Origin: Candidatus Xenobia bacterium
GTDB lineage: Bacteria; Vulcanimicrobiota; Xenobia; Xenobiales; JADMJV01
Assembly (NCBI GenBank): GCA_037968995.1
Contig: JBBKWP010000363.1
Span: 5,219-69,218 of the forward strand
Reading direction: 5' to 3'
Length of the DNA: 64,000 nucleotides
In this document: positions 1 through 64,000 of the stretch, piece after piece
Position numbering within the stretch: position 1 is the first letter of the stretch
Layout: the number at the start of each line of letters is the position of its first letter
The notes under the pieces: model-generated
Seen by the model: the letters and a program-made list of their open reading frames with translations, nothing else
The model's database searches: none
What the model was told of the DNA's origin: nothing
Translations under genes and position numbers: made by a program

Positions 1-2510
1 AGCACAACATCCGTCAATTCCGTCAGTTTTGCGACATCGTTCATCGACCCCAATGCGCCGTGCAGGGCTCTCATCTGATTCATAAGCTGTTGGCGACCTT
101 GGGGGTCGGCACTGAGAGCCTCTTTGGCCCGCACTTCAGGTTGTCCGGTTCGCGCCTCCGCTGTGACTTGCGACGCCAGCTCCCTAGGGGTTGGAAGACT
201 GGGTTTCGCTTCTGCGGCGGGGGTTTCACCAATCGGAACGGGAGGTTTGGGGGGCATGGATAGCGGGTCGGGCCGCACGAAGGCGGGCGTAGATGACGGT
301 CTTAAGGGAACAGGACGGATCGGTCGCTCCGAGGCGCCGACGGGATCCACATCGATGGATACGGGGGGTCTCGTTCCACTCGAAGGCTGGGTGACGCTGG
401 GCGGAGGCGTCATGCCGGGGGCCGGCATGATACTGGGCGGAGGCATGATGCTGGGCGGCGGAGCGGTGCTCGGCGAAGGTGTAGTGTTTTGTGGCGATGT
501 AATGCTTGGCGCAACATCAGTTGGCTTACGGGGAGGAAGGTCGCTATCGCCGCCTCCACCATGGCCGTTTTGACTGGTCGAGCGGCTCGCACCGAGCATA
601 GGCTTACTGATAAAATTTTCTTTGAGATTTCCGGAGAGGCGGTTTTGATGTCCAAGCTTCGACCCGAAAATGGTCGTGGCTTTTTTCCCTCCGAGTGTGT
701 CTTTCATTTTGAGACCACGCCCGGAAACGGCCGTCACGTTACGACCGCCCTTGATCCCCTTTTGAGCTTTCTGTTCTTCCAGAAGTTCGCTTGCCGGACG
801 AAGATTTTCGTCAGCTCTTTCTAAAACTTTTAGCCAACGCCAGGGCTCGAAGTGGGGTGCGAAGCGCGGCTCCGTGCCCGCGTTGGTGTGAACCACCACC
901 GCAGTGTGACTGTTGGATAATCCGTAGTCTTCCGACAAAGTTCGCACGACATTGCGAAGAATACTTCGCTCAGCGCGGTCGAGCATACGGGCTTCATCGT
1001 CGAGTTCGCAGGATTTCACTTGAGCCCAGACGACAGGGAGAACCTTGTGAGAGATCTCCTTTAGCTCGACCTGCTCACTCCAGGAAACGCCCTGAGACGA
1101 CTTGCCGCCGGCTTCCACTCCCCCGGGGCCCGTATGAAGCCCGAGAATGTTGATGGGACGAAACCCGGAAAGTCCGCTGGGATACTTGGGTGTCAGGCTG
1201 TCTCCTTGAAATCCGAGTCCTCGGTCCTGAATCCCGACAACATCGAGTACCGGTTGGCGAGTCTCCTCTAAAAGACGCTCAGCGACTCGGGAGACGGATT
1301 CCTCATTGAGCGAGCGAAAGGCCCGACCCCCTGTGGCCTTGGAAGCGGCTCGCGCAAAGTGTGGATCGGCTTTTCGTCCCAAGAGGACGGGAAAGACTCT
1401 GAGACTTTCTCGCGACCCTTGGATCAGTCGGTAGAGTTCGGGCTCATTGCCTAGTCGTCCAGCCGTGACCAGCACGATCGAGAGGACACTGTCTGGCTGC
1501 CTGGGCAGTTTGACCACTCGCTCAAGCAGTTTCTTGAGGTCTGCGACGCCGCCAAAAGTGTAGTCCTTGAACCAACTGAGGGCCTCAGCCACCTGTGAAG
1601 TCTCAACAAAGTCACCGCTTTTAAAACCGGCCACGTCACGATTGAAGGTCACTAAGGCGAAGCTATCTTTGGAATCGAGACCTTGAAGGACCTGAGAGAT
1701 ACACGCGTAGCAGCGATCCTTCCCGACATTTTTCATCTCCTCTGAGCCGTCCACCAAAAAGACCAGGCGTCGCGGTAGACTTGGGGTTTCTACGGATGGA
1801 GGTAAAAAATTGAGCAGAAAGTGTCGACCGTGGCCACGCAGCCATGCTTTCGGCTTGGACCCGCTCCAAAGTTGATAATCGAGGACAAAGTCCCGAGACT
1901 CCAACTGTTTGCTGCGGTCGAGCTCAATGGCCAGATCTCCGTTGCTTTGGGTGGCCATTGCGCACGGATGGGAGCTTGAGATTCGCCCTGGTTGAAGATC
2001 GGACGTTTCCATCAGGATGGAGACTGCAACCTGAGCCCCCCGCTCCAGCCCGCTGGCTAAGGAGTAGCTACCGATGTCGTCTGCCTCAAGAGTCGTGAGC
2101 GCGCGAGAGGTCAAAAACGGAAGTCGGAAGGAGAACCCTTTCCCCTCCTCGCCACATTCTGGGACGAAGCAGGCAGACAAGATCTGGAAAGTGATTTCAG
2201 AGCCTGCTGCCACCGTTCCTAGAGGGATGGCCAGAACCCGTTCTGTTTCCGTCTGAAAAAGACGAGCCAACGAGATCGGAAGGTTGTCGCGTATCTGGTC
2301 GTCGGGTTGATCCTGCGGATTGGGAGCCACTTGGGTTTCCAATTGAAAATCACCGTGCTTGACACGGACCTTTATCGGCGTAGAGCTATAGTCTAGGGGA
2401 TAGAGAAAATAGGCGACTTGCTCTTGAGCCGTCGGATTGATGAACGTGAGAAACGCTTCCACGGCCCCGGTCGGACCCGAAAGCCGAATGCGGTAGCCGA
2501 GTCGTGTCAT
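1..2510 (-). CDS. vWA-domain protein with VIT-like N-terminal region and Pro-rich C-terminal tail (partial; 3' end runs off the left edge)
   Basis: Absent from the ORF track because it has no stop inside the window. Hand translation of the minus frame (codon starts = 2 mod 3) is open from the in-frame stop at 2697-2699 down to nt 1. All listed minus ORFs here lie in the other two frames. Start is ATG at 2510; alternatives are ATG 2522 and GTG 2600. vWA core: RRLVFLVDGSEEM...FALVTFNRDV...FGGVADL...SIVLVTAGRLG...RVFPVLLGRK...ATGGRAF. The upstream ~230 aa look VIT-like (YRIRLSGPTGAVEAFLTFINP..VAYFLYPLD). The tail is PPPSIMPPPSIMPAPGMTPPPS. Confidence 0.7.
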   Translation of the reverse strand, partial: MTRLGYRIRLSGPTGAVEAFLTFINPTAQEQVAYFLYPLDYSSTPIKVRVKHGDFQLETQVAPNPQDQPDDQIRDNLPISLARLFQTETERVLAIPLGTVAAGSEITFQILSACFVPECGEEGKGFSFRLPFLTSRALTTLEADDIGSYSLASGLERGAQVAVSILMETSDLQPGRISSSHPCAMATQSNGDLAIELDRSKQLESRDFVLDYQLWSGSKPKAWLRGHGRHFLLNFLPPSVETPSLPRRLVFLVDGSEEMKNVGKDRCYACISQVLQGLDSKDSFALVTFNRDVAGFKSGDFVETSQVAEALSWFKDYTFGGVADLKKLLERVVKLPRQPDSVLSIVLVTAGRLGNEPELYRLIQGSRESLRVFPVLLGRKADPHFARAASKATGGRAFRSLNEESVSRVAERLLEETRQPVLDVVGIQDRGLGFQGDSLTPKYPSGLSGFRPINILGLHTGPGGVEAGGKSSQGVSWSEQVELKEISHKVLPVVWAQVKSCELDDEARMLDRAERSILRNVVRTLSEDYGLSNSHTAVVVHTNAGTEPRFAPHFEPWRWLKVLERADENLRPASELLEEQKAQKGIKGGRNVTAVSGRGLKMKDTLGGKKATTIFGSKLGHQNRLSGNLKENFISKPMLGASRSTSQNGHGGGGDSDLPPRKPTDVAPSITSPQNTTPSPSTAPPPSIMPPPSIMPAPGMTPPPSVTQPSSGTRPPVSIDVDPVGASERPIRPVPLRPSSTPAFVRPDPLSMPPKPPVPIGETPAAEAKPSLPTPRELASQVTAEARTGQPEVRAKEALSADPQGRQQLMNQMRALHGALGSMNDVAKLTELTDVV

Positions 2511-2848
2511 GGGACAGCACATCCCGGTCCCAAGATCGGGATTTGAGAACCACACTACTCCTGGCCCGAGCGGGATAAGTCGCTCTCCGTATGAGCGCAC
2601 CCGCTGCAGTCTTTCGGCGAATTTCCCACTCACTCGAAGGGCAGCAATCCTTTCCCGTTTCCAATCGACTTCGTGTCGGCCGGCGACTCTTGAGTCCTAG
2701 CAATGTTCGGAGCCCAAGTTCTGTCGGTTGTCTCCAACTTCAAGATTGGGCTTCGACACCATTTCGCCTGGTCCCTCGGAAACACCGGTGAACTCTTCCC
2801 TTCCGACCCTTAGCCTGGTTCTCCTGGAGGTTAACGGGAAAGACCGGA

Positions 2849-4177
2849 ATGGCTCCGAAGCGGGCGAACATGACGTCGGCTATAGGAAAAACCTTTCGCG
2901 ACCCCGTTCATGGGAGCCTGACCCTTCCGGATCCTCTGATTCTGGATCTGGTCGATACCTTCGAATTTCAAAGGTTGCGTCGTATTCGACAACTCGGCAG
3001 CTGCTTTCTGGTTTTTCACGGGGCCGAGCACAGCCGTTTCCAACACGCTTTAGGAACCATGTGGCTGATGTATTCAGTCCTCGAACGCTGGGAAGTCAGA
3101 GGAAAGCTGGTCTTAGAGCCTCACATAAAAAAGGCTACATTGGCCGCGGCCCTGCTCCATGACATCGGACACGGCCCGTTCTCTCATGCGCTCGAACATA
3201 CGTTCGTGGGACTGAACCACGAGACGCTGGGCTACAAAATCATTTTGGGACCGCTGGCTGAACTTATCCAAAGCCACGGCTGTGATCCGCAAGACGTTGT
3301 CGATCTGTTGAGCGGCGTTTATGAGCAACCGGTGCTCTGTGAACTTCTTTCCGGACAACTCGATGTTGATCGGATGGACTATCTGCAACGGGACAGCCTC
3401 TATACCGGAGTGAAATATGGCCTATTTGACCACGAGAGAATCCTCGACACTTTAGTGCCCCTGCGGTCGACCTTGACTCAAGAGAATCTTTTCGCTCCGA
3501 CCCGCGAGGGCTTGGTTTTGGCGGTCGATAGCAAAGGTGTGTTGGCGGTGGAAGAATTTCTCTTTTCTCGCTACTTTATGTACTGGCAGGTCTATCTTCA
3601 TAGGGCGGTACGCTCGGCTGAACTCCTTTTGCGGTTGATTCTCGAGCGTGCCCGTGAAGTTTTTCAAAGAGACCCCGACCATCTTTGGCTCCCCCCCAAC
3701 TTAGAATTTCTCTTTCTCTACGATCGGCAGGCGTCAAAGGAACCTGACAGCGGTGTGCAAAGTGATTTTCTGGAGAATTTCTTGGGACTCGATGACTTTG
3801 ATCTTTTTCACGCTTTAAAGATGTGGAGGCGTTCCAAGGACGGTGTTCTGGCCGATCTCTCGACCAGGTTTTTGGGACGCCAACTCTTTAAAGGCGTGGA
3901 ACTAGCCCGTCGTCCAGAACTCGCTGGCCAACTGAAAAAACGCGCCCAAGCTCTTCACGGTGAGGCGTGGCACTACTATGTTGCCACGGACGCCATCGAG
4001 TCGGCATCATACGGTATATACCGACCGGGAACAGATCGACCGATTCGAACCTTACTGGCCCCTTCGGGCGGGTGGCAAGAGATTTCAAGAGCAACACACT
4101 CCACAGCGATCCTGGGACTCTCGCAGCAAGCGGCCATGTCTGGTGGCTTTGTGTTTTACGCGCCCGAGTTAATCTAG
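2849..4177 (+). CDS. HD-domain phosphohydrolase, SAMHD1/COG1078-like (putative dNTP triphosphohydrolase)
   Basis: ORF track 442 aa. HD-superfamily motifs in order: RFQHALGT, LLHDIGHGPFSH, DVDRMDYLQRD. Alternative in-frame ATG at 2870. Confidence 0.85.
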   Translation: MAPKRANMTSAIGKTFRDPVHGSLTLPDPLILDLVDTFEFQRLRRIRQLGSCFLVFHGAEHSRFQHALGTMWLMYSVLERWEVRGKLVLEPHIKKATLAAALLHDIGHGPFSHALEHTFVGLNHETLGYKIILGPLAELIQSHGCDPQDVVDLLSGVYEQPVLCELLSGQLDVDRMDYLQRDSLYTGVKYGLFDHERILDTLVPLRSTLTQENLFAPTREGLVLAVDSKGVLAVEEFLFSRYFMYWQVYLHRAVRSAELLLRLILERAREVFQRDPDHLWLPPNLEFLFLYDRQASKEPDSGVQSDFLENFLGLDDFDLFHALKMWRRSKDGVLADLSTRFLGRQLFKGVELARRPELAGQLKKRAQALHGEAWHYYVATDAIESASYGIYRPGTDRPIRTLLAPSGGWQEISRATHSTAILGLSQQAAMSGGFVFYAPELI

Positions 4178-4206
4178 AGCTGATAAGCTGGTGAAGCGCT
4201 TGTAGG

Positions 4207-4719
4207 CTATGGAATCGATTGGTCCACGAAGCGGCCTTGATAGGTGGCTTCTCCTACACAGGTCTCGAAGATAAACTGGCATAGACGGGTTCCGGGATGA
4301 AGTGCCAGCGGGATGCTCGACACATTGCTGATCTCGAGAACTTGATGGTTGTTTATGCCGGGCTGCATAAAGCCGGCGGTGATGTGAACCATCAGGCCGA
4401 GACGGGCAAACCGGCTCCTGCCTTCTAGTCGACCACAAAGAGAGGGGGCCAACTTGATCCGTTCTGTGGTGACTCCCAGCACGGTCTCTCCTGGCATCAG
4501 AACAAAGTGATCGTCGACTTCCACTAGTTGTGTGATCTCCTGAAAGTCTGACGAATCGGTCACGTGATAGATCTTATGAAGCTTTTGAAACACTCGAAAT
4601 TGATGACCTAAATGGAGGTCCACAGACCCGGGTCCAACGTATTCTGGGTTGTACGGGTCTATCTCGATCCGTTTTTCCTCAATGGCCTTGAAAATTTCAT
4701 CTCTCGTCAGAACGCCCAT
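4207..4719 (-). CDS. dcd: dCTP deaminase
   Basis: Motifs GPGSVDLHLG and RLEGRSRFARLGLMVHITAGFMQPG..VLEISN. Start moved to the internal ATG at 4719 (MGVLTRDEI), which is preceded by AGAGG. The track start at 4770 adds 17 non-family residues. Confidence 0.85.
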   Translation of the reverse strand: MGVLTRDEIFKAIEEKRIEIDPYNPEYVGPGSVDLHLGHQFRVFQKLHKIYHVTDSSDFQEITQLVEVDDHFVLMPGETVLGVTTERIKLAPSLCGRLEGRSRFARLGLMVHITAGFMQPGINNHQVLEISNVSSIPLALHPGTRLCQFIFETCVGEATYQGRFVDQSIP

Positions 4720-4787
4720 GAAACCTCTTTCTTTGCTGAACGTTCGAGTTTCGGTCCTGGGAATGGGCACCCTCCCCAGAGAAGGTT

Positions 4788-5483
4788 TTATCCCGCTAGA
4801 GTTATGACTTTAACTCCGTTGAGTTCCAGATGATACAGGAATAGGTCGTGCAAGAGATCTCCGGGATGCGGCAGGGCTCCGATCTGTAGAGCCGTGTCGA
4901 CAGGAAGATCGTAGGTGGCTACGAGGTTCGCGGGAACTACAATGTTCCAGGGGAGATCGGCGCTATTGGCGAGGAATCGCAACCCGGTGGCCAAGTGGTA
5001 GAGACAGAGATCCGTGCAGTCTCCGATACATATAATGGTGCGCAGTTCTTGCTCTTGGAGCCGAACGCTGAGCGGCGTTTGGATGAGACTAGCGACAGAT
5101 CGTTTGTCCATGCGTTCAAAGAGATGAGAAAAATCGAGTTCCCGCAACTCCCGAACCAACTCCGACTCTGGTGTTCCTTGGATGCAGTGAGGAGGAAACG
5201 CTGCAAACTCGCGGCTATTCTTTTGATGCGCATCGCTTGGGAAAAGAAAGTTTTTGATTCCGTGCTGATGGCATGCTTTTAGAAACTTGATGGTAGGAGT
5301 GACCAAAGCGTGGACTCGTGGACTGGCCAGTGATCCAGTGCGACAGAAGCCTTCGAGCAAGTCGACCCCAACAATAGCGGTCGCTTGAGGTCCTCCAGCC
5401 CCATCGATCAGGGTTTCAAGGTTCACGACTGAGCGTTTGGCTTGATGGGATTCTAGCCACGTCCAAAAAGCGGTGTCATTCAT
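4788..5483 (-). CDS. isochorismatase-family cysteine hydrolase (nicotinamidase-like)
   Basis: VGVDLLEGFC...FPSDAHQ...IICIGDCTDLCLYHLA, the typical Asp/Lys/Cys hydrolase pattern. Its ATG overlaps the pilT stop (ATGA at 5480-5483). Confidence 0.7.
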   Translation of the reverse strand: MNDTAFWTWLESHQAKRSVVNLETLIDGAGGPQATAIVGVDLLEGFCRTGSLASPRVHALVTPTIKFLKACHQHGIKNFLFPSDAHQKNSREFAAFPPHCIQGTPESELVRELRELDFSHLFERMDKRSVASLIQTPLSVRLQEQELRTIICIGDCTDLCLYHLATGLRFLANSADLPWNIVVPANLVATYDLPVDTALQIGALPHPGDLLHDLFLYHLELNGVKVITLAG

Positions 5484-6826
5484 AAAAAGTCTAGGTAATC
5501 TCCATCAGGACTTTGCGTCGGTGCCTGGCTGGCCTGTGGTGGCTCCGAAGCGGGACCTGAGCGGGAGAGTCGCCTTTGCTCTCCTGCCAAACGTAGTTCG
5601 GTCTTGCGGTCAGCCACCTGGGTCGCGTCTTGATAGTTGATCAGTCCCCTATCGAGCAACGAAATTAAGGACTGATTGAAGGTCTGCATACCTTCGCTCT
5701 CTCCTCGTTGGATGTATTGATAGATCTCCTGGGTCTGACCGTCAAGAATGTGGGACGCCACGGTGGAGGTATTCATGAGAACCTCCACCGCCGGGATTCG
5801 CCCTCGCCCATCGGTCCTATTGATCAATTTCTGACTAACGACGCCTCGCAAGCAAGAAGCCAACAGGAGTCGAATCTGTTTTTGGGTGTGGCCTTTGAAA
5901 GAATCGACCACTCGGTCAATGGCCTGGACAGTGTTCGGAGTGTGCAGAGTCGACAACACCAAGTGCCCCGTTTCGGCCGCGGTGACTGCGGTCATAATGG
6001 TCTCGGCGTCGCGCATCTCCCCCAGCATGATGACATTTGGGTCTTGTCGTAGCGCTTGCTTGAGGGCCTCCACAAAGGATGTAGTGTCGGTGCCGATCTC
6101 GCGTTGCGAGATGTAAGCGGTGCGGTCGGTATGATGAAACTCGATGGGGTCCTCGATGGTGACGACGTGTACGCGGCGATTATCGTTGATCCAGTCCACC
6201 ACGGAGGCCAAAGTGGTGCTTTTCCCCGATCCCGCCGGGCCAGTGATAAGGACTAGGCCATCCTGCAGGCTCGCAAGACGCTCTAGGACCGGTGGCAGTC
6301 CTAGGTCGTGGAAGGTCGGAACGGAACTGTTGATCATACGAAAGGCCGCGGTCACGTGGCCGCGCTCCAAGAACGCGTTGAGTCTAAATCGAACGCCGAA
6401 GCAGACATACGCATGGTCTACTTCTTGGAGGTGGCTGAGTGGCACTCGCTTTCGCGGCGGGAGACAGGAGAGTACCAGATAGGCACTCTCCTCGGCGGTC
6501 AGGGGACGGTCGCCGATGGGAATCAGCCTGCCTTCGACTCGCACGGTGGGTGGCGAATTCGGTTTTATATGGAGATCGCTGGCACGGTTCTTGATGACCG
6601 TGCGCATCAAATCTTCAAGGCGGAAATTTAGACTGCTTGGCGGTACCATTTCTTCGGAAAGGTCCACTGCGAAGGCGCCCTCTCCTGAGTCCCTTGGGCC
6701 CACGGTCGCACGATGCTCCATACGATGGAGTCGTTCTTCGAGACGTTCTAAACGCTCCTCGAGCCGAGACGCTTTGGGCGGTTCGGGTTCGGAGGTTGTC
6801 GTAGGTGTGCTCAGTAAAGGTTCCAT
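5480..6826 (-). CDS. pilT: PilT-family type IV pilus retraction ATPase with ~75-aa coiled-coil-like N-terminal extension
   Basis: ASDLHIKPNSPPTVRVEGRL, Walker A GPAGSGKSTTLA, VTIEDPIEF, Walker B-type IMLGEMRD, LVLSTLHT. N-terminal RLEERLERLEERLHRMEHR. ATG at 6826 is preceded by GAGGG. Confidence 0.9.
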   Translation of the reverse strand: MEPLLSTPTTTSEPEPPKASRLEERLERLEERLHRMEHRATVGPRDSGEGAFAVDLSEEMVPPSSLNFRLEDLMRTVIKNRASDLHIKPNSPPTVRVEGRLIPIGDRPLTAEESAYLVLSCLPPRKRVPLSHLQEVDHAYVCFGVRFRLNAFLERGHVTAAFRMINSSVPTFHDLGLPPVLERLASLQDGLVLITGPAGSGKSTTLASVVDWINDNRRVHVVTIEDPIEFHHTDRTAYISQREIGTDTTSFVEALKQALRQDPNVIMLGEMRDAETIMTAVTAAETGHLVLSTLHTPNTVQAIDRVVDSFKGHTQKQIRLLLASCLRGVVSQKLINRTDGRGRIPAVEVLMNTSTVASHILDGQTQEIYQYIQRGESEGMQTFNQSLISLLDRGLINYQDATQVADRKTELRLAGEQRRLSRSGPASEPPQASQAPTQSPDGDYLDFL

Positions 6827-6858
6827 ATTCCCTCATTCTTACTCTGTTGTTGAAACCC

Positions 6859-6894
6859 TAGAAAGCTGACCTGGGCTTCCGGGTCGGCTTTCTA
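6859..6894 (-). terminator. possible intergenic stem-loop (13-bp stem including one G-U pair, 10-nt loop) between the lipoprotein gene and pilT
   Basis: tagaaagctgacc / tgggcttccg / ggtcggctttcta pairs by hand. Only a weak T-run follows on the minus strand, so terminator function is uncertain. Confidence 0.25.
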
Positions 6895-6916
6895 AGTTGA
6901 CTCGCCCCTTGGCAGC

Positions 6917-8197
6917 CTAGAGCTTCTCCTCGAAGACGACAATGGCATCCACCAGATCCACCGGGAGCGGAAAGACAGGGTCAACGACCCGACGGATCTC
7001 AAATTCTAGACCGCTGGTCCGGATAGTTCCTTTGTAAACCACACGACCGTCGGCCTGAACGCGCACTTGTCTGAACGTGGGGGTGGGGACGGCTACGGTT
7101 CCGTAGGCCTGTTGAATTTCGTGCAGCATGCTTCCGACGCCGAACCCTTCCGGAAGTCGGAACGCCTCGGACGTTGTACGCACGGACTGCAGTCGCCTGT
7201 CCGTGGAACGGAAGGTAAGTTCGACGCCGGTTGGCTCTTTGGGTTTGGCTACGACGAATTCCTGAGCTTCAGAGAAAATCGGAGGAGAATCAAACTTCAG
7301 GCGATGCTGCAAAATTCGATAGGACATCCCAAGGTTAAACGCTCCGATCGACTGTCCGGGGGTAATGGAGCGCTCGTTGAGGTACTTGGCGCCACTAGTG
7401 AGCTTTTCTCGTTCGACTTTGGCTGCCTCCACCGTTGCCTCTTTGAGGTCGATGTTTTGAAGAATCTGCTGGACTTGTCGGCCTATGGCATCGTCGTCCT
7501 TGATTTTGATAACATCTTGGAGCAACACGTGGCTTCGACTACCGGCCGCCAACTCTCTGCCATCCGAAGCGATATAGGCCCTAGCGAGGGCGAATTTCGC
7601 GGACCGCAGTCCGGGTTTCTCCTCAACCTGCTTTTCGAGAATGCCCGTGATCCTGGATCGTTCGCTCACATCCATGGCACCGAAGTCACGGCCCTCCCAG
7701 TCTTGTCCGGTAGCGTCGTTTGTAAGCAGTACGTCGATCCGCTGCTCGAAGTAGCGACCGTTCCGTCCGTCGACTTTGTCGCGGACTCCCTTGCCCTCGA
7801 GGGCTTGCCCCCACAATCCTGTCGTGCGCCGCACCCCTAGGGGTGCGTCTTGTGGGTCAAACTTCACTCGAACTTGATAGAGACTGAGCCCTGATAGAGT
7901 GGTCAAATCGAAATCGAAATAGAATTTTCCCTTGCGCACCACGGCACTATCTCTAGACAGCACTTGGTCTTCCCGATTTCGAAGCTCAGCCTTCAGGGGC
8001 GAACCTCCAGGAAGATCGGTCTCCCCCTCTACAATCAGAATATGGTCGGCTGTATTAGTGGCCTGAAACTTCATGGAAACAGCGCGGGCCGGCGGTTCTT
8101 CGCACCCGCTCATCAAGGCTGCTGTCGTCGCTGCAATCAGGACCCAACCTTTTTGAGGAAAAGAACGCTTTCTCTTATGTCCGCTGGAGGGCTGCAA
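6917..8197 (-). CDS. lipoprotein of unknown function
   Basis: N-terminus KGWVLIAATTAALMSGC carries a lipobox (LMSG-C). The start is TTG at 8197, six nt after the rpe stop. No family recognised. Confidence 0.65.
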   Translation of the reverse strand: MQPSSGHKRKRSFPQKGWVLIAATTAALMSGCEEPPARAVSMKFQATNTADHILIVEGETDLPGGSPLKAELRNREDQVLSRDSAVVRKGKFYFDFDLTTLSGLSLYQVRVKFDPQDAPLGVRRTTGLWGQALEGKGVRDKVDGRNGRYFEQRIDVLLTNDATGQDWEGRDFGAMDVSERSRITGILEKQVEEKPGLRSAKFALARAYIASDGRELAAGSRSHVLLQDVIKIKDDDAIGRQVQQILQNIDLKEATVEAAKVEREKLTSGAKYLNERSITPGQSIGAFNLGMSYRILQHRLKFDSPPIFSEAQEFVVAKPKEPTGVELTFRSTDRRLQSVRTTSEAFRLPEGFGVGSMLHEIQQAYGTVAVPTPTFRQVRVQADGRVVYKGTIRTSGLEFEIRRVVDPVFPLPVDLVDAIVVFEEKL

Positions 8198-8203
8198 CGC
8201 TTG

Positions 8204-8872
8204 TCAGGACGAAGGTGGGCCCGGCCGCAAGGCCGCAATCGCAGACTTAGGTTCTTGAGCACCAAACAGATAGCTACCTGCTACCAGAAAGTCAGCACCG
8301 GCCTTCTGGCAGAGCGGCCCCGTTTTTGCATTGATTCCACCGTCAACACCCACAACCCACCCGGCATCATACTCGTCGGAAAGTCGTCGGGCGTGAGCGA
8401 TCTTGGGAAGAGTCTCTGAAAGGAATTTTTGACCACCGAAACCGGGATTGACGGTCATGATCAAAAGACTGTCGAGAACCTCGCGCAGATACTCCAAGCC
8501 CACAAGGGGCGTGTGGGGATTGAATGCGAGGCCGGCTTTCATCCCCAACTGTCGAATGCGCTGAAGGGTTCGGTGGAGATTTTGACAGACTTCGACGTGA
8601 ACCGACACTTGGTAGACTTTCAATTCAGCCAATCTTTCCAAGTAATCGTCTGGATTGCTGACCATCAGGTGGACGTCGAGCGCAACACCTGGAAACGATT
8701 CGGCTAAGGCCTGGGTGATGGGAAACCCGAATGAGAGGTTCGGAACAAAGTGGCCGTCCATGAAGTCGAGGTGCAGTAGATCTGCACCTGATTCCAAAAG
8801 TCTCGAAACGTCGTCCGCCATTCGACTGAAGTCACAGGCGAGAACCGAAGGGGCTATCTGAATCTTATTCAA
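8204..8872 (-). CDS. rpe: ribulose-phosphate 3-epimerase
   Basis: IAPSVLACDF, HLDFMDGHFVPNLSFG, DVHLMV, MTVNPGFGGQKF, VDGGIN. Confidence 0.92.
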   Translation of the reverse strand: MNKIQIAPSVLACDFSRMADDVSRLLESGADLLHLDFMDGHFVPNLSFGFPITQALAESFPGVALDVHLMVSNPDDYLERLAELKVYQVSVHVEVCQNLHRTLQRIRQLGMKAGLAFNPHTPLVGLEYLREVLDSLLIMTVNPGFGGQKFLSETLPKIAHARRLSDEYDAGWVVGVDGGINAKTGPLCQKAGADFLVAGSYLFGAQEPKSAIAALRPGPPSS

Positions 8873-8952
8873 TGGAAGAACCTACTTTTCTCTCTATTTT
8901 TTTTCGTGGACGTTCGGTGAGGAGCCTTCAGCAATAGTGCCATGAAGGACGC

Positions 8953-9561
8953 TTATCGGTAGGCCCGACGAACAGTGAGGTGAACTTCTTGCCCTCTTTG
9001 AACCTCTTTGCCAGCCCCTGGGTTTTGCTTAGTGACAGCCTCGTCTTCCTGATAGGAGGGTTCCACAAAACTGACTTTTCCGAGACGCAACTTGGAATTG
9101 GAGAGGGCGATTTTTGCCGATCGAAGCGACTCGCCTTCCAATTTGGGCACGACCATGAGTTCCGGGCCCAGGGAAACGGCCACTAGAACAGTGCGACCTT
9201 CTCTCACTTTTCGACCCGCCGGAGGGTTCTGGCTTAGGACAATCCTTTTAGCGACCTTCTTGTCGTGTCGGGACTCGTGGACCTGAAGCTTGAGACCCTG
9301 CTTTTCAATGGTGTCGTATGCCGTTTTGATTTCCATTCCCACGACCTTGGGGACGTCTTTTTCCGGGGGAATGAGAAAATAGTCGTCATAAATTCGAAGG
9401 CCGAAGACGCTGACAGACCAGATCGTAGCCGACAGTAGTATCATAGCCAATGCCACCGAAAAGAGCTTGCCGGCCCAACTATTTCCTTTCGCGACCAGCG
9501 ATTCCGTAAGTGGGGCCGTCTCAAGAATGTCGTCGTTTTGGCTGGAGGGTTGCTCGCTCAC
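8953..9561 (-). CDS. membrane-anchored protein with two PASTA domains (no kinase or transpeptidase domain)
   Basis: One TM (LFSVALAMILLSATIWSVSVF), then two PASTA-like modules (VPKVVGMEIKTAYDTIEKQGLKLQV and VPKLEGESLRSAKIALSNSKLRLGKV). The GTG start shares 1 nt with the upstream stop (TAGTG). Confidence 0.75.
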   Translation of the reverse strand: MSEQPSSQNDDILETAPLTESLVAKGNSWAGKLFSVALAMILLSATIWSVSVFGLRIYDDYFLIPPEKDVPKVVGMEIKTAYDTIEKQGLKLQVHESRHDKKVAKRIVLSQNPPAGRKVREGRTVLVAVSLGPELMVVPKLEGESLRSAKIALSNSKLRLGKVSFVEPSYQEDEAVTKQNPGAGKEVQRGQEVHLTVRRAYR

Positions 9562-10778
9562 TAATTCCCTACCCAGGGTGCCGGTGTGAATGCGGGGGTT
9601 GGAGCCGGACCTTGGGCCGAAGCCGGGGCGGCCTTAGGATCGGAGATCACGAGGTCAACGCGACTGCCAGCCACGGCTTCAATACCGGGACTAGGACGTT
9701 GACCTATCACCTCACCAAGAATTTCACCGTGACTTCTTCGAATGGTTCCGGGCACCAACCCGGATTTTTCGAGTTGGACCCGCGCTTCTGCCTCGGAGAG
9801 GCCGGAAAGGCTAGGTATTACAGCGGCCGCTGCTATTTTTACTTGCACCGAAGACTGAGCAGAGGTAAGCGGATCCCCGGAGGGAGGGTCTTGAAATGTG
9901 ATGACAGCCGTCTCGGGTGCGCTATCGGGAACCGACAGCGCGACTCCTTCGGTTGCCGCAAGTTTGCGGGCCGCGGCGATGGTTAGACCCTCGAACTGTG
10001 GGGCGTGGAGTCCGGTCTGACTGGACACATCGGGAGTCGTAACCGGAGCGGGGATCGGAATGAAGACGGTGACTCTCGCCCCTGCCCCCAATGTCTGCCC
10101 GGCCTCGGGTTCTTGGCGAAGGATGTAGGCTGGGTCACCGGCGCGGAAATTCTCTTGGGCCACTTCCTTGACCACCAGAGCGAGACCCAGGTTTTCAAGG
10201 GCAGTTTTGGCCTCAGAAACTGTCATGTCTCGAAGTTCAGGGACCTCAATTTCGCCTACTCCTCCTGAGATGGTGAGGGTCACCACGCCGCTCGGGACCA
10301 CTTTTTCGCCACCGATGGGCACCTGCGTGATGACGCGCCCGATCGGAACGGTCTGGGACTTCGCTTCCGCAAATTTGACTACGAACCCGAGTCGCAACAA
10401 CTGGTCTTCCGCTTCGGATCGCGTTTTTCCAATAAGGTCAGGCAGCGGGATCCCGTCGGGCCCTTTAGAGATCACTAAGGTGACGACACTCATTCTTGGC
10501 ATGGAGGTCCCTGCGGCAGGCTCCTGAGTGAGCACCTTGCCGTCGAACTCACTGCTCGTCGATTCTTGAATTCTCGTTGCGACGCCTAAGTTTGAGGCCT
10601 TGATTAAGGCGCTCGCTTCTGCGAGCGTCTTTCCGACGACGGATGGAACTAGGATTCGGCTGGGCTTTAAAAAAATCCAGGCCGAACACCCCAGGACAAC
10701 CATAAGAAGTCCGGCGGCGACGAATTTTCCGCGACCGGTCTCCGAGGCATTTTTGTTTGTTTTTTTACTCTTGGCCAC
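9561..10778 (-). CDS. membrane-anchored protein with five PASTA domains (no kinase or transpeptidase domain)
   Basis: TM FVAAGLLMVVLGCSAWIFL, followed by five ~65-70-aa modules. They begin VPSVVGKTLAEA, LPDLIGKTRSEA, VPELRDMTVSEA, APQFEGLTIAAA and IPSLSGLSEAEA. Ala/Pro-rich tail. Confidence 0.8.
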   Translation of the reverse strand: MAKSKKTNKNASETGRGKFVAAGLLMVVLGCSAWIFLKPSRILVPSVVGKTLAEASALIKASNLGVATRIQESTSSEFDGKVLTQEPAAGTSMPRMSVVTLVISKGPDGIPLPDLIGKTRSEAEDQLLRLGFVVKFAEAKSQTVPIGRVITQVPIGGEKVVPSGVVTLTISGGVGEIEVPELRDMTVSEAKTALENLGLALVVKEVAQENFRAGDPAYILRQEPEAGQTLGAGARVTVFIPIPAPVTTPDVSSQTGLHAPQFEGLTIAAARKLAATEGVALSVPDSAPETAVITFQDPPSGDPLTSAQSSVQVKIAAAAVIPSLSGLSEAEARVQLEKSGLVPGTIRRSHGEILGEVIGQRPSPGIEAVAGSRVDLVISDPKAAPASAQGPAPTPAFTPAPWVGN

Positions 10779-11029
10779 CGCCGTACTCCCTGTCGCCTGG
10801 TTAAGGACGAATTCCCGTTCGGAGTTCCTTGGATGGTTGCCTGCCCGTGGAAGACAAGGGCCTTTTATAGGCAGTTTTCTGCCTTAGAAACGGACAGACC
10901 AGATCGTTAGCCGACGGGCCCTACGAGAAGGAGGCATCAAGACGGTGCGGAAAGGAAACTTATAGCCAATTTATTCTATGGCAAGACTTCAGACAGGAGA
11001 TGCCCCTGTTTGTGGAGAGAGACTCTTCG

Positions 11030-13111
11030 ATGAAAAAGAAGTTGGGGCCCACCGGGCACAAGCCCGACCTTCCCGCTCGCGGTAAGGACAAAGCTGGAGA
11101 GCCGTCCAAGGGACTAACTCGAAAAGACGGATATTCTCGTTCCGCTCCGATGCGTCGCGACGACTTTGACAAGCCGCTTTTTGGAGACGTCGCCGACGAT
11201 GAACTAGAAGCGACCCTAGAAAAGATCGAAGCGAGTCTTTTAGAGGCGCCCACCGATCGGGACCTCCATATTCGTAAGTACAAGGTACTTAGAAAGCTCG
11301 GAGAGCGGGGAACGATGCGAGCCAGTCTCCAGTTCGCCGCAAGAGAGCTAAAAGATCCGTTTTTCGGGATCAAGCTTGCTGAGGCTCTCGAAGAGGAAGG
11401 CCGGTATCAGGCTGCTCTCGAGTGGAGGCGCTGGGTCATCCAGTTCGATGCCAACGACCCGGATTCGGTTCGTCGTCTAGCTGGAACAGCAGTTCGCGCC
11501 GGAGATTTCCAAACCGCTGAGCAGTCTTACTCCAAACTGGTGGAACTCCGCCAACGCGAAGACAATCCTTTGGGCGGGACTTTTTACGAAGAGATGTTGG
11601 GAAAGGGCCTCGACCCGCACAAACGTCGAGAGCTCCAACGGATCGGTTTGCGCCTTCTTGGGAAAGCTCTAGCTTTTCAGGACAAGAGCGGGAACCTGCT
11701 GGAAGCAGCCGCACGCCTGAGCTACCGCGTCCGTGACCTCGAGGCCTCGCGCGGATTCTACGAACGTGCTATCTCAACGAACAGTCACCACCGCAACACT
11801 AGGGAATGGAAATGGGAACTTCTACGGGTCCTGGCCGCTTCCGGTCACCAGCAAGCCTGGCGAGAGATGAACTCATCTTTCACGGCCGAGCTTCAGGAGT
11901 ACCTGAAAAATCACCGTGGAGATTCTCGAGCCTGGACAATTCTCGCTCGTCAGCAAATTCAGGGTGGGGAGTTTGAGCCTGCCATCGAGACTCTAAAAAG
12001 TGCTCTACGTGCCGACAGTCGAAATGCGCAAGCTTTGTGGGAGTTAGGGCGTCTGTACGTTCGGATGGGACGCTCGCAGGAGGCTGTCGATTACTATTCT
12101 GAGATCATCTTCGACCCGAATGAGAAACGTTCTGTTCGGCGCGCCATCGAGCGGGCATTGGCCGACCTTTATTTCAAGACCGGTCGGTTTCGCGAGTCTC
12201 TAGAGATCTATCAGCGTGAGTTGGAAACGAACCTCGCCATGATCGCGCCTATTTACGAAGCAGTGGATGAGTTGGAGACGGCCCAAGACTTCTATCTCCG
12301 TTCCGTGGTTCAGAGCCCCCGAGACGCTCGATCACATCTTGGGACCGCCGAGTATTGGGTACGACGTGAGGATTGGGACAAAGCTGTCGCGGCGGCTCAG
12401 GCCGGACTGTCTTGCACTTACGCTACGGAAGAAGTTCATTCCAACTTGGCGGTGGCATTGGCCACTTCACAGATGCGAACCGGCCAGGTCGAGGGCGCCT
12501 TGCAGACGATGGAAGAGATCTGCAACACCTACCCCGATTCGATCCATCAAACCTTTCGCAAGGTCAAGATTTTGATCATGCTCAAGCGCAAAGAAGAAGC
12601 ATTAGCCTTAGCCGACGAGGTGCGAAGCTCCGCGCAGCATCAAACTGGCTGCGCACCAGCGGAGTCCTCGCTATGGAGCCTTTTGGGAGACTGTCACTCC
12701 TTGCTCGGCAACACGCAGGCTGCCGAAGAAGCGTACAGTAACGCTCTCAAGTATGACTTCATGGATTCCATCGCAGTCCGGGGCCTTGGACTGGTGGCCG
12801 AGAAGCAGAAAGACTTCGCTCGGGCGTTGGAGATGTTCCAAAGATTCGTACTTCTGGATCCGCTGAATCTTGCGACACCGACCATTCGTCAACGGATCGA
12901 GGAACTGCGGGAGAAGGTTGGGCCTCAAGCCCCTGAAGCGACACCGGCACCGAGTCTGGTGGGAGAACCTTTGGAAGATGCCCCTATGGGTGGCGCTTCC
13001 GTCGCGGATATGCCGAGTCGAGAGGTACCCGCTCCTCCGCCCGTCGCCGAAGCCGACAAGGAAGGTTGGCTGGGTGGCGGGGACGACGACTGGTTCGAGC
13101 CCGATCGTTAG
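11030..13111 (+). CDS. TPR-repeat protein
   Basis: 703-aa ORF from 11000. I prefer ATG 11030 (MKKKLGP), which has an upstream GGAGAGAG. Multiple TPR-like units (e.g. AQALWELGRLYVRMGRSQEAVDYYSEII). Acidic/Pro-rich C-terminus. Confidence 0.75.
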   Translation: MKKKLGPTGHKPDLPARGKDKAGEPSKGLTRKDGYSRSAPMRRDDFDKPLFGDVADDELEATLEKIEASLLEAPTDRDLHIRKYKVLRKLGERGTMRASLQFAARELKDPFFGIKLAEALEEEGRYQAALEWRRWVIQFDANDPDSVRRLAGTAVRAGDFQTAEQSYSKLVELRQREDNPLGGTFYEEMLGKGLDPHKRRELQRIGLRLLGKALAFQDKSGNLLEAAARLSYRVRDLEASRGFYERAISTNSHHRNTREWKWELLRVLAASGHQQAWREMNSSFTAELQEYLKNHRGDSRAWTILARQQIQGGEFEPAIETLKSALRADSRNAQALWELGRLYVRMGRSQEAVDYYSEIIFDPNEKRSVRRAIERALADLYFKTGRFRESLEIYQRELETNLAMIAPIYEAVDELETAQDFYLRSVVQSPRDARSHLGTAEYWVRREDWDKAVAAAQAGLSCTYATEEVHSNLAVALATSQMRTGQVEGALQTMEEICNTYPDSIHQTFRKVKILIMLKRKEEALALADEVRSSAQHQTGCAPAESSLWSLLGDCHSLLGNTQAAEEAYSNALKYDFMDSIAVRGLGLVAEKQKDFARALEMFQRFVLLDPLNLATPTIRQRIEELREKVGPQAPEATPAPSLVGEPLEDAPMGGASVADMPSREVPAPPPVAEADKEGWLGGGDDDWFEPDR

Positions 13112-13182
13112 AATCTGAGATCTATTTTTAGACTTCGGTTGGCACTGGAGGGTTCTCCTAGCGGGCACAGAATCCGCGCCAC

Positions 13183-14550
13183 GTGAAAATCCTCATCATT
13201 GGCGCGGGTCAACTCGGCTATCATACGGCCGAGAAATTAGCCAAGGAGAACAACGATGTTGTCGTCATTGAACGCGATGAGGAGCGTGCCCGCTATCTCT
13301 TAGAGCATCTCGACGTTCAGGTGGTAACGGGGAGCGGATCCAGCCCAGAGATCTTGAGAGCCGCTGGAGTTGAGGACGCTGATTTTCTCGTGGCTGTGAC
13401 CGATTCCGATGAGGTGAACATGGTCGCTTGTTTGATCGCCGCGGCCCAGGCGAAGACTCCTCGCAAGATCGCGCGCATTCGTAACCGGGAATTGCTGCGC
13501 CATTCTGGGGTTTTGGGCCGAGACTTTCTCAATGTGGATTATGCTATCAACCCGGACAGCGAGGTCGTCAAGGAGATTCAGGCGCTGTTAAATATTCCGG
13601 GCTCGACAGATGTCGCCCATTTTTGCCGCGACCGAGTGTCTGTGGTGGGTTTTCGAATCCCCGAAGGTTCACCGATGATCGGCCCGTCACTGAGCGAAAT
13701 GTGGGAAAAAGGAACGTCCAAACAACGTCTGCTGTTGGCGGCTGTGGAACGTAATGGGACGACCATTATACCGCATGGAAGTGAGACCATTAGGGCCGGA
13801 GATATTGTCTTCGTCGTCCACCCCGCGGAGCGCCTCTCGCAGGTCTACCCCCTATTGGGTGTGCAAGCTAAGCCCGTAAAGATGGTTATCATTTCTGGAG
13901 CGACGCGATTGGGAGTGGATTTGGCACTCAAGTTGCAAGAAGATCGTGAACTCACCGTAAAACTGATCGAGCCTGACCGTTCGATCTGTCAAGCTTTGGC
14001 GGAGAAACTGAGCCGCACCTTGGTCCTATGCGCCGACCCTCACAACGAGGATATGCTCAAAGAAGAGGGCATTGCGTCGTGCGATGTCTTCGTGGCCTGT
14101 GGCGAGAACGACGACACCAACGTGCTGATCAGCTTGTTAGCAGGCGGACTAGGCGCTCATCGAGTCATCACTATGGTCAACCAGGTCCGTTATGTCGGTT
14201 TGGTTCAGTCTGTTGGCGACCACGTGGCGCTCTGTCCTAAATTGGTGGCCGTTTCTCAGATCGTCTCATTTGTGCGTCGGGGAAAGGTCTTGTCCTTGGC
14301 GACTTTCGGGAACGAAGAAGCTGAAGCCATCGAAGTCGTGGCTCAGGAAGGTTCCAAGTTGATTGAGACTCCGTTGATGGAGCTGAAACTACCCCGAGGA
14401 GTGATCGTGGGAGCGATCTTGAGTGACGAGCAGATGGTGATACCCAATGGGAAAACTGTCTTGCGAGCCGGCGATCGTATCGTCTTCTTTCTGGAGACGG
14501 ACTCTCGGGTGCAACTCGAAGAGTTCCTCATAGGTACGGAGCGCCTTTAA
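13183..14550 (+). CDS. trkA: Trk potassium uptake system NAD-binding subunit TrkA
   Basis: GTG start. MKILIIGAGQLG Rossmann motif, a second Rossmann (MVIISGATRLG) and two RCK_C-like segments. Confidence 0.9.
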   Translation: MKILIIGAGQLGYHTAEKLAKENNDVVVIERDEERARYLLEHLDVQVVTGSGSSPEILRAAGVEDADFLVAVTDSDEVNMVACLIAAAQAKTPRKIARIRNRELLRHSGVLGRDFLNVDYAINPDSEVVKEIQALLNIPGSTDVAHFCRDRVSVVGFRIPEGSPMIGPSLSEMWEKGTSKQRLLLAAVERNGTTIIPHGSETIRAGDIVFVVHPAERLSQVYPLLGVQAKPVKMVIISGATRLGVDLALKLQEDRELTVKLIEPDRSICQALAEKLSRTLVLCADPHNEDMLKEEGIASCDVFVACGENDDTNVLISLLAGGLGAHRVITMVNQVRYVGLVQSVGDHVALCPKLVAVSQIVSFVRRGKVLSLATFGNEEAEAIEVVAQEGSKLIETPLMELKLPRGVIVGAILSDEQMVIPNGKTVLRAGDRIVFFLETDSRVQLEEFLIGTERL

Positions 14551-14553
14551 GCC

Positions 14554-16023
14554 TTGTCCTTGGTGATCCGTCTTCTCGGTTTTTTGAGCTTGTCGTTAGG
14601 CGTGTTCATGATCTTTCCGTTATTGATCGCCCTGTTCGACGGCACTCCCGATCGCGCTCCCATCTCCATGGCTTGCGTGGTATGTATCGTCTTAGGCGCG
14701 GTTACAGCGGGTACCACACGTCACTTTCGAGGTCATCTCGATATTCGACGAGCTTTTATCGTGGTGACCGTGGGCTGGTTCATGGCCGGATTTTTCGGAA
14801 GTCTCCCCTACTATTTTTCCACTCTGATGGGAACTCCGGGGGTGGCCCCTCACTTCCCCACATATGCCGACTGCTTTTTCGAATCAGTGAGCGGTTTCTC
14901 GACCACCGGGTCCACGGTACTTAGCGATATCGAAGCCGTCCCCCGCGGACTGCTGTTCTGGCGCAGTCTCACTCACTGGTTGGGTGGGATGGGAATTGTG
15001 GTGTTGTCCATCGCTATCTTACCCCTGTTGGGCGGCGGCGGCATGAACCTTTTCAAGGCCGAGGCACCGGGCGGGATTCTACCGGATAAGTTGGCACCGA
15101 GAATCGCCCAGACCGCTCGGTCTATGTGGTGGGTCTACATCATTATGACGGTCGCCGAGACGTTTCTGCTGATGGTGGGAGATATGTCACTCTACGACGC
15201 CTTGTGTCACACCTTCGGAACCGTTGCTACCGGAGGGTTTTCGACCAAGAACACCTCGGTGGCCTATTTCGACTCGGCCTATATTGACTACGTTATCAGC
15301 TTTTTCATGTTCTTGGCGGGGGTCAATTTCTTTCTGCACTATCAAGCGCTCAAGGGCAAGCCTTTGGCCTATCTAAAAGATAGTGAGTTCAAGTTCTATA
15401 CGAAAGTGATTTGCGTCGCGATCCTGATCGTCTTCATCGATACCTTCGATAGCTATGGACAAGACTATTTGAGGTCGTTTCGCGATTCCGTCTTTACCGT
15501 CATCTCGATCGTGACAACCACGGGCTACGGAACCGCGGACTTTGAGCATTGGCCATACCTTTCACGATTCTTGCTGATTACTTTGATGGTGATGGGAGGG
15601 TCCGCCGGTTCAACGGCCGGAGGATCAAAATGTTTGCGAGTCCAGATTTTTTTCAAAGCCGGCTACCGGGAGCTGAAGCGAATCCTCCATCCTTACGCCG
15701 TGATACCCGTTCGCGTCGGTACTCGTGTGATTCCGGACTCCGCCGTGGCCTCGGTTCTGGGTTTTCTCACGTGTGTAACAGCGCTCTTCTTGGTGGCCAG
15801 CGGAGCTCTGGCAGCCCTTGGCATCGGTCTAACAACCTCTTACACCGCGGTAGTGGCGTGTATCTTCAACATCGGTCCGGGACTGGGCGACGTCGGACCG
15901 ACGGACAATTTCGGTCATATGCCGAGCGCGGCGAAATACATTCTTTCGGTCTGCATGATCATGGGTCGCTTGGAAGTGTACACGGTCTTGGTGCTGCTGA
16001 TTCCGGATTTTTACAGGCGCTGA
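14554..16023 (+). CDS. trkH: Trk-type potassium transporter membrane subunit TrkH
   Basis: Polytopic protein with selectivity-filter-like loops SGFSTTGST, ATGGFST, TTTGYGT and GGSAGSTAGGSK. TTG start 4 nt after trkA; alternatives TTG 14560 and GTG 14563. Confidence 0.9.
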   Translation: MSLVIRLLGFLSLSLGVFMIFPLLIALFDGTPDRAPISMACVVCIVLGAVTAGTTRHFRGHLDIRRAFIVVTVGWFMAGFFGSLPYYFSTLMGTPGVAPHFPTYADCFFESVSGFSTTGSTVLSDIEAVPRGLLFWRSLTHWLGGMGIVVLSIAILPLLGGGGMNLFKAEAPGGILPDKLAPRIAQTARSMWWVYIIMTVAETFLLMVGDMSLYDALCHTFGTVATGGFSTKNTSVAYFDSAYIDYVISFFMFLAGVNFFLHYQALKGKPLAYLKDSEFKFYTKVICVAILIVFIDTFDSYGQDYLRSFRDSVFTVISIVTTTGYGTADFEHWPYLSRFLLITLMVMGGSAGSTAGGSKCLRVQIFFKAGYRELKRILHPYAVIPVRVGTRVIPDSAVASVLGFLTCVTALFLVASGALAALGIGLTTSYTAVVACIFNIGPGLGDVGPTDNFGHMPSAAKYILSVCMIMGRLEVYTVLVLLIPDFYRR

Positions 16024-16063
16024 AGTTGCTCTCCCGTCGCGATTAGCTCGCGCTTTCCACGGA

Positions 16064-17350
16064 CTATCGTTGAGGTTCTGTGAGGTCGCGGTGCCTTAAG
16101 GCATTGAGGCCGAAGGCCAGAACCAAACCGGCGCTCAGCAAGGTCACCGCGACGGCTTGGGCGAGTTCTGGGGCACTCCAGCCACGATCACCAGCCAGAC
16201 CTACCAGGTATGACGACGTGGCGGTGGCTAGTGTGAGACCGGTAAACTCTAAACTAAAAACTCGACCTCTCACCTGACTCGGCAGAGACAGTTGCAGCAT
16301 CGTGGTACTGAAAACCCAGGATGTCGCGCCACCTAAATGGGCGAGGACGACGCAAAGCATCGCTGCTGTCATCGTCTGGGATTGGGAAAGCAGGAAGTAG
16401 CCTAGCCCTCCGACCAAAAAGGAAGGGAGCAGAGCCTTCTCCATCTCCTTGAGGCTCGAACCTCCTAGGCGATGGGCGACGAACGGTCCGACGGCGGCCC
16501 CAAGTCCTCGGCAGGCGTAGAACAGCCCGATACTCAAGGCACCATCTTTGCCGAGCGGAAAGATCTTGTTGCCATAGAGAGTCAACACTAGAGTCAGACC
16601 TCCAGAGAGACACCACAAAAACTTACAGGAGGCCAATAGACCTGCCTTTCTATTGGCCTTGAGATAGCCCAGGGCCTCACCCCATCCGGCTTTCGTTTGC
16701 GACGAAGCCGCGCCAAACGACTCCCGGACTTGGAGGCGGCGGACGAACCAAGCCGAGAGGAGAAAAGAGAGGCTGTTGAGGCAGAATCCCCATCTCACCC
16801 CCAATAGCCCCGTCACCAGGCCTCCGAGTGCGGCGCCAAAAGCTAGCATCGATGACCAAGTCGCACCGGCCACGGCGTTGGCCGCGACCATTTCTCGAGG
16901 GGCTACAAGGTCTGGGAGAATAGCCTTTCTCGCCGGCTCGAACAGGGCTTGGCAGACCACCATCAAGATTGTGAGAAAGTAGATGAGGTGGAGATGTCGC
17001 GCGTCGGTCACTATCAAGAAACAGAGGGCTAAAGCCGCCCGGGCCAGATCGCAAGCGAACATCAGCGTGCGTCGCGAAAACTTATCGACTAACGGACCCA
17101 CCCAAAAACCCGCGAGCGCGGCGGGCAGAAACTGCGCGACGAGGAGCAGGCCCAACGCCTCAGTTCGACCGGTGAGTTTCAAAACCAAAGTGTAAAGGGC
17201 GATGGAGTTGAACCAGTCTCCGCACTGAGACACCACTTGCGCTGCCCAAAGATTACGAAATTGCCGATTCTCGATGAGAACCTTGAGATAAATGTTGCGC
17301 ACCCTAAGGAATCGTTTCGGCCGGTTCACCGCGCTACCCTGGGAGGCCAC
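16064..17350 (-). CDS. MFS transporter
   Basis: 428 aa, about 12 hydrophobic segments, MFS-type loop GPLVDKFSRRTLM. GTG start. Confidence 0.75.
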   Translation of the reverse strand: MASQGSAVNRPKRFLRVRNIYLKVLIENRQFRNLWAAQVVSQCGDWFNSIALYTLVLKLTGRTEALGLLLVAQFLPAALAGFWVGPLVDKFSRRTLMFACDLARAALALCFLIVTDARHLHLIYFLTILMVVCQALFEPARKAILPDLVAPREMVAANAVAGATWSSMLAFGAALGGLVTGLLGVRWGFCLNSLSFLLSAWFVRRLQVRESFGAASSQTKAGWGEALGYLKANRKAGLLASCKFLWCLSGGLTLVLTLYGNKIFPLGKDGALSIGLFYACRGLGAAVGPFVAHRLGGSSLKEMEKALLPSFLVGGLGYFLLSQSQTMTAAMLCVVLAHLGGATSWVFSTTMLQLSLPSQVRGRVFSLEFTGLTLATATSSYLVGLAGDRGWSAPELAQAVAVTLLSAGLVLAFGLNALRHRDLTEPQR

Positions 17351-17492
17351 TTTTTCTCAAGATGATAAGAAATCACGCAGGGGTGCCCTGGAACGCTCAT
17401 TTCATGAGGCTACGGTCCGATCTCTAGTATATTCGTTGCAGTTTGACTTAATTTTCCAGGTGTGAAACATTAGTACCGGAAGGCCAATTAAG

Positions 17493-18464
17493 ATGCCTAC
17501 TTCAGATTCCAGTACACCTGCTTTGCAATCGGGCACGCTCTGTCCAACTCTGGACAGAGCAGTCGTGCTCTGGCTACGGAGCGTGCGCAATGAACTGGAG
17601 GCTCCGCAATCCCCACCCCAGGTACCTGCCGCTCATCCTTTACTCGGCTATCGACTTAATGGGTCTCCGGTCGGCGAACTTTTGGGAGTAGGTTCCTTCG
17701 CAACTGTCTTCGCGCTGAACGACCCTAAGGTCCCTCAGAGTCAATTGGCGGTAAAGATACTCAAACGCTCTGTTCGAGGAAAGAGTTGGGAGCAAGAGAA
17801 TGAGTCGTTCCGTCGTGAGATCGACATCGGAATGCGTCTTGAGCATCCATCTATCACTCGGATTCATCGATTTACAGAGAAGCAGCGGTCTCGATTTGTG
17901 GTGTTAGACCGCATCCACGGCCGAACGCTCGCGACCTTTCTGGAAAGCACATTGGCAACAGGTCGATACTGCGACCTTTTCCATCCGCTAGCGCTCGCTT
18001 TGGACTACGCTCACAGCATGGGTGTAATTCATCGAGATCTCAAACCCGAGAACGTCATGGTCACGCCAGAGGATCTCGTGAAAATTCTCGATTTTGGCTT
18101 GGCTCGCACCCGCGGCGGCAATCATGTAACGCTAACCGGAGAATTCAAAGGCACACCCAGGTACTGCGCACCGGAGCAGATCCAGGATTGCAAAAAGGTG
18201 GGACCAGCGACCGACCAGTTTGCCTTTGGCCTCTTGAGCTTTCAGGCCTTGACGGGGGTCCTCCCCTACCCCGAGTATCCCAAGGACCCAATGGAAACGC
18301 TTTTCTCACGGCTTCGACAACCCGCTCGAAGACTGTGTGATGAACTTCCCCAGGTACATCCTCAAGCCGATGAAGCCATCGCAAAGATGTTGAGTCGAAA
18401 CCCGGAGGACCGATTCCCATCGGTTGAGGAGGCGTTCGTCGCCTTTTCCGAGGCATTGACCTAG
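17493..18464 (+). CDS. Ser/Thr protein kinase (kinase domain only)
   Basis: LGVGSFATVF, AVKILK, HRDLKPENVMV, DFGLAR, CAPEQ. No TM or sensor domain. Confidence 0.85.
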   Translation: MPTSDSSTPALQSGTLCPTLDRAVVLWLRSVRNELEAPQSPPQVPAAHPLLGYRLNGSPVGELLGVGSFATVFALNDPKVPQSQLAVKILKRSVRGKSWEQENESFRREIDIGMRLEHPSITRIHRFTEKQRSRFVVLDRIHGRTLATFLESTLATGRYCDLFHPLALALDYAHSMGVIHRDLKPENVMVTPEDLVKILDFGLARTRGGNHVTLTGEFKGTPRYCAPEQIQDCKKVGPATDQFAFGLLSFQALTGVLPYPEYPKDPMETLFSRLRQPARRLCDELPQVHPQADEAIAKMLSRNPEDRFPSVEEAFVAFSEALT

Positions 18465-18845
18465 GAGTCAATCGTCTCCCGGGCTAGGTTCCAACATGAC
18501 CAGAAGTCTCGATCTCTGATTCTGAGTCATGATGGTGAAGCCGTAACCTAACGGCAACATGTCAATGGTTTACAGGTGACATAATCACCTTGCGCCTGAG
18601 TAAAATCTCAAATGGTGTGCCAGACTTCGAGAGCTGGTGGGCGCCGTGATAGGTGGCTAGGACACGGCAAGGTGCGCTAAGCGAGACGATGACCCGAGAG
18701 GTTATCGTCCTTCTTAGCGTTACGGGAAAATATGTAACGCAACCCGCAAGGTATGCCTCTAAAGGATACCAGGGAGTCGGTTCATCTAAAAGGGTCCGAC
18801 CTATACTCTTGCAGTAGGCCATTGGGCCGCACGAGAGGAGGCGCC

Positions 18846-19712
18846 ATGGCCAAAAAGACGGAATTTCAATACTTAGAAGACCTGTATCGACGCGAGGTTG
18901 AGGATGTTTATTACGATGAGGTTCAACTCTCGGAGAGCTTCGGAAGATTTCGCGACAGCGCTGGGAATCCAGTGTTGGGTGAGTTGTTTGAGCGGCTACG
19001 CCGTCAATCGCTGGACGACTCCACTCGCCTTCAAGGGGCACTTTCACCAGGAAAAGTGTCACAACGTGCTGCGTTGACCAGCCTCCTAAAGGAGGGGCAG
19101 CATCGGATCGACTCGATGAAGACCCATCACTTGGTAGATGCCGAACTGATCGCCCTATCTCACAAAATTCTTGCCCTTCAATCAGCCGGGCTGCAAACAG
19201 CGGAAGTCTATGCTGGACTGCTCCGACGCACGGAAATTCGCGCCTTGCTTTCAGACCTCATAGCGACCAAAAAGAGAGCCTCTCAGAACCTTTCTGACGT
19301 TGCACTCCACCAAGTTCACTGGCGGGCCGACTGGTGGGCTCCCGAACATACCTCGAGTTGGGAAAGAGTGAAGGCGGCTTTCCGCAAAGACTGGCAACAG
19401 ACCAAGGCACATGTTGGAGCGGGCACCGCCCTGCCAGAGGAACAGCGCGTAGGAGACACCTTGGCGGAAATGTCAGGGAAGACGTCGGCCCCCATCGACT
19501 CTTTCGAATCGCAAGAGCCTGCGTTCCGCTACGGATATGGAGCGGCGTACCACTATCGCGACCGGGAATGGGACCCGTCCCTTGAGAGAGAACTTCAATC
19601 GAATTACGGCGGACTCTGGGACCCGGCCAAAGCCAACATTCGCGATGGCTGGAACTACGCTCGCCAGGAGAGTCGATCGATATCTCTGGATGGCGTTCAC
19701 GCACCGAACTAG
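18846..19712 (+). CDS. hypothetical protein (N-terminal helical region faintly DUF892/ferritin-like)
   Basis: ATG 18846 is preceded by GAGGAGG 5 nt upstream. The track start at 18753 has no such support. MAKKTEFQYLEDLYRREVEDVYYDE...; Trp/Tyr-rich C-terminal half. The function call is tentative. Confidence 0.55.
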   Translation: MAKKTEFQYLEDLYRREVEDVYYDEVQLSESFGRFRDSAGNPVLGELFERLRRQSLDDSTRLQGALSPGKVSQRAALTSLLKEGQHRIDSMKTHHLVDAELIALSHKILALQSAGLQTAEVYAGLLRRTEIRALLSDLIATKKRASQNLSDVALHQVHWRADWWAPEHTSSWERVKAAFRKDWQQTKAHVGAGTALPEEQRVGDTLAEMSGKTSAPIDSFESQEPAFRYGYGAAYHYRDREWDPSLERELQSNYGGLWDPAKANIRDGWNYARQESRSISLDGVHAPN

Positions 19713-19725
19713 GACGAAGTCGGAG

Positions 19726-20736
19726 TCAGGCTTGGAGAGCTGTGATCACGGCAACGTCAACGATATCTGCGGCTTTACATCCTCTAGACAGATCGTTCGA
19801 CGGCTTGTCCAATCCTTGAAGGATGGGGCCGATGGCCGAGTATCCGCCCATTCTTTCGGCAATCTTGTATCCGATGTTCCCGGACTGGAGGTCGGGGAAG
19901 ATCAAGATGTTCGCCTTCCCCGCCACGCTAGATCCGGGGGCTTTCTTCTGGCCTATTTCGGGGATGAGAGCCGCGTCAAGTTGCATTTCTCCGTCGACCA
20001 AGAGGTCAGGAGCCCGAGCCTTGAGGGTCTCAAGTGCCTTCGTCACCTTGTCTATTGAGGCGTGCTTGGCGCTGCCTTTTGTGGAGAAGCTCAAGAGAGC
20101 GACTCGCGGCTCGACTTGCAGAAACTGTCGACAACTCTTGGCGGTGGTGATCGCGATCTCTACCAACTGTTCGCTGGTCGGGTCGACCACGACGCCGCAG
20201 TCGGCGAACAGTAGGGCTCCGTTTTCTCCGAAAGACGAGCCTGGACGCTCCATGAGGAAGAAAGAACTGACGGTTCTTAGCCCTTTTTGCAGCCCCAAGC
20301 ACAGCAGCGCGCCCCGTACGGTGTGGGCGGTGGTGTTCGTGGCGCCCGCCACGGTACCATCAGCGCGACCTAAGCGAACCATCATGTTTGCATAGAAGAG
20401 CGGATCTTTGAGTTGCTCGACCGCTTGGTCCTTGGAGAGCCCCTTGTGCCGACGAAGGAGAAAGAACTCCTCAATGTATTGCTCGCGATGCTGGTCATAA
20501 GCGGGATCAACAATGGGTATATCACCCCAATCCCAACCTCCGCGGTCGACCCGACGCCCAATAGCCTTGGGGTCACCTACAAGACCAATTTTGACCAGAC
20601 CCTGACGATGCAAGATACTGGCCGCTTCGAGCGTCCGATCATCGTCTGATTCCGGCAGGTAGATTCTCTTGGGGTCAGCGGCGGCGCGGGCACGAAGCTG
20701 CTGAATGACGGTGTGGGTTGCGGATGTTTGTGACAT
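19726..20736 (-). CDS. pta: phosphate acetyltransferase
   Basis: PTA_PTB pattern: [63 protein letters not shown]. Internal ATG at 20736 (MSQTSATH) preferred. Confidence 0.88.
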
Positions 20737-20826
20737 AGCAGAAGCTTTTTGTGGCTTGGACCGTAACTCCTCGCTAACGGGAAGGTTTTGACATGTCAAC
20801 ACCTAAGGATCCGCACCAGATCCTAA

Positions 20827-22119
20827 ATGGGCCGCATCAAGGAGAACCGTGATTTGCGTTTTACCCGCCTAACGAACAGTAAAATTTTTCAATCGTTCCA
20901 TCGACATTCCTTGCCGATCTTCTTTCTTGTCGTGCTCTTGTTGGCCGTCGCGGTCTTCGCTCAGGAGAAAGAAGGCGCGAAGGCGGTGGAGGACGTGACC
21001 CCCGTCGCTTCGCCGACCCCAAGTGCCGATTCACCAACCCCTTCCGTCGCTTCGCCTACTCCGGATGTCAATCAGAGCATCGAAGAGCTTTTCGGTCCTG
21101 ACACTCCCAAGAAGTCACCTGGGTCCGAGTCCCCGGTCACCGATGAGGGGCCCAAAAATATGGATCCCATTCTCTACATCTGCGACCGCGGCAACGGCCG
21201 TATCGTTATCATGAAGGGGCTCTCAGGAGATCTGTTCACCAGTATCGGTTTGCCGGGCTATGGAATGGGTCGGTTCTTGCGTCCTGCCCAGCTATGGGTG
21301 GACTATGAGGAACGCCTTTACGTCGCGGACAGCGGCAACAATCGAGTCATTCGGATCGATCAAAATAAACAGCCGGGTTGGTCGGAGGTCGATGGTCTTT
21401 CGGAGCCCCAAGGGGTTGCAGTTGATGGGACTGGCGTCTACATCGCCGATACGAAAGCCGACCGTATCGTGGTCTATGACGAACTCGTTGACAAGGCCCC
21501 CATTCGGGAAGCTTTGACCCATCCTGAGATGAAGCGGCCCACGGAGCTTTGGATCGATGGTCAAGGAGCTCTCTACATCTGTTGCGGGGAAGACCCTCCG
21601 GGCGGGAAGCTTATCAAGACTTGGGTGGAAAAGGAACGACGCAGATGGACCGTTTTTGCAGGCGAGGGCCTGACGGGTTCCCAATTCCTTCCCTCCTCGG
21701 TAGTCACTGTCAAGAACGGAATCAGATTGCTAGACAGTAGTGGTCAGCGGCTTATCTCTATGCAAGACATCGCTGGAACGCGACTCAAAGAAGACAGGTT
21801 TCGAACGGATCCTCGATGGCGGTTGAGTCGTCCTAAAGGTATGGCGGTGGACCCAACCGGTCGAATGTATATCGCTGATAGCGGAAACGACCGCATCATA
21901 GAACTATCGCCCAATGGGAACGTCGTGGATGAATTTATGATCATCGACAAAGACCCCAGCACCATGCTGTCGAATCCCTCCTCCATTTTCATCTACAGTC
22001 CGGCACCCGGACCTCCACCGAAGGAAGAAAAAGACGATAAGAAGGGTAAAAAAGGCAAGGCCGGCAAGGAGAAAAAGAAGCCGAAGGGCAGCGATCTCGA
22101 GATTGACACCGACTGGTAA
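20827..22119 (+). CDS. NHL-repeat protein with N-terminal membrane anchor/signal and Lys-rich tail
   Basis: Hydrophobic IFFLVVLLLAVAVFA. SPTP-rich linker. NHL-type units YICDRGNGRIVIM, YVADSGNNRVIRID, YIADTKADRIVVYD and YIADSGNDRIIELS. Tail KEEKDDKKGKKGKAGKEKKKPKG. Confidence 0.75.
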   Translation: MGRIKENRDLRFTRLTNSKIFQSFHRHSLPIFFLVVLLLAVAVFAQEKEGAKAVEDVTPVASPTPSADSPTPSVASPTPDVNQSIEELFGPDTPKKSPGSESPVTDEGPKNMDPILYICDRGNGRIVIMKGLSGDLFTSIGLPGYGMGRFLRPAQLWVDYEERLYVADSGNNRVIRIDQNKQPGWSEVDGLSEPQGVAVDGTGVYIADTKADRIVVYDELVDKAPIREALTHPEMKRPTELWIDGQGALYICCGEDPPGGKLIKTWVEKERRRWTVFAGEGLTGSQFLPSSVVTVKNGIRLLDSSGQRLISMQDIAGTRLKEDRFRTDPRWRLSRPKGMAVDPTGRMYIADSGNDRIIELSPNGNVVDEFMIIDKDPSTMLSNPSSIFIYSPAPGPPPKEEKDDKKGKKGKAGKEKKKPKGSDLEIDTDW

Positions 22120-22178
22120 CGGACTGGCCCAAAACAAGTTCGGTTCCTGCGGTGCTCCGCAGCCGAGCTCAAAAGCGC

Positions 22179-23624
22179 TTAGGTGTTGCTACTCTTTACC
22201 GTGTTGTCTTTTTCTAAGCGAAAGCCGTCGACGGTCGAAACCAGGAGATAGCTTTCCCCGGATTTGACCCGGCTCTTGAGCATTTCGGTTGCGATCATAT
22301 TCTCCACAGATCGCACAAAGCTTCTGCGTAAAGAATCCGCGGTGGAGTGGTTCTCCGCCATGAGTGAGGCGGCGATCTCGGGGGCTATTCGCAACCGGAT
22401 AGACCGCCGCTGCCAAAGTTTTTCTTCGAGTTCTCGCGACCAACGAGTCACAAGTTGGCGATACTCTGGTTCATCCAAGGGGGCGAAGAGAACGATTTCA
22501 TCGACTTTTTCGGTCAGTTCACTGCCTAAACCGCGTTCTAGGTCCGGAAGCAGTTCCTGTTCCATTCTCTCGAGGTCCATTCCGGCGCGGGCCGACAGCC
22601 TAAACCCCAAAGGTTGGTTGCGTTCCAAGAAATCCGCATCGATGTTTGAAGAAAGTACGATCACATGATCCCGAAATGATACGCGGTGCCCGTGTCCGTC
22701 GGTGGCGAAACCACGGCCCAAGATGTGAGTGATTCTCGCGATCGCACGTGGATGAGCTCTCTCGATGTTCTCTAGCAAGAAAATCGAATACGGATACTCC
22801 AGAGCGAGTCCCGTTAACAGACCGAACGGTTCCTCGCTCGACCCGGTAAGGCGATCCGCCTCCTCCTCACCGCTGAACTCTTCCATGTCGATACGCAGCA
22901 GTCGCTCCTCGTCACCGTAGAGGAGTGCGGCCAACAGGCGTGCCAGCGTGGCCTTTCCAGCACCCCGTGGCCCGATGAACAGGAAGGCTGCCAGAGGTCG
23001 ACGAGATTCGGCAAGTCCCGCCCACGCTCGCGTCAGAGTGGAGACCACCCTGTCGACTGCCGATCCCTGCCCTACCATCTGGTCGTTGAGCACGTCGCGC
23101 GCGCTCTGCATCCGTTCTTTCCATCGACGCATCTCGGCCTGTAGTGAGCGTTGGCCCTCCCCTTTTCGAAAAAAAGTTCTTGGGCGGCGACTGGTACGTT
23201 CGGTGATTCGCTCCTCCACAGCGGCGGCCCAACTGGTAAGATCGATGTCGAGATGGGTGAGAAGTTGGCACGCATCGGACTCGCGGTCCTTGAGAAGCGA
23301 CCAGAGAAGAGTGAGACTATCGGCTTCGGTGCCCTCGAGTCGCGCACTTTCTTCGGCAAGACGTACAATGCCGAGGGTTCTCAGGGTGGGTGGCGGGTTC
23401 TCTCGCGCGTAGGCGTTGTCACCCTTTCCCACTTGGCCGACGACTTCTTGACGCAGTCGCGAGAGCGAGAATTTTCGCTCTCGAAGAAACTTCGCGGCCG
23501 ATCCCTCTCGATATCCGAGCAAGCCCAACAAAAGGTGCTCTGGCCCCACGAAGCTATGTCCAAGGAGGCGGCACTCTTCTCGGGCCCGCTCCAGTGTAGC
23601 CTCGAATCCTGGTGTCCGCCTCAC
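22179..23624 (-). CDS. Clp_N-domain plus single ClpA/B D2-like AAA+ module, with non-canonical Walker A and B
   Basis: Clp_N: LERAREECRLLGHSFVGPEHLLLGLL. D2-like: MVGQGSAVDRV, FIGPRGAGKATLARLLA, IFLLENIERAHP, VIVLSSN, and a C-terminal D2-small-like region. The GTG at 23624 overlaps the upstream stop (GTGA). ATG 23660 is the alternative. The track start 23774 would overlap the upstream gene by ~150 nt. Confidence 0.75.
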   Translation of the reverse strand: MRRTPGFEATLERAREECRLLGHSFVGPEHLLLGLLGYREGSAAKFLRERKFSLSRLRQEVVGQVGKGDNAYARENPPPTLRTLGIVRLAEESARLEGTEADSLTLLWSLLKDRESDACQLLTHLDIDLTSWAAAVEERITERTSRRPRTFFRKGEGQRSLQAEMRRWKERMQSARDVLNDQMVGQGSAVDRVVSTLTRAWAGLAESRRPLAAFLFIGPRGAGKATLARLLAALLYGDEERLLRIDMEEFSGEEEADRLTGSSEEPFGLLTGLALEYPYSIFLLENIERAHPRAIARITHILGRGFATDGHGHRVSFRDHVIVLSSNIDADFLERNQPLGFRLSARAGMDLERMEQELLPDLERGLGSELTEKVDEIVLFAPLDEPEYRQLVTRWSRELEEKLWQRRSIRLRIAPEIAASLMAENHSTADSLRRSFVRSVENMIATEMLKSRVKSGESYLLVSTVDGFRLEKDNTVKSSNT

Positions 23625-25567
23625 GCCGGCAAGGTCTCCAAGTTGTAGTCTCCGTTCCATGCTAGAAGATCTTGCGCGCAACACACCACAGTGAACGGCT
23701 GTTCGTACCACAACCATGATGGACAGCGTAAAAGTCGAAATCCACCGGGTTGCGCGACGATGAGGTGGTCCCACTCTATCTCGAACTGGTGCATAGCCAT
23801 CAGACCGTCTTCTAAATTTGGAATGCCGTCGATGCTTCCCCGCAACCCGAGACGTCCCAGAACCAGAAGGCGTCGCGCCGGAAGCTTTCGGACGGTAGAG
23901 AGCAGTGCCACCAGGAGTGCGAAGGCCACGTTACCGAGATCACTATCCAGATGGGCGTCTTTTTCTAGCTCTTTCTGGGGAGTAGAGACAAGAGTGCTCA
24001 TGACTCGAAAACTCTTGGAAAGGTAAGACGAATCGAGGTTTTCGAGGACGCCTTTGGCCAGGTCGAGACTCGGCAGCAACTGGTCGCAGCCCCAACCAAA
24101 GAGTTGGTCTTTGACTCCGCGACCGAGTTCGGCTTCGAGCCGCAGAGTGTGAACGCTCCCATCGGCTGGGAAGGTGACGAAAACCTCTACCTCCTCGGAA
24201 ATGTCGCGAGTTCGATAGATTCCGTTCGGCCCCGACCGGGAGCCGTGGACGAGCTTACTCTTGAGCAGCGCCGAGAGTTGTTGAGCGCCGAACATCTTTT
24301 CTTGTGAGAAGAGCTGCTCAGCCAGTTCCCAGACTTCGCGAGTGTCGGGGAAGTTCGAGCAGAGCTGCTCGAGTTCCCTGAGGAGATTGGCAGGGCTCAG
24401 AGTTCGATTCTTCGCTCTTTGCCAGAGAGAAAGAACGGCCATGAGCGATTCTTCATTTCGGGCAGGCCCAACCTCGGAAGATTGGGGAACTTTCGGCCGA
24501 AGAGCTTTGAGGTCTCTCTCAACGTCTCGGCCCGCCAGTGCTTGGCTCCACAGATCCTCCAGGCGTGTGCGGAACGGTATCTCACCCTTCTCGAAGACCT
24601 GTTCATAAGCTGAGGGATCACGTAAAAGAGCGGCTTCGGTACTATAGACTGAGCAGGCTGACGACCAGAGCCCTTTGGAAAGAAGACCCTCTGCCCGCAA
24701 TCGATCGATCCGAGAAGGACCCGGCGGGAGGTCTGATAGCAAACTGATAAGTTCGTCATAGCGACCATTTTCCAGCATCAGTTCCGCGACTTCACTGAGC
24801 CCCTCGCTGTCGGAACGGTCGAGGTTCTCGGTGTTCTCCATTAGTGTGAGCGCGGTGTCCAGGTCTCCTTGCATTCTCGCAAGCTTGGCGACCATGATTT
24901 TGGCTTTGGTACCATTCCAATCTAAAGCAAACCGTTGCTCTTGCCAAAGACCGTCAGAATCGAGTTCCAAAACACGTTCGAATTCGCCGCGTGACAACTC
25001 AAGCGAACCTTCTTGGTAGGTCAGAAGACCTAACAGAAACCGCAAAGACGGCGAGTCCGGATCCGCTTCGAGTGCCAACATGGTCGACTCTTTGGTCTTA
25101 TCTGCGGAGTGTTCGCCTAACTGTTCAATAACGAAAGTGTAGAGAGCTAACGATTCGCGAACTTTTGAACTTGGCGCGATTTCGCTTCTTCGGATGTACT
25201 GTGGCCGGAGAAGGCGTAAATCCGTCCATCGATTGAGGACGACCAGTAGAGTGCCCACCCGGTCGAGGGGACTCATGGAGACGGGCTCGGCGTCGAGCCA
25301 CTGGAAATACGCTTCTAAAGCCTCTTCGAGTCGACCCTCCATTTCTCGAACCAAGCCAAGCCACTCCCAATAGAGGGCACGAAGGTCGGAGCGCGGGTCG
25401 AGTTCGATGGCCCGCTGATAACTCGCAGCAGCTTCGTCGACGCGATTGATTCTCAGAAAAGCTTCTCCAAGGGTCAGGCAAAGCTCAGACTCCTTGGGGG
25501 CTGCCCGAGAGCCCTCTTGAAGTTCTTCGAGCCGAACGCTTGAGGTGACGAGGTCGTCTTTACTCAT
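23621..25567 (-). CDS. TPR-repeat protein with C-terminal Lon-protease-like (S16) domain lacking the catalytic Ser/Lys
   Basis: N-terminal TPR-like helices (LGEAFLRINRVDEAAASYQRAIELDP...). The C-terminal ~165 aa (about nt 23732-24223) align by eye to Lon_C: DSDLGNVAFALLVALLSTVRKLPARRLLVLGRLGLRGSIDGIPNLEDGLMAM versus KDGPSAGIAM..ALVS......[25 protein letters not shown]. Confidence 0.65.
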   Translation of the reverse strand: MSKDDLVTSSVRLEELQEGSRAAPKESELCLTLGEAFLRINRVDEAAASYQRAIELDPRSDLRALYWEWLGLVREMEGRLEEALEAYFQWLDAEPVSMSPLDRVGTLLVVLNRWTDLRLLRPQYIRRSEIAPSSKVRESLALYTFVIEQLGEHSADKTKESTMLALEADPDSPSLRFLLGLLTYQEGSLELSRGEFERVLELDSDGLWQEQRFALDWNGTKAKIMVAKLARMQGDLDTALTLMENTENLDRSDSEGLSEVAELMLENGRYDELISLLSDLPPGPSRIDRLRAEGLLSKGLWSSACSVYSTEAALLRDPSAYEQVFEKGEIPFRTRLEDLWSQALAGRDVERDLKALRPKVPQSSEVGPARNEESLMAVLSLWQRAKNRTLSPANLLRELEQLCSNFPDTREVWELAEQLFSQEKMFGAQQLSALLKSKLVHGSRSGPNGIYRTRDISEEVEVFVTFPADGSVHTLRLEAELGRGVKDQLFGWGCDQLLPSLDLAKGVLENLDSSYLSKSFRVMSTLVSTPQKELEKDAHLDSDLGNVAFALLVALLSTVRKLPARRLLVLGRLGLRGSIDGIPNLEDGLMAMHQFEIEWDHLIVAQPGGFRLLRCPSWLWYEQPFTVVCCAQDLLAWNGDYNLETLPA

Positions 25568-25636
25568 GGGCCAAGACGTTCGGGCAGGCCCCGGGTGGAA
25601 CCTGTCGTAGCCGGTGGGATGGAAGCCATTGGACCG

Positions 25637-26656
25637 ATGTTGCCTTTCTCCTTAGGGACCGTCGTCATCGATCCACCCCTGCTTTTGGCGCCTATGGCTG
25701 GGCACACAAACATCGGATTTCGGACTTTAGTGAGGGAACTGGGCAGTTGCGGACTGGTATGTTCCGAACTCATCTCCAGCCACGCCTTGGAAGTGACTCC
25801 CAATGCTCGGAAAACGACAGAGCTTTTCGATTGGTCGCCACGGGAATTTCCGTTTGCTGTTCAACTTTTCGGCGCTGACCCTCAAGAGATGGGAAGGGCT
25901 GCCCAGATCGTAGTGGACAGAGGGGCCCCCATAGTGGATATCAATATGGGCTGCTGGGTGCCCAAGGTCGCCAAAAAAGGCTGTGGTGCCGCCCTGCTTG
26001 GAGATCTGCCGAGGGCCCGGGCGGTGGTCGCCGCGGTTTGTCAGGCGGTGAAGGTGCCGGTGACGGTCAAAATCCGATTGGGCCTCGAGCCGGGAAATCC
26101 CACCGCGGTTCCTTTCGCTTTGGCCGCGGCCGAGGTCGGCGCTCAAATGATCACAGTGCATGGGAGATACGCCCGCCAAGGTTTTCAAGGCGATTCGGAC
26201 CACACGATCACAGCTGAGATTAGACGACAACTGCCGAGGGATGTGAAGGTGATTGCCAATGGTGACATCATAGACCTAGCGTCCGCTCGAGCCGTCTTGG
26301 AGCAGACCCGTTGCGATGGTCTCATGCTGGGTCGAGCGGCGCTCCGTCGCCCTTGGGTCTTTCGAGAGTTGGCCGCCGAATTGTGTTCTGGGTCCGAGAA
26401 GCCGGGAAATTTTCTGCCGTGGGAGATCGCGCAACGCCACCTGATTTTGGCACAGGAGTTGATCAAAAAGCCTGAGGCTGTTTTGGTTCGGGAGTTGAGA
26501 GGTCAGTTGTTGCCGTACCGGTTGGGCGCTCCCCTGGATACGCCGAATCAAGAACGCGGACTGGTTGAAGGAAAACTTCGCCAGGCCCTTGTGGAGGCAA
26601 AGACCTTTCAAGATCTTGCAACAGTCTTGAACCTGACTCGTGATTATCTTGAGTGA
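25637..26656 (+). CDS. tRNA-dihydrouridine synthase
   Basis: LLLAPMAGHTNIGFR, VDINMGCWVPKV, VTVKIRLG, ITVHGR. ATG 25637 gives a family-typical N-terminus. Alternatives are GTG 25595 and ATG 25619. Confidence 0.88.
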   Translation: MLPFSLGTVVIDPPLLLAPMAGHTNIGFRTLVRELGSCGLVCSELISSHALEVTPNARKTTELFDWSPREFPFAVQLFGADPQEMGRAAQIVVDRGAPIVDINMGCWVPKVAKKGCGAALLGDLPRARAVVAAVCQAVKVPVTVKIRLGLEPGNPTAVPFALAAAEVGAQMITVHGRYARQGFQGDSDHTITAEIRRQLPRDVKVIANGDIIDLASARAVLEQTRCDGLMLGRAALRRPWVFRELAAELCSGSEKPGNFLPWEIAQRHLILAQELIKKPEAVLVRELRGQLLPYRLGAPLDTPNQERGLVEGKLRQALVEAKTFQDLATVLNLTRDYLE

Positions 26657-26815
26657 CGCAATGCCGACGACTTGGGCGATGGATCTTCTATCGAAGAATT
26701 GTTCGGACTAAGCAGTAGTGTGAAACACCGACCGAGAACTACTGAGGGTCCGATTGCCAAGTTTAGTAAGTTGGGATGCGGGGACGAGACTAGAGTCTGA
26801 AAAGGGGACCAAACC

Positions 26816-28474
26816 TTGAACGAACCGAACGCCGAAGCCGCCGAGTCAGGGGTCCGGTTCATCGCCCCGAGCAAACGACTCTGGGTCTTGCCGATCCTAC
26901 GCGCACTAGAGCAGATGGATGGGTCAGGTCGACCTAAAGTCGTCGCGGAAAAGGTGATGGATCTTTTCTCTCAGGGGCTCAACGAAAAGCAGTTGATACA
27001 GTTGCGCGACCACGCCGGACTGGGATGGACTCGACTTGAGATGGTCAAATGTGGTCTGCTCGGTGGTGAGCGCGCCCTTTGGTCACTGACACCTCTGTCT
27101 CGCGTATACCTCCGAGCTCACAGGAATGACGTCTTGGACCCTCCTCGGCATTTTTTGTCGAATTCTAGTGATGCGGTGGAGGTCACAACCGAAATCGTGT
27201 CGGTAACCGAGACTCGAGCCTACGAAATCCCCATACTTTCCGTGGTTCGTAAGGGACGAATGATGCGACACGAAATTCTGGCTCGGGTCTACCACCATCT
27301 TAAAGACCGTCTGCTTCCTGGAGACACCAGAACGGTTCCTGACAAAAAGGTCATGGTCGCGCTCGAGCGGGCCGGTTCGGCCCTTTCCGGTATGTGGCGT
27401 GACGGTCGGGTGAGAAATCCGGTCCGCGGCTATTGGGAGATCACTGATCGAGGTCGGGAGTCTCTAGAGTTAGGAGAAGCGTTCTTCAGCTTAGCTCAGT
27501 ATCAAGGAGCCACTCGAGCAATGGTGCTCATCTCGTCGGGTCATTCTGGAAAGTCAACGTTCACTCCAAATCTACAGACCCTCAAAACGATTTTGGGAAC
27601 AACGCTTTTCGGTGAGTTGCAAGAGTGTTTACAGTTCAATAGAGGGCCATCGCCGGTCAACCCATTGGGACTGTCTCGGAATCTCATCTTCTACGGTCCT
27701 CCCGGTACCGGGAAAACCCGCTTAGCGAAGTTAGTGGCTCAGTCTTTGGCCGAGGACGAGCATCCGGGACCCGAGAGTCGGTGGCGGATCCTTTCTTTTC
27801 ATCCCGGCTACGCCTACGGGGACTTTATCCAGAATCTAGAACCGAGCCAGGAGTCTCAATCATTGACCTATCGGATCTCGACGGGCTCCTTTTTGGAATT
27901 TTGTGCTCAAGCCGATGCTGAACCAGACCGATTCTTCGTGATGGTTATCGACGAACTCCATCGCGGTGAGGCATCCCGAATCTTTGGGGAACTGGCCTAT
28001 GCCATGGAGTATCGTGGCGAAGAGGTCGAACTGGCCAGAGGGGGCATCTTAAGAGTCCCCACCAATCTCGTAATCCTGGCAACCGTGAGCAGCGCCGACG
28101 CCCACGCTTTTCCTCTCGATTCGGCGCTAAGGCGCCGGTTTTCTTTTTTGCGAATCCCACCAGACCCTGAAATTATCTCCGAACTGTTGGTTGGGAACGC
28201 GGAGTTGATGGCTGGAACACTCGAACTGTTCAACGAGTGGGTTGAACAGACGCTCGACGAGGATCATACCATAGGTCACAGCTATTTCCTGAATCCGAGC
28301 CTCCACCCTTTCACTGCCATCACTATGGAGCGGGCTTGGCGCACGGAGATCCTGCCGTTGATGGAGCATTATTTCCTCAGGAATCGTGAGCTCATTGCGG
28401 AGTCTCGGATCGCCTGGAAACGGGCTATCAAATCCGCGGCGAAAAAACTTCATACTGCTCAAGCGGGGGCTTAG
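26816..28474 (+). CDS. McrB-family AAA+ GTPase with two N-terminal Mrr_N-like winged-helix modules
   Basis: AAA_5/McrB motifs: NLIFYGPPGTGKTRLAK, FFVMVIDELHRGEASRIFGELAYAMEYRG, VPTNLVILATVSSADAHAFPLDSALRRRFSF. Two N-terminal modules (LWVLPILRALEQMDGSG...WSLTP and YEIPILSVVRKGRMMRHEI...GYWEITDRG). TTG start; the 5' end is uncertain. Confidence 0.75.
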   Translation: MNEPNAEAAESGVRFIAPSKRLWVLPILRALEQMDGSGRPKVVAEKVMDLFSQGLNEKQLIQLRDHAGLGWTRLEMVKCGLLGGERALWSLTPLSRVYLRAHRNDVLDPPRHFLSNSSDAVEVTTEIVSVTETRAYEIPILSVVRKGRMMRHEILARVYHHLKDRLLPGDTRTVPDKKVMVALERAGSALSGMWRDGRVRNPVRGYWEITDRGRESLELGEAFFSLAQYQGATRAMVLISSGHSGKSTFTPNLQTLKTILGTTLFGELQECLQFNRGPSPVNPLGLSRNLIFYGPPGTGKTRLAKLVAQSLAEDEHPGPESRWRILSFHPGYAYGDFIQNLEPSQESQSLTYRISTGSFLEFCAQADAEPDRFFVMVIDELHRGEASRIFGELAYAMEYRGEEVELARGGILRVPTNLVILATVSSADAHAFPLDSALRRRFSFLRIPPDPEIISELLVGNAELMAGTLELFNEWVEQTLDEDHTIGHSYFLNPSLHPFTAITMERAWRTEILPLMEHYFLRNRELIAESRIAWKRAIKSAAKKLHTAQAGA

Positions 28475-28983
28475 CCGATGAGGTCGTGTCTTCGATACGA
28501 CCAGACCGGACCGTTGATTACGAGTTCGCCGAAGCCGGGCGTCTCGCCACCTCGAGGCGAGGTGACACTGCCGGGGTTGATGATCGCACAAAGCCCGTGT
28601 GGGGTCGCGATCTCCTCAAAGCGCTGTTTGTGAGTGTGGCCGTGGATGATCACCTGAGTGAAATCGGGAAAACGTTCAACGACCGCGAAGGCGTGATCCA
28701 AGGGGAGGTCCCAGCCGTGAATCATGCCGACCGATACATTTTCTAAGGTGCGATGCACCGTGTGTGGCAGAGTTCGTCCAAAGAATGTGTCGCAGTTGCC
28801 TTTGACGCAGAGTACCGGAGCAATCTCTTCTAAAGCGACCAGAACAGATTCGTCGACTACGTCTCCGGCGTGCCAAATCTGGTGATATCCCTTTTGGAGA
28901 GCTTGCATTAAAGCCCGCGCGGAAGGCAGGGTCGGAGCCCAAGAATCCCAGTGGGTGTCGGATAGGATTGCGATCTTTTGCAT
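28471..28983 (-). CDS. metallophosphoesterase, YfcE/MJ0936 family
   Basis: ILSDTHWD, HAGDVV, GNCD, MIHGW, IIHGHTH. Its 3' end overlaps the convergent McrB-like gene by 4 nt. Confidence 0.85.
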   Translation of the reverse strand: MQKIAILSDTHWDSWAPTLPSARALMQALQKGYHQIWHAGDVVDESVLVALEEIAPVLCVKGNCDTFFGRTLPHTVHRTLENVSVGMIHGWDLPLDHAFAVVERFPDFTQVIIHGHTHKQRFEEIATPHGLCAIINPGSVTSPRGGETPGFGELVINGPVWSYRRHDLIG

Positions 28984-29013
28984 TTCAAAGTTTGCCGCGT
29001 GAACTCCGAGGCC

Positions 29014-29367
29014 TTAAAGGATCTCCAAGACGAGATCGAACTCCCTTGCGCTCTCAGACTTGAGCGCCGACCACCAGTCGGCCCATTCGGCGGGGATTCT
29101 GGCTTGACCAGTCTCCTCCGCCTTCACGACTTCAATTCCGTGGCCCTGAACCGCCTCTAGTATCATTTGGGCGGCTTCCGCCATGTAGCAGCCATCCGAG
29201 AGAGCCGCGCTCGCGACTGTGAGGCGCAGACGTCCCTCTTTCCAGCGCGGATAAAAAATCGGTCGACTAGCGACCGAACGGAACGAGAGAATCAAACGGG
29301 CTGCCTCTTCTAAGGCGTCGCGCCGTAGGGGGGCGGTGCATCGAACCTCCACGCTGGTTATCTTCAA
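29014..29367 (-). CDS. small hypothetical protein downstream of the DsrE-like gene
   Basis: Same frame as track ORF 29014..29529. The candidate TTG start at 29367 overlaps the DsrE-like stop (TTGA). A GTG five codons downstream is the alternative. No family recognised. Confidence 0.4.
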   Translation of the reverse strand: MKITSVEVRCTAPLRRDALEEAARLILSFRSVASRPIFYPRWKEGRLRLTVASAALSDGCYMAEAAQMILEAVQGHGIEVVKAEETGQARIPAEWADWWSALKSESAREFDLVLEIL

Positions 29368-29726
29368 GGAGTAACCACCCTGTCGCTGGTCAAACAGAGT
29401 TCGGCAAATCGTTCGAGATTGGTCAGTTGCACACCGGGCAGGAAAGTCTCGTGGTTTGAGACGCCTCGAAGGGCCGCACAACGTTGGCTGACGTAGACCG
29501 CGACACCTCGTGCCTTCAGTGCCTTCCAACCGCCATCAACAGGTACGGTGCATCCAGCATCATCGAGACGTTGACCGTTGATAGCTTGATAGACCCCGTC
29601 TCCTCTGAGAAAAACCCAAGTCGATGTTGTCTCAGGAGAATTTACAACATCGAGGCACTGTTCGAAGAAAACTTCGAATCCGTCGCGATCTTGGGGAGAG
29701 TTTTGCAGGAGAAATCCAACGACCAT
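29364..29726 (-). CDS. DsrE/TusD-family sulfur-relay-like protein
   Basis: From the internal ATG 29726 (14 nt after the ispG stop): MVVGFLLQNSP...VFLRGDGVYQA...GWKALKARGVAVYVSQRCAALRGV...FAELCLTSDRVV matches the DsrE/TusD pattern. Confidence 0.6.
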   Translation of the reverse strand: MVVGFLLQNSPQDRDGFEVFFEQCLDVVNSPETTSTWVFLRGDGVYQAINGQRLDDAGCTVPVDGGWKALKARGVAVYVSQRCAALRGVSNHETFLPGVQLTNLERFAELCLTSDRVVTP

Positions 29727-29739
29727 TAGGGGATCCGCT

Positions 29740-30981
29740 CTAAGAAGCGACAGCTTCTTTGGGAGAGTAGTGAGATTGAACGTATTCCTCGACCATTTCC
29801 AAGAACCGACCGCCAATGGTTTTGGCGTCTCCCTTCAAAGTGGCAACTTTCTGGCCATCGGCGTAGACTGGGGCGCTGGGATGCTCTCCGGTTCCAGGAA
29901 GCGAAAGGCCGATGTGCGCGCCTTTAGCCTCTCCCGGCCCGTTCACTACACAGCCCATAACGGCTACCTTCATGGATTCCACACCCTCGAACCCGGCCTC
30001 TTGCCAGGCTTTCATCCTCAACTTGAGGTGGTCTTCCACCTGGAGGGCGAGTTCCTGGAAGAGTGTACTTGTTGTTCGGCCGCAACCAGGACACGCGGTC
30101 ACTCGCGGAGTGAAACTACGCAATCCCATATTCTGAAGAATCTCTCTGCAGATCTCCACTTCTTCGGTGCGCGGCGCGCCGGGTTTTGGGGTCAAGGAGA
30201 CGCGAATCGTATCTCCGATCCCCTCGTGAAGGAGAATCCCCAAGGCCAGACTGGAACTGACAGTGCCTTTGATGCCCATGCCGGCCTCGGTGAGGCCTAA
30301 ATGAAGGGGAAAGCGGCTCCGTTTGGCCATCTCTTTGTATACGTGAATCATCTCTGCGACTTCACTGACTTTGGTCGACAATATGATCCGGTCTTCGGGC
30401 ATGCCATATTCTGTAGCTTGTCGGGCTGAACGAAGGGCGGATTGAACCATGGCGTCGAGAAAAACAATCTGAGCGCCTCGTGGGGAGCCAAGGGCGAGAT
30501 CTTCATCGATCAATTCTTTGAGGAGGGCTTGGTCGAGTGAGCCCCCATTGACCCCAATGCGAACCGGTTTTCCAAATTCGATGGCCGCTTCAATCATCGT
30601 CCGAAAGTTTGCGTCGTGTTGTTTTCCTACGCCAACGTTGCCGGGATTGATTCGGTACTTGTCGAGCGCTAAAGCGCACTCGGGATGGGCCACGAGTAAT
30701 TTGTGGCCGTTGTAGTGAAAGTCTCCCACCAACGGTGTGTTGTAGCCGGCGGCTCTGACTCGCTTCTTGATTTCCGGAACAGCCATGGCGTTCTCATCGT
30801 CTTTGACGGTGAAACGTACCAGTTCGGACCCGGCCTCGGCGAGTTCTATCACCTGGCGGACGGTGGATTCGACATCTGCGGTGTCGGTGTTAGTCATGCT
30901 CTGGACCCGAACCGGGTTGGAGCCGCCCACACCGACCTCGCCGACCTTCACCTCGAGGGTGTTGCGCAATCTCAATGACAT
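29740..30981 (-). CDS. ispG: 4-hydroxy-3-methylbut-2-en-1-yl diphosphate synthase
   Basis: [48 protein letters not shown] 30981 (MSLRLRN) is preceded by GAGGA. Confidence 0.92.
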
Positions 30982-31101
30982 TATATCCTCATTCCCCACT
31001 CGCTCTCTTCTAAACTCTTCTCCTTCCCCATCTGTTGAGGGGCAGGATATGGATCGCGAGCCAACAAAAGCCAACATATTCTTAGGACTCAAGAGGTATT
31101 A

Positions 31102-32223
31102 ATGCAGCCCCAAACCCAGACTCCGAGCGAGATCGTAGACTTCCTCCCTCTCAAGCGAATGGACCACCTCGAATTTTACGTTGGCAACGCCAAGCAGAGC
31201 GCCCAGTATTACCGCACGGTGCTAGGGTTCACCATCTCTGGCTATCGAGGTCCCGAGACCGGCTATCGAGAGACGGCCTCCTATCTTCTGACTCAGGGAA
31301 AGATGAAGCTCGTGCTCACGTCAGCGATGTCGAGCGGACACGACGTGGCTAAACATGTAGCCAGGCACGGAGACGGAGTTAAGGTTCTGGCTCTAGAGGT
31401 GGACGACGCCGCCAAAAGCCTGGAAGCCACCGTCAGCCGAGGCGCCAAAAAAATTGCCGATGTAGAGGTCCTGACCGATGAGTCGGGGACGGTCAGAATC
31501 GCCACCATCGCCACCTACGGAGACACGGTACACACCTTTGTCGAACGAGGCGACTACCGCGGGGTATTCCTTCCGGGCTTTGAAGCTCGTGACCAGCAAC
31601 CTCCTAGTGGTGAGGTCGGCTTAGTGGGCATTGACCACGTGGTTGGCAACGTGGAACTAGGAGCCATGAATCAGTGGGTGGAGTTCTACGCGAAAACTAT
31701 GGGGTTCTCGCAGCTCGTTCATTTCGACGATGAAGCTATCTCCACGGATTACAGCGCTTTGATGTCCAAGGTCATGCAGAACGGCAGCGGAAAGATAAAG
31801 TTTCCCATTAATGAGCCGGCCGCCGGTAAAAAGAAATCTCAGATCGAGGAGTACCTCGACTTTTACGAAGGACCGGGTGTCCAGCATATGGCGCTCATCA
31901 CCGGGGACATTGTAACGACGGTCGAGAAACTACAGGCCAACGGACTGGAATTTCTTACCATCCCTCCCTCCTATTACGAAAACCTTGATGAACGGATCGG
32001 CGACATAAAGGAATCGGTCGCCGATCTCGCACGGCTTGGGATTCTGGTGGACAGAGACGACGAGGGATATCTTTTACAGATCTTCACAAAACCTATTCAA
32101 GACCGACCTACAGTTTTCTTCGAAGTGATCCAGCGCAGAGGATGTCGCGGCTTCGGCGCAGGCAACTTCAAGGCACTGTTCGAAGCCATCGAGCGCGAGC
32201 AAGCTCGCCGCGGAAATCTCTAG
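31102..32223 (+). CDS. hppD: 4-hydroxyphenylpyruvate dioxygenase
   Basis: MDHLEFYVGNAKQ, IDHVVGNV, GPGVQHMAL, FFEVIQRRGCRGFGAGNFKALFEAIEREQ. Confidence 0.92.
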   Translation: MQPQTQTPSEIVDFLPLKRMDHLEFYVGNAKQSAQYYRTVLGFTISGYRGPETGYRETASYLLTQGKMKLVLTSAMSSGHDVAKHVARHGDGVKVLALEVDDAAKSLEATVSRGAKKIADVEVLTDESGTVRIATIATYGDTVHTFVERGDYRGVFLPGFEARDQQPPSGEVGLVGIDHVVGNVELGAMNQWVEFYAKTMGFSQLVHFDDEAISTDYSALMSKVMQNGSGKIKFPINEPAAGKKKSQIEEYLDFYEGPGVQHMALITGDIVTTVEKLQANGLEFLTIPPSYYENLDERIGDIKESVADLARLGILVDRDDEGYLLQIFTKPIQDRPTVFFEVIQRRGCRGFGAGNFKALFEAIEREQARRGNL

Positions 32224-32236
32224 GAGGATCGACCCA

Positions 32237-33217
32237 ATGTTGGTACTCGAAGAACACGAACAACCCACACTCGAGGGAGAGAATATCGTTGTCTTCAGTG
32301 GCAACGCGAACCCACAGTTAGCCGCCTCGATCGCTTCTTATCTAGAGGTGCCCTTAGGCAATGCCTTGGTGGAGAATTTTACCAACGGAGAGATTCGAGT
32401 CCAGATCGAAGAGAATGTCCGGGGAGCCGAGGTCTTCGTAGTCCAACCAACCTGCGGGAATGTCAACGATTCCTTGATGGAGTTGTTGATCATGTGCGAC
32501 GCCCTGTCGCGATCTTCGGCGAGAACCATTACCGCCCTCATTCCTTATTACGGGTACGCCCGTCAGGAGAAGAAGACGACCGGACGGGAGCCTATCACCG
32601 CAAAGCTCGTGGCGAACCTGATCACGGTGGCCGGTGCTGACAGAGTGGTGACCATCGACCTTCATGCCGCCGCCATCCAAGGCTTCTTTGATATTCCTGT
32701 GGACAACCTGATGGCCATGCCTATCGTAGTGGACTACTTCCGCAACAAGAGAATTCCCAAAGAGGAACTGGTTGTCGTGAGTCCCGATGCGGGTGGGGTG
32801 AACCGGGCGCGCAAATATGCCGAACGACTCGGTGCGGGATTGGCGATCATCTTCAAACGTCGACCTCGTCCCGACGCGGTTGACATGATGGACTTTGTGG
32901 GAGAGATCGAGGGCAAGACCGCCTTGATTGTCGATGACATCATTTCCACCGGCGGCACTCTCTTGCGGGGTGCCGATTTGTTAATGGAGCGGGGAGCCAA
33001 GCGCGTTATGGCGGCCACCACTCACGGTCTGTTCGCGGGAAACGCCATCGAGGCCATCGAGGCCTCTTCCATCGAAGAGGTGATCGTTACGGACACGGTC
33101 CCCATTCCGTCGGACGCCAAACGAGGCAAAATCACTGAACTCTCGGTCGCTCCCCTCTTGGGAGAGGCGATCCGTCGGAACTATTTTAACCTGTCTGTGA
33201 GCAAACTTTTTGGATAG
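32237..33217 (+). CDS. prs: ribose-phosphate pyrophosphokinase
   Basis: FSGNANPQLA, YYGYARQEKK, DLHAAAIQGFFDIPVDNL, VSPDAGGVNRAR, IVDDIISTGGTL. Confidence 0.93.
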   Translation: MLVLEEHEQPTLEGENIVVFSGNANPQLAASIASYLEVPLGNALVENFTNGEIRVQIEENVRGAEVFVVQPTCGNVNDSLMELLIMCDALSRSSARTITALIPYYGYARQEKKTTGREPITAKLVANLITVAGADRVVTIDLHAAAIQGFFDIPVDNLMAMPIVVDYFRNKRIPKEELVVVSPDAGGVNRARKYAERLGAGLAIIFKRRPRPDAVDMMDFVGEIEGKTALIVDDIISTGGTLLRGADLLMERGAKRVMAATTHGLFAGNAIEAIEASSIEEVIVTDTVPIPSDAKRGKITELSVAPLLGEAIRRNYFNLSVSKLFG

Positions 33218-33278
33218 GAGGCTGTGCGCCCAGCGACAGCCCCCTAGTCTCTGAACTCTTGAAAGTGAGAAAACGTTT

Positions 33279-34895
33279 ATGACCCCCGCATCTACTGCAA
33301 CTGCGCCCAAGAACCTGAACCCCGGTTGGTCGACCTTCACTGACCTCTATCACGAATATCCTGAAGTCGGATTCAGTCTCGACCTTTCGGCGTGCGGCGT
33401 TGATCGCGCCGCGCTCGATTCGCTGAGCCAGCGTATGAATACTGCGTTGAAGGCTATGGATGAACTGGAGAAGGGAGCGATCGCTAACGGCGATGAGAAT
33501 CGTATGGTCGGGCATTATTGGCTTCGGGCCCCCGAACTCGCTCCCAGCGTTGACCTCGGCGACCGGATCAGACAGACCGTCGACCGGATCGAAGCCTTCG
33601 CCGCGGACCTTCATAACGGACGAATCACGACTCCTGAGGGCTCAAGATTCGACACTGTGATCAGTGTTGGAATCGGCGGCTCCGCCTTAGGCCCTCAACT
33701 GGTAGAGAAAGCTCTGGCGACCCATCGGCAACCGATGGAAGTCTATTTTCTCGACAATACGGATCCGGACGGAATCGAGAATCTTCTAGGGGCTTTAGGC
33801 CCGGAACACTTGGCGACAACTCTCGTGGTCGTAACCTCCAAGTCCGGAGGCACCCCGGAAACACTCAACGGGATGTTGGAAGTCGAGAACGCTTTTGTCG
33901 CTGCGGGACGGCCCTTCCACGCTCACGCGGTGGCGGTAACGGGCGACGGAAGCAAACTTTTCAAAACAGCCCAGAAAGGCGAATGGCTCGCCACTTTTCC
34001 TATGGAAGATTGGGTCGGAGGGCGTACTTCGGTCACCTCCGCGGTGGGGTTACTTCCTGCTGCGTTGGGCGGCGTGGACATCAGGGAGTTCCTCCGAGGT
34101 GCGCGAGAGATGGATCAGCTGACGCGTCACGCCGACCCGCTTTACAACCCTGCCGCACTCTTGGCGTCGGCTTGGTATATCATCGGTGAGGGCCACGGGA
34201 AAAAAGACATGGTGGTCCTCCCCTACAAGGATCGTCTCGATCTTTTCAGCCGATACCTGCAGCAGTTAGTCATGGAGTCTCTGGGAAAATCTACCGACCG
34301 CGACGGGCGAACCGTAGAGCAAGGGATCGCTGTTTATGGCAACAAGGGTAGCACCGACCAGCACGCCTATGTTCAGCAACTGCGCGACGGGCTCCGTAAT
34401 TTTTTCGTCACTTTCATCCTGGTCAACAAGACGCGGGACGGTTCACCTTTCGAAGTGGAAAAAGGGGTCTTGACGGAAGACTTTCTGAATGCGTTCTTTT
34501 TGGGCACTCGAACGGCATTGGCCGACGAAGGTCGCCCAAGTCTGACGCTGACGCTCTCTCGAGTCAACGCTTATCATCTGTCAGGGCTGATCGCTCTGTT
34601 CGAAAGGGCCGTGGGACTCTATGCGGAGTTGATCAACGTCAACGCTTATCATCAACCCGGTGTGGAGGCTGGTAAGAAGGCCGCAACTGGGTCCCTCGAG
34701 TTGCAGGCAGCGATCCTAAAGACGCTTTCCAAGAATAGTGATAAGGCTATGGGGGTTTCTGAACTCGCTAAAACCTTGAAGGCCGACGACCGCGAGGCCA
34801 TGGTGTTCTATCTCTGCCGCCACTTGGCTCAGACAGGTCGCCTACGGCGAGTGGGCACCGGATCCGAGAGTCTCTTTAGGGTCGTGAAAGGGTAA
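33279..34895 (+). CDS. pgi: glucose-6-phosphate isomerase
   Basis: VGIGGSALGP, VVTSKSGGTPET, GGRTSVTSAVGLLP, NKGSTDQHAYVQQL, NAYHQPGVEAGK. Confidence 0.9.
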   Translation: MTPASTATAPKNLNPGWSTFTDLYHEYPEVGFSLDLSACGVDRAALDSLSQRMNTALKAMDELEKGAIANGDENRMVGHYWLRAPELAPSVDLGDRIRQTVDRIEAFAADLHNGRITTPEGSRFDTVISVGIGGSALGPQLVEKALATHRQPMEVYFLDNTDPDGIENLLGALGPEHLATTLVVVTSKSGGTPETLNGMLEVENAFVAAGRPFHAHAVAVTGDGSKLFKTAQKGEWLATFPMEDWVGGRTSVTSAVGLLPAALGGVDIREFLRGAREMDQLTRHADPLYNPAALLASAWYIIGEGHGKKDMVVLPYKDRLDLFSRYLQQLVMESLGKSTDRDGRTVEQGIAVYGNKGSTDQHAYVQQLRDGLRNFFVTFILVNKTRDGSPFEVEKGVLTEDFLNAFFLGTRTALADEGRPSLTLTLSRVNAYHLSGLIALFERAVGLYAELINVNAYHQPGVEAGKKAATGSLELQAAILKTLSKNSDKAMGVSELAKTLKADDREAMVFYLCRHLAQTGRLRRVGTGSESLFRVVKG

Positions 34896-34907
34896 TATAA
34901 GCCTAAT

Positions 34908-35807
34908 ATGACCGAGGCGATGCAGTGGTTTGAGGACCGTGATTGGTGTTATTTGAGGGTCAAGGGTAAAGACCGAGTCGATTTTTTTCATCGACTGACG
35001 ACGAATTCTATTCCCAAGCCTGGCCAACCGGCGGCTCATACCTTCTTCTTGTCGGTCAGCGCGAAGGTTTTGGCTGAATTCTGGGTGGTAGCAACCGCCG
35101 AGCACCTCAGCCTTTTTACCCCTAGAGCTCAGTTGACTTCGGCCAAAGAGAATATCGATCGTTTTCATTTTAGCGAAGACCTTCAACTGGAAGAGCCTGC
35201 CGGAAAACTTTTCGTTCTTACGAATCTGAGTCCTGAAGTCTTGGAAGCCTTCACGGTTCTCGCGGAAATCGTACAATCGCCGGACCCACGGCACGGCGAG
35301 ACATCTGCTTGGTTTTTCGTTGAAGAGCCCCAAGTGGAGGCTTTTGTCTCCCTGTGCTCGGAGTCCGGCGTAGCCTTGAGCCAGACCGAAGCCGACGCCT
35401 TGCGATTGGTAACCGGCCGTCCACGTTACGAAGTCGACTACACAGGAGACACTCTTTTCTTGGAAATGGCACAAGACGACGATTTTTCCGAGGCGAAAGG
35501 ATGTTATCCTGGCCAGGAAATTGTGGCCAGGATCCTCCACCGAGGTCGACTACAGCGCCATTTGAGAGCTTTCGAATCCCAAGAAATGATTCCGATGGAC
35601 TGGACGAGCGTGGCAGACGGCAAGGAAATGGCGCGGGTCACTACCATTTTGCCCTGGGAAGAGGGCGGTAGTCGAGGCTTTCTCTACGTACGGCGTGAAG
35701 TCGGAGAGTCGGGGCAGATCCTTCAAGGCAAGGACTCTAGCGGCGTCACGTTCTCCTTGACGGTTCGGGCGAGACCCGGCGAAGTTCTGACGGGGTCCTC
35801 CGAATGA
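34908..35807 (+). CDS. YgfZ/CAF17-family folate-binding protein
   Basis: GcvT-like fold signature [13 protein letters not shown] and [14 protein letters not shown]. Its stop overlaps the thyA ATG (ATGA). Confidence 0.75.
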
Positions 35808-36598
35808 AAAACTATTTGGAGCTTTTGGCCGAGGTCCGTCATCACGGCACGGAAAAGAGCGATCGCACGGGAACTGGTACCCTGAGCAGGTTCGGCGCTC
35901 AACTGAGATTCGATCTCGCTTCTGGGTTTCCAGCGGTGACCACCAAAAAACTTTTCTTTCGCTCTGTCGTGACAGAGTTGGTCTGGTTCTTGAGGGGCGA
36001 GACGAACATCGCCTTCTTGAACGAACACAACTGTTCCATTTGGGACGCTTGGGCTGACGAGGACGGTGAACTCGGACCGGTCTACGGAGCGCAATGGCGC
36101 CACTGGCCGACCACGGACGGTGGTGAGATCGACCAGATTGCCCAGCTGGTCAAGGGGCTCAAAGAAAATCCTGACTCGAGGCGCCACATCGTTTCGGCTT
36201 GGAATGTCGAACAGATACCGACCATGGCCTTGCCGCCGTGCCATACGCTGTTTCAGTTCTACGTCGCCGAGGGGCGTCTATCTTGTGGCCTATACCAGCG
36301 CAGTGCCGACCTCTTTTTGGGTGTGCCGTTCAATATCGCCTCCTACGCCTTGCTCACCCATATGGTGGCTCAAGTGTGTGGCTTGGAGGTCGGAGACTTT
36401 GTTCACAGTTTCGGCGACGTTCATATCTACACCAACCATCTCACGCAAGTCGATACGCAACTCTCGAGAGTTCCCAAGCCGCTCCCGACCTTGGTTTTAG
36501 ACCCGAGCGTCAAGGAGATCGACGGCTTTCTCCCCAATCATGTCCAACTCGCTCACTACGATCCGTATCCGCCTCTCAGGGCACCCATCTCCGTTTGA
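35804..36598 (+). CDS. thyA: thymidylate synthase
   Basis: [59 protein letters not shown]. Confidence 0.95.
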
Positions 36599-36612
36599 AA
36601 GAGGAAGCCGAC

Positions 36613-37212
36613 GTGCAGTATTTTCATAATCCACTCCAGCCTGGCGGCGGGGGCGGGATCGACAAGGACAAAGCGCTCACACTTACCCTCTGGAACAAAA
36701 TTGAGAGTTCCCTTCGAGAGCAGTCTGGTAGCGATCAGATCCTCTTTCACGCGGAGGTCAAACGTCTCTGTCTCGTTGTGGAGGCCGCGCTTGAGATTTG
36801 GGATCCTAACACCAAAGGCGAGCAGGATTCTAAAGCGCTTTTCTTGCGAGAACTGTCAATACAACTGCGAATCCTTGCGCATATGCGTCGTTTGGACGCC
36901 GAAGGCGTCGAGAAGTCCGCCGCAGCGGCCGCCGAAAAGGTCAAGTTGGAACTCCCTGGCGTGAAATCGGGCGCGGAAACCCTTTTGGAAGTTCTGCGGA
37001 CGTCTATCACGCTCTCAGAAGAAGAACTCTTAGAAGGTATCGGAGTTCAGCCCCTGGCTATGGTTTTGGTGGAAAAGCAACAGCTTTTCGAAGAACTGGG
37101 TAGCCAGTTCTTTCGACTCCACGACCACGTGGGAAAGCGTCGCACCGATGTTGAGCGCACACTCCAGCAACTCCTGACGTTGCATTCAAGAAAGGCTCCC
37201 GAAAAATCATGA
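36613..37212 (+). CDS. hypothetical helical protein
   Basis: GTG 36613 is preceded by AGAGGAAG. The track ORF (from 36199) would overlap thyA by 400 nt. The stop overlaps the DAHP synthase ATG (ATGA). No family recognised. Confidence 0.5.
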   Translation: MQYFHNPLQPGGGGGIDKDKALTLTLWNKIESSLREQSGSDQILFHAEVKRLCLVVEAALEIWDPNTKGEQDSKALFLRELSIQLRILAHMRRLDAEGVEKSAAAAAEKVKLELPGVKSGAETLLEVLRTSITLSEEELLEGIGVQPLAMVLVEKQQLFEELGSQFFRLHDHVGKRRTDVERTLQQLLTLHSRKAPEKS

Positions 37213-38360
37213 TTATTGAATTAGACAATGAGCAAGACGATACGTTCGAAGCGATCCGCGAGATGGCTAAAACCTTCGGGAACACAGTGGAGAGAATTCG
37301 TGGAAGCGGACCGGTCGACACCCTCCATGTCATTGGAGACCCCCGCGATTTGGCTCAACACACTGAATATCTAGGAACTTTGGCCGGCGTCGGACGAGTT
37401 TGGCGCATTTCGTCATCTTACAAGAACATCGCTCGGCGGGTCGTTGGCGAAAACAAGCGTTCAGTGAAGCGACCGTCTCGGGTGGTGGAGATTCCTGGTC
37501 CCGACGGATTGGTTCGCCGGTTCGGTGATGGGAAATGCCTTTTTATCATCGGGCCGGATTCCATACAGAGCGAACAGCAGATTCGGCTAGCTGGTGAAAA
37601 AATTGCCGAACTCGCCGACCGGTTGAACATTCGTGATCGAGTGATGTTGCGGGCCGGCGCCTTCAAGCCTCGGACCCGACCCACCGATTTTCGAGGGATG
37701 GGGATGGACGGGATCCGCCTGTTGGACAAGGTGCGCGAAGACACGGGCCTGCCCTACGTCTCCGAGGTGATGGACCATACCTTGGTAGAGGAACTTGCCG
37801 AACATTTGGACTGTTTTCAGATCGGGACCCGCAACGCTCAAGATTTCAAGTTGTTAGAAACCGTCGGCGACACAGGCAAACCTGTCATCCTAAAGCGCGG
37901 TTTTGGCAACGACGCCGTAGAGTGGTTTAATGCCGCGGAGTATATTGCCAATCGGGGAAATCTCAATATCATGCTATGCGAGCGTGGTGTCAAGACCATG
38001 TTCTGTGGAAGTGGGTACAACCGTTTCACGCCTGATCTCAACGTCATCACCTACGCTCAAAAAGAGACGATATTGCCGGTGGTCTGGGATCCCAGTCACG
38101 CTGCAGGTGACGACGCGGTGGTGGTGCCAAACATGTTGGCTGCGCTCCCCTACGGTCCCGCCGCCTTGCTGGTGGAGACCATTCACGATGAAGCGTTTCG
38201 TAAGGAGCAGATGTGCGATGCCCGCCAAGCTTTGGCGATGGCACCACTCGAGGCAGCCATAAAAGCCGTTCTGGAATACGAACGGGTGCTCCAGCCCCTC
38301 TTAGAGGAGGCTCAAGATTACTTTGTCCATCGACCCACCACGGCGCCGCTTCCAACTTAA
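37209..38360 (+). CDS. 3-deoxy-7-phosphoheptulonate (DAHP) synthase, type I-beta, with N-terminal ferredoxin-like regulatory domain
   Basis: LRAGAFKPRT, FQIGTRNAQDF, PVILKRG, LCERGV, DPSHAAG. The ~90-aa N-terminal extension resembles the Thermotoga-type FL domain. Confidence 0.85.
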   Translation: MIIELDNEQDDTFEAIREMAKTFGNTVERIRGSGPVDTLHVIGDPRDLAQHTEYLGTLAGVGRVWRISSSYKNIARRVVGENKRSVKRPSRVVEIPGPDGLVRRFGDGKCLFIIGPDSIQSEQQIRLAGEKIAELADRLNIRDRVMLRAGAFKPRTRPTDFRGMGMDGIRLLDKVREDTGLPYVSEVMDHTLVEELAEHLDCFQIGTRNAQDFKLLETVGDTGKPVILKRGFGNDAVEWFNAAEYIANRGNLNIMLCERGVKTMFCGSGYNRFTPDLNVITYAQKETILPVVWDPSHAAGDDAVVVPNMLAALPYGPAALLVETIHDEAFRKEQMCDARQALAMAPLEAAIKAVLEYERVLQPLLEEAQDYFVHRPTTAPLPT

Positions 38361-38586
38361 AGCCGATTATTTTTGAAGCCTTGACGACCGAGTTCACATC
38401 CTGGCAACATGCGGAAGGGTTATTCCAGTTGTGTACCCTCTGCACTAGCTAATATGAGGAGATTGAAATTGGAGTGGCAAGTTCGTATCGCTAAAAATCT
38501 CTTTTAGCTATCTTAACTCACAGTGCTACGACGCCCGTGATGCTTCGTCACCAATCTCAAGTCGGAACTGGAAAGCGGGAGCAACG

Positions 38587-45914: not shown

Positions 45915-47770
45915 CGACTGCTGGTCGGTGTGTCCTTGCCAAGGGTCATGAGAAACTCCGCGTTAGTCTTGGCGCGGCGCATTCTCTCAAGAACAGCTTC
46001 GGTCGGTTCCTGATTGTCACCGAGCAAGCTCAGGGCGCGACGCATCAGGATAATCTTCTGAAGCTCTTCTTCGGTCAGCAATTTGTCTTCACGACGAGTT
46101 CCCGACTTTTTGATGTCGATCGCGGGATAGACACGCTTCTCAGCCAGTCTTCGAGAGAGGTCGAGTTCCATATTTCCGGTACCCTTGAACTCTTCGAAGA
46201 TAACCTCATCCATTTTTGAGCCGGTGTCGATGAGAGCGGTCGCGATGATGGTAAGGCTGCCTCCGTTTTCGATATTACGGGCGGCTCCGAAAAACCGCTT
46301 AGGAGTTCGCAAGGCAGCGGTGTCAAGTCCACCACTCAAGGTTCGTCCGGACGGCGGAGTGATGTTGTTGTAAGCGCGACCCATGCGGGTCAAACTGTCC
46401 AGCAAAATCACGACGTCTTGACCCATCTCTACCATTCGCATCGCTTTGGCCAAAACCAATTCGGAGACGTGCGCGTGATGCTCGGGAGACTCGTCGAAGG
46501 TCGAGGCGATGACTTCACCGTCGATGGAACGTTCCATGTCCGTGACTTCCTCTGGGCGTTCGTCGATGAGCAACGCCATCAATGTCACTTCCGGGTAGTT
46601 TTCCGCGATGCCGTTAGCTATCTTCTTCAAGAGGATCGTCTTCCCGGCTTTCGGGGGAGCCACCAATAGGCCGCGTTGACCTTTACCGATGGGCGAGAAA
46701 AGGTCGATGATGCGACGGGAGTAGTCATTGACTGTGTCGCTCTCGAGTGTGTAACGTTCTTCCGGAAAAATAGGGGTGAGTTGGTCGAAGTTGGGGCGAC
46801 GACGAGCCGACTCGGGGTCGGTTCCGTTGACGGTGGCTACCTTGAGAAGTCCAAAGTATTTCTCGCCACTTTTCGGGGCGCGCACTTCGCCCAAGACCAT
46901 ATCGCCCATACGTAAGCCGAAGCGTCGAACTTGTGATACCGAGACGTAGATGTCGGAGTGACTGGGCAGGTAACGTCTTCCGCGCAGGAAGCCGTATCCT
47001 TCGGGCAAGAGTTCAAGGACACCGCTGGCATACAGAAGTCCGCGTTTTTCTCCCCGAGAACGTCCTCGACTGGAACCGCTGTCGTCATCCTCGTCTGAAT
47101 CGGAATCGGAGTCGGAGTCCTCGTCGGAACTGTTGCTGTCGTCGTCAGATTCCTGACGGGGGCGCTCGCGGTCTCGGCCGCCTCCCCTGCGTCGTCGGCG
47201 AGAGCGGTTGCGTGAATCAGACTCAGACTCTTCGGACTCCGTCTCGGAATCGCTATCGCTATCGGAATCATTGTCGGTATCTTTGTCCGCTTCGGTATTT
47301 TCCTCGGCATCGCGGCGGGGTCGCTCGCGGTCACCACGGTCGCGACGGCGGCTTCGTCGGCGGGGACGTCCACGAGACTCGTCGTCGGCACTGTCATCGT
47401 TGTCGCTGCGGTCGGAGCTATCGGACGTCTCAACTGCATCGCTTTCGGGCGCTTCAGCTACGGCGACAGAAGAATCAGACGTTCCTTGACGGGAGCGCCG
47501 CTTGCTGCGCGAGGGGCGCTGCTCTTGAGCGTCGTCTTCCTGGTCTTTGTCGGCGGACTTGGTAGCCGTCACTTTCTTGGCTGTCGAGGAAGATGAGGCC
47601 GATTTTTTCGGAGCGGGCGCATCCTCGGCGTCTGAGGCGTGCTCCATGATCAAGGCGATCATGTCATCTTTCCTCAGCTTTTGAAATCCTTTGAGACCCA
47701 ATTCTTTAGCTTTTTCCATCAATTCGACCCGATTAAGGTCTTTGAGGGAAGCCGTGGTCAACTTCGCCAT
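45911..47770 (-). CDS. rho: transcription termination factor Rho with ~200-aa highly charged N-terminal insertion domain
   Basis: Rho_N helix [41 protein letters not shown], Walker [19 protein letters not shown] 47770 chosen. The track start 47977 adds 69 non-family residues overlapping the upstream gene. Confidence 0.93.
47042..47635 (-). repeat. low-complexity Asp/Ser/Glu/Arg coding tract (Rho insertion domain)
   Basis: [38 protein letters not shown] and similar tracts. Boundaries estimated from residue counting. Confidence 0.7.
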
Positions 47771-47912
47771 GCGCGATTCTCCTTCGTGTTTTGAGGGGGC
47801 TGCTATCCGACTGAAGAACAGTCGAACACGCCCGTAATGAGGACTGTATTTTAGAGATTGCCCTCCCTCGTCGATCGTCACGGGTTGGTGACGATGGATT
47901 GGAAGGCGTGCC

Positions 47913-48962
47913 CTAATGACTAGGTAGTATCCGTTTCGAGCTACGAGCCAGCCAAAGGCTGAGCACCGAGAATGCAAGAAAGAACACTATTAGGACTCCG
48001 AGGTCTATGAGTCCATTCTCCACTTGACCTGCCATGAAAAAGCGAGTGCCTCGTTGCAGATAAAAAGCGGGGGAGAATGTGGCTGCCCGATTCAGGACCG
48101 TGCTCAACTCCTGGAGAGCCAGGGGTATGTAAATGACCATGAAGAGCGTGGAGGTCGCAGCGTTGGCCGCGGATTGATTCGTGCAGATGATTCCCACCAA
48201 GATTCCCAGTGCAGAAAAGCTCAGGCATCCGGCAATCAAATGGAGAAGGAGCAATGATGAGGGGAGAATGCTGTTCCCCAAGAGGACAGCTAAGGTGGAG
48301 ACGAACGCGAGCGTAAACCCGGCTCCCACCTTTCCTACCCAAAGTTCTACCATGCTGACAGGCGCTGTCAAGACCCCCAGCAGAGTTCTTTGTTCTTTTT
48401 CTTCAATAAATGAGGCGGAACAGACCATCAACCCTGACATTGCGGTAAAAACGAGCCAGTTGGGAAGCAGTCCTCTCGACCAGTCGTCTTGATCACTTTT
48501 TGTTGATAAAGCGCCGTTGATCTCAAGATCGACAGGAACATCTTGTTGAGCGATGGTACGAGCAGCCTCTTCGATGACTTTCGTCAGCAACGAGGTTCGT
48601 AGAGAATTCCTCTCTTTGACGGTCAAGGGTAGCACCGGAAATCGATTTTCCAGGATCTCCGAGCTGAGGTCGGTCGGGATCTCTAGAATTCCATCCACAA
48701 CGCCCTTTTCCAGGGCTTCTCGCCCCGCCTCCGCGGAGCCATATGAGCTAAGCTTTACAGCGTCAGAGGTAGCGAGAATGAGCCCGATACCCTCTCTTTG
48801 AGAGCCCACTAGCCCGAGACTGGGCTTGGCGAAGTCGTCTGACGCGGAGACACGAAGAAAAAGTATGCTGCAAACCACCGGGCCGATGAGTACCAGTAAA
48901 AAGGTGCTGTTTCGGAGGGCATCTTCGACGTCACGTCGCCAGATGGCCCAGGCTCGGCGCAA
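47913..48962 (-). CDS. ABC-2-type transporter permease
   Basis: One N-terminal TM, a ~150-aa extracytoplasmic loop, then five further hydrophobic segments. TTG start 3 nt after the upstream stop. Confidence 0.7.
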
Positions 48963-48965
48963 CGG

Positions 48966-49568
48966 CTACTCGGCTTCGTCGGAGGGTTCGGGAGGATCCA
49001 GTGGGGTTTCTTCCTGGTCAGCGATGGAAAAACTGTTGTCGAGGTCGCTCACTAGCAGTTCGACCTGATTGGAAGGCACTTCCATCAAGATGACGCGATG
49101 ACTTGGTTTCAGAACGGTCTTGGTTCCCGGCACCACTTCGAAGACCATCTTGTCATTGGCGTGGACCCGGTCAGCCATACGTTGAGCGGCGGCTTTCTGT
49201 TTATGGAATCCACCAAGGTAGAGAACCGTTCCGTCGTCGGAGTAACTGAGCTGTTTATGCCCAGCTTTACGCAGAATCTCAGCCAGCGGCTCAAGCAATG
49301 ACTTCTTCGTCGACGTCATAGCCAAGCGATAATCTGCTTCCACCGCGGTTTTACGCTTATCGGCCTTCACAATAGGCTCATACCCAGCCTTTTTGAACGC
49401 GGCCGCGACTCCTTCGGCTTGAGTCGCGTCGTCCACCCAAAGCACGAGCTTCGACTTCTCTTCCGATGGAGCGGGGCCGCTGGTGATTTTAAGGTAGGCG
49501 AGAGCTCCAGCATCCAGAACTAATAGTAGTCCTACAACGCCTATCAGTACTCTTCGAATGTTCGCCAT
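48966..49568 (-). CDS. membrane-anchored hypothetical protein (possibly SPOR-like repeats)
   Basis: TM VLIGVVGLLLVLDAGALAYL. Two alpha/beta-like units (LWVDDATQAEGVAAAFKKAGYEPIV and YLGGFHKQKAAAQRMADRV). Acidic tail. The domain call is tentative. Confidence 0.5.
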   Translation of the reverse strand: MANIRRVLIGVVGLLLVLDAGALAYLKITSGPAPSEEKSKLVLWVDDATQAEGVAAAFKKAGYEPIVKADKRKTAVEADYRLAMTSTKKSLLEPLAEILRKAGHKQLSYSDDGTVLYLGGFHKQKAAAQRMADRVHANDKMVFEVVPGTKTVLKPSHRVILMEVPSNQVELLVSDLDNSFSIADQEETPLDPPEPSDEAE

Positions 49569-49623
49569 AATCTCTTCACTCTCCGCATCGGTTTCTTCGC
49601 TCTATTTACCCCGAAGTGCTATG

Positions 49624-50387
49624 TCACTCCTGCCGGGACTTACGTTTGTCGGCCAAGGCCAGGAGTCTTCTTCGCAGGCCTCCGGCTTCTACGCCGGCGA
49701 CCTCCTCCACAGTGCCTGTGTGAGAGGCTTTCCCTCCGTCAAGAAGAACCACCCTGCCGCACAGGGCCTCGACTTCTTCCACGCGGTGGCTGGTCATCAG
49801 CACTCCTCCCCCTTCGCTTGCAAAGCGTCTGATGTCTTCGTAAAGCTCGTCCGTCGCCCCAGGGTCCAGGCCATCAGACGGTTCGTCGAGGAGCAACAGC
49901 TTGGGATTATGCAGAGTCGCTCTGGCCAGATTGAGCCGTTGTTGATAACCTTTGGAAAGCTGACCTGCCGGCCGGTCGGCAAAGGCTGTGAGACCATAGC
50001 GGGTGAGATGAGCTTCGAGATTGATGGAGTGACCGTGAAGCTCCGCAAAGAAGGCCAAATTTCTACGAACGCTCAAGCGGTTGTAGTGTCCGGCGCCTGA
50101 GTGCACCACACCCACCTGGGAGCACCAGCTTCTGTCAGACTTGGGTCGGACGCCGGCGATCAAGACTCGCCATCAGTGGGCTCGAGAAAGCCCGTCGCCA
50201 AAAGGAATGTGGTGGTCTTGCCGCTGCCGTTGACTCCTAGAAACCCGACAACTTCGCCCCCCTTCACACTCAGGTCGAGCCCGTTGAGGACGCCATGTTT
50301 CCCGTAGGAAAAGTGGACCGAGCGAAATTCTAGGAGGGATGTCGGTTCGCAAAGACCGTCTCGAGGACTCACGGAACTCGAGGGCAC
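49624..50387 (-). pseudogene. ABC transporter ATP-binding protein interrupted by a 1-nt frameshift
   Basis: Walker A half (FLGVNGSGKTT...GFLEPTDGES, stop at 50160-50162) and the remainder (LIAGVRPKS...Q-loop, LSKGYQQRL, LLLLDEPSDGLD, TSH) lie in adjacent frames. They abut at 50160-50165 (gagtcTTGAtc). Restoring one base would read PTDGE-x-LIAGV, as in intact homologues. A GTG start at 50387 or 50372 is likely. Confidence 0.75.
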
Positions 50388-51091
50388 TACATGTAGCCCC
50401 AGTCCTCTTCGAGTTGGGCGCGGAAGCTTCGATTGAGTCGCATAGCTTCGTTCAGTTTCTCGTTGCCTTCCCACATCAACAGTAGGGACGCGTCGAGTAT
50501 GCTTTGTTCGGCGTCGCCGTTGGCGAAGGCGCACATCGCTTCCATAGCCTCTTCGAAATCAAGAATTCCGGTCAATCCCAAGTCCACTTCATCGGAGTGA
50601 TGATCGTAGTATCCAGAATCCCGAATCATCTCCATGTAGTTGTTTCTTTGGCCTTCCAGTTTGCCCTTGATGCCCTTGAGCCAAGCTGAGAAATCTTCTC
50701 TCCGGATGCCGCCTAAGCGCACGGCCTCGACCTGTTTGGCAAAGTCGTCGTAACGATGTGTGAGGTCGTTCTCGTGACCTCGAGGTGCGGGGAGGTTGAG
50801 GGGATCTTTGGCATCGATATTGAGTTGGCAATGCGGACATTTGGTGGTTTCCACCGGTACCGTCGCGTCACAAAACGGACAGTTCTTGATCTCCCCGGAA
50901 AGGGCTTCAGGATCGACCGGTTCCCCTCCGTCGGTCGATGCCGACGGCTGAGCAGGGATTGAGGGGTCGACTGATGAGGCCTCGGGCTCCGAAGATGGGG
51001 GCTCTTTCCCTCCGGGCAGGGGCTGCCCACACGAGTGACACTCGGGGCTACCGGGACTATTTGCCGCGCCGCAGAAAAAACAGACCTGCAT
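50387..51091 (-). CDS. double zinc-ribbon protein with uncharacterised C-terminal helical domain
   Basis: CFFCGA..CHSCG and CPFCDA..CPHCQ pairs separated by a Pro/Ser/Glu linker. No family recognised for residues ~110-234. Confidence 0.65.
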   Translation of the reverse strand: MQVCFFCGAANSPGSPECHSCGQPLPGGKEPPSSEPEASSVDPSIPAQPSASTDGGEPVDPEALSGEIKNCPFCDATVPVETTKCPHCQLNIDAKDPLNLPAPRGHENDLTHRYDDFAKQVEAVRLGGIRREDFSAWLKGIKGKLEGQRNNYMEMIRDSGYYDHHSDEVDLGLTGILDFEEAMEAMCAFANGDAEQSILDASLLLMWEGNEKLNEAMRLNRSFRAQLEEDWGYM

Positions 51092-51160
51092 TCCTCATCC
51101 TTCCCGAGCGGCTTTCAACGGTTAAGATCCTGTCCCTCCCGGCGTGGCGGGCTGGAGTTA

Positions 51161-51838
51161 TCACCGAGTCCCCTCTCTAAGTTTCCCGCGCTCTAAGGTT
51201 AGAATCCTTTGGGCGAATTGGGCAGCCTGTTGGTCATGAGTGACCATAACTATTGTAATAGTACGTTCCTGATGGATCTGACGAAACACCTCCAAGACTT
51301 CCATAGTGGAGGTGGCATCGAGATTACCAGTCGGCTCATCGGCCAAGAGCAGTTCGGGAAGGTTGCCGAGGGCTCTGGCGATGGCAGTCTTTTGACGTTG
51401 GCCTCCAGAGAGTGTCCCAGTCAATTGGTCTCTTTCTCGCTCCATCCCGATGAGGCGCAAGAGTTCCCGCGCCCTTTGTCGGGATTCGGCTCCACTGAGC
51501 CCGGCCAGTTGCATGGGGAGAGTAATGTTCTCGAGAACTGTCAAAGCGGAAAGAAGTCGAAAGTCCTGGAACACAAACCCTAAGTGCCGCAGTCGGATCT
51601 TTTCTCTGAGGGACTCACCATCTTTGGCGACATCACGGTCTCCCAGGTGGATTTCGCCGTGATCCGGGTAGTCGAGGCAACCCATAAGATATAATAGGCT
51701 ACTTTTCCCGGCCCCGCTGGGCCCGGTGACGGCGACAAATTGGCCAGAGGGGATCACCAGGTCAACACCGTCGAGCACTTTGTTTGGTCTAGGACCGCTG
51801 TCATAGAGCTTATGGACGCCGCGCAGAACGACTTTCAT
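51161..51838 (-). CDS. ABC transporter ATP-binding protein, MacB/LolD/FtsE-like
   Basis: GPSGAGKSSLL, LSGGQRQKTAIARAL, LLLADEPTGNLD, VTHD. Confidence 0.9.
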   Translation of the reverse strand: MKVVLRGVHKLYDSGPRPNKVLDGVDLVIPSGQFVAVTGPSGAGKSSLLYLMGCLDYPDHGEIHLGDRDVAKDGESLREKIRLRHLGFVFQDFRLLSALTVLENITLPMQLAGLSGAESRQRARELLRLIGMERERDQLTGTLSGGQRQKTAIARALGNLPELLLADEPTGNLDATSTMEVLEVFRQIHQERTITIVMVTHDQQAAQFAQRILTLERGKLREGTR

Positions 51839-51842
51839 GGTG

Positions 51843-53162
51843 TCACATCCCCTTCCGAAGCTGAGCGACCAGGTCGATTCGGCTCACGATGAAACACGGA
51901 ATGATGGCTCCCACTAGGCCGACAATGAATGATAGGCCCAAGGCCTGCAACATCAACATAGGAGTGACGCCAGCCATGGGGTAGGGAATCTCCAGAAGAA
52001 TCCCTACGGCTTTGTCGAGGACGCCAGTTGCGAGATAGCCAAAGAGGAGACCCAAAAATCCCCCCGTGACGTTTAAGAAGATCGCTTCGTAGATAATCGT
52101 TAACGCGATCACTCTTCGGGATGCTCCAACGGCCCGTAAAGTGGCGTACTCTCCCAATCGTTCATAGGTGGACATCAGCATGGTGTTCATGCTGGCAGTG
52201 ATCGCGATGAGAACGCCAACCATAGAGACAGCCACCTGTAGCAGCCATCCGTAGCCAAGGTAGTCTCTGGCGGCGCTAAGGTACTGTCGCCGTGTCAGCA
52301 CCTTAATTTTCTGTACTCCCCCGTACTCGTTGTTTGCCGTCTCAGCTTCTTGGAATTTGGCGACCACGGATTCGATGGCGACTTTGGCTTGTTCGACCTG
52401 GTCTTCGTTGTTCAAGGTGATCCAGTACTCGTGAACTCCACGGTCTGAGCGCTGCTCTTGGAAGCTCTCAATGGGCGCCAGGATAGTGTAGTCCAAGAAC
52501 CCGTCGGCCCCCATGCTTTCGCCTACACGAAAAGGGATGTCTTCGATCAGTATAACTCCGTTGCTCATCTGCTCTTCAATCTCTTTGACCAATCCGCGTC
52601 CCACGATCAGTTTGCGCGGAACGGGCTTTTTATCACCGAGAGTGGCGACCGGTTTGTCGAGGTTCGGATTCCCTGGCCGTGATGTTGAATTGGGTGTCGC
52701 GGGAGCCTTTGGAGATTTGTCAGCGGGGTCCGATTTGGCGTGATTGAGATCGTGCGGAGGGTAGGAGAAGCGAGCCCCTTTGAACACGACGGGTGCGTCC
52801 TCTAACGGCATCGCGATGACCGGAATCAAAGTCCGCGTGGCGTCGAACGTCGAACGAATCACGGGGGTCACGGTACGGATGGAGGGCACTTCTCGAAGGG
52901 ATGCGCCGAGTTCCTTTCGTAAAGCAGGCCCCCCTCCACCGTTGCCCGACATGGGGCTGGCCGGTAAAGCCGATGATCGATTGGTGCTGACATAGATGTG
53001 CACTTCGCGGCTTCCTAGTTCTCGCTCCACCCTTTGGGTGAAGCCGGCCGCCAGCGACACTAGAGCGACAAAAGACCCGATGGCGAGAATGACTCCGACC
53101 AGGGTCAATAGGCTTCGTTCTTTGTTCCGAAGAACGTTTCGAAAAGCTAGACTCGCGATCAC
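51843..53162 (-). CDS. FtsX-family ABC permease (MacB/LolCE-like) with large periplasmic domain
   Basis: SLAFRNVLRNKERSLLTLVGVILAIG N-terminus, ~270-aa extracytoplasmic domain, C-terminal FtsX 3-TM bundle. GTG 53162 overlaps the mpg stop (GTGA). ATG 53219 is the alternative and would overlap mpg by 61 nt. Confidence 0.85.
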   Translation of the reverse strand: MIASLAFRNVLRNKERSLLTLVGVILAIGSFVALVSLAAGFTQRVERELGSREVHIYVSTNRSSALPASPMSGNGGGGPALRKELGASLREVPSIRTVTPVIRSTFDATRTLIPVIAMPLEDAPVVFKGARFSYPPHDLNHAKSDPADKSPKAPATPNSTSRPGNPNLDKPVATLGDKKPVPRKLIVGRGLVKEIEEQMSNGVILIEDIPFRVGESMGADGFLDYTILAPIESFQEQRSDRGVHEYWITLNNEDQVEQAKVAIESVVAKFQEAETANNEYGGVQKIKVLTRRQYLSAARDYLGYGWLLQVAVSMVGVLIAITASMNTMLMSTYERLGEYATLRAVGASRRVIALTIIYEAIFLNVTGGFLGLLFGYLATGVLDKAVGILLEIPYPMAGVTPMLMLQALGLSFIVGLVGAIIPCFIVSRIDLVAQLRKGM

Positions 53163-53749
53163 CTGCGACTCCTGCGGGAGACTTCGGACGAATGTTTCAG
53201 CCAGAACCTGAGCGGCCATTCCACGGCTTTACTGATCCCAATCCGAGGACCACGGTCAATTTCGTGTTCGGAGATTTCCACAGAGGGCGGCGTTAGCCGG
53301 ACCGGGCCGGAGGCCAATGATAGACCGCTCCAACTCAACTGGAGGCCTAGGGCTTGGCCCAGTCGACCAGGTCCGTTGGCAAGATTGTCCGCACGGCCCC
53401 TACGTGCGACAACGATATCTCTGCCGTGGAGAACTTCCCCCGCGCGAATCAAGACCGCACCAGGACAACCTGGTGTATGACAGACCACGTTGAAGCAGAG
53501 GTGAATGCCGTAGCTACGGTAGATATAGTTGTGTCCTGTTGGACCGAACATCGCTTGATTGCGGGTAGTCTTACCTGCGAACGCGTGGGAGGCGGGATCG
53601 AGAAAACCGAGGTAGGCTTCAATTTCGACAATGGTGATGACCACCTGATCGCATTGAAGTTTCCATCCCAGAAGTTCTGGAGCGACCACTTCAGGGGAGC
53701 GAGCAAAGAAATCGACGGTCCGCTGACCACTTAGCTCGCTGCGAACCAA
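53159..53749 (-). CDS. mpg: DNA-3-methyladenine glycosylase (MPG/AAG family)
   Basis: FFARSPEVVAPELLGWKL, IVEIEAYLGFLDPASHAF, RNQAMFGPTGHNYIYRSYGIHLCFNVV, NGPGRLGQALG. A TTG at 53749 gives a family-typical length. The track start 53980 overlaps polX by 250 nt. Confidence 0.85.
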   Translation of the reverse strand: MVRSELSGQRTVDFFARSPEVVAPELLGWKLQCDQVVITIVEIEAYLGFLDPASHAFAGKTTRNQAMFGPTGHNYIYRSYGIHLCFNVVCHTPGCPGAVLIRAGEVLHGRDIVVARRGRADNLANGPGRLGQALGLQLSWSGLSLASGPVRLTPPSVEISEHEIDRGPRIGISKAVEWPLRFWLKHSSEVSRRSRR

Positions 53750-55416
53750 GTCTTGAGTCGCTCCGCGGGCCAAGTGTTGATGACGCGATCCTTGCTGAGA
53801 CCGGCTCGACGGGCCATGTCCACGCCGTGGCGCAAGTTTGCAAACTCCCCCAAGGAGTGAGCATCGGTGTTGATAGCGATAAAACAACCCGCATCGACCG
53901 CCAAGTCTAGAAGGGATTCGCTGAGGTCCAGTCGCCTGGGGTTGGCGTTGATTTCGATCGCGACTTCGTGTTTCGCGCAATGGTCGAAGACCACTTTCCA
54001 GTCCGCGACATATCCTTCTCGTTTGCCGATCAGTCGTCCGGTCGGATGCGCCCAGATTTTAACTTTGGGATGTTGCAAGCCGCGAAGGAGACGATCCGTC
54101 ATGGTGCGGCCGTCGAGATGGAACATCGAATGCACGGCCCCCACGACATAGTCTAGTTGCTCTAAGACGTCGTCGGGGTAGTCGAGAGTTCCATCCTCTA
54201 AGATATCGCATTCGTTGCCCATGAAGAGGTCAAAGTCGTGATGGGCTTGATTCCAGGTTTTTACACGCTGAGCTTGCTCGAGGAGTCTTTCGACGGTCAG
54301 ACCGTTGGCGATGACGAGCGAGCGAGAGTGATCGGTAACTCCATAATAGCTGTGGCCCCTTCGGAGCGCCTCGGAGACCATGGCCTCAAAGCTTTCCTGA
54401 CCATCAGAATCTGTGCTATGGGCGTGCAGATTCCCTAAAATGTGGCTCACCTCTATCAACTCGACGGGAACGCTTGACCAAAGGTCCTGGCGGTGACGGA
54501 CCTCCGGTGCCGTGTTGATAATCCCAAAATAGTTTAGCATAGAAGTTTCGTCAGTAGGCTGATTTTGGTCCGATGTTTGGCTGAGAGCCTTAATGTGGTC
54601 GACCAACTCCGGAGGGCCCGTCAGATTCATCATCTCCCAAGGAGCGTCACTGGGAAGACACAAAGAGACCTTGACTGGGCAACCCGAGGGATGTTGAAGC
54701 TCAAAGGACCCGTCTCCTACCACGAAATCCGTTTTCTCACTCTCGAGGCGTTCGGCGAGCGCTTTTTCAGTCTGCTCGCAAGCCGAGGTGACAACTAAGA
54801 TGTCGATCTGGGTCGTCTCCGGGACCTTGCGCCGAACCTCGCCCACCACGGAAACGTTTTCCACCGCGACGAGGTCTTTCAGGCTCTCAAGAATCTGCTG
54901 GGACCATTTTTCCGCCTGACTTTTGAGGTACGTCGGGACACGATCTGCTGCCCGTTCTACTTCGAGAAGGAGCTTCTCTTGCATTCTCTTGGAGAAGCCT
55001 TTGAGCTCAGAAACTTTGTCGGTCGACAGCGCCTCCCTCAGGTCATCAAGTGAAGTGACGCCGAGTTCCTTGTGAAGGAGAGCCGTCTTTTTGGGACCCA
55101 AGCCCGCTAAGTTGGAGACGGCCAAAAGGCCGACCGGAATTTCCGCCCGCAGCTCTTCCAGCAAGGGAATGGTCCCATGCTCTAAAAAAGACTCAAGCTT
55201 CTCGGCGATAGCCTTCCCCACCCCCGGAATCGTTTCCAAAGCATCCCGCTCCCGCAGGCTGGCAAGGTCCGTTTCCAGTTGGCGTAAGACCGAAGCCGCC
55301 TTGACATAGGCCTTGATTTTAAAGCGATTTTCGCCACGCAGCTCAAGATACTCAGCGATCTCAGAGAACGCGAGCGCGGCGCGATCGTTTGTGGGAAAAA
55401 CAGCGGTGGTCGTCAT
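53731..55416 (-). CDS. polX: DNA polymerase X family protein with C-terminal PHP domain
   Basis: HhH region IPGVGKAIAEKL and LAGLGPKKTALL. PHP motifs LHAHSTDSDG, VTDHS and NTDAHS. Confidence 0.88.
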   Translation of the reverse strand: MTTTAVFPTNDRAALAFSEIAEYLELRGENRFKIKAYVKAASVLRQLETDLASLRERDALETIPGVGKAIAEKLESFLEHGTIPLLEELRAEIPVGLLAVSNLAGLGPKKTALLHKELGVTSLDDLREALSTDKVSELKGFSKRMQEKLLLEVERAADRVPTYLKSQAEKWSQQILESLKDLVAVENVSVVGEVRRKVPETTQIDILVVTSACEQTEKALAERLESEKTDFVVGDGSFELQHPSGCPVKVSLCLPSDAPWEMMNLTGPPELVDHIKALSQTSDQNQPTDETSMLNYFGIINTAPEVRHRQDLWSSVPVELIEVSHILGNLHAHSTDSDGQESFEAMVSEALRRGHSYYGVTDHSRSLVIANGLTVERLLEQAQRVKTWNQAHHDFDLFMGNECDILEDGTLDYPDDVLEQLDYVVGAVHSMFHLDGRTMTDRLLRGLQHPKVKIWAHPTGRLIGKREGYVADWKVVFDHCAKHEVAIEINANPRRLDLSESLLDLAVDAGCFIAINTDAHSLGEFANLRHGVDMARRAGLSKDRVINTWPAERLKTWFAAS

Positions 55417-55455
55417 GGGGCTACGCTAGGGGCCGGGGGCCAGTTTGGCCAAAGC

Positions 55456-56811
55456 CTAATGCTCGACGTTCCCCTTATTACGACGAAAAATAGCTGGCTC
55501 TAGTTCAATGTCCTTTAAGGCGCTGCCGAAAGTAATCTCTTCCTTCAGAGCGCCCAAGCTGAAGCCGCTGTCGTCATCGTCGAGCGGAGCGGGAGAACTC
55601 GATTGGAAGCCAGTCGCGACTACAGTGATGCGAATCTCCCCTTCCATCCGTTCGTCAGTGACCGACCCGAAGATGATCTGTGCTTCAGGATCGACGGCCT
55701 CAGAAATGATTCTGGCCGCCTCGTGGAGTTCGATCAGCGTCATATCGTTGCCACCGGTGATGTTGAAGAGAACTCCTGTCGCTCCATCGATGGAAGCTTC
55801 CAAGAGCGGCGAGCTGATAGCGGCCCTGGCGGCTTCCACTGCTCGGTTTTCACCGGAAGCGATTCCGATGCCCAGCAGAGCCGACCCGGCATCAGCCATA
55901 ATCGTTTGCACATCCGCGAAGTCGACGTTGATGCGGCCCGGGACCGTTATGATCTCGGAGATTCCCTGAACTCCGTTGCGCAAGACGTCATCAGCCAATC
56001 GGAAAGCCTCGGAGATATTCTCTTTTTCCGACACGATCTTCAAAAGACGATCGTTGGGTATGGTGATGATCGTATCGACACGACTTTTCAGTTCTTCTAT
56101 GCCTTGTTCGGCCATCTGCATGCGTCGTTGGCCCTCGAAGGAAAAAGGTTTGGTGACAACAGCCACGGTCAGAGCGCCGGCTTTACGAGCCAGTTCGGCG
56201 ACCACAGGTGAGGCACCGGTTCCCGTTCCCCCACCCATTCCGGCCGTAATGAAGACCATGTCGGCCCCTTCGAGAGCTTTAAGCACTTCGTCGGCGTTCT
56301 CTTCCACGGCCTTGCGACCGATCTCGGGCGCTGACCCCGCGCCTAGGCCGCGGGTGACCTGGGAGCCGATGTGGATCCGTTGGTCCGCGTCACAAAGAAA
56401 GAGCGCTTGAGCATCAGTGTTGATCGCGATGAATTCCACACCGCCGAGCCCTTCTTGGATCATGCGGCTGACCGCGTTACATCCCGCTCCACCGACCCCG
56501 ATGACTTTGATGCCGGCGAAGTGTTCCAGTTGATGTCGCTGCTCCGACTGCGGCGAGGGCTTTACCGGTGTGGTCAGACCTTGAGCCACAACGCTGGGCT
56601 TCACGATCGGATCCGGAGCAGTGCTCTGGATTGGAGGAGCCACGGGCACGACAGGCCGCGGCCGCGACAGCGTCGGCTTCTGGGACAGGGTCGGCGTCGA
56701 CGCGGTTGGGGGAAGTGGCTCTAAAGAGGGTTCCAAACTCGGTTCGAGGGCCGGACTTTGCGAGGCCTCGTTTGTTTCGGCACCTTGGCTTGCTTCGTAA
56801 CTTTCTTCCAT
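55456..56811 (-). CDS. ftsZ: cell division protein FtsZ with ~97-aa Pro/Ser-rich N-terminal extension
   Basis: [21 protein letters not shown], tubulin signature [17 protein letters not shown]-terminal peptide [15 protein letters not shown] 56811 (MEESYEAS) is preceded by AAGGTG. The TTG at 56871 would abut the mrdA stop. Confidence 0.92.
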
Positions 56812-56871
56812 CTCACACCTTTTCTTGACCGGTCCCACCAGCATTGGTAAAACACTTGGATCTGAGCCCAA

Positions 56872-58626
56872 TTACCGAGAAGAGACCCCAGAATCCTTCT
56901 TACTTTGAGTTTTCTTCCAAGCTTTGAACATTTCTTCCACCACCGGGGCGGCCACCTCTCCCCCGTAGCCGCCAGAACCTTCGAAAAAGGCGAGCCCCAC
57001 GACTTCGGGTTTGGTGGCCGGGGCCCATCCGACGAACCAAGTGTGGTTGAGGCCCAAAGGGTTGTCCACCGTCGTTGGAGCCTCAGCCGTTCCGGTCTTA
57101 CCCGCGACGTCTAAGTCCGGGACATAGACGTTGGCGGCGGTTCCATATAGGGTCGCGCCAAGGGTTCCCCGCCAAAGTGGCGCGAGCGCCTTTTCATTAG
57201 CCCACGCGGTTTTCACTAGATGGGGTTTCGATCGCACTATATGTGGGGTGACATCCGTCCCGGTCAGGAGACGGGCGGTTGCTGTGAGAAGTTGTATCGG
57301 GGTCACCAGAAGAAAGCCCTGACCGATTCCTAAATTGGCGGAGTCACCCGCATACCACGGTCGGCTATGATGTTTTCGAACATAAGCGGGGTCCGGCAAC
57401 AGGCCAGGGTTTTCCCCTGGAAGATCGATCCCCGTTTTCCCACCAAAACCCAAGTCCTGGGCGGTGGCCAACAGTTCTTCGACCGGCATCCTGGTGGCAA
57501 GATCGTAGAAAACCGTGTCGCAAGAAACAGCAATGGCCTCCTCGAAAGTCAGAAAGCCATGGCCGCTTGTGTTGAAACAGTGAAAAACCGTTTGGCCGAT
57601 CGTCTTGCTTCCGGTGCAGTAGAAGCGTTCGTCGGCCCAAGTGGGATGTTTGCGGAGGACGGCCGCGGCGGTGACGAGTTTAAAGGTCGACGCTGGCGGA
57701 TATAGACCGGCGATGGCTCGATTGACCAGCGGAGCGACGGGATCGTTGAGGAGTTGATCGACCTTCTTGTCTCCGGTCAGAAACAGTCGCGGGGAGAACT
57801 GAGGCCGACACGCCAGGCTGAGGATCTCCCCTGTTGATACGTCCATCAGGATGGCAACGGCCGGGGCCTTGGCTCTTCGGTTGGGACGCTCGACCAAGGA
57901 TTGAAGGACGCTGTCGATTTTGCTCTCTGCCGCTTTCTGGATCTCAAGGTCTAAGCACGTGACCAAGTCTTTCCCGTCCTGCGCCTCGAACTCTTTGATC
58001 AAACCCAGCGGGACCCCGGTAGCGGAGAGGAGCATGGTCCGGATCCCCTCGATCCCGCGGAGTTGGGAATCGTAGAATGCCTCGAGCCCGTCCACTCCTT
58101 TCGTCGTCACTCGCTCGCCGACGGAACCTTCGATAGCTTCTTCGCGGACGTAGCCAAGAAGATGACAGGCTAACTGGTCGTGGGGATAGGCGCGAGTGGA
58201 AATCTCCTGAATTTCGAGTGCCGAACTTCGACTCACCAAGTCTGAACCGGCGGCCAGCGCCGCGTACTCCAAGGGGACAGACTGACCCTTGAGGAGCTTC
58301 TCAGTGCGCTCCTTGCCGAACAATTTCGCAAGGGCGGTCTGCAGTCCCGGTTCAGGAACGCCGTAGCGCTTGAGGCGCAAGAGAAATCTAGGAACGTGGT
58401 CTACAAGGACCCGTCCCGTGCGGTCCAGGATGCGACCCCGTTCCGGCGGTTCAAGAAGGTTAGTGGTCTGTTGCTCACGGGCGCGTTGCGACCATCGCGT
58501 CGGCCCTCCCATTTGCAACCAAAGGATTTTACCCAGTACCAAAAGCGTGGTCACCATAAGCAGACAGACGACGAGCGCGAAGCGCCGGCTAGAATATCCA
58601 TGAAGATAGAGATCCGCACCCGTCAT
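56872..58626 (-). CDS. mrdA: penicillin-binding protein 2 (elongasome transpeptidase)
   Basis: TM ALVVCLLMVTTLLVLG, SxxK (ASTFK), SxD/N (SCD), KTGT. ATG 58626 overlaps the mreD stop (ATGA). Confidence 0.88.
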   Translation of the reverse strand: MTGADLYLHGYSSRRFALVVCLLMVTTLLVLGKILWLQMGGPTRWSQRAREQQTTNLLEPPERGRILDRTGRVLVDHVPRFLLRLKRYGVPEPGLQTALAKLFGKERTEKLLKGQSVPLEYAALAAGSDLVSRSSALEIQEISTRAYPHDQLACHLLGYVREEAIEGSVGERVTTKGVDGLEAFYDSQLRGIEGIRTMLLSATGVPLGLIKEFEAQDGKDLVTCLDLEIQKAAESKIDSVLQSLVERPNRRAKAPAVAILMDVSTGEILSLACRPQFSPRLFLTGDKKVDQLLNDPVAPLVNRAIAGLYPPASTFKLVTAAAVLRKHPTWADERFYCTGSKTIGQTVFHCFNTSGHGFLTFEEAIAVSCDTVFYDLATRMPVEELLATAQDLGFGGKTGIDLPGENPGLLPDPAYVRKHHSRPWYAGDSANLGIGQGFLLVTPIQLLTATARLLTGTDVTPHIVRSKPHLVKTAWANEKALAPLWRGTLGATLYGTAANVYVPDLDVAGKTGTAEAPTTVDNPLGLNHTWFVGWAPATKPEVVGLAFFEGSGGYGGEVAAPVVEEMFKAWKKTQSKKDSGVSSR

Positions 58627-59135
58627 CGTGGGTCCCTCCTCGGCCCCAAAAGGCTGCGAAACAGCAAAAGAAAAAGTATGTTGGGCCAAGCTTCGGCCAG
58701 AAGGGATCCGGCCAAAGTGGTTCCCGAGATCGTGAGACTCACAGGGACTCCCGAAAAACTCATCATCAGGAGCTTACCGGTGCATCGGCTGATCGTGATC
58801 AAGACTGACGAATAGACGAGGAAGGCCGGACCGGAAAGCCGTTCGGAACTATCAGATTGACTTCCCAGCGCCTGCACAGCAAGCCACGCGGGCCAGCCGA
58901 TCAGGAAACTCCAGACCGGCGCGACGCCTGACAGCAGCGACCCGCTTACCAGCGTCAAAGCCCATACTCCAAGGCCGTATCGCGCGGGTAAACCGAGGCG
59001 GTACAACATCAGGGCTAAGCAAAGACCGACGTCGCCTGCCGGACCCGAGAGGCTACCGAGGCGGGCCCATCCCCGCCACCACTGCCACAGGAACGCCAGC
59101 GCGAGGCTTAGAATTGTTCGGGTGGTCAACGCCAC
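58623..59135 (-). CDS. mreD: rod shape-determining protein MreD
   Basis: 170-aa polytopic hydrophobic protein between mreC and mrdA. GTG 59135, or TTG 59129 (TTGA overlap with the mreC stop). Called mainly by size, topology and synteny. Confidence 0.7.
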   Translation of the reverse strand: MALTTRTILSLALAFLWQWWRGWARLGSLSGPAGDVGLCLALMLYRLGLPARYGLGVWALTLVSGSLLSGVAPVWSFLIGWPAWLAVQALGSQSDSSERLSGPAFLVYSSVLITISRCTGKLLMMSFSGVPVSLTISGTTLAGSLLAEAWPNILFLLLFRSLLGPRRDPR

Positions 59136-59854
59136 CAGATGAGGACCTCGGCGGGGGTCGACGGCAAAGCCGTGAAAGTTGCGAACTGGCGGTCCTTGTC
59201 AACCGTCCCGACCTGCAGCCCTTTGCTGTAGAGATGACCTAGTCCTGAGGTTCGCACTCCGTCCGACTCTACGATCTGGTCCTCGGCTCCGCTCGTTACC
59301 GGTCGGAGCGACAATGCGGGTCCGCCACGACCTTCCAACAGGAACGGAGATTGGCGGTCGCCTACTACCACGGAGAGCTGCGTCTCTGGCGAGCTCAGTA
59401 GGCGGACGCGCCCGCGGAAAAAACGTTCGTCTCCGGATTGGACCAACACGATGTCGGCATTGTCGAGACTGCCGATCACGCCTTGGGGCGTAAGAACCAT
59501 CGCGGTCTCTTTGGGCGGATTGGCTTCAGGTGAGTCAAATTCCACAGTCAGAAAGCTCCACCAGGAATCCGGGTCGCGTCGAGTAACGCGTGCCGCTACA
59601 ACCTGACCAGAGAGCCTTGACCGCAAAGAGAGAAGCTGGTGAAGCGAGGCGTTCTCCTCCCGGATCGAAGACGACACAGGATAGGTTCGCGCTGAGGGGG
59701 GTGTGTGAAAACGACCTCCCGCCAAACTGTAGAGAGCGCGATCGGCGAGGGCAAAGAGTGACGTCTCAGGACTGTTTGCCAAAAACGGCCACGAGAAAAC
59801 CAGCAAAACTAGCAACGTCAGAAGTGCTCCGAGTAACTCGTTCTTCAGCTTCAT
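59126..59854 (-). CDS. mreC: rod shape-determining protein MreC
   Basis: N-terminal TM (LLGALLTLLVLLVF), coiled segment, beta-barrel region with VGSLDNADIVLV..., and the C-terminal SDGVRTSGLGHLYSKGLQVGTV motif. ATG 59854 shares 1 nt with the upstream stop. Confidence 0.82.
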   Translation of the reverse strand: MKLKNELLGALLTLLVLLVFSWPFLANSPETSLFALADRALYSLAGGRFHTPPSARTYPVSSSIREENASLHQLLSLRSRLSGQVVAARVTRRDPDSWWSFLTVEFDSPEANPPKETAMVLTPQGVIGSLDNADIVLVQSGDERFFRGRVRLLSSPETQLSVVVGDRQSPFLLEGRGGPALSLRPVTSGAEDQIVESDGVRTSGLGHLYSKGLQVGTVDKDRQFATFTALPSTPAEVLIWWR

Positions 59855-60825
59855 CAAGCGACGGACCGGTTCATCCAGTTCCTGGTAAGGAGCACAGTCA
59901 GTGGCCCCCGAGGGATAAGCGTGCATCCCGGAAATCCTAGGATGGAGCTCACGGGATCCGTTGAAACGTCCTGAGGCCCGTCACCTAACAGGTCGGACCA
60001 GCTTTCTTGGATTCTTCGCCATTCGTACAAAAAGGGCGGGTCTGTGCTCAAGAACTGTTTCCAGGAAAATCGACAGCGTGTAGGCAGGCCGGAGAGTGTA
60101 TGCCGACCGGCGACTGCGACCTCGAGGGGGTCAGACTTGCGGTCCTCCTCCAGGTCCTTGGAATTCTCCAAGAGTTCTGCAAGAGATCGTGAACTAAGGT
60201 CTACAAGGCATTGCGTTCGAAGGTGGTCTTTGATCTGTCGGGCGACTTGAGCGTACGAGAGCCGCAAATCCGTGCCCTCCGAAACGACGCCGGCACCCCT
60301 TAAGAGGGTCCATTGGGTTTGTGTGGGCTGCAGATCTACCAAGAGATGGAGAGCTTGGCAGCCAGCCTTGAGACCACCGCAGGCTTTGACGAGCTCGCGC
60401 TGCCAAGACTTTAGCGTGCCCACAGAAGAAAACGGGGAGTCCTCGAGGGCTTCGTTCCACAAATCCCGAACCCAAGGCCCGGCAACGGAGGCTGGCAGGT
60501 AGAGTCGGCAAGGTTTAAAGTTGGGCAGATACTTCTGATGGAATAGGCGAAGGAACTGACTTACTTGGGCTGCGTCCACCGGTCGTTCATCGTGGAACAC
60601 CGCCAGTGGCTTAGTCCGCGCCCCTCGCGGGACCCAGTCTTGAGCTCGAGCGCCCCAATGACTCAATTGGCCGTTGCTTGTAAAACGCAGGTAGGCGGGC
60701 TCGCTGTGCAGGAGAAACCTGCGCTCGTCCTTGGACCACAGCCACAGGCTGAACCGGTCGCCCGTCGTTTCCGCTATTGCGTAATCGGTTCCCGTTGGCC
60801 ACCAGTCTGGACTAGGGTGTGTCAC
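59854..60825 (-). CDS. highly divergent MreB-like (actin-fold) protein with degenerate nucleotide-binding motifs
   Basis: It occupies the mreB slot of maf-mreB-mreC-mreD-mrdA. By-eye collinear alignment to MreB follows. [17 protein letters not shown]...SEPAYLRF matches DLSIDLGTANTLIYV...[50 protein letters not shown] matches [65 protein letters not shown] matches [31 protein letters not shown] matches DPLTCVA. GTG 60825 overlaps the maf stop (GTGA). Confidence 0.6.
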   Translation of the reverse strand: [323 protein letters not shown]

Positions 60826-61442
60826 TTGCCAAATTCCCAAGGGAATCCGGCTTGCGCCAGCAGTACACGCAGATCCCGCAGAGGGAGTCCAACCACATTG
60901 TAGTAGCAGCCCTCGACGCCTTTGATCAAGGTAGCCCCTGGGCCTTGAATTCCGTAGCCGCCAGCTTTATCGAAGGGGTCTCCTGTCTCGACGTAGCTAG
61001 CTATCAAGCTTTCGCTCAGCTCATCGAAGTCCACCCACGTTCGACGCCAGACCTCATGAACTGTATCGCCGTGAAAAAGCCAGAGAGCCGTCACTACGCC
61101 GTGACGTCGACCCGACAGGGTGCGAAGAAATTCGAAGGCCTGCTCTGAATCGGAAGGCTTATCAAAGAGCCGAGCCCCGAGGTGGACCACCGTGTCCGCG
61201 GCCAAAACCGACGGGGATACTTGGCCCTCGACCTCGAGAAGGTCACGAAGGATGGCTTCTCCTTTAGCGCGAGCACGCCCAGCGGCGACCAACTCAGCCT
61301 CCCCTCCTCGACCCACACCGGCGATGGATTCTTCTACGCTGTCGGGTGCTGGGCGGGCGAAAAATGGGACACCTAGCTCTTCCAGGAGGCGCCGTCGCCG
61401 TGGAGAATGGGAGGCCAAACATAAGAGATTGTGGCTTGTCAT
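60822..61442 (-). CDS. maf: Maf-family nucleoside triphosphate pyrophosphatase
   Basis: LASHSPRRRRLLEELGVPF, ADTVV and DKAGGYGIQG. Confidence 0.9.
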   Translation of the reverse strand: MTSHNLLCLASHSPRRRRLLEELGVPFFARPAPDSVEESIAGVGRGGEAELVAAGRARAKGEAILRDLLEVEGQVSPSVLAADTVVHLGARLFDKPSDSEQAFEFLRTLSGRRHGVVTALWLFHGDTVHEVWRRTWVDFDELSESLIASYVETGDPFDKAGGYGIQGPGATLIKGVEGCYYNVVGLPLRDLRVLLAQAGFPWEFGK

Positions 61443-61519
61443 TAGCGAGGAGTTTAACCCGCCTCTCTGTGACCGGTCAAGGAGAGAGAAGTTTGAAGGA
61501 TTGCCCTGATCTCGCCGCG

Positions 61520-61822
61520 ATGAGCACCGCGGAACGAGCCGATTTTTGGTCCCAAACGGACCCCCGCGAGCTGCGCCGCCTCGGCGATCGCCTGCTCGCC
61601 GAGTGCCTACCTATTTACGAGCGTACCGTAACGCGAGAACTGTTGAGCGAGCAAATCGTCCGCGGTCGCGAAGAGGCTGGATGGACTCGTGCTGAGGTTG
61701 CCGATTTCCTCGGCGTGACCGAGAGTCTCGTGCAAGCCTGGGAAGAAGACGAGGTCAGCCCGCCGGACTCCCTACCGCTCATCTTAGCCCGACTTTCCAT
61801 CCTGGTGACTCAAGGGGAATGA
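61520..61822 (+). CDS. XRE-family helix-turn-helix protein
   Basis: HTH segment GWTRAEVADFLGVTESLVQAWEEDEVSP. ATG 61520 preferred because the track start 61346 overlaps maf. The stop overlaps the lgt ATG (ATGA). Confidence 0.6.
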   Translation: MSTAERADFWSQTDPRELRRLGDRLLAECLPIYERTVTRELLSEQIVRGREEAGWTRAEVADFLGVTESLVQAWEEDEVSPPDSLPLILARLSILVTQGE

Positions 61823-62613
61823 CCTTCCTATTGGCTGGCGTGTGGGCAGTCATTCCTTTCACTCCGCCCGGCCACTTGCAGCTTTTCGGTCCCTTCGCTC
61901 TATCTGCCCACGGAGTCGCGTTTTTGGCGGCGGCGCTGATCAGTCTGTTTCTTACGAAGAAGAGACTTCCACGGAACTATCATAGAGCCCTAGAAGATGT
62001 CGTTCCCCTCATGCTTCTGGGAGCCGTGATTGGAGCGCGAGGACTCTATTACTTGGAGTACCCTGAGTTGTGGAGCCGTCCCTGGGGGATTCTGGCGTTT
62101 TGGGAAGGCGGCTTGGTCTCGTACGGGGGCATGTTGGGAGCGGTCGTTGCGTTCGTTCTCTATCTTCGTCGCAAACGTCTTCCTGTTGCGTTGTACTGTG
62201 ACGCTCTCGCCCCTACCGCGTTGATCGGATGGGGCGTGGGACGGATCGGCTGCTTTTTGAGTTGGTACGGTGAATACGGGAGTCCGTCGAACCTACCATG
62301 GGCCTTCGAAGTTGATGGGGTGGCACGCCATCCCGTGGCACTCTATCTGACCGTATGTCTGGTCACCGCTGGGGTCGTGCTGATGCGCGTCGAACGGCTC
62401 CGACCGTTTCGGGTCACTGGACTTTCTTTTATCGCTTATGGCTTGATCCGAGGCGTCTGCGATACTTGGAGGGTCTATAATCCCGAGTATTTTGTCTGGA
62501 CCTCGCGAGGCGCCTGTCTAGTGATCGTGCTACTGGGATGGAGCCTGCTGCGCCGTCCCACGGAGGCTCCGATAAGTTCCGGGGTCCATGAGGAAGAGTC
62601 AGACGGTGAGTAG
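61819..62613 (+). CDS. lgt: prolipoprotein diacylglyceryl transferase
   Basis: Polytopic. FWEGGLVSYGGMLGA and GWGVGRIGCFLSWYGEYG are family motifs. Confidence 0.88.
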   Translation: MTFLLAGVWAVIPFTPPGHLQLFGPFALSAHGVAFLAAALISLFLTKKRLPRNYHRALEDVVPLMLLGAVIGARGLYYLEYPELWSRPWGILAFWEGGLVSYGGMLGAVVAFVLYLRRKRLPVALYCDALAPTALIGWGVGRIGCFLSWYGEYGSPSNLPWAFEVDGVARHPVALYLTVCLVTAGVVLMRVERLRPFRVTGLSFIAYGLIRGVCDTWRVYNPEYFVWTSRGACLVIVLLGWSLLRRPTEAPISSGVHEEESDGE

Positions 62614-62642
62614 CGAAGGCACTGCAGTAGGAGAACGCCGCC

Positions 62643-63134
62643 TTGGATAAAGAAAAGATGGTCGAAGAGTTCGCCGCAATGCTGGCCGCCAAAGAAGCGA
62701 ACGAGTCCGGCGCGGAGGAGCCCGATTGGATTGAGGATTTCTCCGACCCTTTGGAAAACATGCCGGGGGGATTGGTTGATTCCTTCAATGAGTTCGACGA
62801 GGTGACTCTTGAGGATGGTCGCATCTTGCGACGCTATCATAGCGGAGCCGTGCGAGTTGAGAACCCGACCAGCGGAGTGATTCAAGAGGAGAAGGTGGAC
62901 GGGTCGCTTGTGATCTCGATGCCTGACGGGAAGGTGCTTCACCAGGAGTTTCGTGGCGAACCGCTGTTGCTCTACGACACAGAGAAAGGCGGACCACCGG
63001 GCCTGGCGAGAGTATCAACGGCTCAGTTGCCTGGGGAGAGTCAGCCAAGATTTGTTTTCCACTTTCAAGATGGAGAGATCGCTCACATGGTAGAGATCGA
63101 ATCTCTTCGCTATTACCGTTTGCGTAGAGAGTAG
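62643..63134 (+). CDS. hypothetical acidic protein
   Basis: TTG 62643 has AGGAG ~9 nt upstream. Alternative ATG 62658. No family recognised. Confidence 0.45.
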   Translation: MDKEKMVEEFAAMLAAKEANESGAEEPDWIEDFSDPLENMPGGLVDSFNEFDEVTLEDGRILRRYHSGAVRVENPTSGVIQEEKVDGSLVISMPDGKVLHQEFRGEPLLLYDTEKGGPPGLARVSTAQLPGESQPRFVFHFQDGEIAHMVEIESLRYYRLRRE

Positions 63135-63145
63135 GGGGAGATTCG

Positions 63146-63886
63146 ATGGACCAAGACGATAACGACGGGCAGGACGGTTCCTCCAACAAGATCTCCATTG
63201 GCGAGGCTCTGGCATCTATCCGAGGAGCCAAAAAAGTCGATCTTCCTCAAAAAGCTGGTTCATCGAAACCAAAGAAGCGTCAAGGGCGGCCCACGGCGGC
63301 TTTCTGGGTCCGCAACTTGCAGGAGAGCGTACAGCGTCGAGCAGATTTTCTATATGACAGCATTCGGGAGGATCCTGGAGCGAAGTCGGCTATGGGTCGT
63401 CGGGATTTCTACTCTTCTGAACGTTTCACCATTCCTCTCGACGCAGTGAGTGCTATCGTGGAGGTGACTCCGGGAGTGCCGCTCCCTCCGCCACGGCCGC
63501 TGTCGACTTTTTCCGATCTCACCGGGATCGACGTCGCCAACGTCTCTCCCGAAGCGGTGCCGCGGAGCGCCACAGTCCGTTCGCAGGCCCTAGTGGACGG
63601 CGAACTCGCGGGTCGAACCGAGCAGTTGCAAAAACTCGACCTCTCGGGTCACCTTCAAGACCCCGAACAACAGCGTCCGCCGCCGGGAGAAGAAATGCGG
63701 TTTGCTCCGTCTTCGAGTTTCGACTCCGGACGATGGATCATCGAGGAGATTCGTCAGGCCCCGAAAGCTCGTGCGAAGAACCTCAAAAGTAAACCCTCTC
63801 ATCAGGAAGATGTTCGAGCGCCGGGAAGACTAGTCATTCTGCGAATAAAAGGGTCCTCTACGCGGAGGCGGTTGGGGTTTCGGTGA
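63146..63886 (+). CDS. hypothetical protein (charged, Pro-rich, likely disordered segments)
   Basis: ATG 63146 is preceded by GGGGAG. No family recognised. Confidence 0.45.
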   Translation: MDQDDNDGQDGSSNKISIGEALASIRGAKKVDLPQKAGSSKPKKRQGRPTAAFWVRNLQESVQRRADFLYDSIREDPGAKSAMGRRDFYSSERFTIPLDAVSAIVEVTPGVPLPPPRPLSTFSDLTGIDVANVSPEAVPRSATVRSQALVDGELAGRTEQLQKLDLSGHLQDPEQQRPPPGEEMRFAPSSSFDSGRWIIEEIRQAPKARAKNLKSKPSHQEDVRAPGRLVILRIKGSSTRRRLGFR

Positions 63887-64000
63887 CATCGACCGGGTTG
63901 ACACTCGCCCAAAACCCAGTCCAACACAAGGCGGCCCCCCAGGCTTGGAGGCTCGAAAGAGCAGTAAAAAGATGGTGCATATGATGGGCCCATCGACTGT

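Follow-up and report, generated by a model that had tools for sequence, protein, structure and literature searches.

The window, meaning the whole 64,000-nucleotide stretch of DNA that was analysed, carries two adjacent reverse-strand genes built from parts that resemble AAA+ protease machinery. The upstream gene (gene 1) encodes a protein in which TPR-like repeats precede a Lon-like domain:

23621..25567, minus strand: gene 1 (P0001), TPR-pseudoLon protein, 648 aa (ORF and translation)
24245..25543, minus strand: TPR-like helical solenoid, residues 9-441 (Pfam TPR families, model, Foldseek)
24917..24949, minus strand: insert LWQEQRFALDW (207-217), invariant (alignment and AF2 model)
23666..24187, minus strand: Lon S16-fold pseudoprotease domain, residues 461-634 (PDB profile match and Foldseek)
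23939..23941, minus strand: D543 where Lon has its catalytic Ser, DSDLG vs GPSAG (alignment)
23810..23812, minus strand: E586 where Lon has its catalytic Lys, NLEDG vs GGLKEK (alignment)

There are 56 full-length homologues of the gene 1 product, and its full-length AF2 model has a pLDDT of 87.6. Residues 9-441 are all-helical in this model, and Foldseek finds that the solenoid resembles those of OGT and CTPR. The best-conserved stretch, as judged by invariant columns, is the N-terminal third (residues ~24-120). The insert LWQEQRFALDW is modelled as a beta-hairpin within the solenoid, and its residues W208, E210, R212, L215 and W217 are invariant in the 56 sequences.

The original prediction held that the C-terminal part of this protein is Lon-like and that both the Ser and the Lys of the Lon active site have been replaced. 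For the window's protein, Pfam returned TPRs only, with no Lon_C match at E<=1, and no Lon match was found with NCBIfam; the Lon call therefore required a family profile. The profile, which was built from the C-terminal ~200 aa of 14 family members, matched solved Lon proteases over the whole domain (7p6u, 4e-16; 4ypm, 8e-16; E. coli 1rr9, 2e-11). More distant family members pass Pfam Lon_C unaided, as P0054 does with 41 bits vs a cut-off of 21.1. Because Foldseek with the full-length model gave only TPR solenoids, the domain was modelled on its own with AlphaFold (pLDDT 82.7), and this model matched the protease domains of LonA and E. coli Lon as well as the C-terminal domain of BrxL. In the HMMER alignment, the Lon motif DGPSAG is aligned to L-D-S-D-L-G, which places D543 at the Ser, and GG(V/L)KEK is aligned to P-N-L-E-D-G, which places E586 at the Lys. 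Both claims were thus upheld. The domain also carries a family-invariant Arg (R614-x-P616).

The downstream gene (gene 2) encodes a protein related to the N-terminal domain and the second ATPase module of ClpC:

22179..23624, minus strand: gene 2, Clp_N + ClpC-D2-like pseudo-ATPase, 481 aa (Pfam, homologues, ClpC alignment)
23621..23624, minus strand: GTGA stop/start overlap, GTG 23624-23622 over TGA 23623-23621
23205..23615, minus strand: Clp_N, two repeats, residues ~4-140 (Pfam Clp_N 6.9e-15; ClpC N-terminal-domain matches)
22950..22973, minus strand: Walker A GPRGAGKA (218-225), Lys kept, Thr replaced by Ala (ClpC alignment)
22815..22862, minus strand: D2 pore-loop site, SPPGYVGYDEGG in ClpC, SSEEPFG here (ClpC alignment)
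22767..22778, minus strand: Walker B LLEN (283-286), where LLDE is expected (ClpC alignment)
22602..22610, minus strand: L339-G340-F341 at the ClpP-docking motif of ClpC, VGF 671-673 (alignment)
22506..22508, minus strand: K373 at the D2 Arg finger, ClpC ...FINRIDE... (alignment)
22335..22337, minus strand: D430 at the sensor-2 Arg, GAR in ClpC, TAD here (alignment)
22251..22478, minus strand: D2-small-like C-terminal subdomain, residues 383-458 (Pfam ClpB_D2-small)

The GTG start of gene 2 is supported because homologues begin MRRTPEF, and for the same reason a start at ATG ~23661 or a longest ORF from 23774 was rejected. GGAG is located 11 nt 5' of this GTG. In the homologue columns, EHLLLGL of the first Clp_N repeat is invariant. 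Pfam recognizes AAA_2 at 5e-21, and ClpB_D2-small is weak in the window protein (E=0.012) and reaches 5.6e-8 in P0099. The best solved relative is the D2 module of ClpC (3j3t, 4e-64), and the D2 of B. subtilis ClpC (E=4e-64) was the reference for the residue-level alignment. In the AAA+ part, residues 170-468 alone align, onto ClpC D2 (497-800), and both D1 and the M-domain are absent; identity to ClpC is 30-35%. Five residues of the D2 pore loop are deleted, and the aromatic GYVG is gone. K373 stands in place of the R of NRID, which is established as the D2 Arg finger (T. thermophilus ClpB R747). Sensor-1 N327 is present. The hydrophobic-Gly-Phe motif of ClpC (671-673) has been shown to dock in the H-sites of ClpP (PMC12521514).

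All that had been noted for this gene was recovered, namely a start overlapping the stop of gene 1, a Clp_N repeat with a single D2-type module, Walker A GPRGAGKA, Walker B LLEN and the sensor-1 Asn as read, and a retained D2-small region. The degeneracy of the ATPase was real but understated, as the pore loop, the Arg finger and sensor-2 have been lost in addition to the residues noted. The description of the pair as the two halves of one AAA+ protease has to be abandoned: the ATPase, with its retained ClpP-docking loop, goes back to ClpC, which works with ClpP, and the chamber-like domain goes back to Lon.

The stop/start overlap indicates translational coupling of the two genes. ATGA or GTGA overlaps also occur in four genera (g1, g3, g7 and g8), and the gene caller reports an identical 4-nt overlap on an independent contig (L029). 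The TPR-pseudoLon gene is found in 34 of the 301 genomes of the phylum, all within one order and three families; this order consists of uncultured Eremiobacterota (Xenobia-type) bacteria. Adjacency across genomes, which had been proposed as a check, was confirmed: of the 33 other genomes with the TPR-pseudoLon gene, 32 have the ATPase gene directly downstream of it, on one contig and in one orientation. Among the 301 phylum genomes, those without gene 1 gave only full-length ClpB/C-type matches, and gene 2 was not found in them. Both reading frames are intact in 34 genomes. In genus g2, which belongs to the same family, both genes have been lost, so the module is dispensable there. The pair is embedded in housekeeping synteny (Pta, NHL, Dus) that is conserved across the order. 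A scan of 21900-26000 for promoters and terminators gave nothing above shuffled expectation, and the hairpin 3' of the ATPase stop is weak. Genuine ClpP (two copies) and Lon are encoded elsewhere in the genome, and canonical Clp ATPases are present in every pair-carrying genome. PADLOC gave no match for the TPR-pseudoLon protein and only generic AAA_2-level matches for the ATPase (DolB 7.5e-11, partial). No membership in known anti-phage systems (BREX BrxL, Dodola DolB and others) was found with PADLOC, and no defence-island or mobile context was found.

The loss of the Lon active site is a property of the whole family. The Ser-Lys dyad is missing in 20 of 20 relatives and in all 12 genus-spanning loci. 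An exhaustive search of a 1.84-billion-protein (1.84e9) library extended this result: with the family defined as matches at E<1e-17 and only representatives covering both dyad positions counted, the dyad is missing in all of them (~28 clusters), and the next matches beyond the family are canonical Lon proteins with DGPSAG/GGxKEK. Homologues with an intact dyad or intact Walker motifs had been named as the sign of strain-specific decay; the dyad proved to be absent throughout. The expectation that the catalytic substitutions are conserved among homologues is supported for both proteins, and none of the three refuting conditions named beforehand was borne out. None of the 12 ATPase loci has the pore loop, the Arg finger or sensor-2. 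At the Walker A Thr position, GKT is kept only in the sister genera g3 and g6 among the 12 loci, and elsewhere the residue varies (A, L, R, Q or K); the P-loop Lys is retained in nearly all members. Walker B takes the forms ED, EN, ES, EG and DG across genera, with N, S or G at the catalytic position in several of them. The ancestral Walker B is 'ED', and the exact substitutions differ by lineage. The sensor-1 Asn, which had been thought to be retained, is present in the window protein but is found only in the window's genus. At the position of the ClpP-docking loop, [LV]G[FL] occurs in every genus (12 loci). The dN/dS values are 0.029 for the ATPase and 0.077 for the TPR-pseudoLon gene, against 0.034-0.094 for neighbouring housekeeping genes, and all of these figures are approximate since dS is near saturation (1.2-1.7). 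Both genes are under purifying selection, about as strong as that on the neighbouring housekeeping genes.

On balance, it is probable that the two genes form an operon of pseudoenzymes that is confined to one lineage and inherited vertically, with parts from two AAA+ protease systems, and that the pair regulates or scaffolds Clp proteolysis without any catalysis of its own. We infer this physiological role together with ring and heterocomplex formation, nucleotide binding and ClpP docking. The Ser-Lys dyad would have been lost in the common ancestor of the TPR-pseudoLon family, and by analogy with LonA, RadA, ComM and BrxL the pseudoLon domain is most likely a ring-forming (hexameric) scaffold that presents TPR arms. 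Gene 2 descends from ClpC, having dropped D1 and the M-domain and retained Clp_N and D2. Its product probably still binds nucleotide, because the P-loop Lys is kept in nearly all members. Useful ATP hydrolysis and substrate threading are not expected, given that the Thr of Walker A and the catalytic Glu are gone, as are the Arg finger, the sensor-2 Arg and the Tyr of the pore loop; members with GKT and 'ED' (g3 and g6) might keep residual ATPase activity. Translational coupling may deliver both proteins in fixed proportion, so that they act as one complex. The inert ClpC-like ring may then dock on ClpP through its LGF loops (339-341), as predicted from the motif, where it would cap or gate ClpP or compete with ClpC and ClpX, and clients or adaptors would bind to Clp_N and the TPR-pseudoLon partner. 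What the retained LGF loop contacts could, however, be something else than ClpP, such as the pseudoLon ring. A broader proposal covers both of these options: an inert 'pseudo-AAA+ protease' derived from ClpC and Lon, in which the LGF loops either cap and gate ClpP or clamp the dead rings together, and assembly is switched by nucleotide that is bound but not turned over. We put this forward tentatively and consider it rather unlikely.

The idea that the genes are functionless, strain-specific remnants of a once-active pair draws on the many lost catalytic motifs, but the losses are common to the whole family, the frames are intact in 34 genomes from three families, and dN/dS (0.03-0.08) is level with that of neighbouring housekeeping genes; decay was therefore rejected as almost certainly wrong. 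A functional alternative is a self-contained double ring in which the ClpC-derived ring sits on the pseudoLon ring and the LGF loops dock there and not on ClpP. Such a silent mimic of an AAA+ protease would hold, sequester or present clients bound by the TPRs or Clp_N independently of ClpP. It agrees with the strict co-occurrence and coupling of the two genes, with the scaffolding of ATPase rings by Lon-like domains in RadA and ComM, and with two observations that also weigh against the main reading: no ClpP gene linked to the pair was found, and ClpP copy number showed no correlation with pair presence. However, the loop motif fits the ClpP-docking consensus exactly. It also counts against a double ring of this kind that we know of no Lon-fold domain with a pocket for an IGF-type loop, and we judge it unlikely.

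Two further alternatives concern the role of the ATPase. It could still bind ATP and be a slow ATPase activated in trans, similar to Torsin-LAP1, with the Arg supplied by TPR-pseudoLon or by ClpC in a mixed ring and with hydrolysis acting as a switch, not a motor. Retention of the P-loop Lys almost everywhere, GKT plus the acidic pair 'ED' in g3 and g6, and the family-invariant Arg (R614-x-P616) of the pseudoLon domain favour this idea, for which Torsin, lacking an Arg finger and activated by a dead partner, is a precedent (PMC4358337). Nevertheless, the residue at the Walker A Thr position ranges freely over A, L, R, Q and K, several genera have N, S or G at the catalytic position, and sensor-2 has gone as well, a pattern suggesting that catalysis is under relaxed constraint. 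The partner here also lacks an AAA+ fold with which to take a place in the ring. We therefore give trans-activation a low probability. Alternatively, the D2-only protein might join genuine ClpC through D2-D2 or Clp_N contacts as a poison or modulator subunit that tunes or blocks ClpC unfoldase activity, with TPR-pseudoLon as an adaptor. Its closest similarity is indeed to the D2 and N-domain of ClpC, and all pair-carrying genomes have canonical Clp ATPases. Yet identity to ClpC is just 30-35%, mixed rings would depend on exactly those interfaces where the Arg finger and sensor-2 have disappeared, and the obligate pseudoLon partner is left unexplained; the chance of this reading being right also appears small.

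No described family covers the pair. A literature search for a pair of TPR/Lon-like and ClpC-like pseudoenzymes returned nothing relevant, and the original statement that no system of such composition has been described agrees with the outcome in Pfam, NCBIfam, PADLOC and the literature. Pseudoenzymes of protease machinery are known singly, as with ClpR, FtsHi, the Lon-like domains of RadA, ComM and BrxL, and Torsin/LAP1. In the present pair, inactivated parts of two AAA+ protease systems are locked in one coupled operon and kept under selection throughout an order. The ATPase keeps its ClpP-docking loop and mostly its P-loop Lys while the motor residues vary freely, which amounts to a natural separation-of-function experiment and suggests that the cell can make use of docking and nucleotide binding by themselves, for instance in gating, capping or competing at ClpP. 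Confirmation of this idea would provide a protein-based counterpart to ADEP-type ClpP modulators and a role for two families whose present annotations are just 'TPR protein' and 'AAA family ATPase'. If the inert 'pseudo-AAA+ protease' proposed above is real, ClpP would have an endogenous protein regulator of a new class, built wholly from pseudoenzymes.

Among known systems, ClpC (a class I Hsp100 and ClpP partner in B. subtilis and S. aureus) shares with the gene 2 product Clp_N, the large and small D2 subdomains and, by alignment, a hydrophobic-Gly-Phe loop at the homologous position. In contrast to ClpC, the gene 2 product lacks D1, the M-domain, the Walker A Thr, the Walker B Glu, GYVG, the Arg finger and the sensor-2 Arg, and its gene is obligately paired with a TPR-pseudoLon gene. 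The proteolytic domain of LonA (MEROPS S16) shares its fold with the gene 1 product over ~175 residues in the same secondary-structure order, whereas in the latter Asp and Glu stand where LonA has Ser and Lys, the AAA+ module and N-domain of Lon are missing, and a ~430-residue TPR solenoid precedes the domain. RadA/Sms, ComM and BrxL use a Lon-fold domain as a ring scaffold beside an ATPase ring (PMC11612176). In Foldseek, one of the best structural matches to pseudoLon is the C-terminal domain of BrxL (TM-score 0.73, target-normalised). In RadA, ComM and BrxL, however, the Lon-like domain shares a chain with an active DNA-directed ATPase, whereas here it is fused to TPRs and the ATPase is separate, inactive and Clp-type. 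Torsin with LAP1/LULL1 is like the gene 2 product in having a D2-like module without its own Arg finger and a catalytically dead partner. The D2-like module of Torsin also lacks an aromatic pore loop. Torsin is a ClpB-D2-like AAA+ protein without an Arg finger of its own that is activated by a dead AAA+-like partner and does not work without it (PMC4358337). Unlike the gene 2 product, it keeps the Walker B DE and its sensors and hydrolyses ATP, and unlike the present pair, it is eukaryotic, resides in the ER lumen and has an AAA+-like partner. Finally, Skd3 (human CLPB) likewise has just one D2-type module, which follows a repeat-type N-terminal domain, and solved CLPB chains match the gene 2 product at 1e-20 to 1e-22; Skd3 differs in that it is active as a disaggregase, has canonical motifs and pore loops, and lacks a ClpP loop.

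The two genes lie on the minus strand of the window, beside two housekeeping-type neighbours:

25567-23621, minus strand: gene 1, TPR-pLon (P0001), 648 aa, a TPR solenoid with a Lon-fold pseudoprotease domain (pLon)
23624-22179, minus strand: gene 2, the ATPase, 481 aa counted from GTG
20827-22119, plus strand: NHL-repeat gene
19726-20802, minus strand: Pta gene

Both genes are intact, under strong constraint, inherited together and coupled in translation, and the residues needed for peptide-bond hydrolysis, ATP hydrolysis and substrate threading have all been lost from the pair. The minus-strand sequence across the junction reads GCCGGCGTGAGG; here the GTG start of gene 2 (23624-23622) overlaps the TGA stop of gene 1 (23623-23621), exactly the GTGA overlap of the original prediction. 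The GTG start is supported, and a start at the upstream ATG (~23661) or the longest open reading frame disfavoured, because all homologues open with MRRTPEF, one of them with V first. The contig (C363) belongs to a 6.5 Mb assembly of 497 contigs that is 96% complete. The whole lineage is represented by metagenome-assembled genomes only; an independent metagenome contig gives identical gene calls and the 4-nt overlap.

Only 27 nt (25568-25594) separate the divergent starts of TPR-pLon (25567, minus) and dus (25595, plus), with identical spacing at L029, the locus of the closest relative; their promoters must lie inside the adjacent coding regions, or else one start is mis-set. The ATPase and the convergent NHL gene are 59 nt apart. 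In this gap, just beyond the ATPase stop, lies a GC-rich hairpin with a 6-bp stem (CTGCGG-AGCA-CCGCAG; 22125-22178, minus) and, a short distance further on, TTTT; this weak candidate for a terminator was not called by a consensus scan.

Searched against Pfam and NCBIfam, P0001 returned TPRs alone, with Lon_C absent even at E<=1. The Lon domain call is settled by evidence from the family: distant relatives (~35% identity) reach Pfam Lon_C unaided (P0054, 41 bits; cut-off 21.1), and a profile confined to the last ~200 residues of 14 members aligns along the entire domain with Lon proteases of solved structure (7p6u, 4e-16; 4ypm, 8e-16; E. coli 1rr9, 2e-11) and also matches BrxL (6.5e-6). The full-length AlphaFold model (pLDDT 87.6, pTM 0.74) places an all-helical solenoid at residues 9-441 and an alpha/beta domain at 461-634. 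Modelled separately (pLDDT 82.7), the latter matches LonA protease domains, the E. coli Lon proteolytic domain and the BrxL C-terminal domain in Foldseek, with target-normalised TM-scores up to 0.73. In HMMER alignments, DGPSAG of Lon corresponds to L-D-S-D-L-G, with D543 at the catalytic Ser, and GG(V/L)KEK to P-N-L-E-D-G, with E586 at the catalytic Lys. The Lon-like C-terminal domain and both replacements, as originally proposed, are thus borne out. The solenoid is broken by a beta-hairpin-like insert, LWQEQRFALDW (residues 207-217; 24917-24949, minus). Five of its residues (W208, E210, R212, L215 and W217) do not vary among the 56 aligned homologues, making it a candidate binding site.

The Pfam domains of the ATPase are Clp_N (two repeats), AAA_2 (5e-21) and a weak D2-small. 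Among solved structures it comes closest to B. subtilis ClpC (4e-64), residues 170-468 aligning with ClpC 497-800, the D2 module.

Motifs of ClpC D2 and the ATPase
Walker A: ClpC GPTGVGKT; ATPase GPRGAGKA
Pore loop: ClpC SPPGYVGYDEGG; ATPase SSEEPFG (5-residue deletion, aromatic missing)
Walker B: ClpC LLDEIEKAHP; ATPase LLENIERAHP
Sensor-1: ClpC TSN; ATPase SSN (kept)
Arg finger: ClpC FINRIDE; ATPase LTEKVDE (K373)
Sensor-2: ClpC GARPLRR; ATPase TADSLRR (D430)
ClpP loop: ClpC VGF 671-673; ATPase LGF 339-341

The four points made beforehand about this gene (Clp_N with a D2 module, altered Walker A, altered Walker B, retained sensor-1 Asn and D2-small region) were all correct, and the degeneracy goes further, to the pore loop, Arg finger and sensor-2. 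The ClpP loop is the exception: L339-G340-F341 aligns with ClpC VGF 671-673, the hydrophobic-Gly-Phe loop tip that docks in hydrophobic pockets of ClpP and whose mutation abolishes ClpC-ClpP binding (PMC12521514).

These losses recur in 12 fetched loci from eight genera and three families. In all 12, D, E, N or G replaces the Lon Ser, and E, A, I, V, G or C replaces the Lys. The Walker A Thr is replaced by A, L, R, Q or K, with T in g3 and g6 only, and one g4 member has GR instead of GK. At Walker B most genera have ED, the window's genus EN or ES, and g7 EG or DG. The sensor-1 Asn is confined to the window's genus; the GYVG-type pore loop, Arg finger and sensor-2 Arg are missing from all 12 loci, and every sequence keeps the ClpP loop, [LV]G[FL] then R. 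When the pseudoLon profile was run exhaustively with HMMER against 1.84 billion representative proteins, a discrete family of ~28 clusters (E<1e-17) came out ahead of canonical Lon. Full-length members are 544-741 aa long and carry the domain C-terminally, and every representative covering both catalytic positions lacks both residues. From P0185 onward nearly all matches listed are canonical Lon with DGPSAG and GGxKEK, and no dyad-bearing intermediates were visible in this search. Homologues with intact motifs had been named as what would speak for strain-specific decay; no member bears the dyad, GKT occurs in g3 and g6, and Walker B is noncanonical throughout. Against L029 the ATPase has a pairwise dN/dS of 0.029 and TPR-pLon one of 0.077 (TPR part 0.067, pLon part 0.099), beside 0.034 for Pta, 0.064 for NHL and 0.094 for Dus; the values are approximate because dS (1.2-1.7) is nearly saturated. 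Even with approximate ratios, both genes are clearly under constraint, and decay is excluded by the shared losses and these values.

Gene 1 was found in 34 of 301 genomes sampled across the phylum, all within one order: f1 (g1, g3), f2 (g4, g5, g7, g8, g9) and f3 (g6). Among the 301 it is absent from g2 of the window's family (0/6), the class's other orders and the rest of the phylum. The predicted linkage held: of the 33 other carriers, 32 have the D2-only ATPase directly downstream of gene 1, sharing its contig and strand, the exception being a fragmented assembly (G086) with the genes on separate contigs. Where gene 1 is missing so is the D2-only ATPase, all Clp matches being full-length ClpB/C-type (~1e-41). 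The junction is an ATGA or GTGA overlap in g1, g3, g7 and g8, and 0-49 nt elsewhere. Homologues come from organisms labelled Vulcanimicrobiota, Eremiobacterota or Candidatus Xenobia, as 'tetratricopeptide repeat protein', 'AAA family ATPase' or 'ClpA/ClpC'. The one outlier, P0060, carries the archaeal name 'Candidatus Nitrosotenuis sp.'; as every other member is of Eremiobacterota type, a mistake in binning or labelling is the probable cause.

The conserved housekeeping synteny (Pta, the NHL-repeat protein, and Dus in g1) indicates that the pair is vertically inherited and no mobile island; PADLOC assigned it to no defence system. All families examined have Pta and the NHL-repeat beta-propeller gene as neighbours of the pair (L017:1436-3019, L021:6946-8211, L022:7388-8599, L029:7476-8744). 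The pair's orientation is inverted between families: the NHL gene is convergent with it in g1, g3 and g6 and upstream and co-directional in g4; the pair has therefore flipped in situ. At several loci a charged tail rich in K, D and E closes the NHL frame, and a functional link with the pair is possible. Immediately after the ATPase, in the same orientation, the small-genome family f2 (g4, g7) carries a further gene, ~660-735 aa long:

L017:6619-8826
L024:6899-9001
L019:499-2580
L025:1129-3102

It had no Pfam match in the two scanned (L017, L019) and could be a third module member there. A protein with Mrr_N and AAA_5 (McrB-like) domains (26816-28474, plus) adjoins dus and is kept in L029. In g2, the only genus of its family without the pair, five genomes (G050, G070, G076, G084, G098) encode, as a third ClpP, a divergent paralogue (E 1e-20 to 1e-32) that the sampled pair-bearing genomes lack.

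The pair retains the P-loop Lys (in nearly all members), Clp_N, the long TPR array and the ClpP-docking tripeptide. We lean slightly towards a non-catalytic regulator or scaffold of Clp proteolysis. The pseudoLon domain would form a ring organising the complex, since Lon-fold domains do so in LonA, RadA and ComM; in RadA and ComM the domain is required for oligomerisation (PMC11612176). The ATPase would bind nucleotide and not turn it over, and both proteins would join one complex whose LGF loops dock on ClpP, the favoured step. Two copies of ClpP and a genuine Lon are encoded elsewhere in the genome. ClpP might thereby be capped, gated or competed for, with TPR and Clp_N serving as recognition surfaces.

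The same LGF loops could clamp the dead Lon ring in a self-contained, inert double ring, which we consider unlikely. Lower still we place a slow switch activated in trans, as in Torsin/LAP1 (PMC4358337), in a protein that keeps the P-loop Lys and has lost the Arg finger and sensor-2; a role of the ATPase as a poison subunit of ClpC seems just as improbable.

The anatomy of the pair is solid and unusual. The combination of TPR-pseudoLon with a ClpC-like partner was found in none of Pfam, NCBIfam, PADLOC and the literature searched; the original prediction likewise named no described system of this composition. Each half has precedents: RadA, ComM and BrxL are non-proteolytic Lon-like scaffolds, and Torsin, with LAP1, is a D2-like AAA+ protein depending on a dead partner (PMC4358337). 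Gene 1 shares the fold of Lon but is no Lon protease, because it lacks both the dyad and the Lon AAA+ module. The ATPase descends from ClpC and would work like it, sharing the ClpP loop, but falls outside the Hsp100 unfoldases, without D1, M-domain, canonical Walker motifs, pore loop, Arg finger or sensor-2.

Follow-up and report, generated by a model that had tools for sequence, protein, structure and literature searches.

Can a cell-elongation operon keep an actin-like protein in the place of MreB once the nucleotide-binding elements of that protein are gone? MreB is among the most conserved bacterial proteins, and the ATP-dependent dynamics of its polymers are regarded as central to growth in rod shape. 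It polymerises in a nucleotide-dependent manner into antiparallel double filaments on membranes, and its gene usually lies immediately upstream of mreC and mreD. In the 64-kb stretch of DNA analysed here (the window), this position is occupied by a gene, which we call gene X, whose product a preliminary description had taken for a pseudo-ATPase paralogue or replacement of MreB. We analysed its relatives, predicted fold, motifs, origin and mode of evolution.

Gene X and its operon

The operon is encoded on the minus strand and comprises the following features:

60822..61442, (-), maf, at the head of the operon (PF02545, 1.9e-49)
60822..60825, (-), GTGA overlap of the maf stop and the gene X start (window reads TCAC); the 4-nt overlap is also present in locus L001
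59854..60825, (-), gene X, 323 aa from GTG, predicted MreB-derived actin-fold protein without recognisable nucleotide-binding motifs
59854..60840, (-), gene X ORF with the alternative start, 328 aa from TTG at 60840
59852..59856, (-), TGATG overlap of the gene X stop and the mreC start (window reads CATCA); the 1-nt overlap is also present in L001
59126..59854, (-), mreC, 242 aa from ATG at 59854 (PF04085, 3.7e-10; NCBIfam MreC models)
58623..59135, (-), mreD-slot gene, 170-aa multi-TM protein, labelled mreD by position only
56872..58626, (-), PBP2, class B transpeptidase (PF00905, 3.8e-51, and PF03717; STFK, SCD and KTGT motifs intact)
55456..56811, (-), ftsZ (TIGR00065, 5e-132)

The ORF between maf and mreC and its GTGA and TGATG overlaps, as first described, are present in the sequence. 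The start/stop overlaps, together with the domains of the neighbouring genes, also bear out the view that gene X is embedded in an elongasome operon and translationally coupled. Its orthologue P0001 has the same length (323 aa) and matching 4-nt and 1-nt overlaps. The order maf-X-mreC-mreD-PBP2(-ftsZ) is unchanged, with gene X intact, in 7/7 loci of the X lineage that cover the slot. A promoter-like site precedes maf (61480-61451), in a sequence where the count of such sites is not above chance.

The start of mreC was inferred from the L001 orthologue, and leaves a cytoplasmic tail of only ~6 aa ahead of the TM helix of MreC. A tail of ~6 residues limits direct cytoplasmic contact between MreC and the gene X protein. 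The mreD-slot protein is kept in all X-lineage loci; it has no Pfam match and, in hhalign comparisons, no detectable similarity to the outgroup and E. coli MreD proteins. Directly downstream of PBP2, ftsZ is found in every X-lineage locus reaching that far (L001, L005, L094 and L095). The shift of ftsZ into the operon characterises exactly the lineage bearing gene X. A divergently transcribed gene for a 109-aa HTH protein, which we considered as a RodZ-like partner, gave sub-threshold HTH_25 matches and better ones to generic XRE models. RodA/FtsW, RodZ and FtsA were not found among the window ORFs scanned, and an Rfam search of the 64-kb window returned no matches.

Relationship to MreB

Taken as a single sequence, the gene X protein has 0 matches in Pfam, NCBIfam and the PDB sequences, and its BLASTP comparison with E. 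coli MreB is not significant (E=0.43). The MreB model PF06723, whose gathering threshold is 27 bits, does not match the window protein even at E<=10. A word-indexed homologue search recovered only 1-2 relatives, and an exhaustive HMMER search of 1.84e9 representatives retrieved 10 homologues. The X alignments have no conserved stretch of 7-10 aa, and related loci were located with a PBP2 alignment. Among the resulting 11 X family members, three match PF06723 weakly (best E=3.4e-4) and none matches the Pfam models of other actin-like families (FtsA, ParM, PilM, Hsp70 NBD).

The profile of these 11 members matches only MreB in the PDB (E=1.2e-4 to 0.16), with positions 43-260 of the query collinear with positions 24-246 of MreB. 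Aligned by hhalign to 13 MreB sequences, the family gives a collinear match over 299 columns (Prob 92.6%, E=6.3e-8). The MreB of L093, the nearest outgroup locus, also matches gene X directly in tblastn (E=5e-7). The collinear similarity to MreB that had been proposed by eye is therefore real at the level of the family profile, and invisible to single-sequence tools. Judged by these profile comparisons, the gene X protein is a descendant of MreB.

We predicted the structure of the monomer with AF2 from the 11-sequence alignment (pLDDT 82.8, pTM 0.77); a model from a 2-sequence alignment (pLDDT 33.6) was discarded. When searched with Foldseek, as the preliminary description had advised, the best 25 matches of the retained model are all MreB (E=5e-16 to 5e-14), at a TM-score of only ~0.55, an rmsd of 6-8 Å and a sequence identity of 10-16%. 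Hsp70 NBDs enter the list only from rank 26 (E ~3e-10). According to the model, the gene X protein adopts an actin/ASKHA fold that comprises subdomains IA, IB, IIA and IIB and resembles MreB structures most closely. The initial assignment to an actin-like fold is upheld, and a lack of similarity to the actin/HSP70 fold, named at the time as evidence against it, is contradicted by the succession of MreB and Hsp70 matches.

Loss of the nucleotide-binding motifs

We compared 13 MreBs with the 11 X family members column by column. The regions concerned, with strands and helices as in the AF2 model, are the following:

60796..60810, (-), N-terminal PDWWP motif, family-specific P-x-W-W-P (W-V-P in two members), with no MreB counterpart and unaligned by hhalign
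60736..60786, (-), equivalent of the phosphate-1 hairpin; MreB D16 kept as E24; G18, T19 and N21 lost; model strands 19-26 and 29-36
60397..60402, (-), Q147-R148, aligned with E142-E143 of MreB (catalytic Glu; CcMreB E140)
60298..60348, (-), equivalent of the phosphate-2 hairpin; GGG loop and T-x-E catalytic pair lost; model strands 164-170 and 175-181
60076..60114, (-), subdomain IIB hairpin, the stretch best conserved with MreB (xRGRDLxxGLPK)
59887..59928, (-), equivalent of the adenosine motif; MreB GxVLTGGGALL reduced to one conserved Gly (G312); model strand 306-311 and helix 313-318

The phosphate-1 (D-x-G-T/S-x-N), phosphate-2 (D-x-G-G-G-T) and adenosine (T-G-G-G-A) motifs are absent in all X family members. 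Positions G18, T19, N21, E143, G167-169, T170, E172 and T294-G296 of MreB are replaced across the family, in many cases with acidic or bulky side chains. The Asp of phosphate-1 remains acidic (E24; D in most members), and so, for the most part, does that of phosphate-2 (D169 or E). The family also lacks the catalytic motif E...T-x-[D/E], the role of which has been described and which corresponds to E140, T167 and E169 of CcMreB (PMC9597168). At these positions, E143 is replaced by R or H, T170 by Q, R, A, S, E or G, and E172 by Q, S, R, V or H.

The earlier claim that all canonical nucleotide-binding motifs are lost thus holds in the column comparison, and extends to the catalytic motif. Its individual readings were of unequal accuracy. 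That of phosphate-2 (DIGGGTT as DLQPTQT) is exact, and that of phosphate-1 (DLGTANT as AETTGDR) is right within 1 residue and a 2-aa insertion. The adenosine motif is degenerate as proposed, but the stretch given for it (ILGFPGCTL) is wrong, being ~8 residues out of register; in the model, strand 306-311 of the actual equivalent is followed by the helix. Since the recognisable motifs for ATP binding and hydrolysis are all lost, the gene X protein is probably a nucleotide-independent scaffold.

Compared with canonical MreB (PF06723; C. crescentus 4CZJ, T. maritima 1JCG and E. coli), the gene X protein shares the predicted fold, a collinear alignment and the slot upstream of mreC, mreD and PBP2, as well as the EP strand and the GR..xGLP hairpin of subdomain IIB. 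It differs in falling below the Pfam threshold, in the absence of all nucleotide motifs and of E...T-x-[D/E], and in its faster evolution. Its C-terminus is ~30 residues shorter, a PxWWP N-terminus has been added, and the family has 13-20 Trp (4-6%) where canonical MreB has 0-0.6%. The X family has conserved motifs of its own (PxWWP, W177 and AGRxxxSGLP); W177, in the region of the phosphate-2 hairpin, and G245 and P253, in the subdomain IIB hairpin, are invariant.

Origin within the phylum

In L093, the gene order is maf-canonical MreB-mreC-mreD-PBP2, and the MreB reaches 349.5 bits with PF06723. About 70 Actinomycetota loci likewise have a canonical MreB in this position. Scored with the X profile, Eremiobacterota MreBs come out best (44.8, 39.3 and 35.0 bits), and E. 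coli MreB obtains 14.4. In an NJ tree, gene X is monophyletic (bootstrap 100) and falls inside an Eremiobacterota MreB clade (100). The tree is distance-based and its branches are long; any placement finer than inside that clade has only 30-41% bootstrap. From sequence comparison, the gene X clade is a small, discrete group within Eremiobacterota/Vulcanimicrobiota.

In tblastn searches, E. coli MreB detected no canonical MreB in the 64-kb window, and the outgroup MreBs matched nothing but the X genes in ~197 kb of X-lineage loci. Between the paralogue and the replacement that had been suggested, the slot in L093 and the nesting among Eremiobacterota MreBs favour the latter. Hence, gene X looks like an in-situ replacement, a positional orthologue of mreB, and not like an additional paralogue.

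Two other loci of the phylum, L091 and L092, each encode two MreB domains in tandem and MreB-MreC fusion ORFs. Their MreBs match PF06723 with 194-264 bits and have partly degenerate phosphate motifs. They share with gene X the phylum, the operon and this partial degeneration; they give the highest scores with the X profile and cluster with gene X in the NJ tree. They differ in their strong PF06723 matches, in an adenosine motif that is largely preserved and phosphate loops that are preserved in part, and in that one MreB copy is covalently fused to MreC, whereas gene X is separate and translationally coupled. That other Eremiobacterota have MreB-MreC fusions in which the motifs are half degenerate suggests a trend across the phylum. 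In the literature on Eremiobacterota/WPS-2 MreB and on MreB pseudo-ATPases, we found no description of the X family or of MreB-MreC fusions. Neither Pfam nor NCBIfam has a model for the family, and none of the sources searched gives it a name, so that these organisms would be counted as lacking MreB in genome surveys.

Selection and evolutionary rate

The dN/dS of gene X is 0.115, similar to that of mreC (0.099), mreD (0.146) and PBP2 (0.095). Its ORF is intact in all members (309-335 aa), and free of frameshifts in at least 10 divergent homologues. Between the window and L005, the identity is 25.5% for gene X, 53.5% for PBP2 and 84% for FtsZ, which makes gene X the fastest-evolving gene of the operon. 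For comparison, E. coli and Actinomycetota copies of canonical MreB share 50-58% identity. Gene X evolves much faster than canonical MreB, and its constraint is relaxed by comparison.

Because FtsZ is nearly identical in the window and in L005, we suspected a chimeric scaffold or a recent transfer. We rejected this, as the DNA identity of the two ftsZ genes is only 77.5% and synonymous sites have thus diverged. A sequencing or assembly error, which the preliminary description had named as a possible source of the degenerate motifs, is excluded, because an equal degeneration recurs in at least 10 independently assembled homologues under purifying selection. By sequence and model, gene X has what is expected of a pseudoenzyme: a fold that is kept, catalytic and binding residues that are lost, and purifying selection.

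Comparison with known systems

A natural MreB isoform without E...T-x-[D/E] is known, Spiroplasma MreB3 (SpeMreB3), in which Pi release is very slow (PMC9597168). This protein keeps the nucleotide-binding loops, binds ATP and AMPPNP, and polymerises on nucleotide binding (PMC9597168). Both SpeMreB3 and the gene X protein are thus without the catalytic motif, but the latter is without the binding loops as well. Furthermore, SpeMreB3 belongs to a set of five paralogues in a bacterium without a cell wall, while gene X lies in a peptidoglycan-synthesis operon.

Elongation by MreC, MreD and PBP2b in ovococci such as Streptococcus pneumoniae proceeds without MreB; it is organised by FtsZ, and mreB is wholly lost. 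By analogy, the X lineage may be likened to them, since both have MreC, MreD and a class B PBP, and ftsZ lies immediately downstream of PBP2 in the X lineage. The difference is that ovococci have no mreB, whereas the X lineage retains a remodelled MreB descendant under selection. PilM and FtsA are static actin-fold proteins that serve as membrane-proximal adaptors of envelope machines, rather than as force-generating polymers, and retain their nucleotide-binding motifs. The gene X protein lacks these motifs, and has no specific sequence or structural affinity to either.

Proposed role and alternative explanations

On balance, sequence and model make it fairly probable that gene X is an in-situ descendant of mreB turned pseudo-ATPase scaffold of the MreC/MreD/PBP2 complex. 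By model and alignment, the protein retains the four-subdomain actin/MreB fold and the surface elements of IB and IIB. With the three glycine-rich loops for nucleotide binding and the catalytic E...T-x-[D/E] gone, it would no longer bind or hydrolyse ATP, and would act as a nucleotide-independent cytoplasmic scaffold or adaptor, not as a dynamic, treadmilling or ATP-cycling filament. Its synthesis would be in constant proportion to that of MreC, the mreD-slot protein and PBP2, with which it would be physically associated, presumably including MreC. In the sister lineages, the MreB-MreC fusion proteins would achieve an equivalent association covalently. A tentative extension, which we regard as possible but doubtful, is that gene X encodes the sole remaining MreB homologue of the clade: a static, Trp-rich, nucleotide-free adaptor tying the Mre module to FtsZ-organised growth.

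The alternative that deserves most attention, although we hold it to be unlikely, is that gene X is a specialised paralogue, additional to a canonical ATP-dependent MreB that would be encoded elsewhere and be modulated by the gene X protein (as cap, nucleator or inhibitor) or linked by it to MreC and MreD. Duplication of mreB does occur in the same phylum, as the tandem MreB domains of L091 and L092 indicate, and the visible part of each X-lineage genome is small (~197 kb in all). IB and IIB elements contribute to longitudinal contacts in MreB; being the best conserved parts of the gene X protein, they might allow it to dock on the end of an MreB filament. Yet neither the 64-kb window nor the ~197 kb of X-lineage loci contain a second MreB-like gene, a tandem copy is found in no X-lineage locus, and the slot of gene X is that of the single canonical mreB in L093. 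It is rather improbable, moreover, that the protein is an ASKHA enzyme or polymer, divergent yet still active, that binds and perhaps hydrolyses a nucleotide or another phosphorylated ligand in a remodelled pocket. This would fit the acidic residues at both Mg-coordinating Asp positions in most members (E24 or D; D169 or E), the one Gly kept in the adenosine turn, and the hairpin geometry that both phosphate loops keep in the AF2 model. It fits poorly with the replacement of the glycine-rich loops, the catalytic Glu and T-x-[D/E], with the variation of the replacements within the family (columns 167-172), and with the frequent Glu, Asp and Gln in the loops, which would repel phosphates.

The two remaining explanations are disfavoured. 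That gene X is a functionless, decaying relic, a pseudogene in the making that persists through its operon location alone, might be proposed for the fastest-evolving gene of an operon (25.5% identity between the window and L005), recognised by no database family; its low dN/dS (0.115), conserved length, absence of frameshifts in at least 10 divergent homologues, family-specific motifs (PxWWP, W177, AGRxxxSGLP) and confident predicted fold make this highly improbable. We give equally little credence to a non-MreB origin, i.e., the recruitment beside mreC of another actin-fold/ASKHA protein of the FtsA, PilM, ParM or Hsp70 type. The identity to MreB is only 10-16%, and ftsZ in the same operon could suggest an FtsA-like role, but the PDB profile matches, the weak Pfam matches and the best 25 Foldseek matches are exclusively to MreB, the outgroup MreB of L093 matches gene X directly in tblastn, and the slots of the two genes are identical.

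Implications

The gene X clade would represent a natural separation-of-function variant, in which the MreB fold and operon context were kept and the nucleotide-binding elements discarded. It makes testable which functions of MreB in the elongasome are independent of the ATP cycle, among them the scaffolding of MreC, MreD and PBP2, association with the membrane, and contact with FtsZ or RodZ as candidates. The MreB-MreC fusions of the phylum may be regarded as 'Rosetta-stone' evidence for a direct MreB-MreC functional unit. If gene X encodes the sole MreB homologue of these bacteria, they would constitute a natural experiment in which the ATP cycle is dispensable for Mre/PBP2-based elongation and, together with the fusions of the sister lineages, would outline a stepwise path from a dynamic filament to a fixed scaffold.

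Operon organization

Gene X, which occupies the mreB slot, lies in a tightly packed minus-strand block that runs from maf to ftsZ in the window, as established from the ORF list and domain scans:

maf: 61442-60822 (-), PF02545, 1.9e-49
gene X: 60825-59854 (-), no family match
mreC: 59854-59126 (-), PF04085, 3.7e-10
170-aa multi-TM protein in the mreD slot: 59135-58623 (-), assigned by position only
PBP2: 58626-56872 (-), PF03717 and PF00905
ftsZ: about 56811-55456 (-), TIGR00065, 5e-132

The start of X overlaps the maf stop (GTGA, coding strand 60822-60825) and its stop overlaps the mreC start (TGATG, 59852-59856), exactly as read in the preliminary description; these overlaps couple its translation to that of its neighbours in the Mre/PBP2 operon. 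From the GTG start, the product is 323 aa long, and its closest homologue (P0001, the orthologue in locus L001) has the same length and overlap pattern. Immediately ahead of maf, at 61480-61451, is a sigma-70-like site; such sites are no more numerous than expected by chance. The window PBP2 keeps the catalytic motifs STFK, SCD, and KTGT. MreC is weakly recognised (40 bits vs. about 130 bits in outgroups), and the mreD-slot protein (58623-59135) has no Pfam match and, by hhalign, no similarity to outgroup or E. coli MreD. Hence, the whole MreB/C/D module is fast-evolving in the X clade, while PBP2 and FtsZ are not.

Divergently from maf, the window encodes a 109-aa XRE-type HTH protein (61493-61822, +), whose stop overlaps the lgt start (ATGA, 61819-61822). 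This gene adjoins the operon in all X-lineage loci, not in the outgroup L093. All four orthologues tested have a sub-threshold match to the RodZ-type HTH_25, with the generic HTH_3 and HTH_31 scoring better. A role as a RodZ-like partner is conceivable, though unsupported. Among the window ORFs scanned, none had a RodA/FtsW, FtsA, or RodZ domain, and nowhere in the 64 kb (1-64000) did an Rfam family reach its gathering score. The window also carries the following genes:

9561-10778 (-): PASTA-only ORF, 4 repeats
8953-9561 (-): adjacent PASTA-only ORF, 2 repeats detected; neither ORF has a kinase or penicillin-binding domain
42589-44574 (-) and 17493-18464 (+): Ser/Thr protein kinases of the eukaryotic type, one of them in fusion with a long array of TPRs
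11000-13111 and 23621-25567: several other large TPR proteins

Relationship of X to MreB

As a single sequence, X has no match in Pfam, NCBIfam, or PDB sequences, even at permissive thresholds. The BLASTP match to E. coli MreB (E=0.43) is not significant, but its best segment is collinear and spans the MreB hairpin '[12 protein letters not shown]'. Only ten relatives turned up when 1.84 billion representative proteins were searched exhaustively with HMMER, so the family is very small. The profile of the resulting 11-member alignment matched seven PDB sequences, all of them MreB (E 1.2e-4 to 0.16; query 43-260 against MreB 24-246). Using hhalign against an alignment of 13 MreBs made from the fetched loci, we obtained 299 collinear columns (Prob 92.6%, E=6.3e-8). 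Weak PF06723 matches occur in three of the 11 members (best E=3.4e-4), and none of the 11 matches other actin-like families.

The AlphaFold2 model had a pLDDT of 33.6 on a 2-sequence alignment and of 82.8 (pTM 0.77) on the 11-sequence one, with an MreB-like order of secondary structures. In the structure comparison proposed in the preliminary description, the top 25 Foldseek matches in the PDB were MreB chains (E=5e-16 to 5e-14, TM about 0.55, 10-16% identity), followed by Hsp70 nucleotide-binding domains at about 3e-10. Profile, hhalign, model, and Foldseek results thus confirm the actin fold and MreB likeness first claimed by eye. An origin of X in another ASKHA family is rejected by all the sequence, structure, and synteny evidence.

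X shares with MreB the 'EP' strand, a helix equivalent to 'G.EAK.M.GR' and, as the strongest resemblance, the IIB hairpin 'GR...SGLP'. Its C-terminus ends about 16 residues past the adenosine turn, so the last MreB strand and helix are missing. Specific to the family are a conserved N-terminal P-x-W-W-P and a wealth of tryptophans, 13-20 (4-6%) per protein vs. 0-2 in canonical MreBs. Several are conserved (W13, W14, W62, W69, W123, W128, W177, W260, and W274 in the 328-aa numbering), and W177 is invariant.

Nucleotide-binding and catalytic motifs

We compared the motifs by laying the hhalign correspondence over the X and MreB alignments.

Motifs in canonical MreB (E. coli numbering) and in X
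Phosphate-1: canonical D16-x-G18-T19-x-N21; in the X family D16 is E24/D, and G18, T19, and N21 are never kept
E142-E143 pair (catalytic Glu; CcMreB E140): canonical E-E; X family Q-[R/H]
Phosphate-2: canonical D165-I-G-G-G-T-T-E; window X D169-L-Q-P-T-Q-T-Q
T-x-[D/E] pair: present in canonical MreBs; lost in the X family
Adenosine: canonical T-G-G-G-A-L-L; X I-P-R-G-P-L-T, the single Gly mostly conserved in the family

The column mapping agrees with the phosphate-1 and phosphate-2 matches proposed earlier. The adenosine motif is also degenerate, as claimed, but lies about 8 residues further downstream than proposed; the hhalign register is supported by strand 306-311 and the following helix in the AlphaFold2 model. 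In other members, the phosphate-2 loops are variable and often acidic. The T-x-[D/E] pair is needed for hydrolysis in MreB (PMC9597168). Since X has neither glycine-rich loops nor catalytic residues, and has acidic or bulky residues at the loop positions, its sequence makes ATP binding or hydrolysis unlikely. Even within the family, the substituted loop columns show no conservation, which makes a remodelled but active nucleotide site unlikely as well.

Selection and evolutionary rate

X is under purifying selection: between the window and L001 (loci 79% identical), it has a dN/dS of 0.115 and 74% amino-acid identity. Its neighbours have comparable values (mreC 0.099, mreD-slot gene 0.146, PBP2 0.095), and ftsZ is far more constrained (0.012). 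Every relative has an intact ORF, 309-335 aa long. Independent assemblies show the same degenerate motifs, which excludes the sequencing or assembly error evoked in the preliminary description. That X is a decaying relic is rejected on the grounds of its dN/dS, ORF integrity, and confidently predicted fold. Within the block, X evolves fastest. At the amino-acid level, the window and the locus L005 are 25.5% identical in X, 41.6% in mreC, 39.9% in the mreD slot, 53.5% in PBP2, and 84.4% in FtsZ. For comparison, even E. coli and Actinomycetota share 50-58% identity in canonical MreB. MreB-typical constraints on X are lifted, and weaker family-specific ones act instead.

Origin of X

A PBP2-based homologue search gave three tiers: a discrete clade of about 27 clusters with 52-84% PBP2 identity, taken as the X lineage; a gap; and further PBP2s with 35-40% identity, two of which NCBI labels Eremiobacterota. 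The one NCBI record of the X lineage is a Vulcanimicrobiota bacterium MAG, this being the phylum formerly called Ca. Eremiobacterota. We read eight loci of the X lineage. Every family member with a readable contig (L001-3, L005, L007/8, L009, L010, L094) has divergent lgt-HTH and then maf-X-mreC-mreD-PBP2, followed by ftsZ-polX where the contig is long enough; L095 spans only the mreD-PBP2-ftsZ end.

We examined three loci of the last tier as outgroups. The outgroup L093 has the order maf-MreB-mreC-mreD-PBP2, with a canonical MreB in the same slot as X (PF06723, 349.5 bits; DLGTANT, DVGGGSS, CGGGSLL). The outgroups L091 and L092 have a separate MreB gene, then an MreB-MreC fusion ORF (MreB domain, linker, TM segment, MreC domain), then mreD-PBP2-rodA:

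L091:5594-7522: 642-aa fusion, Eremiobacterota MAG GCA_037189345.1, PF06723 251 bits, PF04085 131 bits
L092:5717-7573: 618-aa fusion, Eremiobacterota MAG GCA_017307785.1, PF06723 201 bits, PF04085 128 bits

Both MreB copies in these two loci have partly degenerate phosphate motifs (e.g., VVEIGAETT, VVHAGAGVV, VLHIGAGRC). An Actinomycetota MAG (CAVSZD010000010.1) has a divergent MreB in the normal slot (L036:7683-8729; 42% identity to E. coli MreB), with 'SMGAGCT' at phosphate-2 and 'LLPTALAAAIG' replacing 'IEEPMAAAIG', so motif erosion is not unique to Eremiobacterota.

The X profile scores highest on the L091-L093 MreBs (44.8, 39.3, and 35.0 bits vs. 14.4 for E. coli), and a tblastn search with the L093 MreB retrieves X genes directly (27% identity across 183 aa, E=5e-7). 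An NJ tree of BLOSUM distances puts a monophyletic X (100%) inside an Eremiobacterota MreB clade (100%); the placement of X within that clade is unsupported, and long-branch attraction is a concern. In-situ divergence of the resident mreB is the parsimonious origin. The slot in L093 and the profile, tblastn, and tree links thus narrow the "paralogue or replacement" proposed earlier to a replacement in situ. An added paralogue or regulator, with a canonical MreB elsewhere in the genome, seems less probable to us; in its favour, MreB duplication occurs in the phylum and the X-lineage DNA searched amounts to only about 197 kb.

Proposed function

If it neither binds nor hydrolyses ATP, X would be a pseudo-ATPase with a structural role: a cytoplasmic scaffold or adaptor made in constant proportion to MreC, PBP2, and the mreD-slot protein. 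In the sister lineages, MreB-MreC fusions argue that a fixed MreB-MreC unit is viable, perhaps favoured, in the phylum. Because the IB and IIB tips are conserved, X may still self-associate or contact an MreB-type surface. More speculatively, the PxWWP N-terminus and the tryptophans could mediate contacts with partners or at the membrane interface, or occupy the empty cleft.

Only in the X lineage does ftsZ follow PBP2, in every locus reaching that far (window 55456-56871 (-), L001, L005, L094, L095); L091-L093 have rodA or unrelated genes there. This suggests an FtsZ-organised use of the Mre/PBP2 machinery, as in ovococci, which lack MreB and whose Mre/PBP2 machinery is organised by FtsZ. The FtsZ of the lineage is extended at its N-terminus by about 100 aa rich in Pro and Ser, among them '[15 protein letters not shown]'; L005 shares this extension although its DNA identity there is no more than 77.5%.

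We found no description of X-type proteins or of MreB-MreC fusions in Eremiobacterota in the literature searched, nor a name for X-family members in any source searched. In Spiroplasma MreB3, the nearest described precedent, only the catalytic E...T-x-[D/E] motif is missing, and nucleotide binding and polymerisation persist (PMC9597168), whereas X lacks all the motifs. X also fails the defining tests of MreB, i.e., the Pfam threshold, the three nucleotide motifs, and the catalytic motif. We would class it as a new and as yet unannotated family of MreB-derived pseudo-ATPases in the actin-like superfamily, which descends from MreB and would work like an actin-fold adaptor.
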